Below are positions 1 to 49,112 of a stretch of DNA of 49,112 nucleotides, piece by piece. The stretch's first letter is position 1, and every line of letters begins with the position of its first letter. The translations under genes and the position numbers were made by a program. Under the pieces are notes generated by a model. The model was not told the origin of the DNA. It was given only the letters and a program-made list of their open reading frames with translations, and did not search any database. The stretch comes from Amoebophrya sp. A120 (Eukaryota; Protista; Dinoflagellata): NCBI GenBank assembly GCA_905178155.1, contig CAJINV010000023.1, positions 32,576 to 81,687 of the forward strand, written 5' to 3'.

Positions 1-115
1 TGATAAGTTGCCAGACTTCTGGCAAATGCTCGCCAAGTCGCGAGGTTTTTTGTTGTCAAATCCGCTACTTTTTAGCGACCTCAGAAATGAGCCCCAAAAA
101 TATTACATTTTGATA

Positions 116-206
116 GCTAATCACGATGCTATGGGCTCACTCCCCCTCATGAGGGAAAGTGGACAGCTTTGGTGAGGGGGAGTGAGCCCATAGCATCGTG
201 ATTAGC
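116..206. repeat. Perfect 34-bp inverted repeat (foldback unit), copy 1
   Basis: gctaatcacgatgctatgggctcactccccctca ... tgagggggagtgagcccatagcatcgtgattagc; a diverged second copy lies at ~394-482. Confidence 0.9.
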
Positions 207-393
207 GAAACTAGCAGTGTTTTGGGCCCGGCAAATCGTGCCCATAGCGTGCAGTCTAGCTCCTAGAAAAAAATTAAAAAGGTACTCACTTTTTCATTCA
301 AATCAGCCACTTTTTGTCATTCAAATCAGCGACTTTTTGAGCTCGAATCTGCGAGCCGCAAAAAAGCCACAAAAAATATTACATTTTGATGGG

Positions 394-482
394 TAATCAC
401 GATGTTATAGGGTCACTCCCCCTCATGAGGGGGAGTGGGCAGCTTTGGTGAGGGGGAGTGAGCCTATAGCGTCTTGATTAGC
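394..482. repeat. Foldback unit, diverged copy 2
   Basis: Same hairpin as 116-206 with substitutions; both copies are preceded by aaaaatattacattttgat. Confidence 0.85.
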
Positions 483-699
483 TTTCGCAACATGTTGACG
501 ACAGACTGCAAACCTGTGCGAGGACGCTTTTGGTCGCACAAAAAGCAACGCAAACGCTGCGCATTTGGAGTCGAAATGTGCAAGATTTGATGACGCGAAA
601 ATGTATATATTTGGTGACATAAAAGTGCATTATTTGGTAACCAAATAAATATTCAAAACTTAATATTTTGAGGGGGAGGGGGAGTTATTCACTTGCGTA

Positions 700-735
700 A
701 CAAGTTTCCAGACCCAGACGTGTTTGCATTTGATA
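700..735. mobile_element. Right TIR of a family A introner (left end not identified)
   Basis: tttccagacccagacgtgtttgcatttgata matches the family A right end. Confidence 0.7.
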
Positions 736-1844
736 GAAAGGTGGCAGTACCAAGTCCGGCGCGAAAGGTGGAAACAACAATACCGGAGCGAAAGGTAAAA
801 GCCCAAATCTGAACAAAAACAAAAATCTTGACTCAAGCCATATAAAAAGTGCGTTGGCATTTACTATTCTGATTCAGGTCCATGTACTTGATCTATCTCC
901 ATTCAAACAGACTTTCCAATATTATAGACTTCGCTTTTCACAACTACCAGTAGAAATCTGAATCAATGGCAGTAGCACTTGAAGAAATTGCGACGCAAGT
1001 GCAAGATCACGACGTAGTACTTACTGGCGACATCCGCGTGAGTTGGTTCGTTTGTAATAACATCCCACCAATCCTGATCATGAAACAATAATCTCAAGGT
1101 AACGAGTCTGGCTCCGCGAAGGGTTCTGGATCTGGCAAACCCAAACCGAAACCAGGTAGCAAAAACGCAGCCAAGGCAAGCACTGGCAGCTCGGGTCCAG
1201 CTAGCAGTGCGAAAACTGGAAACAAAACGAATGTCGCTGCGGGGAGGAGTTCGGTGATATCCGCCGCAACAGTCGTGACGCGCCGCTCGCACTCATTGCA
1301 AGAGATACTCTGCATGACAGATTTTCCATTTGGTTTTCTGAATAGTCCGTGCAATGCGTGCTAGTTGTGAGCGCTGGGCGATGTCTTTGCACATGCATAT
1401 TTTTTGAAGAAGAACACCATCAAGGAACATAAGGTAATGAAAAAAACTACTGCAAAAATGAAGAAAGCCGCTGCAGCTGGTTCGTCCTCGTCCTCCTCTT
1501 CGTCTTCCACCGCGAAAATGGCCGTGAACCAAACTAGTATGAAAAAAGTACCGGCTGGATCTGCTACTGCTTTCGCCCCGTCTTCTACCACAAAAATGAG
1601 CATGAAGAAATCGTCTGGACCCGGATCTGCCCCAGTCGTGGTCGCGTCCTCTTCTACCACAAAAATGAGCATGAAGAAATCGTCTGGACCCGGATCTGCC
1701 CCAGTCGTGGCCGCGTCCTCTTCTACCACAAAAATGGGCTCGAAGAAGGCGTCTGGATCTGCTTCTTCAGCTTCCTCGTCTTCTGCGGTCGCGAAAGCGA
1801 AAACGGGGAATGTGGTGAAGAAAAATAACGGCAAGAAGAAATAA
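736..1844 (+). CDS. 3' part of a spliced gene encoding a Lys/Ser/Ala/Gly-rich low-complexity protein
   Basis: Exon-like frames KGGSTKSGAKGG, GSAKGSGSGKPKPKPG and ORF 1404-1844; putative GT-AG intron near 1039-1098; a degenerate B-like element at ~1258-1399; exon boundaries uncertain. Confidence 0.5.
1581..1740 (+). repeat. 69-bp coding tandem repeat (SSTTKMSMKKSSGPGSAPVVVAS, ~2.3 copies)
   Basis: Units start at 1581, 1650 and 1719. Confidence 0.9.
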
Positions 1845-3058
1845 GCACCTACCAGTTTTATTTGAAGAAGCGGCACGCCGTGGCGGTGGCGGTCGTCTCC
1901 ATGTGCACTGTATTTTTTTCTGCCTGCGTACTGTCGTCCGCAGCTAGATCACTCATCCTCTTCACCTGTGCCGTGGTTCAGAGACTGCGCAACAACAAGT
2001 TTGATAAAAATCTCAAGTAGCCGGCCCACGACTGGCGAGAACGGTGCGGACTTTCGCTGAGGCACAGCTGGGAGACCGCACTCTTCGTCTTCGAAGTAGA
2101 CGCAAGTCTTACACTGAATATCATTGTAGTCCACACTGAAATTTTCAAAGAACCTGTAGCAATGAGCTACAGGTACAACACAACGTTACTGCAAAATCTG
2201 TTTTTTCATTATATTTGTCTCCAGTACCCAAAAAATTATATATGAATCAGTTTAATTTCAAATTCAAGCTCAAGTAGAAGTAGGCGTTCAAGTAGAAGCA
2301 GGCGACCAATCTATCAAAACTAATCGGCCCACATCAAGAAATAAGGCTGCAAAAGGCGTACTATATGAGTTTTTAGAGCGGATCCCGTGCGGGCACGTCC
2401 CATCTTCGGATAATCTATGAAAACCCCTTGGATTCGTCACTAAGTCCATTTGGATAGAAGTTTGGCGCGTCTGGAAATAAAGCAAGAGAGTCTCTCTTAG
2501 TCTTCGTGTTCGTTGCAAGCAACGCAATTGGAATTGCCCGCACTCCAAGTCAGAAAGGTATTAGAGCGGGTTCCGGGCAAGAACGTTGGTCAACGAGCTG
2601 AGGCGCTATTTCATCCAGGTATTTTCCAATCGTGCGCAAGGAGGGTGTTTGCGAGCGAAAAGAGAGTCAAAGACTCCACTTAGAAGACTATTGCTGCATT
2701 CGCAGAAGAAAAGCAGCATCCTGGTTGAGACTTTGCTTCGCTGTGACGATCTACACTAGACGCAGAGTTGTTTCGTTTCGACGTCCTGTTTCTCAAGCAG
2801 TATCTTCTTTCTAGATTCTTCTCTGTTTTTGCAGTCACCATCACCGAATACAAATTTGAAGTTATCAGCAATCGGAGCCTGAAAAAGCTAGTTGCGAGAC
2901 AAGATCTCACTACGCGTAAGTCCGGCAAACGCGTTGCGCGCGACGATGGTTCGTTTTCTTCGGGGCTCCGTGGCGCTTTGATTGTCTCCAGCCAGGAAGA
3001 GTCCGCTGCCTCGCCGCGTTTCCCCGTAGGGACATCGAGGCTGCGAAGCCGTCAACGG

Positions 3059-3342
3059 TATCAAGTGCAACTGTGTGCGTCTGTGCCCTCTGCTGGAAGG
3101 AAATAAGCCCAGCGCGTAGCTTATGCAGTTTTTGCATCTGCAAGACGGTCGTTCTTAATGCGTACAGAGCTTGACAGTCTGAGTGTGCATTGCAAGTGCC
3201 CACCTCAGCAAACACAGCCAGCGCGTTGTATATATTTCTCAGCTGACAATCATGCAACAGCAGCACAGATTTTTGTCTGTTCCAGAATGCGCATGATTGA
3301 AGACTTGCATCTTTCCAGATCCAGACACATTTGCACTGGATA
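3059..3342. mobile_element. Degenerate family A introner/MITE
   Basis: tatcaagtgcaactgtgtgc... and ...ttccagatccagacacatttgcactggata; TSD not conserved. Confidence 0.6.
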
Positions 3343-6300
3343 GGCTGTCAAGTTCCTGCAGAATCTCGCGCCGCTTTTCGCCCCGGCTACGTATGGCGCT
3401 CTCAAGCGTTGCACTGTTTGCCGTCACATGCTCTGTCATGCAAAATTGCCAACAGCTTCAGTGTCAGTCACCACGCGGCAGCCTTTAGTCTGTGCCGAGT
3501 TTGTAATGCGAGACGCGTAAGCCCCCCCCCCGTTCGTTGTTTTTGCTACTCCCGCATTCCAAATTCATGTGTGTGGCAACTCATGCTAACGACAAGCAAT
3601 GTAAGCGCTTGCGGGCTCCATACTGCAGAGCGTTCGGACCACACTGAGTGCACTTCCATGGCCACGCATTACATTGCGCCTACGTATTATATTGCGCCTA
3701 CATGGCGGAGTACGTCGCCCACGCAGGAGCCGGGGCAATGGGGCAATGGCTGCCGCCACGCCCTCCCCCCGCGCCGCCGCGCCCCGACGCGCAGGGGCAG
3801 GCGCGAGGCTTTCCGGCGTTCATTGTCGAACCGCGCGCGCGGGGCGCGGTGGCTTGCCAAGCCCTGGCGCGCCGGGTTTCGGGGAAATCAATGGGGCACG
3901 CAGCCCCTTCGATGTGCCGTTCATGCGCCCTCATTGCCTCGAGGTTTTGCGCCGCCTTGTGGCGCGGAAGGCGTGGCTCCTCGGATGCCTAGACACAGTG
4001 CCTGGCGCCTCGCGCCCGGCTTGGGAGCCGTGTCGTACCACGGGCGGAACATCTATTTTGTCCACTATTGTATGATTTTACAAGAAAAACCTGCAAAAAG
4101 TAACAAGTCCCGATCTAGTTCCAAGCTTCACGTGTACAGATCAAGCTATAAGCTTCTGCCTTGAATTTTACAGCCCTATACCAAATTGCCGGAAGAGCCT
4201 CTACCTATTCGAGGGGGATGATTTTTAAGGAAGTTAAAACCAGAACCACGTACCGGGTCAGTGGCTGGAGTTAAGAAGCAGGGGAAGAGAAGAAGTTGAT
4301 AGTGAGGCGTGGCAAGAGGCTGTAGTCCATGAAAAATGTTTTTGAAGGTTTAGTCAAAGTTTCAGCAGCAAGTAGTATTGATCCAAATCAAAAATGCTTA
4401 CGTACAGCTCTAGAAATGACCCTTTAAGCAAACTTCAACAAAGCCTATTATGTGAATTTAAAAAACAAAAGCAGAGAAGAGCCTTGCTATTTTTAGTGTA
4501 TTTTTAACCCCTTTACTTTGTCTCGCAATTTCCTTTTAGAGTTTGAAGTGCCCTCTTCTATCACGACTTGACAAGGAGAAACATTGTGGACAAAGGCGCA
4601 GAACCTGCTCGAATCGCGCCCTAGATCCGAACCGATGATGATCGGCCCCATTGATTCACTGCGCCGGATACGCACCTGATCAATTAGCGTTTGTTAGCTG
4701 CCGGGCTTCCTGCTGGGCTCTTGATCTTCGGGTCTTCCCGGTGGGCTCTTGCCAGGTGGGCCGTACACAATCTGTGCGTGTGCGGTTTCTCAGCGTGAAA
4801 AGTCGGGCCCGCACACTGGTCGCGCGTTCCGTCGTGAGAGTTAGAGAAATCTTCCGCTCGTGATAGACAAAGGCTAGTGCATTAAAGAACGATTGATTGA
4901 TTGATTCATTCTAGAAAAAAATGCTGGGAAACGGGCCAACTAGAACCCATACCGATCCGGGCCGGATCAGCAACATTGCGCCTCACGCTGTTCAAATTTA
5001 TGTTGTTGTCATATGATTCCGCATGTTGTGATCCGAAAACAGAATGTTGTGCCGTAATATTTGTGCGTGGCGGCTGCAAAAGTTCAAAGTCATCCTGTGC
5101 GGCTTTCATGCACAGTTGCATTTTTCGCAGATCTTTATTACTCAAACCGCAAGAGAAACTCGTTTGGGATGATTTCAAAACAAAAATGTGTTGATCGCTT
5201 CCGTGCAAGATCGTGATCGAAAATCACTGCCTCGTTCCCCTACAATTCACGATCTTGTGGCCTGGTGGATCAGATCTTATCGAGGATCCGCTGGATCTTC
5301 ACTGTTGGTTCCCGGTTCCGGAGGCAATTTTAAATGCTTTGATTGAAATGTTCTCGAAGTCCGATCGAGATCGGCCGACACAAATTGTAAATGTATTGCA
5401 TTTTTGCACGTTGAGTACTTAAGTACCAAGAACCCTCCTGAATGTAGTTTGTAAGCTGCCTCATCGTATTGACAACAGTACCAATCCCTACAAGAGTTGC
5501 ACTCACAAGTAGCAGGGCTGTGTGTCGAACTGGAGGGCCAAAAATTGTGTAGTAGTTTGTGTTGCGTAGTATTGATTATATAACGATTTCTATCTCAATC
5601 TCGGTACTGGTACAAGGTATTGCTTATTATTGTACTAACATCTATCATTTCCATTTGTTCCGCACGAAATTTATCGTAGCTTGTCAAACTATTAATTCTT
5701 CAGCTCGAAATTGGGTAATAAAAAAACAGCTGTATGAAGATGTTGATGTTACTCCTCCAAATTGGATTTTTTTTGGTTTTTACCACGTTCTCTTTTGATC
5801 GCCACTGCCCGTTGTTCGCAACCGCAGTGAGACTTACGTTCACGAGCACTGTACCTCTTTTTCGACCAGCTGAAATAAATCAACATGGGTCTTCAATTAC
5901 CCGCGAGTTCAAAGATCATGAAGTCGAGGAGATAACGAAAAGGCTGAAGAAGCTCGGGCTGGAAGACGAAAAGAAAATTGCAACCACCTCGAGGACTCCA
6001 ATGACGGTTACGCCGCATGACTCGGAGACAATGTCGCCAGTGACGGATATGGAGGTTTCGACGTCGCCTTCGTCAGGCAGTGAGGAACCACTTCTACCTG
6101 GATTTTGTTCGTCTGAAGGCCAGCGAAACTACCAAAAAGTAAAGCCATTACAACTTAGAGTGGACCTTGTCCAGCCAGGACTCAGCCAACACGCGATGTT
6201 GAAGCAGAGCTGTCCAGGAAGCGCCGCCGGCCAAGGTGCGTTGCAGCAAGGCAGGTGTTCTGGAGGAAGTTGTGTCGACGATGCGACCATGATGAATGGG

Positions 6301-6614
6301 GGGCACGTAAAGGTGGATCGCAATGTACCAATTGCTGGTGCAGGTGGTCAACACGGAGGATTTTTTGGTGTAGCCGTGACTCCTTCCGTGGTCTCCGCAG
6401 CACGATTAGAATCGACGAGGAGATCAGCAAACAAGAATCCAAAAGCAGCACCACCACGACGGGCTTACGCGGGCTCTGGAGGTACAGCACCTCCAACTTC
6501 TAGCGCTGGATCAAAGCGGCGGTCTACTGAGGATGTTGATCTTGTTGCGTCGTCGAGAGCACGACGGGGACCGCCACGACTTGGCGCAGACGATGACCAG
6601 GTGGATGATGGCCA

Positions 6615-6667
6615 GCAAGTCGGTTCCCACTCGTCCGTGCCGCCCGTAAAAAGTCCTTTTCCCGGTC
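6615..6667 (+). repeat. Direct repeat R1 (53 bp)
   Basis: gcaagtcggttcccactcgtccgtgccgcccgtaaaaagtccttttcccggtc, identical to 13155-13207. Confidence 0.95.
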
Positions 6668-6959
6668 CTGCAATACAGATTTTGTAATGCGAAAATTTGT
6701 GATGCGAAGTTTCCAAATGAAAACTTTTTGTCATGCATGAAAGGAGTACGAATCTTTCTGATGCAGAGTCTAGGCATATATAGAATCGCTTGCATGACAA
6801 GAGCCGCTCTTCCTGGGGGCTTTTGCAATACAAACCTTTGCTATTCACGATTGAAAACCTGTGATGCTGATAGATGCAAGAGGGCGAATGTTTCATTTGG
6901 AAAGGTTTGCAATACAAGTGCTCCCAAGTTCGGGGGTGGGGGCATTTTTCATTGCAATA
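6668..6959. mobile_element. Family E introner truncated on the left by repeat R1
   Basis: Reverse-complement homologue of 18068-18377; right end ggggtgggggcatttttcattgcaata; left TIR missing. Confidence 0.85.
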
Positions 6960-8300
6960 AGAGCTGTGCGGAGGGTCGTGGCAAGATTACTTCGCGAGTT
7001 ACGGGGGCGACGTACTTACTTCATATTGTGGTCGACTTTTTCATTTCCGATGACATAAATTTTGTCATGTCAACCAAAAAGGCACCGACTGCCCTCAGAC
7101 CTCCGACGTCATGTCAACCGGTACAAGTGTAGTTTCTGAAAAGCGAGCCCTCACCACTTCTATTTCTTTGATGCCATTGTTCCAGATCATTTCTGCGAGG
7201 TGAACCATGCAACGTTTATTTGTTGATGTACACTCAGGTCGCCATTCCCGGGTCGCCCGCGAATGCGGTGTTTGCACAAAACCAGAAGCTTGCCCAGGTG
7301 CGGAAGGCCCGGTTTGATTTTCGGGGCAAACGCGTCAGCATGATCAACAACGCGTTGCTAGGCGGTACTGGTAGTATCGGAACAAACCTCCACTCCGGTA
7401 GCTCAGACAACAGCGCATCTGCAAGCAGGTCGACTGACAATGCGCCGGTGTCCAAGCAGAATGGGCTAGCGCGGCAGAGTTTGGTAACCAATGCGTTGGT
7501 GAATTTCAACCGGGGCGGCAGGGGAGGCGGCCCAGGGGGCCATAATTCTGGGTACAGCGAGGAGGATTGGACGCAGGCAGGCAGTAGAACCGGCGCGTCG
7601 GGACAAGATCAGGATTTGAACAGCATGCTGCGGCTGCACAACATGCTGAAAAAACAGGAGGAAGAGATGGAAGAGGAGCGGAATTATTTCCTAAAACAGC
7701 TGAAGGTCGAAACCGCCAGCTTGCAGGACTTGAAAACGCTCTTGAAAAAGTACTACACAACAACTACGAGAAGTACTTCTTCTACTACTAGCACAACGGC
7801 AGGATCAGGCTCTACTTCGCTGGGAAAGAATTATGGTGCGAATCATCCTGGACCCGGTCCTCAACAATTCGGTGCCTCGCCGAACAAAGCGAATACCGGT
7901 ACAGCTGCTTCTTTTCATCCATTATCAAATGCAAAAGTGTCTGGGTCTGGAAAGGTTGAACCTGTATTGCGTGTCCAGCATTCCTGGAAATTCTGTATTG
8001 CATAAAAGCATCAAAAGCGCCACAGTTTCGTCATGAAAAGTCGCAGTTTGTAATTCGCGCTAAGCATCAGAAAGCGCTTGGAAAATTTGTCATGCTGCAC
8101 TGCACTTAAAGGCACATTAAATCATGACCATTCAGCATTACAGGTTTCCAGCCCCAGGCATATTTGCATTCCATATCCATCCGGAGGGAGCAATGGCGCC
8201 AATAGTTGTACTTCTTCCTCTGCAAAAACGTCGGGGGCAGGGGCGGGCGGGGGTCCTGCGTCTTTTGGGCGGCGCATCACACTGCGAACGGTAGCAGAAT
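6960..8300 (+). pseudogene. Captured internal fragment of an unrelated spliced gene (includes a short coiled-coil segment)
   Basis: ORF 7220-8005 (exon from ~7238 after ctcag) continues in frame into ORF 8078 once introner 7923-8175 is removed; no 5' end present. Confidence 0.55.
7923..8175. mobile_element. Family A introner
   Basis: tatcaaatgcaaaagtgtctgggtctgg...ccaggcatatttgcattccata; TSD TCCAT/TCCAT. Confidence 0.9.
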
Positions 8301-8414
8301 TGCTGGTGATGTTTGGCGTTTTATGCAACAGAAAAACTACCCGACGCCGACCATCTTGTTCACGCATAGTGCACAGAAATAATTTAATTTTAAGCAGGGA
8401 ATATATCACATAAG

Positions 8415-8456
8415 GCAAGTCGGTTCCCACTCGTCCGTGCCGCCCGTAAAAAGTCC
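8415..8456 (+). repeat. Direct repeat R2 (41-42 bp)
   Basis: Identical to the first 42 nt of R1. Confidence 0.95.
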
Positions 8457-8642
8457 AGCTCCAGCCCGGCCGAGGACATCAGCTGCACTATGGACGAGCA
8501 AGGGATCGACAATGATCGAAGCGGAACGGGTGAAAACGAACTGGATCCGTTTTTGGAAAACACCAACGCTGTTTTGTACAGGATTGCGACGGACCTGGAC
8601 ATAGATTTGAGCTTCGAACTAAACCTTGATAGGTACTACTAG
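8457..8642 (+). pseudogene. Captured 3' end of another gene (...ELDPFLENTNAVLYRIATDLDIDLSFELNLDRYY*)
   Basis: Open, protein-like frame starting directly at the repeat junction and ending at TAG 8640-8642, followed by intergenic-like DNA. Confidence 0.45.
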
Positions 8643-9496
8643 GTTCTACTGCTAAACATAATAAGTCCTGCCGCGCCCTCGCATTTCTACGACCTCTGTA
8701 AACAGATTGCGTGATGAAATATGAGACGAGCATCGGCACAACTTCTGATGTTTTTTCTCCTGAGTGAGTACTTGCAACAGTCAATCAATACATTCACGAT
8801 TTTTGATAACCATCGGACATTTTTTCAAACACATGAATTACAACAAAAAGAAAAGTTGTCTACTACTAGATGTAGCAAGGACTTGACAGGCCGGAGGCGT
8901 TTTGTTCTTCACCTACCTAAGCGAGCAGTTCAGTGCAAAAGTGTATAGTCCTCAATTGCTGCGTACTGTTTCAAGTACAAAAGCACAAGCAGCTTGACAG
9001 AAATAAATCGTGGGAGGGAGGGTTCGTGCAGGGGCTAGGTCGTTGTGGTGACTGAAGTCGGTCGTGAATTCGTTGGAAGATTGCTCGATTGCTGTAAGTA
9101 GGTGTCGTGAAAATAATGCAAGGAGTAGTACTAAAGTATAATAGCAGTATCATACTCGTCATGCTCGTGATCGTGACGACGGAGAAGCACTCTTTTCTAT
9201 ACCAACAGCGTCTCAAACAAAATTTCGTACAACGTGTGGACAACACAGCGTCTTGTAGTTCGTCGTAAACATCGTTGAAAGGAGAGCGGAGCCCTGTACA
9301 CAGCATTCTGCTCTTGCAAACGTTATCGTTGAAGGCATGAAAATGATATTTCTTGTAGTCATTGATTTACTTGGACTTGGTCTTATTTCCTGATGTGCGT
9401 GGCAAGCTTATCCGCATTATTTTTCAAAATTGGCACGAACACTACCACTAGAGTTTTTTTTCGACACTTCTTGTCTTGACAAAAGCCAGCCTCAAA

Positions 9497-9796
9497 ATGG
9501 TTGTGTGGACGATCTCTACTTCGAAGCTGGTTCCGGTGGTTCTACTGTCGGGCGCGGCCCTCGTGTTCGGCGAGATGCACACCCCCTCGGCTCCTCCGGC
9601 TCAAGCGGAAGAAGCGGGCTCCGTCGAGAACTCCCCCTCCCCGCGTTCTTTCGCGCAAACGAAGAAGGTTTCCACGGGTGAGGATCCGCCACAGCCTGTG
9701 TTTTCGGCGAACGTGACGCTCGCACTGCAGGTGGTGAATGATCCGCTGACGCCGATTGCCAGCGTCCTGGAAATCTTCAAGGCGTCCCGGAATGTG
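9497..9796 (+). CDS. First exon of a putative signal-peptide protein (within captured fragment 2)
   Basis: ATG 9497, MVVWTISTSKLVPVVLLSGAALVFG; GT donor at 9797 followed by an AT-rich intron ending tttgtag. Confidence 0.5.
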
Positions 9797-10169
9797 GTAC
9801 TTACTATAGTAGACGCTATCTCTATAACTAATATAGTAATAAAAATCTTCGTAAAAATAACTACTTTGTAGTACAACTACGAAGCGGCCGTCGCCGCTAA
9901 TTTGGTCTTTGCGCTTCACTTGTAATCGCTCCTTTGCATCAGCATGTCATCGCTTCACAAATAATTTTCCTCGCAGCTACTTTTGCGTGCGGGTGCGGAC
10001 GCGGATGGGAGTGGCATGGTGTCCAATCAGGAGACGAAGGACTGGTGTGCGAAAAGCTGTTCGAATATGGAAACGTCAGGTGGGAAATTAATCAGCAAAA
10101 AGGAAATATGAATAATAGTTCGTCATGCATAGCAAGAATCGATAGCGGTTGGAGCTGAACCAATCGATA

Positions 10170-10210
10170 GCAAGTCGGTTCCCACTCGTCCGTGCCGCCC
10201 GTAAAAAGTC
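10170..10210 (+). repeat. Direct repeat R3 (41 bp)
   Basis: Identical to the first 41 nt of R1. Confidence 0.95.
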
Positions 10211-10341
10211 ATGCGAAAAGCGCAACACGAAGCCGGCGCGGAAATATTTCTCACGCTTGGCTGCGCATTACAGACGAGAAATCACTATTCACAACTCAGC
10301 ATTACAAGTTTCCAGACCCAGATCCATATTTGCATTTGATA
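10211..10341. mobile_element. Family A introner truncated on the left by repeat R3
   Basis: Only the right part remains, ending tttccagacccagatccatatttgcatttgata. Confidence 0.8.
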
Positions 10342-10474
10342 GAGCCGGTGCAAGCACAAGTCCAAGCGAAACAGCTCCTTGCGCAGCTTGTCCGCGTGCG
10401 AGACAGCCATGCTCTTGAACATTCGCCGAAATTTTTCCTTGGCAGAAAGCTTTTTCCCGGTTAATTGGCTGAAG

Positions 10475-10783
10475 TATTACAATGAAAAATGCCCCCACCT
10501 CAGAAATTGGCAGCATTTGCATTGCTAACCTTTCCAATACAAACTTTCCCCGTCTTGCATATATCAGCATCACAAATTTTCCATGCTGAATAGCGTAAAT
10601 TTGTGTTGCAAAGGAGCCCAACAGCAGCCGGATCTGTCAGGCAGAAGATACCTTGCGCACCTAGATTCTGCATCAGAAAGACTCGTAGTCCCTTCATGCA
10701 TAGACAAAAAGTTTTTCATTTGAAAACCTTATGCATGAGAAACTTTTGCAAATTCCGGGGTGGGGGCATTTTTCAGTGCAATA
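10475..10783. mobile_element. Family E introner
   Basis: tattacaatgaaaaatgcccccacc...ggtgggggcatttttcagtgcaata; TSD TGAAG/TGAAA. Confidence 0.9.
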
Positions 10784-11143
10784 TGAAACGGTTGGGGTCC
10801 AGGCGCGCGTCGACGTGGTCTCGGGACCGTTCCACCCCGGAATCGCTGCTGTTCTTCTGCGTTACGCCAAACTGCTCCAGCTCGGAGATGAGGGAGTCGG
10901 TGGGCAGGATGCCCAGGGTCAGATACATGGACCCGACATCGTAACTGAACGCTTGCTTCCCGCGACTCGCGGCCTGGGCCGCAGTGGCGGCCTCGACGCT
11001 GCCCTGGGGCACGGCAATCTGTGCGGCTGCGGACGAGGCCCCCGAGGGAGGCGGATTGTGATAAATACCCGCCCCGGAAGAAAGGGTCGACGGGCGGGTG
11101 CCCGTGGCCGCGGTGGACGAAAGATTCGTACTTCGTGACGGGA

Positions 11144-11418
11144 TGTCAAGTGGAAAAATGTCCGGGTCTGGAAGATTGGAGGACTTGTCATGCACATTTT
11201 GCATGATCCACGATATGTGTGACGTATGCGCTAGCTGCATCACAGATTTTGTGAGGGCTTCCTGATGTTGCCTATACCGCATGACAAATGTTGCCCTTTC
11301 CGCGTGTACAAAAACTGGACTCCTCTTGCGGCTTACGCTGCAATACAGATTTTTCTAGAATCCAAAGACAGCATAACAAGTCTCATCCTTTCAGACCCAG
11401 ACATTTTTGCAGTGCATA
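11144..11418. mobile_element. Family A introner (variant left end TGT)
   Basis: tgtcaagtggaaaaatgtccgggtctggaa...cagacccagacatttttgcagtgcata; TSD CGGGA/CGGGA. Confidence 0.85.
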
Positions 11419-11468
11419 CGGGACGGCAGAGGAGGCGGGGTTGATGCTGCTGCTCGTAGTAGTTTCGG

Positions 11469-11616
11469 TATCCTGTGCAAAAGTATCGCACTCGTATTGC
11501 AGTCATGCATTACAAATCTTGCTCTTAAGGCAAATCCGCATTACACATTTTATTTCTCATGCTGAGCAGGAAATTTGTAATGCATTTATACGAGTACGAT
11601 ACTTTTGCAGTTCATA
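11469..11616. mobile_element. Family B introner
   Basis: tatcctgtgcaaaagtatcgcactcg...cgagtacgatacttttgcagttcata; TSD TTCGG/TACGG. Confidence 0.9.
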
Positions 11617-11682
11617 TACGGAAGATTTTATCCTGGCACCTGCCGTGCTGGTGTTTGCCATCGAGGTGCTTGTGCTTGCTGG

Positions 11683-11906
11683 TATCCTGAGAAAAAAGTG
11701 TTACAGTTAAGTACACACTCTCATGCAAGACAACAAGCAAGACAGACAATCTCTGTCATGCAGGAAACGCTTGCCAGCCTCATTCTATCGTCCGTGTTAT
11801 TTTCCCTTATAGTCTGCGCATTAGAAGTTTCCTTCTCCATGCAGAGCAAATTTGTGATGCTGATATTCCAACAAATGTGTAACTGTAACACTTTTTTCCT
11901 GCGATA
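11683..11906. mobile_element. Family H introner
   Basis: tatcctgagaaaaaagtgttacagtta...taactgtaacacttttttcctgcgata; TSD GCTGG/GCTGG. Confidence 0.85.
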
Positions 11907-12445
11907 GCTGGCTGCTGGACAACATTATTAGTACTGATAAACCGGTCAGACTCAGAACGTCTACTTGTAGTTGTTTCACCGGCGACGTTTGCTGCAGCCT
12001 GCGGTGTGGGTGTGGCGGTCGCGTCCTCTCGAGTGGATTCCAGGTCGTCGTTGAAGGAAACCCGACTCGAAGCCGTCGCTCAACCTTTCGTCGACTTCGC
12101 CACTGGAGATGAAGAAGATCCTGGTGAAGATGCAGCTTTAGTAGAAGCTAGTACAACCGTGTTTACCGCCCCAGCATTTTTTGTGGGTCCGCCAGCAGGA
12201 GAGGATGAGCTTTTATTTGGTGGACTACTTGCTCTAGGCGGCTCCCGATCTCCTGCTTGTTCCGCGCTTTTGTGGTCTTGTTGGGCAGTAGTAGGTGTAC
12301 CCCACGCGGTTCTACTACTACTACTACTTCCGGGTGGTCTTGCTTTCGGACTGAACTTGCTGCGATCTTCAGTACCGGAGGTTTCCTTGCTCTCCTTGCT
12401 TGCCACACCCATCAGACCCGACTGCGGGGTGAAGGGCTGCTGCTG

Positions 12446-12783
12446 TATCAAAACGAAACTGTATCCCCCCTACCCATACTGAAATGGAGACTTTGACTTG
12501 TGTAGCATAAATGGCGACCACGAGTCTTGTTCTTCACGTTGTCATGCTAGAAGGCAAAAGATGCGGACTGTCATGGTGGCTGGCGTGGGAAATCAACCTT
12601 GCATCTTGAGCATGACAGGAGACAACTGGAAGGAAGAAACAGCATGACAAACTGCTTGCAGGTCTTCAGGCCACAGCTGCGTCTCTCCGCCTTCTGCCAA
12701 GAATGCCCGTCGATTTGTGTACTCAAATACAGCATCACAGATTTCGTTTTCGACATGGGGAGGGGGGATTTTTCCTCACAGTA
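12446..12783. mobile_element. Degenerate family C-like introner
   Basis: tatc...ccccctaccc / ggggaggggggatttttcctcacagta; TSD TGCTG/AGCTG; joins two minus-strand ORFs. Confidence 0.7.
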
Positions 12784-13154
12784 AGCTGCTCCTCTTGATT
12801 TAATCTTCCACCAGTTGTGGTCTTACTCTCCTCCTCTGCGGCTCGACCTGGAGGAACAGCGGCTGAAGACAACACGGACGGCGCAAAAACTCCAGGCAGA
12901 TCAACGTTGCTGGTGTCGTCCGGTGAGTGAAACACCTCCTTCATGGGCGACACCGGGGGCGAAGTTTTCACCTTCATCTTGTTGCTGCAGCTGTTCGTTG
13001 TTTTCTTCAACTTTCGACGCAAAACGTTGAGCGTCTACTTGTTACAACTTCTTCTACACCGGAAGTTCTTGCTCTTGTCGGCGTTTTTAGGTCGTGAACT
13101 AGCTCTGGCGTTCCTTCTAGAGTTCCAGTTCTACGTCTGCCTACTTACTACGTT

Positions 13155-13207
13155 GCAAGTCGGTTCCCACTCGTCCGTGCCGCCCGTAAAAAGTCCTTTT
13201 CCCGGTC
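13155..13207 (+). repeat. Direct repeat R4 (53 bp)
   Basis: Identical to 6615-6667. Confidence 0.95.
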
Positions 13208-13683
13208 TGCCCGCGAGCTCGCCGCCGAACGAAAAGGGGCTGCACAGTGGTGATGTTGACCACTTAGTCTCCTCTGACGTTCATCCCGCCTCGCATAGGG
13301 ATAGGCAGACCACCCCCGAGGTGGAGGATCAACGCAGCTCCCCAATTATGAAGCCGACCTCCAAGCGTGCGTTTGCTTGTCCCGGTAGCAGCTGCCCCGA
13401 AGATGTCCCTCGTGCACCGAAGACGACTCCCGAACAAAAGAAGCTTCCCGACCTGACTGCGGACGAGGCAGCTGAGTGCGGCCTTCTGCAACAGACCGTG
13501 GTGGACGATGATGCGCTGCTGGTGCGGGAAGAAGACGCTCGTCAACGTCGCGCCGGCGGGGATCGTCGGACGAGTTTCTCTCGCTCGTCTCACAAGGATC
13601 ATCGTCCGGTCGCGGTTCCGAGAGTCGACCTTCAGGATCGTTTCTCTGCAAGCTTAGCGGCGAAGTTGGCAACTAGTCTGCTA

Positions 13684-13909
13684 TATCCTGTGCAAAAGTA
13701 TCGTACTCGTATTCGCAATCATGCATTACAAATCCTAAATTAGAGATGAATTTATATGCGAAGACACGGAGTGGGGCCCAATGAAAAAAAAAAAAAAATC
13801 ATGCATTACAAATCTTGTTCTTAAGGTAAATCAGCATTACAAATTTTATTTGTCATGCTGAGGAAATTTGTAATGCATTTATACGAGTACGATACTTTTG
13901 CAATGCATA
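13684..13909. mobile_element. Family B introner carrying a nested poly(A)-tailed insertion
   Basis: TSD TGCTA/TGCTA; element absent from the paralogous site at 15302. Confidence 0.95.
13735..13796 (+). mobile_element. Short retroposed fragment (poly-A tail, 18-bp TSD)
   Basis: aatcatgcattacaaatc duplicated at 13717-13734 and 13797-13814; A15 run at the 3' end. Confidence 0.75.
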
Positions 13910-16900
13910 TGCTACAGGACGTAGAGGAAAAGAGAACTCGCGACGGACCGGAGGACCAACGGGCCGGAGGACTTTCGTGTGGAAGTTCGTGCGAAGAGGA
14001 CGGCAAACGAAGAAAAAGATGACTTTCGGCGGAGGCTAGAGATCGATAGAACAACAATGGGTTGTATGTTCGGCCGATCGATGGTAAAAATAAGTAAGTA
14101 CTTGTTCGAGACCACCCGCCGAAGTGAGTCCTCTATATAAACTATCGTGCCGCGTATGCCGTCTATGAATGCCGGTGCTGAGCAGATAAACGCGGAAAAA
14201 ATGAAAAGCACTATTAAGACCTGATGTGTTGAAATTTCAAATAAAGACTGAACTACGTTCATGATCAATTATCGCTCCCTTTGCCAACCGAGAGCCGCGA
14301 GCGCGCGGTCCGCAAGAGTAAAATATTTTTACATACGGATCTCCCGCTATGCTCGCTGCACTGGGTTGAGACTAACGATTACGCTGTAGCAGGAAGTTTA
14401 AGTTTAAGATTAAGTAGTTTTGGAAAAATTATTGTCTCACGACAGGAACTACAAACGGAAATGTTTTCCGCCAGCGCCTCCTCACAAAGATTTATTAGTT
14501 TCTTCGTAGACATGCTGCACTATGTACGGACAGTACCAGTAGAGTAAAAAAAAAAGACAGCACTACAAAGTCCAAATCGTATCTATATTTATTTTCCTGT
14601 ATAATTTGTTCGTCACTACTGTGCTGCCCGCACCTGCAGCCGCAGTCCCGCCGCCAAGGATGAATGAGATTGCTGAAACATGATTTTTTCAACCTGTAGA
14701 AGTTGAAAAACCACGTGAAGCACGATCGGATCTCAAAGCAGAGCACCGCGAGCAGAAAATTTTACCGATACGTAAAACAGCTGGAGACATGAAAGAACCA
14801 CAACGAGAGCGAGAAGAGGGGTACAACTTTGCGATCGTAGACACCGTGTTACAACGAGAATGCTGCAACTGTATGATTTTTCTACGGAAAGGAAAGCCTG
14901 GAAACCGAAACTTGTCATCCCATGATTGGTGATTCACGACGAGGACCTACTCCGTGAGCAGCACTATCTCCGGCGTAGGGCAGGACATCACAAATGTTCC
15001 TTGATTCGCTTGGTCAAAGGTGTCAAAGCTATGTATTGCAGCTCCACTGCCACGAGTCCCATCATAGTGACAAGAAGCAGGACAAAGCTCAGTCTCGTAG
15101 AAGATCTTCACTTGACGTCTTGTGGCCCGCGGCGGGTGAACCAAAAACAGATCTTGTCTTCATGCGCTGGACAAAGAATTGCTCGAGAAGTACTGAGTAG
15201 CGGCGGGTGCTCAAGTTTTTTGTTTTGACCGGTCGCGGTTCCGACAGTCGACCTTCAGGAGCGTTTCTCCTCAAGCTTAGCGGCGAAGTTGGCAACTAGT
15301 CTGCTACAGGACGTAGAGGAAAAGAGAACCCGCGACGGACCGGAGGACCAACGGGCCGGAGGACTTATTTCTTGTGGAAGTTCGTGCGAAGAGGACGGCA
15401 AACGAAGAAATAGATAATTTCCATCGCCTGAGCGATGGTAAAAATACTTCGAGATTGCCGCTGAAGAGCTTCGTACGTATGTGGCTTATAAGAGCCAGCC
15501 TTCGGCATCGGCAGTTGGAGCAAAAGAAACACAATTTACATGAAATTTTAGGGAAAGTTGTTTACAGAACGTGGATGATCAATTTGCCAATCGACAGCAG
15601 CGAGCGCGCGGTCCGTAGTAATGCAGAAGTACTGAGGTATTTTTATCACGGCTCTCCCGCTAGTAACCTCGCTGCGGTAGATTGAGACCAACAATTATGT
15701 GCTGTAGCAGGAAGTTTAAGTTTAAGATTTGAAAGAGTTTAAAGTTAAACACGGGAACGGGATTCGTTTTCCGCAACATCACAAAGATTTTCTTCCAGCC
15801 GTGGGGCATGGACAGTAGAGTAAAAAAAACAAAAGAAAACGACGAACTCGTATTGATGTATAATTTCTATATCGTCAGTAGTTTCTTGCCTGCAGCTGTA
15901 GCCGCGCTAAGGTTAAGTGAGATTGTTGAGACCACATAAAAATTTCGATCTGTAGGTGGGAAACTTGTTGTACAGCCATCAGAGAAAGCCCTCAACAGTA
16001 GCAGCAGAGGATGTTAACTGAGTAGTAAAAGTACTTATGATGTAGTTCCAACCGGAGTGATCAACGAGAAGTGTGGTACTTCTCGAATGTAGGCGTCAAG
16101 TCTAAAACTGCATGATTCTGCGAAAGCAAGAAAGCGTAATCCTTTGGTTGGTAATTTACGAAGACCTACGTCTTGCGCCCTGCTGCTGCTTCTGCTTCTG
16201 CTGCAGGGCAGGACAACGCGAAAAATGTTCGTTGCTTCACATGCTCGGAGGTGTCAACTCTACTGCAGTTCCACTGCTATGTATAAGTTTAAGTCGCGTG
16301 ATAAAGACCATTGCAACCGAGTTGCATGATAGCGACAAGAAGCAGGACCACAAAGTTCAGGTTCGTAGAAGATCTTCACTTGTGATTCGCCGGGTCAACT
16401 ACAAAAAAGAGATCTTGTCTTCATACGAGCCCTGCTACTGTGCTCTATTCAAACTTCCCTTTGGGATTTTACTTTCTACATACGCTGGACAAAGAATTGC
16501 TCGAGAAGTACTGAGTAGCGGCGGGTGCTCAAGTTTTTTGTTTTGACAAAACAAATTGTTGTTGTGGAAGATCTTGAATGAGGACCACCTGCGCCCTGTA
16601 GCGATACGGAGCTACTTCATCTAAGAAGCGTCACCATAGATGGAATAAGACTGCTGTGAAGATGCGGATAACATCAGATGAAAAAGAAGACACAAGGGCG
16701 CAGCCTCACAACGGTTCTCAGAACAAGAAGATCCACTGCGAGGACCGCGACGATTTTTTTGCTCCGTACTGGCTGGTATCCTTTCATCCTCATAGAAGGT
16801 GATAAAGGACTTCTACATACCTACCTCAGGCCAGCGACAAACTGATCGAACTTGAAGCTCCGGAAGATTCTTGAGTGAAGTGCAACTTTCATTTAGCAAG

Positions 16901-17026
16901 GTCCCTCACTAGTAGTGCACTTCAGCTTGTTCTCTAGAAGAAACGGTAGCAGTACTAGAGACGTGCTCTTACAGAAACTTCTCAAAAACAAGCACATAAA
17001 ATCCTGTGAAGAACTAAATTAGCAGA

Positions 17027-20000
17027 ATGACGTCAGTCTTCCGAGGTGTGGATCTTGGGGCGCACCATTCCGTTTGCGCTTCCGCGCCCGTGAACGAGCC
17101 CCACGTCGTCAGCGTTGATGTGAACGACCTTGCCAACCGATCGACGCCCAGCGTATTCTTTGTTTTGTTTGTCTGTAATGCGTAGAAGCTAGTACACCGA
17201 CATGTGTCATGCTAAAACCCAACATCACATCATGTACTTAAGTATCTGTAAGCTAGTACACGGCGTCATGGATCTGTAATGCGGAGAAGCTAGCACACCG
17301 AGTACAAACATGAGTCAACATGCTAAAACCCAACACAAACACCAGGTCGTATCCCTGGAGAACCGGCAGCGGGTGATCGGCGAAGCCGCTGAGTCTCTCG
17401 TCAGCAAGAACCCCAAGCAGACCTTATCCTGAGGAAAAACGCCCCCACCGGATAAGTAGTCAAGATGAGAAATCTGCTACACAAGTCTACAAGCTTAGGC
17501 TGTTGCGCATGACAAGTTCGGCTTTTCGTAGTGCAATCTTGTGCAGTAGCTCGCTCAGAAGCATCACAAACCTGGCTTACTATGCTGCTTGGAGCATTAC
17601 AAATCCCAAAACACGACTAGAAATCGCTTCGCGTGGGGCTCCGCATGAGAAACATTCTCGAGCATGTATTTTTGCATGACAGCTTTCATCGGGTGGGGCC
17701 GTTTTTCCATCTGATAGACCTACACCCACCTCGCCTCGGCGGTTTTTGAAGGAAAGGAAAGCTGTATGAGAGCAGTGCACAACCCCCCCTCCCCTTCATT
17801 TGAAGGGCATTATAAGCAGCAACACAAGTGCTGGCATAAATGCAGCTTTTGCATGACAAATTTGCGACCGATTCCAGTGCTGTTTCGGCTTCTGAAACCT
17901 GTCATGCAAGAAGTGCCAAAGAGAATAGGGCGGATTTGGTATTTTGCATGACAAACGAGGGGGAGAGGGAGTTGTGCATTGTCATAAGCTGTGTGGAGCG
18001 GTATGGCACGTTTTGGAGCACAGAAAACATCGAGTTCGACAACGAAGTGATCGAGAGCGTGCCCCTCTATGACAATGACAAATGCCCCCACGACCCCCGA
18101 ATCGTCGGGAGCATTTGTATTGCAAACCTTCCCAAATGAAACATTCGCCCTCTTGCATCTATCAGCATCATAGACGTCCAATCGTGAATAGCAAAAATTT
18201 GTATTGCAAAAGATCCCAGCAAGAGCGGCGCTTGTCATGCAAGTTATGCGATATACGCCTAGAATCTGCATTAGAAAGATTCATACTCCTTTCATGCACG
18301 ACAAAAAGTTTTCATTTGAAAACTTCGCATCAGAAATTCTTGCAACTTTGGGGGTGGGGGCATTTTTCACTGTAATACCCTCGGAAATTTGTTCGGCCTT
18401 TATTTGAAGAAGCTGCTCAGCCTGAGGCATGTGAAGGTATAAATAGATAGTACCTTAGCCACCGTCTTTGTGTAACCTTGCTGTTCACATCATACAGATC
18501 GAAGATGTAAGTACTGTGTAGCAGTTGTTACCAATACCATCAAGACAAACCTGATTTGTATTCACGCTTGTTCTGCAGCATCATGACAAACTTTGCACAA
18601 AAATAAAACACTAGGGCGCCACGGCCGGTCACGAGGAAGTTGTCCTGGCGGTCCCGGATTTTTTTGACACGACAGGAGACGACAAAAACTCCGCGACGCA
18701 AACCTTTGCCGATGCGTTGAAGCTGATCCCGGAGACCCTCCTCCCCAAGGAGAAAAGCAACCTGAAGCTTTGTTACCACAGCGAGGCGCTGGCGACGCAG
18801 TGGTTGGTGAAGTACGAAAAGAGGCTTGAGGAGGAGCTAGCTCTCTGCAACAAAAACTCGGGAGATGAGCCGGAGAAAATCGAACAAAACGATGCACAGT
18901 TTCTCTTGCTGATTGATGTCGGTTTTTCGCAGACCACCGCGACTTTAGTGGAGATAAGGAAAGAAGCAGAAAACACCCAAGGCGAAGTAGAGGAGAATAA
19001 CTCGTACAACAAGATGGAAGTGGAGCAAGACAGCTCTCCGGAAAAGAAAAGCAACGTATGAATTGCAAAAGTATCGTACTCGTATAAATGCATTACAAAT
19101 TTCCCCCGCATGAGAAATAAAATTTGTAATGCAGATTTGCCTTGGGAACAAGATTTGTAATGCAAGACTTGCATTTATACGAATGCGATACTTTTGCACA
19201 GGATACAACGCTGAAACGAACGAAAATAAATCGGACCCGACCAAAGAGCGTATCGTGGCGAAAATCGTGAAAAAGCAGGCAATATCAAATGTAAAAGTGT
19301 CTGGGTCTGGAAGAGTGCATGTTTGTCATGCTTGTCTGGCATGACTCTTAAATCTGTCATGCACGTTACCCAAGAGCTCCATTTTTCTGTGATGCAGAAG
19401 CGCAGTTTGTCATGCGGAATTGGCAACACCTAGAAGCTCAGAAACTTGTCATGATGAGCCAGCACTTGTGGCCTCATCATGAGACGCCACCCAGCATCAC
19501 AAGTCTCCAGACCCAGACATTTTTACATTTGATAGGCAACGAAAAACCTTTCCGTCTACAACTTCATCGAGCAGCTGACAAAGCGCGGTCTAGAGCACGC
19601 GGAACAAAAGTACAAGCAGAGTTACATATCAATTGCAAAAGCATTGTACTACGTATGAATAGCATTACAAATTTTCTCAGCATGATGAGAAATGGAATGT
19701 GTAATGCTGATTTAGCTTAAGAAAGAGATTTGTAATGCATGATTGCAAAATACGAGCACGATGCTTTTGCACTGCATATTACAGTATCAGCAGCAAGAAG
19801 GGGTTCAAATTAAAACAAGCGATGACCAAGGCGTTGAAAGTATCCTGAGTAAAAACTACGTCCCCGCACCATAGTCAAGATGGTGATTTTGCTACACAAA
19901 TCAACAAGTTTTGGCTGTTTCGCATAACAAGTTTAGACTCGTAGTGTAGTCGTGCTGTTTGAGGTAGTGCAGCCGCATGACAAATCGACTACTTTATCCT

Positions 20001-22659
20001 GATTCCAGCATCACAAACTTCCAGATAGCATGAGAAAATGTTTCGCATGGGGATCCGCATGAGAAACATTTCGAGCATGACAGTTTAGCATGACAACTAT
20101 GGGGTGGGGACGTTTTTACATAGGATAGAAAGAGCTCTCCATGCTCCCAGAAGCCAGCGTAAACCTGGAGTGTTGGCTGGACGACGACGTCGACTTCCAC
20201 TTGGACCTGAAACGCGCCGATTTGGAACACGCACTAGAAAAGGAGCTTAAATTACTGGAAGAACTGGTAAAAGACGTCGCAGCACCGGCTGTAAAAATTG
20301 CAGGCGGAGATGAAGTAGATGTTGGCAACAACGACATTGCTTCTTCATCAAACAAGAAGCTCCACGTGGAAATTGTCGGTGGTGGTGTCCGGATCCCTAT
20401 CGTCGCTAGCACCATCGAGTCTGCGGTGTCAGCAGCAACTGGCGCTACCACGACCCTCGGCCGGGGCCTTGACGGGAGTTCTGCGGTCGCGACCGGCGCT
20501 TGTCTACGCGCGGGGCCGTTGGGGAAGAAGTTTCTACTGGACACAACCCTCGACAGCGCGAAGATCTTCGGGATCAGTGCAACATCTGCCGACGAAGAAA
20601 CGATAAGGGCGTTGGAAGCGAAGATGGAAGGAGTCGAGAACAAAGAAACGGCGAGACTCGAAGCGCTGAACAAATTGGAAGCGTATCTGTTCGAGGGGAA
20701 GAGGATTTTGCAGGATTCGAAGGAAAATACCCTGTTCACAAATCCAAACGCGGGTGAAGACGCGAGTGAGGAAGAGAAAAACGATATCAAATGTAAAAGT
20801 GTCTGGGTCTGGAAGGATGCAACTTGTCATGCTGTTTGTCGACTCTAAAAAAAAATTGTAGTGCATGACCAGCAAAAGGGGCACAATTTGTGCTACACGG
20901 ACAGGGCATTTCTCATGCGGAAGGTGCATCAGGAAGCCCTCTAAAAGTCTGCGATGCTAGACCATGCATTACAGGCATCATGGGTCTAAGAAATATGCAT
21001 GACAAATCTCGCATTCTTCCAGTTCCAGACCCAGACATTTTTGCATTTGATAAACGACAAGGGTAAGCAATTGCTGAAAGAATTCGACGAATTAGAGCTG
21101 TGGTTTCTGGACAATGTTCAGGACGAGGATATCTCGTTAGAGCAGTACGAGGAAAAGTTCAGTCAGATAAAGCACAAATTCGAGAAATCCGGACAGCAGT
21201 ATTTTGAGAAAAAGAAGCAAGAGCAGGAAAAGCTCGAGGCGGAACTGGCAGTTCTCAACGAGCAGAGGAAGCTCGAGCAAGACTCGGCCGACAAGGAGGA
21301 CCACGACAGCCGAAAGCTTCCTATGAACCGCAAAAGCATCGCACTCGTCGTAGTAATTGCAAGCATGCGTCACGAATCTTTTTCTTAAGGTAAATCCGCA
21401 TTTACAAATTTTACTATCCATGCTGAGGAAATTTGTAATGCATCTAATATACGAGGAGTGCGATACTTTTGCAATTCATACTTCCGAACAAGGAACGACT
21501 CCGGATGGCGGAGAAGCAACGGGTTGAGGGGAACGAGCTGTTTAAGGCTGGGGTCTACCAGGAAGCCATCCAGCGGTACCAGAAAGCGCACGTGAACCTG
21601 TCGAAGTTGTTCGATTTGAGTCCGGAAGACACGGAAGAAAAAGACAAAATCGGCTTGTCCTGCTACCTGAACACCGCGATGTGCTATTTGAAGGGGGTAG
21701 AATTTTGATTTCTGTGGATGGTTTAGAAATCGCGTCACAATCAAATTAAGTTTGTTTAGCATTTTTACAAAGGAAATTCAAATTTGTTACGCCGATTTAC
21801 AACTCTAAAAATTGATGAGATGTGTATATCGCATGATTAACTAAACAGGTCGACCAGCAGGCTTCCAAGGACGTGCAGCTGCAGCTTTGTCAGAAAGTCG
21901 TATCAAACGCAAATATGTCTCAGACATCGGGAAGGACGCGAACTTGTGATGCGTGTTGCGGATCATACAAAAATCTGTGTTGATGCATGGCTTGCAAAAG
22001 TAGGTGCGCACTTCTGGCCATGCTGACCGGACATTTCTCATGCAGCACAGGCATGACGACCTCCAAGGGGCTCCAGAACCTGTGATCATGTATAGGCCCT
22101 GCATCACAGACTTGGCGGAGCTTGGAAGAACTACATGACAAATCTCAGAATCTTGTTCGAGACGCAGACATGTTTGCATATGCATAAGTCGTTCGCCAGT
22201 GCGATTCCGCGCTTGACATTGACGGAAAGAACGTCAAGGCTCTGTTTCGAAAGGCCACCGCGTTGGAGAAGCTTGGCGACATTGACTCGGCGAGAAAGTG
22301 CTCGAAACTGGGACTCAGTATCGACGAATCAAACGCGGAATTTACGAAACTTGATAAGAAGCTGGAGAGAGTATGACAGTGCACAACCCCTCCTCCCGCC
22401 CATCATTTGTATAGCATGAACAGCAATACGAATTACTACAAGCATCAACAAAAATGCCGGATCTGCATGACAAAGTTGCACTGGATTTTAGTGCTGTTTC
22501 GGCTACCAGAACTTGTCATGCAAACAGTGCCACAGGGCAAAGGGTGGACTTGGCATTTTGCATGACAAACAAGGGGAAGGGGGTTGTGCACTGTCATAGA
22601 GAGCACAAGCGGAGCAGAAGAAAAAGGCACAAAAGATGTACGGAAAAATGTTTGGTTGA
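17027..22659 (+). CDS. Hsp110/Hsp70-like nucleotide-binding domain protein fused to a C-terminal FKBP/Cyp40-type TPR domain; 11 introners plus GT-AG introns at 17153-17345, 18437-18614 (possibly split by a micro-exon) and 21697-21848
   Basis: Reconstructed motifs: GVDLG, VNDLANRSTPSVVSL, RVIGEAA, VVLAVPDFF, LLIDVGFSQT, ASVNLECWLDDDVDF, VEIVGGGVRIP, LDGSSAVATGACL, NKLEAYL; TPR region EGNELFKAGVYQEAIQRY, YLNTAMCYLK, NVKALFRKATA, ending KMYGKMFG*. The frame stays open after every excision. Confidence 0.9.
17425..17716. mobile_element. Family C introner
   Basis: tatcctgaggaaaaacgcccccacc...ggtggggccgtttttccatctgata; TSD GACCT/GACCT. Confidence 0.95.
17765..17986. mobile_element. Family D introner
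   Basis: tatgagagcagtgcacaacccccc...ggagttgtgcattgtcata; TSD AGCTG/AGCTG. Confidence 0.95.
18068..18377. mobile_element. Family E introner
   Basis: tatgacaatgacaaatgccccca...tgggggcatttttcactgtaata; TSD CCCTC/CCCTC. Confidence 0.95.
19057..19205. mobile_element. Family B introner
   Basis: tatgaattgcaaaagtatcg...cgatacttttgcacaggata; TSD CAACG/CAACG. Confidence 0.95.
19283..19534. mobile_element. Family A introner
   Basis: tatcaaatgtaaaagtgtctgggtctgga...tccagacccagacatttttacatttgata; TSD GGCAA/GGCAA. Confidence 0.95.
19627..19778. mobile_element. Family B introner
   Basis: tatcaattgcaaaagcattg...cgatgcttttgcactgcata; TSD TTACA/TTACA. Confidence 0.95.
19841..20127. mobile_element. Family C introner
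   Basis: tatcctgagtaaaaactacgtcccc...ggggacgtttttacataggata; TSD GAAAG/GAAAG. Confidence 0.95.
20785..21052. mobile_element. Family A introner
   Basis: Family A TIRs; TSD AACGA/AACGA. Confidence 0.95.
21322..21480. mobile_element. Family B introner
   Basis: Family B TIRs; TSD CTTCC/CTTCC. Confidence 0.95.
21901..22186. mobile_element. Diverged family A introner
   Basis: tatcaaacgcaaatatgtct...agacatgtttgcatatgcata; TSD AGTCG/AGTCG. Confidence 0.9.
22372..22598. mobile_element. Family D introner
   Basis: tatgacagtgcacaacccc...ggggttgtgcactgtcata; TSD GAGAG/GAGAG. Confidence 0.95.
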
Positions 22660-24780
22660 GACGAGTACGAGATAGATCGAGTCTATTTTACTGCACAAAC
22701 ATAGAGACGACCCTCGCGACATAATCTAGTTAAACCACGAAAAGGACGATTTTATCTTCGAACAATACAGATAGTAAGTACGAGTACCTGCACCGCACTA
22801 TGGTTGTTCGACTAAGGATAGGAAAATGGTTTCACCTGCTTTTTTAGTAACGCTCTACGCGACAACGTGCTGCTATCACGCAAACGGATTGGAATTCTGT
22901 ACTTGTTGCGCATATTATGCTATGACTACGTGAAGGGTGGATATAGGACCAGTGCGCTTGTTGGCCTACACCTTGCGTTGAAAAGAATCGAATGAAAGAC
23001 TGGGAGTGAAGTCACATACAACGCGACCCGCATCTAATAGCGATAATTGATGATGGACAAGCAACATACTTTTGAATTGGCAAAAGCGATATGTTGTGCA
23101 AGAATTTAAATTTGGAAAAGCAGGCCGAGCGCTGCTGCTGGTGTGTTCATTTCAGAGGAAAAAGCAAGCCGTTCTACTTTGTTCCTACGGATGTAAGTAG
23201 GAACTAAGCGACTTCAACAACAAGCGGATCCCTCTGCTCTCGTCATCATCTGCACTTTGCAGAAGCACCCCTGCCCTGTTGATGATGATGAGCTAGATGT
23301 AGAAAAAGATGATTGCGGCTTCTGTAGTGCCGGTGTAAGAATGATGCTGATATTAAAGGTGGTGTGAAGGTGATGGTGAAGTGGCATGCTCAGCGATGTG
23401 AGAACTCAACTAGGCGCAAGCAAGCGACTGAATCATGATCATTATTTCCCGATTTGACGCGGACAAGAGAAAGACTTGTTGAAAAGAGGAGTCCACGCGG
23501 CGGACAAGATCCACCTGTTGCTGGCGCACAGCAAAGAGGCTTCTTTCCCAATTTTTTGCCTCGAAGTGGATAGGATCATCCAGTACGGTTAGTTCTTTGA
23601 GGTACTCCTGCACTAGAAGGATGGTGTGCAAACTTGTTCCATGGATGTGGTTTTTTTAGCCACGCACGTGCGCAGTTGTTTCATTGATTGATGTGCTGGC
23701 TTCAATAGCCACCGCATTTTTTCCATCTAGTAGAGGACGAACAATGTTGTTCCATCCGTACATACGTACACAGCACGCTGTTGGTTGAATTCACCATCAT
23801 TCTCAATGTTGCCGAATATCAACCTCCTGCTTGCAGTCCAAATTGATCGAAAAAAAATAGGAAAGGATAGAGGTTGTCATGTGCTAAGAAACTTGTGCTT
23901 CTTATGCTATGTTGCCTTAGCCTTCCCGTATCATTCTAAAAGGAGTACTACATGACCAGCCTTTAAAAACGACGCACTACATGACCATCAAGAACAAAAA
24001 AAAACTAACGAAAACAAACAAAAAAACAACAAAAAAACGGTATGTTTTGAAAGTAGGCCATCTTATTCTTATCTCAGCATTGGCTTTTACTTCTTCACAT
24101 ACGAAACTAAAAACGGCGACACTACTTTTGCTCGTGGTTCACAATAAAAATCATTCGGATTCGGCGACAAACAAAAGAACTATCGTATCTATCAACCTCC
24201 CAGAGTAGTAGTATTTAGTTGATGTTGCGCACTCGTGTGTAAAGTATTCCGCACCGCAACTGGATTCATTCGAAATACTTTTTCGATTAATATTTATTAG
24301 GAGGTACCTGCTCTCAGCAAGAAGAGTTTACGAGTTTTCTGTGGCTTGTGAAAGTTTCTGCTAGGCAATATATTTTTTTTTTCAAAACGTGTTGCCGTCT
24401 CACTCGAGGGGGCAGCGTAGTTTTGGATATATATTCGAAAGTATATTTTGTGTCTATGTTAAACTTCAAAGTTCGATTTTTGGTCTTCCTAGTACGCCGC
24501 ACTTTGCTCTTCTCACAAAATCAATAAAGGTAGAACATCAAGAACTAGTAAGTAAGTGTTGCCTATTACGGCTACAGCAGCACCTCGGTTTTCCGTCGCA
24601 AAAAAGTCATTCTATACTTGTTCTTTTTTTGTTCCAATTTATCGAGTTCAGATGTTGAAAACTCAAAAGGAAAACTAGTAAAGAGCCAGTAATGATAGCA
24701 CAACCAATTCCTCCCAAAAAATTACCTTTTGTTTCTTTCTGCGGTACGACCTTATTGATACTGACAGATAATTTATTCTT

Positions 24781-24810
24781 TTTGTTTGTTTGTTTGTTTG
24801 TTTGTTTGTT
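24781..24810. repeat. (TTTG)n microsatellite
   Basis: About 7 tandem TTTG units in AT-rich intergenic DNA. Confidence 0.9.
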
Positions 24811-25379
24811 CTCATGCGGGAAGGTGGGAACGCGTTTACACACCTTTTTCCTCTAGCGCTACTTCAAGAAAAATCCCTGTTTCGAAAGCCTGTGAAAAAA
24901 GGACAACAACTAAAACCACTTTTCCTACAACCATTGAAAAAAGACATTTATTTTATCGGTTGTGTCAGGTAATAGTTCTCGCGTATTGTTTCTGATCTAA
25001 AGTAGATTTTTTTGCGATTTTTCGAAGGGCAGCTGCACCGACTGGAGCAGGATCAGTTGTATTCATCCGATTCGGTCCAGTTGCTGTGTTGTTTCTCCGA
25101 ACCTGTCGAGTTAGTATTGATGTACTACACCCTTTTCGTAGAACGACAGTGTTTCTATTTTACTTTTCCGTTGTCGACCAACTAGATTCGGTGAATTACA
25201 TTTCACATCGCCTTTATATTTATTCTTCAACAATACGTCGACTTCTGAGTATTACCGACAACTAAGAGCTGCCCCAAACTACCTTTATCACTACGTATGA
25301 TTTTTATCAGTTTCGAAAATAAATTCTACACCCCAAGTATTTACCACGTACAACTACCTGATTTATTTTCCCAAGTCAA

Positions 25380-28300
25380 ATGGCGATGAACAGTGAGTCG
25401 AATTCGACCTTCCCGCGGACAACTACGCGGGGCGGGCCGCCCCCGCCGCGTTTATGCATTGCAAATATGTCTGGGTCTGGACGAATGCAACCTGTGATGC
25501 TACCTTTGGATTTTACATAAAATCTGTATTGCATGATGAACAGCATAAAAGGTCCAGTTTTTCGCTACGCGAAGAGGGAATTTCTCATGCGGTATGGGCA
25601 TCAGAAAGTCCTCGCAGAGTCTGTGATGCTACGGCTTGCATCACAGCCATCGTGAGTCATGCAAAATCTGCATGACAAACTTCCAGACCCCGACATATTT
25701 GCATTTGATAGCGTTCGTCCGCAAACAATAACCTACAGCCCGACACCAGTGCCGAGGACTTCTTGCCCACCCCCATCACCTCCTCGAAATTTTCGCCGCC
25801 CACTTCGAAGCCCGCGAACCTACTTTCAATACCGCCGCTTCAAACTACCGCGAAAAGCAGCGGTGGTGGTACTCGGGGTCCTTTTGGGGTGGGGAAGGCC
25901 AAACCTAGTAGCGTCTTTGGAGGAGGAGGAGGAGGAGGAGGTATCCTGTGCAAAAGTATCGTATTTGTAGAAATGCAAGTCTTGCATTACAGATCTTTTT
26001 CTTACGGGAAATCAGCATTACAAATTTTATTTCTGACGCTGAGGAAATTTGCAATGCGTTTATACGAGTGCGATACTTTTGCAGTTCATAGGAGGAGGAG
26101 GACTGGCGTCCTCGCGGGGCCTCGTCGGTCCTCCCGGTGGTCTCGTGCATGCTGAAGGTGCTCATGCTGCTGGTGCTGATCCTGCATCTCTCGGCGATCG
26201 CAAGAAATTTATCCACTGGGCAAATCATGTGTGGTCTGGGTCTGGAATGAAAAAAAGTGGAACAAGTACTTTTGCAACGCTGGTCGGCTACTTCTTGCAT
26301 AATTCTTGCAGAGCCTCCTGTGCCTGTATTGCATAAGCCCCCACCTCTGTTATGTTTTTCACGTCGCAATAAAACGCAGTTTCTAGTACTAATTGGAGCC
26401 ACGAATGACAATAAAGTGTTCTACTGAGAAGTAAGTAAAAATAATCTGCTGTCGTGCTTGGCCACACTAAAAATTGTTGGTTTATTCGTCCAACGGAGCT
26501 CAGTGTCACAAGTTCAAATTTCAGAGCCAGATTGATCTTTCTGTATGCATAAGATCGTGGGAGACCGATGAGTTTTTGGTTCCGATCAAGAAGTCTGATG
26601 ATGCAGCCCAACAGAGAACTAACGTCAAAGGCATTGGAGGAAACAAACGCGAGCGGGCTGTTGACCACGATCGTACTGAAGACGATAGCATCGCCACAGC
26701 CGCGAAACGGGTCTTTACTGGAAAAGGAAAAGGAAAAGGTAAGGAATGAATTTTTCTCTTGCATAAAGCTGCCAATAAGTAGTCCGGGTAGACAACTAGC
26801 TACGTTCTTGAGTAAGTTGTAGGTGTAATAATAAGTTGTAAAGTATTAAACCAATCCCGCCGAACCACATTCTGATAACAAATGACGCTGGAGGTTTATG
26901 TATTTCTGACACGTCATGCTCATGCCTCATGGTGTAATTGAAAAGGACATGTTGTTGAAGAGTGGAAAAACAAAAATTGTATCTGACCACAGGCAAGCCA
27001 TCGTTCGCAACTATAGAGGAGTATGGCAGTGTCAGGATCGAAGTCGACAGTTGAAAAAAATTGTATAATGCATAAAATGCAGCAATCATGCACAGACTGC
27101 CTGTGTAGTTGGAGGGCACGCAAATGAGGGCGATTTTTGTATACAAGGCCGTTTCTTTGGGTCTATTGCGGATAGAGCTGCTATTAAAGTATTGTATGAA
27201 AAATAAAGATGCTTGCTTTGTCCTCCAAACAGAATGACAAAGTGGAGCTATAAATTTGTCATCATGCGCCGGCGCTTGGACTACTAAGTGGTGGTGTCGA
27301 CTTTATGCATTGGAAATTATTTGCTCTTTCAGCTTTGTCGATTTCGATCCTGACGGCTCGATATTTTACAAATGGCTTTTGACAGTGCGATTTGGGGAAC
27401 CTTTACTCAAAAATTCGGTTCCGCTGGGAAGGAGGGCGGGAAGCCGACCTGTAAAGGAGGAACCGCGAACTACGCTTCTGGGCAAGGTAAGGAAAAGGAA
27501 TTGTTAGAAGTTTTTTCTCATGCATAAGGATAAGCATCAAAGCCCTCCCTCTCCGAAGTTGTACTAGTAAGAATTACGGTTTTGAGTAACAAGTCGCAGA
27601 TGTAGAAGTGTGGAATATATGTTGTTGTGAACCAAGCCGGGTTCATCTTGGCATATTCTTCAAGCGAATCCACACGAAGATGCGTGCGTCATGGTATTGA
27701 AGAGTGAAAATTTTTGAATCATCTCACTACAGGCCCCCCGCTATCGTCCACTACTTCGGGGAGTTGTTTTGGTCCTACTTCTGCCGCGACTACACAGAAA
27801 GGCGGGGCAGCTAGTACTAGTGCGGCTTGGAGAGCGATGCCGAAAACAACTGCACAACCTCCTCCCATCGTTTATGGCGTTCTCAAATGTTTTTACACTC
27901 TCAACTGTTACATGGTTTGTCATGCAGACCATCATAATCGACGCGATCAAGCTACTTCGCATGACAAACTCCCGAAATTATGCGAAACAGGCTGAGAATC
28001 TGTGCCAAGTCTGTCATGCAAGATGCGGAAGGTCACGGCTTTCACTTTTGCCATTCTTGCGTCACAAATTCATGTAACAGTTGAGAATGTAACAGTTGAG
28101 AACGCCATATCGTTTTTGGTGGCTATGCTCCTGTGGATCATCCTCCTCCCGTGACGTTTCCAACCGGCTGTGAGGATTGCAGTGGTGCCCCTGTAGGAGG
28201 TGTCCAGAATGCAACCACATCAGGTGAACAATCGTTTCACCAGCCGGCCAAGTCTACTAGCAACGTCGATCCCGCCCAGCAGGCCATGGACAGCTACGTT

Positions 28301-31300
28301 CCACCTACGCAAAAGAGCCAAGACCCCAACCCGGTCCCAGAGCCAGAACCACCGCTGCAGCATCTTCGTGGTCGTGACGAAACTCGGACCGAATCCAGAG
28401 ACTCGCGACGCCGCGCATCGTATCAAATGCAAATATGCTCTGGGTCTGGAAGAGTGCTAGTTTGTCATGCTTGTCTGGCATGACTTTAGAATCTGTGATG
28501 CATGAGCAGGAGAAGGGGCTCTTGCCTGTCATGCAAAAACGCAGTTTGTCATGCGCAGGAAGAAACACACTGCAGCGCGAAAACTTGTCATGCTGGGCTG
28601 CATATTGCAGCGCGCCCACAATTCGTAGATTTGCATCACAAGTTTCCAGACCCAGAGGACATATTTGCAATGCATACATCGCGCCGCGCCGACGGCGCGG
28701 GACGGGACGAACGAGGGAAGACAAGGGGCCGCAGTCGTAGAAGTGCCTCGCGTCATATGCAATTCAAAAGTTGTATCGAATTCGAAAGTACTCATTTTGG
28801 TTTGCATAGTTTTAGGAACAAAAATGAAGGGAAGCACAAAAATGGATTTTGCAATGCCACACTGGGAAGATTCGACAGGAAATCAGTTTCAGAATCAGAT
28901 GTCGCACCGTCTGTCATGCATCAATGCAATGAGTATTAAATGTATGCCCGGGCAGCAGCAGGCTAGCGAGCCTGTGAGCCTAGGCTGAGGATGGTCGGGC
29001 GGTATTTTATGCCCGTGTCCGCCCTCAGCCCTTNGCTGAGGATGGTCGGGCGGTATTTTATGCCCGTGTCCGCCCTCAGCCCTTTAGTTTACGGTAGCCA
29101 GGACTTGAGAAGATTAGTCAGGACAACCCACCGAATTTCGGGGTGGTATTTGTTCGCCTTCTCTTGTTCCCAGGGAGTAACGCCCCTGCCGTTGGTAGTA
29201 AGTCTCGTTTGGCCCGCTTTGCGGATGATCGTTTGGCCCGCTTTGCGGATGATTGGCCCGCTTTGCGGATGATTATTTGGCCCGCTTTGCGGATGATTAT
29301 TGGCCCGCTTTGCGGATGATTATTTGGCCCGCTTTGCGGATGATTGTTTGGCCCGCTTTGCGGATGATTGTTTGGCCCGCTTTGCGGATGATTTGGCTTC
29401 CGCTTGTCGGAAATTTTGGCTTCCGCTTGTCGGAAATTTTGGCTTCCGCTTGTCGGAAATTTTGGCTTTCCGCTTGTCGGAAAATTTGGCTTCCGCTTGT
29501 CGGAAATTTTGGCTTCCGCTTGTCGGAAAATTTGGCTTCCGCTTGTCGGAAATTTTGGCTCCGGCCTTTCGCAAGTTCTGGCTTTCGCTTGTCCGAAGGT
29601 CTAGCTTGGTCCGCTGCGCGGGAATTTTGGATTCCGTAGGTCGGAATATTTCTCGTTGCCAGCTATTTATGCGGGATAGGTGTTGTTTGGCCGTTCTGTC
29701 CTCGGGACAAGGAACGGCGATCGGTCTCGCTTTGCGATGGGAGGAGGGGTCGTTTGGCACTGGCGGTTCGAACCCGTTACCCTTGCGAACTTTCTCCCTG
29801 ACTAGAGCGCTGGACTTCGTTGGATCTGTTGTGAGATAAATATCCGGACTTCCCCTCCCATCGCTATGCGAGACCGAGACTCCGTTTGGTTTGCTATGGG
29901 GCTATGCTAAGCCTGGGCGATCGTGGTTTTTCGTTCTACTTGGCGGACCCTTCTCATAGGCCCGCGTCTTAGTCTATCGGCCCATTGTTCAGCCCGTCGT
30001 CGTTCGTTGCTACGCCTTCATCGATGGGGCGCACCGGTTTCCCAAATTCATCTACTGGTCGCAAGCGCCGCAGCGGGTTCTTTGGGATGCTTCGGCGTAT
30101 CCGGCCTCCGCCGGTGGGTCAGGTGCTCCATCTCCCTGGGCGCCTCGACGACGTGGTGGGGGACTGCTCCCACCGAGCGGCCATCCATTGGGTGGCCCGT
30201 CTGCGGTAACAGCATAAAATTAGCACCAAAAATACGAAGATGCTTTTGCAAAGGATAGGTCGCGGCCACGACTGCAAGCCGCGAAACTACAGAAACAACG
30301 ACCGTGAGGTTGGTGGCACCAGCCCAAACCGGATATTAACTTATCAAGTGTAAAAGTGTCTGGGTCTGGAAACTTGTGATGCTGGGGGGCGTCTCATGAT
30401 GAGGCCACAAATGCTGGCTCAGCATGACAAGTTTCTGAGCTTCTAGGTGTTGCCTATTCTGCATGACAAACTGCGCTCCTGCATCAGAGAAAAATGGCGC
30501 TCTTGGGTAACGTGCGTGACAGATTTAAGAGTCATGCCAGACAAGCATGACAAACATGCATTCTTCCAGACCCAGACACTTTTGCATTTGATATAACTCC
30601 GCTCGGAAGAACTACGAAGAGCGTGCATCGTCGACGGGCGTCGAGTATCCTGTGCAAAAGTATCGTACTCGTATTGCAATCATGCATTACAAATCGTTTT
30701 CTTAAGGTAAATCCGCACTACAAACTTTATTTCTCATGCTGAGGAAATTTGTAATGCCTCCATACGAGTGCGATGCTTTTGCAATGCATATCGAGCAATA
30801 GGAATCCGAGGAACTACACTGCTAGAAATGCGAGCAGGAGAGCTCCTGCGAGCAGGAGAAATACCCGAGGACGCGGCGACAAATCGCTCGGAGGAAGCAA
30901 AATGCGGCGTCGAGACCGTTCTGCGTCGAAACCACGCAGCCCCCGACGGTATCAAACAAAAAAAGTTCGTCACGAAGATCACTCATGCGCATTCTTGCAT
31001 ATATACGAAGCTGTCTTTCATGCGTAGAAATGCATCACAATTCTCGAATGTCACACACGACAATCTCTCGTCTGTTTGTGTAATAAAATGCAAGAAGAAG
31101 CTCCGACGCTAGAAAAATTTGTGATGCAAAGCCTGCAACTGTAGTGATTTTGACGAGCCTTTTTCTATTTCTTTCCATAGAGGGCGTCGAGACCGTAGTG
31201 CGTCGAAACAAGGCTGCTCCCGGGGACCACGCCTGGACAGAGGTAAATCCACGCGCGGACCACGACGCGAGGCCGGGCGTACACCAGTCCACCGCGGCCA

Positions 31301-34300
31301 CGACAAGGTACTACTACTGGAAGATATCCTGCGTAAAAACCTTTCCACCTCATAGTCACGTTGGGACAGCTGCAACACAAATCCTGGAGTTTATGGAGCC
31401 ACGCATGATAAATTGCAGTCGTCCATTGCCTAGTGCAGGCTCGCAAGGGCAGCCGCATTACATCCATCTGCTTTTATTTATCCTGTTTACAGCATTACAA
31501 ATCCTAAAACAGGCTGGACATACACCATTCCACCGCGGCCACGACAAGGTGCTACCACTGGAACAGCAAGACGGCTGCGACTCGGTGGTGCCGCTTATCA
31601 AATGCAAATATCATGGGGTCTGGAGGAGTGTAGATATCCGTGATGCAGTTTTTACCCAGCCCAGATCGTCTGGCATGTAAGACCTAGCATCACAGATTCC
31701 GAGCAGGTATCCCAATGCCTAGTCAGCATGACAACTGCCCCCTTTCTGTGACAGGAAGTGCGGCCTTTTGCTTACCATGCATGACAGATTTTCTCATGAT
31801 GTAGAATTTGCATCACAAGTTTGCATCCTTCCAGACCCAGACATATTTGCAATCCATACCGCGCCCCTTCGCGCAAGACGGCTGCGACTCGGTGGTGCCG
31901 CGCCCCTTCGGGGACGGTCATCCACCCTGTGGACCGGTGAAAACGTGGACGCGACGAGTATTATTTCGGTTCGCTGTGACGTGAAGTTGAAAATGTGAAA
32001 TACTGTCGCGCTTCAGTTACTAGTCAAGTCTGAGTCATTGTCATGCACAGCAAAAAGAAATGTCTCTAGTGCTTTGCAGCTTGTTCAACATCGAAATTTT
32101 TTTGTTCCGATGAGAATTAAGTATTATGATGTGGCCTTGTCGTATTAAAATTGGTTTCGGTGAGCAAGTGCAATGCATTGCACATTGAAATTGACCGCAC
32201 TCTTTATACAAAATACGAATTCCAAACAAAAGAAGCAGAACAGAAGATGTAGATCGCACAACATCCAAAAACTTTTCTAGCGCCCGCCGTCTTATGAACT
32301 GCAAAAGTATCGTACTAGTAGTAATCGCATTACAAATTAGCTCAGCATGACAAATGGAATCTGTAATGCTGTTTTACCTTGAGATGAAAATTTGTATTGC
32401 ATGACTACGATTACTACAAGTGCGATACTTTTGCGCAGGATACGTCTGCTCCAGCGAGAGGACAAGGGAATGAAGCCGGTGGCGACGTTTTTCTATGCAC
32501 TGCAAAAGTATCGCACTCGTAGAGATGCATAAACAAATTTGAATTTCCTGCTCAGCATGATCAATAAAATGAATTTTTTAGTGCGGATTTACCTTAAGAA
32601 AGCGATTTGTCATGCGTGACTGCAATTTGTCACTACGAGTGCGATGCTTTTCCAGTTCATACTTTCGAGCAGCTGACGAGCCGCGACCTGTGACTTCGGC
32701 CGCCACGCGCCCAGAGCGCCGGAACATTCGACCGGATGAGTCCTCCCGGGGCAGAAATGCACGTAAGAATGACTCCCGGGGGCAGGAGCAGGAGCGGGGC
32801 CGATCCCGTGCGGCGCCGCGGGAACGTGACGAAAATCGTGTGGAGACGTCAAATGAATCATCTTCGCGAGGCAGTAGCTATCGTGGACGGGGACGAAGAT
32901 CTTCACGTCGTGTGGTGGAAGCCCCCTCCCAAGAACCGGGGCGTGGCCCCCGACGGGCACGTAGTCGTGCGACTCCTTACCGTATGCATTGCAAATATGT
33001 CCTCTGGGTTTCTTGGAAGTAGACTGCAAGATCTGTCATGCATCTCGCGGACCACGTGCATGGTGATGGTCTGGCATGCACGCAGAACCAGAAGCATAAC
33101 AGATTTTGCAAGACCTTCCTAACAATGCCCATTCCGTAGTGGCAAACGCGCCTGGCGCCTACCAAGAAGTCTTTCATGCAACACAGATTCATTTTCTTGT
33201 GTTCGAGATTTCGCATGACAAGTTCCAACTTATCGAGACCCAGACCTATTTGCAATGCACATACCGCAGGGAAGCGAGCCGCGACGCGGACAGCACGGGT
33301 GATCAAGAAAACCGAGCTGCCGGGGAGCACCAGCCGCAAGACGTCGACCGGAAGGAACAAGAGCAGGAAAAAACCAGAGCTGTTTTGCGGAAGAGCATCA
33401 CGAAGCTACCCTTGCGGGACGTGAGTGCGGAGCAGCGGGACACGTTGAAGAAAGATGTCTGCCGCCGTTCGAAGAGCCACGTGAACGCCGAGGAGGTGGA
33501 AGACATGCGGGACCGAATCAACACGCAAGTGGAGGACGGACCCACGGGCCCCCGCGATCTGGCTGACCGCATGGAGTTATCAAATGCAAAAATGTTTGGG
33601 TCTGGAAGGTTGGAACTTGTGATGCTAGCTTTGGACTCTGAAAAAATCTGTATTGCGTGACCACCAAGAGGAGTCTAGTTGGTGCTACGCGGGGAGGGCA
33701 TTCGTCATGCGGAGTAGGCATCAGGGAGCCCTCCAAAAATCTGTGATGCTAGGGCGTGCATTGCCGACGTCCTGGGTCATGCAAAAGATGCACGACAGAC
33801 CCGGCAACATTCCAGACCCAGACACTTTTGCATTTGATAGGCGTATCCCATGTTTTTCACCCCGGTCGACGAGTCCGGGAAAAACGGAATGCGAAAATCA
33901 GAGATTCGAAGACACTGCGAAAAGCAACGCAAGGAACTGGACGAGGAAACGTATCGGCAGCGTGTTGTATTATGACAGTGCACAACTCCACCTCCCCCTC
34001 ATTTGTCATGCAGAATGTCAAATCCAGTTGCTACCCGGTGGCACTATCTGCATCACAAATTTTGGAAGCCCAAACAGTACTACACTCAGGGCATGAACTT
34101 GTCATGCATACCATCCGCCTGTGTTGGTGTTTGTATTGCTGTCCATGCATATACAAATGAGGGGGAGGGCGGGGAGTTGTGCACTGTCATATATATCCCA
34201 TGTAGACCAAACTTGAATCATCACCGGAAGAAGTCGAAGTCTCGTGCAATGCGGATGCGGAGCATGCACGTCTACTATCATTTGAAGTTATATACAGTAG

Positions 34301-37300
34301 GCACTCAAGCTTGTGGTGGTGCGTGCTTGGTGCTCGTTCATCGTGCATCTCACGTGGGGGGTCGTAGCTTTTCCGCTCGACGGGCCCTCTGTCTAATGGA
34401 AGGTGGAAGAGTCTGTGAGGGGGGGCTCGCTTGAGCCAAGCATCGGGACCGGCCGGAATGCCTTTCTTTTTGTTGAATCCGTTGCCGCTCGATGCGCCGG
34501 GCGCCGAGCGGAAGGGGGGCCAACCTTTCAGAGGAGCCCACTTGGGCACGGGAAACAAGCACGATACCCGTTCCGGCTTGCTGGTATTTCTTTCCGCTCG
34601 ACGCGCCGGGCGTCGAGCGGAAGGGGAGCCAGCGAACCTTCTGAGCCCACTTTGGCACGGGAAACAGGCCGGATATCTGTTCCGGCTTGCTGGTATTTCT
34701 TTCCGCTCGACGCGCCGGGCGTCGAGCGGAAGGGGAGCCAGCCTTCTGAGCCCAATTGGGCACGGGAAACAGGCTGGATATCTGTTCCGGCTTGCTGGTA
34801 TTTCTTTCCGCTCGACGCGCCGGGCGTCGAGCGGAAGGGGGGCCAAGCTTTTTGGCCCACTTTGGCACAGGAAAAAGGCTCGGAATCCGCAGGAACCTTT
34901 GGGGGCCCATGATTTGAGCTTGGGCGCTTCTATCGTTTCCCCGGTGTCGTGGACGCCGCTTGGGTAACGTTATTAATACAGCGCAAAGAAGTAGAAGTAG
35001 TGGTAGTTGCAAACCAACTCTCGTGGTGGTGATTTTGCACAGCATATGCCGCCAAGGCGACCCAGACGAAGGACTTGAACTGGCTCAGCTTGGAAAGCCA
35101 CCTGACGCGCTTCAAAAGAGAGATGGCGGACAAAAACATAGATCTTTCCTCCTGGAAGCGGAATCGAAAGATGGAGACAAACGCGACGGGGGCCACTGCA
35201 CCAGGACCAGGAGCTCCTGCAAATAAAACCGCTGTCGCTGCGAATTTTAGCTCCTCTAGTGCAACGAAGGCGACGAAGCCGACTACAGGTCTTTCCTGTG
35301 TGGGTGGTGGTGGTCTTGGCGACAAGGGACCACAAGATGCAGCTGCGGGCGAGCAGAAAGACCTCCAGACGACGGCCGCTGCACCAGCATCGCTTCCCGG
35401 ACCACGTAAGGAAAAAAGCGACCCCGTTGGCCAAGAAGGTGGTCAGAGCAGCACAGCTGAGAAGCAGACTGGTGGTGCTGCTGAAAATCTCGTCGCGGGC
35501 GGGACGAGCAGCTTAGCTACAGACCTGGTCCCTGTGAAGAACAAAGATGAATCATCTCCGCCGGCAGACGACGCTGTTGGACCTCCAGACACCGCCGCGC
35601 CACCAGCAGCTGCAGCATCTTCACATAGTGCTCAGCGTCCGGCGGCCCCCCCGGTGCCGGCCGATCGCCGCCTGCATTTGGACCAGCCCAGATCTTCTAA
35701 GTCGACGCATAATAAGTGTGCGAGGGATCATGATAAAAATGCTGACACGACAAGGACCACGTCGACCAGGGTTGCAGTAGACCAGAACAAGGCTAAGGCT
35801 AAGCACCGAAACGAGCAACATGCAACGAGCTCCAACCAGCACGGCAGGAAAGAAAAACAGCAGGATAAAGTGGCCCACGGAGATCATCGTCGCGGCCGAA
35901 AGGGGAGCAACGACATCAGCAGACAGGAGATCAAGGCGGTGGCGAAAGAGGCACGAAAGCCCCGGGCGAAGAGTGTGACGCCGACCTCTAAGGAGTGGTG
36001 CCTGATGCCGTTCAAGCACGCGCGCATGCTTCAGGACGAGGAAGCGCAGCGCGCAAAGGAGAAGCGCGAGCGCGAGAATATGAACTGCAAAAGTAACGTA
36101 CTAGTATAAATTGCATTACAAGTTGACTCAGCATTACAAATTAAATTTGTCATGCGGATTTGCCTTAGCAAAAAGATTTGTAATGCATAAACGCAATTAG
36201 TACGAGTGCGATACTTTTGCACAGGATAGAGAAGCGCAAGAAACGCGACAAGGAGGAGTCTCCGCGGGACATATATGGAAAGCGCGTCAATCCGTTCCTG
36301 TGCGAGCCGGTATCAAATGCAAAAATGTCTGGGTCGTCTGAAAGGTTGCAACTTGTCATGCTGTCTATGGAAGGTAAAAAAAAATCTGTATTGCATGACC
36401 AGCAAGGGGAGTTCAGTTTCAGCTACGCGGAGTGGGCGTTATTTCTCAAGCGGAATACGCATCGGAAGGCCCTTGGAATAAAATCTATGATGCTAGGTCA
36501 TGCATTACAGGCGTCATGGGTTATGCAAAATATGCATGACAAACCTGGCAATCTTCCAGACACAGACATATTTGCATTTGATAGCCGATACGATCGGACG
36601 ACGAGGAGGGGAAAAAGTTGCACGCAACAATTCCGTACGCTGTGTAAAAGCATCGCACTCGTAGTAATCGCAGTCGTGCATTACAAATCTCCATCCCAAG
36701 GCAAAACACCAGCATGACAAATTTCATGTGTCATGCTGAGCCAACTTGTATTGCGATTACTACTAGTACAACTACAATGCTTTTGCAATGCATATTCCGC
36801 AAAGGTTTCTTGACCAAGCCAGGAAGAGAAAAGAGGAAAGGCAGAAAAAGATTGCGGAACAGGAGAAAAAAAAACAAGAAGAGGAAAGGCAGAGAGAAGC
36901 TCGCGACGCGGAGGTAAGAGCAAAGTATGCAGCTCAGGCCACCCTTCTTCAGCAGCCTGGTGCCAGGATGAATCTTCAACAACACCCTTCAGCATCTTCT
37001 TCTTCTTCCCACCAGCTGTTGTCTTCTAGTACGAAGAAAAATGTTGTGGGCCTACCAGCTGCTGCTGGTCGTGGTACAGCTACAGCTGCCACCAGGAGCG
37101 CCTCCAGTGGGGCTACTTGCTCCTCGATGAATGATGCCAGCAATGATGTTACCGCTATCCTCGATGAACTTCAGTACGGCTCCAATCCTTTCCACCGCCG
37201 TCCGCCTCTGTTTGGAGAAAGGCACCCGGGAGATCCGCCACTTGTGAAGCCTTCCGCGGCGGGTCTACATTTTTTGCAGAGCCAGCTGTCTGCAGCCAGA

Positions 37301-40300
37301 GCCAAGAATGGGATCATGCTGAACAATAACAAGCCTCCTGCTCTAGTGGGAAATATCAAACAGCATGCGCCGTCGGCGCCGGCGCAAAAATCGGCTTTCC
37401 CAGCGGTACAACCACGTGGAGTTGCGGCGCTGTCTACGGCGGCACTGAATGTTGGACGCACACCAGCTGCCATGACCAGTGGCGGTGGAATTATCGCTCC
37501 ACCTTCTTCCAAAGCTGCAGCCTCCGTTGCAGCACCTTCAGCCTCCTCGGTCTCGAAAGGAAAAGGATGTGGTCCTGCTGGTGCGTCCTCGACCACCACC
37601 TCGAAAGGGAAAGGATGTGGCCCTGCTGGTGCGTCCTCGACCACCTCGAACGGAAAAGGATGTGGTCCTGCTGGTGTGTCCTCGACTTCCACCTCGAAAG
37701 GAAAAGGATGTGGTTCTGCTGGTGTGTCCTCGACTACCACCTCGAAAGGATGTCCTGCTGCGTCCGCACAGTTGCTGACCACCACCTCCGCAAACAAGAA
37801 GGGCCAGAAAAATGAGAGAGCAGCGGGTGCAGCTGTGCTTGCTTCTAAAAATTCGACCACTTCTTCTGCAGCTCCTCCTCGGACGGTGAACGACGACAAG
37901 GGGGGTGAAGGCAAAAATGTTAAAAAAGATGACACGACAGGAGCTCCGGCACTTCTCTCCGCTGGTAAAAATAATCAAAATGAAAATGGTGCACCAGCTG
38001 CGAGTATCAACTGTAAAAATGTCTGGGTCTGGAAACTTGTGATGCTGTGTGGCGTATCATGAGGAGGCCCACAATTACTGGCTCAGCATGACAAGTTTCT
38101 GAGCTTCTAGGTGTTGGCTATTCTGCATGACAAACTACGTTTCCGCATGACAGAAAAGTGGGGCTCTTTGGTAATGTGCATGACAGATTTAAGAGTCATG
38201 GTCATGCCAGACAAGCATGACAAACTTGCATTCTTCCAGACCCAGACATTTTTAAACTTGATAGCGAGTCAGAATAAAACCGCCACTGCGAAATCAAAAT
38301 TGGCGAAGCCGGAGGCTTCTTCCAGCAGTGGCTCCTCGGGTTCTTCGTCGTCTTCGAGCAGCGACAGCGACAGCTGTTCCTCATCGGAGGACGAGGATGG
38401 GGTTATCCAGATATCCTCTGTAAAAGTAGCGTGCTCATAGTCATCGCAGGTATGCATTACAAATCTAGTTGCTTAGGTAAATCCGCATTACAAATTCCGT
38501 TTGTCATGCTGAGCTAATTTGTATTGCAATACTGCGAGTGCGATGCTTTTGCAGTTCATACTAGAAGCCAAGATGCAAAGAGAAGCTGGCCGACGAAGAG
38601 AGACAGGACGAAGAGGAAGATGACGTCGTTTATGCAATGCAAAAGTATCGTACTCGTAGTAATTGCATTTATGCGTGACAAATCGCTTTATCATGCTTAC
38701 AGAGCTATATGCAATTTATACTAGTACGATGGGATGCTTTTGCATTCGATAACGTTGGGGTTATCCAGAAGCCAAGATGCAAAAAGAAGCTAGCCGACGA
38801 AGAGAGCGAGGACGAAGAGGAAGAAGTCGTGAAAAATAAGCCGCTTGGAGAAAACGCTCAGCCCCCGGCGGCGGATGAAATTGAAAGTGAAACCACTGCT
38901 CATTCGAAGGCGAAGTCCACATCACCGACATCTGATGAAGTATCCGCGGGACCGTCGAAAGTTGTGGTGCTCGGTGCACTATCAAGTGCAAATATGTCTG
39001 GGTCTGCAAACTTGTAATGCTAAAAGTGAATCCTGTGAATGAGAGTTCCACTGCAATACGGAGCCAAGCATGACAAATTTTTGGGCTCCTATGTGTTGCG
39101 TGTTCCGCATGGCAAACTGCGTTTTTGCATGAAATGGAGCCACGGAAGCGTTCTTGCTGGACATTGCCAACATTTGCCCACGCAGAGCCGTCCTCTTGCC
39201 GGACACAGCCAACATCTGTCCGAAACAGCCTAGGGCCAAGACGACACCGCGAGGACGACCACAGGGGGGCCGTCTCAATGATGATGATGATGACAGATAA
39301 GAGGACAGCTTCGTGCCCATGCGTCACAGATTCTTGAGCCATGTCAGACAAGCATGACAAGCCTGGGAAAATAAATAAACTTGCCCGGGAAAATAACACG
39401 CAGCGGGGCAATCAGGCTTACCAGTAAGCCAATCGAGGCCTGCCCTTCCTCCACGTCGTCACATGTGGTTATTGGGTTCAGTTGGCATGTGTCAGGGGGT
39501 TCCTGTCTTTGGCATTCCCCGGCTCCTCCCATGGCTGCGCCCCGATGATTGCCGCCGGGGACATTCGTATGCAGTCAGCCGGATGACTGTGACCTGGCTC
39601 GTACTGCGAATGCAGCTGGATGACTGTGACCTGGCTCGTCTTCGATGGGCAGGCGGATGACTGTGACCTGCCTCGCCCATCAAGATTCCTAATCCGTAGC
39701 TCCTAGACGTTGCCTGGCCCGCGAATGACTCCAGGGCAGCCGGATGACTGTGGCCTGGCTATAAAGGGCTTCGTCGATCGATTGTGCCACTAGGGCCTTG
39801 TGTTCCGGCTACTCCGGATCGCAATCGATGGAGGGCGGGACCTGCACCGGCGACAGGCGCTACCCAAGCAACCAACCAAGCCTTGCATTCTTCCAGACCC
39901 AGACACTTTTGCATTTGATATGCACCTGCGGCGCAAGATGAACCGATGTCCTCGTCCACGGTCATTGATACACCAGCTACGGAGACGAGCTGTAAAACGA
40001 GCCTCGAGAAGCAAGATGATCTTCCAGTCGACGCGGCTGCTAAAAATCCTACTACTTCTCAAGCGGAGCTGCAACCCTGGTGGATGGATGCAGATGCTGG
40101 ATGGCTGCAACCGAATGGAAAGATGGATGCAGATGCTCTTGCAGCGGATCATGAGGAGGCGAAGGAAGGTAAGTATATGCTTCTGTTCTATCTTCAGAAA
40201 AATCGAATCGCGAAGAAATTGTCTCGCTGCTTATCAAGTTCTCGGCGGGTTTCGCTGTCTCTCTGAGCCGGGGCAAAAGGGCCGCCCCCGGGCATTTCCG

Positions 40301-43300
40301 CTCGCATCCCAATGTGGGACAAAACCTGCGGCGGCTTGCCAGGCCTTTCTGGGTTCGGGAAAGCGGGCCGCGTCCGGGCATTTCCGCCCGGGTTTGTCCC
40401 GCTTCCCGATTCGGGACAAACCGGAGCGGACCGCCGCGGCATGCCGGGTCATTGTAAGCCGGGGCCAAGGAGCTGCTTCCGAAAATTCCCGCCCGGGCTT
40501 GTCCCGCTTCCCGGCCCGGGACAAACCAGGAGGCGGAAGTTTGTCCCGCTTCCCGGTTCGGGACAAACCGGAGCGAACTGCGGCGGAATGCCAGGAAGTC
40601 TGTCGGAGCCGGGGCAGGCGGGCCGCTTCAGGGCATTTCAGAATCGATAGCAAATATGATCGAAGTAGGAAACTGGTTTCAGCGCCATCGCTTTGAATTC
40701 ATTACCAACCACGGAACCAACGACCCCCCAGGTAATGCTGCTGCTGCTACTCCATGTCCCTCAAAGACGACTACCTCTGAAGGTGAACAAAGCGCCAAGC
40801 TGCAAGCTGCCACTGCAGATGTTGTAGTTGAACCGCAGAACGAATCGAAGTTACCGATTGCTGACAATGGTACTACTGCAGGAGCTACGAATGGAGCATT
40901 TCTAGATCATGCTGCGTCAGATGAAGCAGCGGCTGCTCCTGCTGCGTCGCCTCGTGACAGTTTTTCATCTTTTGATGACGACAATGCTGCTATCATCTCG
41001 GTAATCGCGACGAGCGAGGATCTGCGGGAAATGGGCCTCGAGGACCTGGAGGAAGTCGAAGCAGATGCGAGCAAGTGCGCCGCTCGTCCTGCTGGTGGTG
41101 CTTCCAATGCAGATGATATTAAAAATCTTTACGGCGCTCAAGAAGTAGTACAACCTCTTCAGCCGAACCCGTCGGACGAGCAGCTCCGTTGTGCCCTCGC
41201 AGCGATTCCGCGTCCACGTGGTCCTGACAAAAGTGCTCCTGAAGGTGAGAGTGAACAAGAAGGAAAAGACCCAAGTGTGGATCGGCTACTTCACGAAGGG
41301 CATAGTACAGCGCAGATCTGCAAGTTTGCCGACGAACACCCGGACGCCGGGAAGGCAGCGGCTATCGGAGGAACCGACTATATACCCTTGGAAGAGAAGC
41401 AGAGCAGCGATGAAAAGGACGAAGCGCCACGAGCCGCTGCCTTGGTGGAAGATACTTCTACCCAGGTGGAAGCTGAACCGAAGAAAAACGAGGAAATAAA
41501 TCCTGAAGCTTGCACGACAGGTTTGGAGGTTCTTGCACAGCAGGAGCAGCCGAAAATGGGAGACGCTGTGGCACCAGCTTCTGTTATTTTCACTTCCAAA
41601 GATGAGACTGCTACGCATGCAGCTGAGGTTGGAAATGTTGAGAAACTTGACGACATCAAGCCAGACGAAGCTACTCCAGCTGCGGAAGGCAGTATCAATT
41701 CCGACCCGACCAGCACTGTTTCGGCGATTAAGCCCGAATGCGACCACCTCGATGAAAATGATTCGTCGTCGGATGAAAAAACTCCTCCAGAGATGACGCA
41801 ACAGCAGGAAGAGGCGATGGAGCGCTGTAGTTCCTCGGCGCACCCCGCTGTCCCCGCTTCCGCACCGGAGAAACCACAGGCGCCCGCCACGGCTCCCGAG
41901 GTTCCTAATGCAGAATCAGAAATTCGTCAAGCCTCGATGAAAAAAGAAGATGAAAGCGAAAACCTGATGAACCACGACGGCGAAAACAACAAACAAGAAA
42001 CACCAGTAGCTGTCGCATGCCCCGAAGATGTGGACGTTGAGCAAGATGACCAAGAGCAGCGACAAAAGAACCAAGAGGACAAAACTCCTGGTGCTAACCT
42101 ATCAACCAGTCCCGCACTGGTGGACGACCAAAACGTCATTGCGCCCGTATGGCGTTCTCAAATGTTACATTCTCAACTGTTACACGAGTTTGTAATGCAA
42201 GAGTGGCAAAATCGAAAGGAGGAAGATTGCGCCTTTTGCATTACAGGTTTGGCACAGATTCTAATCCTATTTAGCGAGTCGCGGACTTGTCATGCGAAGC
42301 AGCTTGCTCATGTAGTTACTCATGGCAAACTTGCATGACAAATCATGTAACAGTTGAGAATGTAACGCTTGAGAACCCCATAGCCCGGCTTGGTGCAAGC
42401 GCGGATCGCTTCCTTCAATTCCCATGCCGTGACGAAGTCCCCCCCGAGTGGTCATGGCGCAAAACATAAAAGTTCCCCTTCTGCTAGTCGTGGGAACAAG
42501 GACAAGTCAGGACCGTCTATCGGAGCCAATAAACAACGACCCTCGGAGGTTGATGTTGAACAAAAGCGAGGCAGCGATGAGAACTACCACAAAGAACGGC
42601 GACGATCCGCGGTCTCATTGGATGACGCCACTCATGTGGAAACTGATCTGAACAAGAACGAAGAAAATACGTCGCCAAAAGTGGAAAGCGCGGAGATGCC
42701 GGTGGAAGTTCTTGCGCACCAGCAGGAGCCGAAAGAGCTCCCACATGCTTCGAAGGCAGCTGTAGACGAGGCTCTTTCCACCTCTTCCCGGATCATGGAT
42801 GCTGCGTCCGTTTCGTCTCCGGCACCAGCACTACTATCCGCTGATGTTGTTGCAGCTCCTGAGGATGTAGCTCCCTGTTCAGAGGACCAAGACAAGGTTC
42901 AGGCCTCGAGGAAAGTAGAAGATGGCACTGCAGCTCCTCTTTGTGGTGATGAAGAGACGGGTCAAGAACGAGATGAGGTGTGCAATGAAAAAAAACTCGG
43001 GGCGGTACTCTCCCCTGTTGTGCGGAAACATGCTGCTGCTGCTCCTCCCGCCGCTTCATCTGCTACAGTGTCCGCTGCTGATGTTGATGGAGCTGAGATT
43101 CCTCTGGACGAGGAGCAAGATCAAACCGCTGAGAAATTGAAAGACGCCGTCGCGGGAGCAGTTCCTGGCGTTTCTCAGGAGATGATCAGCAAACAAGCCA
43201 CAGTTCTTGTGAGCAAAAGTGACACACTTGAAGGAAAACAGCTGACCAAGCCAGAGCAAGCTCCAGTGCCTGCGGAATGCAATGACTCCGACGTCGGTGG

Positions 43301-46300
43301 TCCAATCGCTGTTTCGACCGAAGGGGGTGACATCGAAATTCCGTTGCGTGAAAAAGAACCTCCTGCAGCTAATTCGTCGTCGTTGGTGCAAGAATTGAAG
43401 AAAGTGGAAGATGATGCAAAGATTTCCGGCTACAATAGTGGTTCCTGTTCAAGTTCCTCGGCGCAGTTGTCCGCTGACCCAGCACCCGGCGCACCGGAGA
43501 AAGCACCGGCACCCACAGGAGCTGGTCCTGCTTCCCTCCAGGTACTTCTCAACAGTTACATAAATTTGTGTTGCACGATAACAAACGTCCAAGGGGAAAG
43601 ATTGCGCGCTTCGCATTACAAATTTCGAAAGGATTCACCTGCTGTTAAGGGAATCGCGAGCTTGTCATGCTAAGTAGCTTGATCGTGTGGAGGGTGATAG
43701 CAAATTTGCATGACAAATCCATGTACGGCTGAGAGTGTAACGTTTGAGAACGCCATGTCCTGCTTCCCTCCAGGTACCTGTACCAGAACCGGACATCAGC
43801 ATCCTCTCTGGAGTAAAGGATCACGCGGGTGAAGGGCAAGGTGAAGGAGGTGGAGCCCCCGTGCCTTCTGGCACTAGCACTTGCTTCCCTTTTACTTCTG
43901 GCGGTTCACTCGGAGCACACGACCAGGGCCGCGCACCAGCCGGAGGAGACGGCGCAGGCGGGCCTCCAAGTGACGGCGACGGCGACGGCAATGGGCCGCC
44001 AAGTGACGGCAGCGGCAATGGACCGCCAAGTGGCGACAAAAATGGCAATGGACCGCCAAGTGACGGTGACGGCGACGGCAACGCCCCCCCAGGTGGCGAC
44101 GGCAATGGGCCGTCAAGTGGCGACGGCAATGGACCCCCAGCTGGCGGTGATAGCGGTGGACCGCCAAGTGGCGACGGCAATGGACCCCCAGCTGGCGGTG
44201 ATGGCGGTGGACCACCAAGTGGCGGTAAAAATGGACCTCCAGCTGGCGGTGATGGCGGTGGACCACCAAATGGCGGTAATGGCGGTCGACCCCCGGCCCG
44301 TGGCGGTAGTGGCGGTGGACCTCCTGACGGAGGCGATGACGGTGATGACGACAGCCCAAGGAAAACCACGTCGGATGACGACGAAGATAGTGATGACGAG
44401 GACGTCGAGGAGATGACCCCGAAGAGCACCTACAACCCGCGACAGCACCAGGGGCAAAAAGCAGGCGAAGGCGAGCCTGTGCCGGGCGATAACTGGGAGG
44501 AGATTTGTGCGTGGAAAAAGCTGAATAACCCAAAGACCATATGAACTGCAACAGTATCGTACTCGTAGTAATTACTGCAGTTATGCATCACAAATCTCTA
44601 TCTTAGAGCAAATCCGGATTATACAAATTCAATTTGAAATGCTGGGTCGATTTGTATTGCAATTTATACCAATAAAATACCAATAGCACGATACTTTTGC
44701 AATTCATACACCATGTACATCGACCAGTTTAGAGATGGCATCGACCGCGACACGAATCGCGAGATCGCGACTTTTATCAACTGCAAATATATCTGGGTCT
44801 GGAAGGTGGATCCGAACTTGTCATGCAAACTCTGGATTACACAAAAATTTGTGTTGCGTGAACGCCTAAAGCTGTCAACTTTTTGCTACGCAAATAGCGA
44901 GTTTCTCATGCAGGATAGGCATCAAGCGACCCCAAGAAAACTATGTCATGCTGCTGCGCGCATTTTTGCAGGGCATCTGTCTCTGTGTGACCCAAAAGAT
45001 GCATGACAAACTTGCGCAATCTTCCAGACCCAGACATAATATTTGCATTTGATAACTTTCATCGCGTTTTGTACCTTTTCGTCTGCTTTTTCGTCTACGT
45101 TCGCATTGCTGGGAGGTGGCAATGGAAGCAGGGGAGTTCGTGGTGCGCGCTCTCATGACCTCATGGCACAGATGATGATGATGCAGCAAGCAGTCGTGGG
45201 CGGTGGTGGTCCTCTGGGTGACTACAACGATGCCCCATTGGGAGAATTGCTTTTCGGTGGCTATGGCGGACAAGGCAGCTACATGCTGAATGACGTCGAT
45301 GACCAAGAAGATGACACTGTCAGCTATGACTTGCTCAAACGTTACAATCCCAAACGTTACAATAGAATCTGGAATCTGTGTTGCATGATGAGCATAGCAG
45401 ACTTGCACCGCGTTCCTGTAGTTCCACCTTTTGCAATACAAATTTCGCCAGATCTTTGTAGTGGGTTTTGGGGCTCGGGAACTTGTCATGCGCAATCCTA
45501 TGAGAGGTGTTGGCTAGATCTTGCACTCCTGCATCACAGATTTTCATATTCTATTGCAACGTTTGAGATTGTAACATCTGAGGGGGTTATATCAGCCTGG
45601 TTAGCTGCCCGCAGGCACGCATTGGGCTCGCCAACACGGACCGGGACATGCGGCTTATGCGGTTATCCTCGTTATTGGGCTTATGAAATGCAAAAACATA
45701 AAGATAAACATCGTAGTAGGATATATTGCATTACAAATTTTCCCAGAAGGACGAAAGGGACTTGTAGTGCTGATTTTGCTGAGCAACAAGATTTGTCATG
45801 CATAATTGCAATTAGCACGACTATACGATACTTTTTCACAGGATAAGGCAACGGCAACAGCAACTCCAACTTCTTCGCGAACAACCACGATGGAGATCAT
45901 ATTGATGCCGAATTCGATATGGACTTCTCAAATGTTACATTCTCAACTGTTACATGAATTTGTAACGCAAGACTGGCAAAAGTGAAAGCAGAGGAGGAAG
46001 ATTGCGCCTTTTGCATTACACGTTTGGCGCAGATTCAGGTGCTGCGGGGTGGCAGCGGGGTGGCAACAGGGTGGCAACGGGGTGGCAACGGGGTGGCAAC
46101 GGGGTGGCAAAGGGGTGGCAACGGGATGGCAGCGGGGTGGCAACGGGGTGGCAGCGGGGTGGCAGCGGGGTGGCAACGGGGTGGCAACGGGGTGGCAACG
46201 GGGTGGCAGTTTTGCATGACAAATTGGGTGGCAACGGGGTGGCAGTTTTGCATGACAAATTCATGCAACAGTTGAGAGTGTAACGTTTGAGAACGCCATA

Positions 46301-49112
46301 TTCGACCACGCCAGCGTGCTTGAGGAAGTAGAATCCGTTCTGTTTCAAGATTGTGAATCACCAATGAGTTCGGCACGAAGCGTCGTGGAAGCCGCGATGC
46401 ATCACCAAAGTTCTTCTACTCCATTTCGACTGGAAAACGCCCAAAACGCAAACGAAATGAGCTCGATGAAAATGTTGCCGCCAAGTGCAGCAAGTGGTTC
46501 TTCATCGTCTTCAGCATCGTCTTGCGCACCGAAGATGTTGAACCAGCAGCTCGTCCCGACGTCGTCCTTCCTGGGCGCAGCTGCACCAGGAGGAATGGAA
46601 ATCGCAGAACTACAAGCTCATGGTGATCAAGCTGCTGACCAAGGATCTACTTGCTCTCCTGCGTTTGATGACTTGGATGTAAATCGTGATGCCAACGCTG
46701 CTCCCGACGTTGCGAAGGTGTCGGTCCACGACGAAAATAAAGCGGAGCCAAGTCCGGAGGTAGGTTCTTCTCGTACCGCTGGATTGTGCAGCTCTAGTAC
46801 CTCCTGCAGCTCTAGCGTGGAATCGACCTACCCCATCGTGGTCGGAGGTGGGAAAAGCAGCTGCACCAGTGGCACGACGACTTTTTCTCCTGTTGTTGAT
46901 GCTGATGGACTCGGAGAAAACGGCGAGGGGACCCTGTTTGGCGGAACTAGCGTTGTTCCGGGAGCCGCGCCTGCGAATGTTGAAAAATCCAGCACGTGCA
47001 GAGCCACCAGCAGCGCTGACAAACAAAACGGGGATAAAAATGTTGATCCTCGTAATATCAATGCTCAACTTCTTGCTGAAGACAAAGGCCTCAGTAAAAT
47101 TTCCGAAGCCGCTGTCGAGCAGGAGGTCGCCGTGGCGAGCACAAGCCGTACCGCAACCTACAGGGAGAACGAGGACAAGAAGATGCCGTCCACCTCTCCG
47201 GTCGTGCCGGTTGTTCCTTGTTCCAGATTAATAAAGCCGGTCGTCTCTGAGGCAGACTTGCTGCGCAGTATTCGCAAAAAAGAAAGGTCTTCTGAGCAAG
47301 AGCTGTGTTCTCGCAACGACGTAAAAATTGTATCCTCAACCACCCAAATCCAAAAGATGATTGGCGAAAATAAAGAAAACGCTCCTGGACAAGTTCAAAT
47401 CGCGTCGATGAATACAGACCCTCTCGCCGAGTCACGACCTGTGGAGAAGAAACTAGAGGAAGGTTCTTCCACAAAAATATCTTCCAGTTTGCTATTCCAG
47501 CGCGCTGCCCCGAAACGCGCCGCGGCGATGAAGTCGACGGGTCGTGGTGGCCAGGAGGATAACACTATTGAAACGGGCCAGGACATCACCATCACGGCAG
47601 TTCCGGCGCCAGGAACCAGCCCTAGTACGGATAAAACCGATGTCCTCGAGGATGTTCCCACACTATCATGCGCACAACAAACGAAAGATGAAAGTCAACC
47701 GGCTCCGCCTTCTTCACGTGAAAGTCAAGCGGCTCCGCCGTCTTGTCCACGACGAAAGAAAGGCAATAAAGTCCTCTCAGAAGCCGATCTGCTCGCGAGC
47801 ATGGTGCTATGGCCTTCTCAAACGTTACAATCTCAAACGTTACAATAGAATCTGGATTTTGTCTTGCATGAAGAGCATGATGAACGTATGTAGAGTTGCG
47901 CCTTTTGCAATACAAATTTCGCCAGATATCAATGGCGTTTTGGGTGCCGAAACTTGTCATGCGCAAGTCTATGGGACTACGGTAGATCATGCACTTCCTG
48001 CATCACAGATTTCCATATTCTATTGTAACGTTTGAGATTGTAACGTTTGAGCAGGTTATAGCTGCAAAAATCTACTTCGGCAAGAAAAGAAATGAAACTG
48101 GAAAAGCAGCAAGAGCCGGCCCCGGCGCAGCCAAAAATTACTTCTACACTACACGACGACCCCCGGGAGGATGAGGAACTGAAAAATCATACTGAACTTC
48201 AATCGGGAGAGCTAGTGGCTTCTAAACAGCTTCGTCAAGAAGACAAGGAAGAAGACGACCGCGGTAGTACTCAAGATGTTGAAAAAGGCGAAGCGACGAC
48301 GCTTGTTGAAGGACCACGAACTACGGAACCAGAACAACGAGAAATTTTTATCTCCAATGGAGAAGATGAAAAACGGGCAGTCGCAGACGAGCTCTGGAGC
48401 GACATTCTTGTAGTAGAACATGAACAACCGGAGAAGGAGAAAGAACAGAAGGCGGAGCATGATATTAGTAAACAAGCGGAGAAACAGCTGGAGCGAATTG
48501 TTCCAATTCCTCCTCTCGAGGTAGAAGAAGATAAAGCTCCTACTTCGACGGCTAACATGCTCGCGGAAGAGCCCGAGAGGAAAACGGGAATCGCGGAAAG
48601 CAAAGGCGTGATGATCGGGGGCGTTGTAGTACCAGCTGGTGCAAGAGAGGACATCGATACGTCGCCCCCGGTGGAAGAAGATGATCATCCTCAACATGTT
48701 GTTGAGACCGAAGAGCAAAGAAGAAAGCGGGAGGCGGCCGATAACCTCTGGGCCGATCTTGGAGGAGGTGCGTCGGGAACTTCTACATCCGAAAAAAACA
48801 AGAAAGGACGCGGTCTCACCCTGCTTTCAGCCGCCATCAAGCGGCCTGAGAATACTTCTTCTAAGGGACTTTTTTACAAGGCATCGGCGCCTAGGCCTGG
48901 TGCAGGAGCAGCTGCTGTCGTGCCTGCAAGTTCATCGAGTACAAGCGCCGCGGCTGGTGCCTCAGGTGATCTGGTAACCAAATGCGTGCGCGCGCGCGCG
49001 CAGAGCGCGCGCCGGCCCACGAAGCCGGCGCGCGCGCTCTGCGCGCTTGCGATATTGCTTAGCAAACGCAGCGCGAAGGCAGTTGCCGTTACCATATAGG
49101 GCAACCGCCGGG
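25380..49112 (+). CDS. Very long, highly interrupted gene (or several genes) encoding low-complexity, probably disordered protein (Arg/Ser-, Ala/Ser-, Glu- and Gly/Pro/Asp-rich blocks); runs off the window
   Basis: ATG 25380. Consecutive + strand ORFs (25763, 28133, 30773, 32612, 33106, 35075, 36788, 39946, 40656, 42390, 43744, 46316, 48092) join in frame at many junctions when an introner plus one TSD is removed. Continuity across 26210-27710, 31325-32290, 34200-35050 and 40169-40680 is not established. No domain recognised. Confidence 0.6.
25453..25710. mobile_element. Family A introner
   Basis: Family A TIRs; TSD GCGTT/GCGTT. Confidence 0.93.
25942..26090. mobile_element. Family B introner inserted in a (GGA)n poly-Gly tract
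   Basis: Family B TIRs; TSD GGAGG/GGAGG. Confidence 0.93.
27873..28109. mobile_element. Family F introner
   Basis: tatggcgttctcaa...ttgagaacgccata; TSD TCGTT/TCGTT. Confidence 0.93.
28421..28676. mobile_element. Family A introner
   Basis: Family A TIRs; TSD CATCG/CATCG. Confidence 0.93.
29207..29393. repeat. Minisatellite with a ~20-24 bp unit, ttggcccgctttgcggatgatt
   Basis: About 8 tandem copies. Confidence 0.95.
29393..29560. repeat. Minisatellite with a ~24 bp unit, ttggcttccgcttgtcggaaatt
   Basis: About 7 tandem copies abutting the previous array. Confidence 0.95.
30342..30593. mobile_element. Family A introner (reverse orientation relative to 19283-19534)
   Basis: TSD TAACT/TAACT. 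Confidence 0.95.
30646..30790. mobile_element. Family B introner
   Basis: TSD TCGAG/TCGAG. Confidence 0.95.
30950..31179. mobile_element. Degenerate introner that also fits a GT-AG intron (30949-31180)
   Basis: Weak TIR aaagttcgtca...gatcac / gtgattttgacgagcctttt; TSD GACGG/GAGGG; pyrimidine tract ttttctatttctttccatag. Confidence 0.7.
31325..31512. mobile_element. Truncated family C element (right TIR lost)
   Basis: tatcctgcgtaaaaacctttccacctcatagtca resembles the left ends at 17425 and 19841; ends in aaaacag. Confidence 0.6.
31596..31858. mobile_element. Family A introner
   Basis: TSD CCGCT/CCGCG; empty copy of the site at ~31873-31910. Confidence 0.9.
32293..32442. mobile_element. Family B introner
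   Basis: TSD CGTCT/CGTCT. Confidence 0.93.
32494..32661. mobile_element. Family B introner
   Basis: TSD TTTTC/CTTTC. Confidence 0.88.
32983..33261. mobile_element. Diverged family A introner (right end ACA)
   Basis: TSD TACCG/TACCG; joins ORFs 32612 and 33106. Confidence 0.88.
33578..33839. mobile_element. Family A introner
   Basis: TSD GGAGT/GGCGT. Confidence 0.9.
33971..34191. mobile_element. Family D introner (reverse orientation relative to 17765 and 22372)
   Basis: tatgacagtgcacaactcc...ggagttgtgcactgtcata; TSD TGTAT/TATAT. Confidence 0.9.
34483..34875. repeat. Tandem array of ~105-110 bp units, each with a 13-bp-stem hairpin
   Basis: ttccgctcgacgc-gccgg-gcgtcgagcggaa at 34592, 34701 and 34806, with a diverged copy at ~34485. 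Confidence 0.9.
36079..36228. mobile_element. Family B introner
   Basis: TSD GAGAA/GAGAA. Confidence 0.93.
36311..36583. mobile_element. Family A introner
   Basis: TSD GCCGG/GCCGA. Confidence 0.9.
36636..36794. mobile_element. Family B introner (left end TAC)
   Basis: TSD TTCCG/TTCCG. Confidence 0.9.
37552..37765 (+). repeat. Coding tandem repeat of SKGKGCGPAGASSTTT (~45-48 bp, about 4.5 copies)
   Basis: Visible in ORF 36788-38062. Confidence 0.9.
38005..38263. mobile_element. Family A introner (same orientation as 30342)
   Basis: TSD GCGAG/GCGAG. Confidence 0.95.
38412..38560. mobile_element. Family B introner
   Basis: TSD CCAGA/CTAGA; empty copy of the site at 38757-38810. Confidence 0.93.
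38631..38751. mobile_element. Short family B introner
   Basis: TSD TCGTT/ACGTT. Confidence 0.85.
38980..39920. mobile_element. Family A introner expanded to 941 bp by two nested insertions (39133-39289 and 39365-39876)
   Basis: TIRs intact; TSD TGCAC/TGCAC; nested TSD CAAGCCT at 39358 and 39877. Confidence 0.9.
40260..40640. repeat. GC-rich repeated hairpin units (tttgtcccg...cgggacaaa) inside a probable intron beginning GTAAGT at 40169
   Basis: Three hairpin copies near 40393, 40499 and 40540. Confidence 0.75.
42148..42382. mobile_element. Family F introner
   Basis: TSD GCCCG/GCCCG; joins ORFs 40656 and 42390. Confidence 0.93.
43542..43773 (+). other. GT-AG intron built from a damaged family F element plus a 21-bp exon duplication
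   Basis: gtcctgcttccctccaggtac at 43525-43545 and 43757-43777; F-type body between them; removal joins ORFs 42390 and 43744 in frame. Confidence 0.8.
43945..44345 (+). repeat. Coding Gly/Pro/Asp/Asn repeat (GNGPPSGD-like)
   Basis: ORF 43744-44544. Confidence 0.9.
44540..44708. mobile_element. Family B introner
   Basis: TSD GACCA/CACCA. Confidence 0.88.
44775..45054. mobile_element. Family A introner
   Basis: TSD ACTTT/ACTTT. Confidence 0.93.
45325..45591. mobile_element. Family G introner
   Basis: tatgacttgctcaaacgttacaatc...gattgtaacatctgagggggttata; TSD TCAGC/TCAGC. Confidence 0.9.
45682..45845. mobile_element. Degenerate family B introner
   Basis: tatgaaatgcaaaaac...cgatactttttcacaggata; TSD GGGCT/AGGCA. 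Confidence 0.75.
45918..46300. mobile_element. Family F introner containing a (GGGGTGGCARC)n minisatellite
   Basis: TSD TTCGA/TTCGA; 11-bp array at ~46046-46245. Confidence 0.92.
47808..48060. mobile_element. Family G introner
   Basis: tatggccttctcaaacgttacaatc...gattgtaacgtttgagcaggttata; TSD GGTGC/GCTGC; joins ORFs 46316 and 48092. Confidence 0.9.

Follow-up and report, generated by a model that had tools for sequence, protein, structure and literature searches.

Introduction

During CRISPR spacer acquisition by Cas1-Cas2, each addition duplicates the repeat, and in yeast, deficiency in Dna2 gives rise to complex multi-donor insertions at breaks. Staggered (paired-nick) breaks are described, in the sections available of two reports, as yielding both duplications and insertions through fill-in and end joining (PMC8355091; PMC11081867). 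In the first of these, paired nicks with 43-nt overhangs gave tandem duplications, and survival of the target allowed consecutive rounds (PMC8355091, same sections), while in the accessible part of another study overhangs increased both single and multi-donor insertions (bioRxiv 10.1101/2022.09.30.509517). For the trypanosomatid non-LTR retrotransposons CRE, SLACS and CZAR, the excerpt at hand describes a fixed insertion position and size-variable target duplications (PMC12278014). The introners of Amoebophrya, by the extracts available, carry 8-20-nt inverted repeats and 3-5-nt direct repeats (PMC7789003, PMC12130899). We describe a locus that shares features with several of these systems, found in a 49,112-nt stretch of Amoebophrya DNA, referred to as the window.

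Results

Anatomy of the array

Four exact copies of a host-exon sequence (53, 42, 41 and 53 bp) alternate with three unrelated genomic pieces in the following arrangement.

5734..6614, + strand: host gene 5' part (open reading frame with a contig from DNA run X1; low-complexity protein, single-copy)
6615..6667, + strand: repeat copy 1, 53 bp of host exon sequence (target duplication)
6668..8414, + strand: fragment f1, 1747 bp
8415..8456, + strand: repeat copy 2, 41-42 bp
8457..10169, + strand: fragment f2, 1713 bp
10170..10210, + strand: repeat copy 3, 41 bp
10211..13154, - strand: fragment f3, 2944 bp
13155..13207, + strand: repeat copy 4, 53 bp, running on into the host 3' part
13208..14022, + strand: host gene 3' part with introner, stop at 14020-14022

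An initial, sequence-only reading of the window had proposed identical direct repeats with a common left boundary, separating segments of about 1.75, 1.7 and 2.9 kb. All four copies were verified exactly (6615-6667 equals 13155-13207 over 53 bp), and the segments measured 1747, 1713 and 2944 bp. The insertions into the host exon are real, and the left boundary of all four copies is fixed at one place. The proposed order of lengths, 53-41-41-53, held with one correction: copy 2 measures 42 bp and can be taken as 41 bp plus one donor-shared base, its last position (base 42) being where agreement with the resident homologue of f2 begins. The lengths then run 53-42-41-53. Copies 1 and 3 have an extra common A just to their left, at 6614 and 10169. 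As a matter of arithmetic, 41-42 and 53 bp differ by approximately one helical turn.

The six fragment ends have no termini in common and show neither terminal inverted repeats nor poly(A). An 11-bp inverted match between the two ends of f2 did not reach significance (4% for each of 15 pairs). No second array was found within the 49-kb window, and Rfam returned 0 matches in 5000-18000. Folding of the target region, run without a shuffle control, gave nothing distinctive.

Rejoining the flanks via one repeat copy produced a single frame through ...DDGQQVGSHSSVPPVKSPFPGLPASSPPNEK... When the introner at 13684-13911, which carries the 5-bp direct repeat TGCTA, is left out, this frame comprises 294 + 176 + 35 = ~505 codons and ends with the stop at 14020-14022, reproducing the ~505-residue host protein proposed earlier. 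The public model P0003 matches the first 301 residues of the host 5' part (5734..6614), in which no Pfam family was detected. A homologue search gave no hit at E<=0.01; the gene was matched by the public model of itself and, weakly, by a repeat protein that is unrelated (P0004), with none in metagenomes. One read of the raw RNA run X9 was placed on the window.

Content of the captured pieces

The three pieces are genomic rather than cDNA, as had been suggested, containing introns, introners, intergenic DNA and genes on both strands. Introners are abundant in the window, the pieces and the host gene as passengers, and two are cut by fragment ends; f1 and f3 both begin inside introner-family sequence, in agreement with the earlier description. 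Fragment f1 comprises a 5'-cut introner (6668-~6959), an exon (6964-7014), a GT-AG intron (7015-7236), a further exon (7237-7920) and an introner (~7921-8176), followed by the last exon and 3' tail. Its exonic part is represented by two to three genome copies (115-120x over 7106-7807), together with a single-copy contig at 6968-7256. The nearest copy departs at 8366, with a loose end behind this position and 3 differences in 53 bp.

Fragment f2 begins with the last ~60 codons and stop of one gene (gene A, 8457-8642), followed by intergenic DNA and the 5' part of a second (gene B, ATG at 9497, intron 9796-9975), for which the spliced joint 9795>9976 was present in runs X3 and X6. Gene B is 69% identical to P0001. 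The gene A part (8456-8640) was recovered at 85.7x and shows four differences, clustered and mostly not silent, while 8641-10169 is single-copy and has no other record at >=92% identity. Assembly of f2 from two pieces joined at 8640 was considered and dropped, as homology with the resident flank continues past this point: the flank aligns at 19 of 27 positions at 8648, the best among 98,170 window positions.

Fragment f3 is part of a minus-strand gene and includes several introners, one of which is interrupted by the fragment end at 10211; a stop lies at 12080-12082.

Depth and junctions in read contigs

Read data consisted of Logan contigs of DNA run X1, in which single-copy depth is ~44. One contig (5000-6643, 44.6x, 0 differences) ends in repeat copy 1 and another (13178-13678, 44.3x) starts in copy 4; three more, 8314-8444 (42.4x), 8427-8485 (48.1x) and 8611-10198 (43.8x), cross three further junctions. 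The junction of copy 1 with f1 was inferred from a branch after an 11-base extension, and that of copy 3 with f3 was covered by a contig of run X6 (10181-10250). Over 8185-10250, 6 of 14 X1 records had loose ends, and the repeat-adjacent ones all corresponded to the window's own junctions. Low-level spliced and read-through pieces of the array were also present in contigs of runs guessed as RNA. Among the 15 of 566 joints listed, which were dominated by introners, none skipped the entire insert.

The sequence-only reading had set its proposal against the possibility that the repeat is the end of a high-copy dispersed element. This is ruled out by the contigs, in which the repeat has four left neighbours only and its 42-bp core a depth of 150 (against ~44 for single-copy sequence). 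The first 22 bases of the repeat were absent from metagenome and viral collections.

The same data bear on an assembly error, in which the host gene would be intact and the repeat-bounded pieces permuted or carried on a circle. Contigs built on 31-mers cannot phase repeats of 41-53 bp and no record spans two of them; moreover, the window itself may come from the best DNA run, which is hence not independent. By contrast, the displayed junctions show the depth of single-copy sequence and no neighbour of the repeat lies outside the locus, so that any arrangement has to place the pieces between repeat copies, and 53 bp is within the span of ordinary short reads. We regard such an error as very improbable.

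Relative to the resident homologues, overlap was 1 base at the junction of copy 2 with f2 and 1 base at that of f3 with copy 4 (loose end behind 13142). A hallmark of break repair, unrelated genomic pieces joined with 0-4 bases of junction overlap, is thus seen at these two junctions. Where f2 meets copy 3, one of the six junctions, a 10-bp word spanning the junction is found again 24 bp upstream; a length of 10 was reached at 2 of 600 control positions, or ~2% after counting six junctions. The word is possibly templated filler.

Divergence from resident genes

Judged by sequence comparison, f3 is a functional allele that has diverged from its expressed resident counterpart (P0002). Exons 10788-11138 and 10348-10473 of f3 carry 11 + 3 substitutions relative to the expressed resident copy; over 159 codons, 12 of the changes are silent and 2 are replacements. 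Compared with P0002, two amino acids differ and there is an in-frame indel of 3 bp. The resulting values (pS 0.08-0.10, pN 0.006) would be rare for a neutrally decaying copy of the resident gene (P = 0.0006-0.003). The silent bias was weaker among the differences listed (40 of 121 rows), where 13 of 18 were silent (P = 0.012), a count that leaves out three differences in probable UTR. Divergence was uneven, with 2 differences per 539 bp in exon 11907-12445 (one of them the stop in f3) against 21 per 712 bp in neighbouring exons (P = 0.0005), a pattern that gene conversion could also give. With pN this low, change since capture is limited to about 0.6% (95% bound 1.8-1.9%), in keeping with the four identical repeat copies.

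The expectation of intact, same-sequence donors in this genome was not supported: the resident counterpart of f3 differs mostly at silent sites, and the 1.5-kb part of f2 has no resident match at >=92%. The depths of f3 (78.6x and 64.9x) agree with two copies (expected 80 and 70), which leaves no third exact donor. In sequence comparisons, f2 and f3 differ from the resident genes, and the divergence of f3 is silent-biased. As the pieces are not identical to the gene copies resident in this genome, they are likely to come from another haplotype, of which they would be recent snapshots in a functional state.

Cutting or copying of the pieces from functional paralogues of the same genome that have since been lost would require no other haplotype and would produce an equal silent bias. 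Paralogues are common, an older tandem duplication adjoins the array, f1 exons occur in two to three copies and gene B has its 69% relative under the same source label. However, the two residents that could be assigned a position are on separate contigs (of 9.24 and 4.82 Mb, against 0.81 Mb for that of the window model), so that separate losses or excisions would be needed, and depth leaves no exact donor for 8641-10169 of f2 or for f3. Lost paralogues are, in our estimate, a rather unlikely source.

Discussion

The explanation that we favour, at about even confidence, is that a staggered break was re-formed three times at one site and that free DNA of another haplotype was sealed in on each occasion. 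Re-cutting, order, end-joining seal, recent date and source, all of which we infer, would run as follows. A staggered break with one fixed boundary would form at the regenerated site, three times; fill-in and end joining would duplicate the overhang each time, sealing in a free DNA piece. Fragment f1 would have entered first, with a 53-bp duplication, and f2 and f3 thereafter in either order, with 41-bp duplications; on this point the lengths fit the serial capture originally proposed, in contrast to its intact donors. The cutting agent would act in trans. The data fit two sources: alleles of the cell itself, which outcrossing would later have parted from the array, or DNA from a relative that shared the cell through mating or co-infection. 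Sexual spores and meiotic genes have been reported for the genus, according to the portion available (bioRxiv 10.1101/2025.04.10.648098). Excised Spo11 double-cut pieces were rejected as a source, because their random ligation would not give strict one-orientation alternation.

The array resembles paired-nick repair in that a target of ~40-50 bases is duplicated, the surviving target permits repeated rounds and overhangs favour insertions. It differs from engineered paired nicks of mammalian cells in being a natural locus with kilobase-sized pieces strictly alternating with target copies. Against repeated breaks, three exact re-cuts and captures of kilobases require an agent that is not seen in the window: no nuclease, integrase, transposase or reverse transcriptase Pfam family was found among the 23 window ORFs, a screen that could miss introner-broken ORFs. 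In addition, the precedents are engineered breaks in mammalian cells and, as far as the sources available describe them, show no target copy between donors.

A single repair event with repeated template switching, a polymerase-theta or MMBIR-like complex insertion, would dispense with a site-specific enzyme. The growing 3' end would copy a donor, return to the overhang tip of the other end, copy 41 bases to the single/double-strand junction and depart to the next donor. This would explain the fixed left boundary, as a DNA end, and the stop of both inner copies at 41-42; the divergence of f2 and f3 (and, as suggested, f1) from the residents fits one episode, and the filler at the junction of f2 with copy 3 looks templated. 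Such filler, however, occurs at just one of six junctions, the growing end would have to come back to one and the same base three times, each time with an overlap of 0-1 base, and the extra 12 bases on copy 1 have to be accounted for. Excursions of 1.7-2.9 kb would also be long for polymerase theta. As in multi-donor templated insertions, unrelated pieces from different chromosomes are found in one break with short microhomologies, and up to six donors per insertion are reported; in that report, as far as available, there is no target copy between donors and the donors are the cell's own loci, whereas the pieces here are unlike the resident copies (bioRxiv 10.1101/2022.09.30.509517). We hold template switching to be possible, on the unlikely side.

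Less readily accommodated is a dedicated, site-specific machine acting in trans, a running system that adds gene-sized pieces at its target: either a retroelement with a restriction-like endonuclease that primes on non-cognate templates or an as yet uncharacterized integrase. The fixed insertion position and variable target duplication of the array are those of the CRE/R2 type, as the excerpt on CRE/SLACS-type elements has it (PMC12278014), non-LTR elements are present in the genus by the extracts cited above (PMC7789003, PMC12130899), and the two duplication lengths are about one helical turn apart. Unlike that type, the array has no reverse transcriptase, restriction-like endonuclease ORF, element sequence, shared 3' end or poly(A). 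Introns and intergenic DNA are kept and f3 is antisense, which speaks against copying from RNA. Unrelated genomic DNA makes up the inserts, their target is a single-copy protein exon rather than a multicopy RNA gene, and the 49 kb hold no second array. We therefore consider a machine of this kind improbable.

Pack-type DNA transposons and Helitrons leave duplications of ~11 bp or less, or none, as opposed to 41-53 bp, and would give the pieces common termini or terminal inverted repeats, whereas resemblance among the ends here does not exceed background. A tyrosine recombinase acting at an att core would require that core at the donor as well; as judged from the resident homologues, this is at odds with their other flanks and with the lack of any further repeat neighbour.

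The likeness to CRISPR noted in the sequence-only reading extends to the formal order, repeat-insert-repeat, with a new repeat copy expected from each addition. It does not extend to repeat length, which varies (41, 42, 53 and 53 bp), or to the inserts, which at 1.7-2.9 kb are 50-100 times longer. CRISPR inserts are processed into guides that act on their source; here, contigs of runs guessed as RNA show the low-level spliced and read-through pieces noted above, and there is one locus. The absence of Cas genes was borne out, with no cas1/cas2 or casposase Pfam family among the 23 window ORFs. The data show no CRISPR-like system or function. It would be quite a long shot that Amoebophrya has a site-specific, repeat-regenerating capture process that stores gene-sized pieces taken from related haplotypes in growing arrays, as a eukaryotic counterpart of spacer acquisition; equally conjectural, these haplotypes would be mates or co-infecting or hyperparasitic relatives, that is, non-self DNA of its own kind.

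A literature search found no published match for a target of ~50 bases re-duplicated around three kilobase-sized pieces. Even as a repair scar, the array is an unusually clean natural record of repeated target duplication. If further arrays exist, a so far unrecognized nicking or integrating activity would be at work. Many strains are reported in culture (PMC7018713), so that the number of pieces at the site and their source are directly testable. In this parasite group, sex has so far been inferred from spore types and gene expression; pieces that keep alleles absent from this genome would add sequence-level evidence for outcrossing or DNA exchange.

Anatomy and contents of the array

The single-copy host gene (5734..14022, plus strand) is split by three inserted pieces (f1 to f3) lying between four copies (R1 to R4) of a host exon sequence.

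Repeat copies and pieces of the array, in window coordinates
R1, 6615-6667: 53 bp, exact
f1, 1747 bp: cut introner end, two exons, GT-AG intron, second introner, last exon
R2, 8415-8456: 42 bp, exact
f2, 1713 bp: last ~60 codons of gene A, intergenic DNA, start of gene B
R3, 10170-10210: 41 bp, exact
f3, 2944 bp: piece of a minus-strand gene with a copy at its ordinary locus (the resident, whose protein is P0002)
R4, 13155-13207: 53 bp, exact

The identical direct repeats with a common left edge described in the sequence-only reading were recovered as four exact copies with the same first base. Its observation that the flanks rejoin was likewise borne out: removal of the insert restored one frame, of ~505 codons without introner 13684-13911. 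The introns, intergenic DNA and minus-strand gene piece agree with its view of the segments as genomic rather than cDNA. The six ends of the pieces have no common termini, inverted repeats or poly(A). No second array of this form was found in the window among exact repeats of ≥25 bp at 0.3-12 kb spacing, the remainder being mostly introner-family copies or parts of an adjoining tandem duplication. Short repeated introns are abundant in the window and resemble the introners described for Amoebophrya in passages of PMC7789003; protein matches of the window genes fall within this genus.

The intron of gene B (9796-9975) is spliced in runs X3 and X6. Over 8415-8815, 9328-10199 and the 370 bases before 13155, low-depth contigs of runs guessed to be RNA cross R2 into f2 and extend from the f3 end into R4. 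Parts of the array appear to be transcribed, judging from such contigs and the spliced gene B. The 5' end of gene B (9497-9795) has a hydrophobic stretch that looks by eye like a signal peptide, and the gene possibly encodes a fast-evolving secreted protein, its nearest relative (P0001) being 69% identical. Over 5734-8413, the model P0003 (a public annotation of 622 aa) fuses the host 5' part to f1 exons, omits the host 3' part and is probably an annotation chimera. P0001, P0002 and P0003 carry one common source label; their contigs measure 9.24, 4.82 and 0.81 Mb, respectively.

Read support for the junctions

Eleven sequencing runs from two studies were listed, and the stretch was present in 8 of these; the best is possibly the window's own source and hence not independent. 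Four runs were compared over 5000-15500 and three over 8185-10250. In run X1, where unique sequence has a depth of ~44x, contigs joined the host 5' part to R1 (5000-6643, 44.6x) and R4 to the host 3' part (13178-13678, 44.3x) with 0 differences, and also crossed from the f1 end into the repeat (42.4x), from the repeat into f2 (48.1x) and from f2 into the repeat (43.8x). The R1|f1 junction we infer. Contigs of 31-mers are unable to phase repeats of 41-53 bp, and these depths support single junctions, not piece order or the state of an intact allele. The locus is real and unusual, and mis-assembly is very improbable.

Among 14 X1 records over 8185-10250, 8 were displayed and the six loose ends were listed completely. 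Three of the six touch the repeat (host-left, f3 end and an 11-base extension); the others are resident homologues of f1 and f2. The core depth (150x) and the complete loose-end list, in which every end at the repeat is a junction of the window, put the repeat at about four copies without any context elsewhere, contrary to the concern that it might be the end of a dispersed high-copy element.

Divergence from the resident genes

The resident copy of the f3 gene continues beyond both f3 ends and is strongly represented in X3, where its contigs reach 303x and 333x. Relative to this expressed copy, exon 10784-11137 has 11 base differences and exon 10346-10473 at least 3 (in 40 of 121 rows). Over the 159 codons of these exons, comparison with P0002 gave one in-frame 3-bp indel and 2 replacements, both matching listed base differences; the differences listed were 12 silent and 2 replacement (pS 0.08-0.10, pN 0.006). 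Decay of f3 from a copy of the resident fits poorly, even if the resident is permitted none at all of the replacements (P = 0.0006-0.003); with listed coding differences only, and three in probable UTR left out, 13 of 18 were silent (P = 0.012).

Intact donor loci had been expected in the genome, and this was not sustained. At 78.6x and 64.9x, the f3 depths correspond to two copies (80 and 70 expected), so that there is no room for a third, exact donor. Within f2, a second copy of 8456-8640 differs by 4 substitutions and one 3-bp indel, and 8641-10169 is one unbranched X1 contig that no other record matched at ≥92% among the run contigs compared over 8185-10250. Given that the resident flank still aligns with f2 just beyond the gene A stop (19/27) and that gene B has a relative at 69%, f2 is a single piece from a homologous but diverged locus. 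The f1 exons are at 115-120x in X1, 6968-7256 is a single-copy contig, and the nearest f1 homologue parts from f1 at 8366.

The pieces are judged from sequence not to be copies of resident genes. Counter-evidence comes from f3 exon 11907-12445, which differs at only 2/539 bases (P = 0.0005 versus neighbouring exons), one of the two being a stop in f3, and from the gene A differences, which are mostly non-silent. Change after capture was estimated at ≤~0.6% (95% bound 1.8-1.9%), consistent with four identical repeats. The pieces probably came from another haplotype; an origin in paralogues since lost is unlikely.

Neighbouring features

The host gene 3' end and downstream DNA are tandemly duplicated (13606-15228 and 15229-16546). 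The units are 95-97% alike at both ends and ~60-85% in the middle, with a drop near the host stop codon; their coding differences have no silent bias. A diverged homologue may have left a further trace here; alternatively, the duplication may be old, with ends that underwent conversion. The second unit is without introner 13684-13911, so that filled and empty (15302-15311) sites stand side by side, with the 5-bp direct repeat TGCTA; near 13735-13796 the introner itself contains a further insertion, which includes an A-run. An Hsp70-like gene (17047-~21700) is interrupted by many introners and has, by eye, a TPR-like tail.

Further tandem repeats of the window
28984-29630: unit 23-24 bp
34570-34840: unit 105-109 bp
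46008-46241: unit 11 bp

The sole N of the window (29034), flanked by two 50-bp copies, is likely an assembly gap.

Mechanism and comparison with known systems

The array works like break-repair insertion with target duplication. A regenerated target would be cut, filled in and joined, and repetition would seal pieces between target copies; for such repeated cutting at one site we estimate an even chance. Because an insertion into a repeat copy leaves the left copy at most as long as the right, the series 53-41(42)-41-53 fits f1 first. The proposed 53-bp-duplication insertion followed by two with 41 bp agrees with this, f2 and f3 following in either sequence. In published passages, paired nicks with 43-nt overhangs yield target duplications, a surviving target allowing more rounds (PMC8355091), and increase duplications as well as templated insertions (PMC11081867) and also multi-donor insertions (bioRxiv 10.1101/2022.09.30.509517).

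Where a junction overlap is known, at R2|f2 and at f3|R4, it amounts to 1 base. At f2|R3, a 10-base word across the junction recurs 24 bp upstream (2/600 controls, 1/6 junctions), which weakly suggests templated end joining. A single event with repeated template switching is a possible, distinctly less favoured route to the three pieces.

CRISPR adaptation, insertions in Dna2 deficiency and Spo11 double cuts offer comparison cases. Membership failed on the tested features of CRISPR arrays, non-LTR retrotransposons, Pack elements and Helitrons, and att-type integration. The suggested likeness to CRISPR is one of form alone, and no cas family was found among 23 window ORFs. In Pfam, these ORFs gave a single curated-level match, HSP70 on 20129-20845 of the Hsp70-like gene. 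A dedicated machine acting in trans is improbable, and a dedicated capture process even more doubtful; a single locus, for which neither an enzyme nor a function was found, falls short of a system. The likeness to CRE/SLACS targeting lies, in the portions available of PMC12278014, in a fixed site with variable duplication. No published case of this architecture was found in the accessible parts of the open-licence literature, which is not proof of absence.

For the genus, sexual spores are reported and a zygote was not observed, according to sections of bioRxiv 10.1101/2025.04.10.648098; cryptic species co-occur and use the same hosts, with gene flow low if any, in the part of PMC7018713 consulted. 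On the best reading, the locus is a repair scar of recent date, with three pieces of another haplotype frozen between target copies. Such a haplotype could consist of the cell's own alleles, which outcrossing later separated from the array, or be represented by DNA from a mate or from a co-infecting relative.
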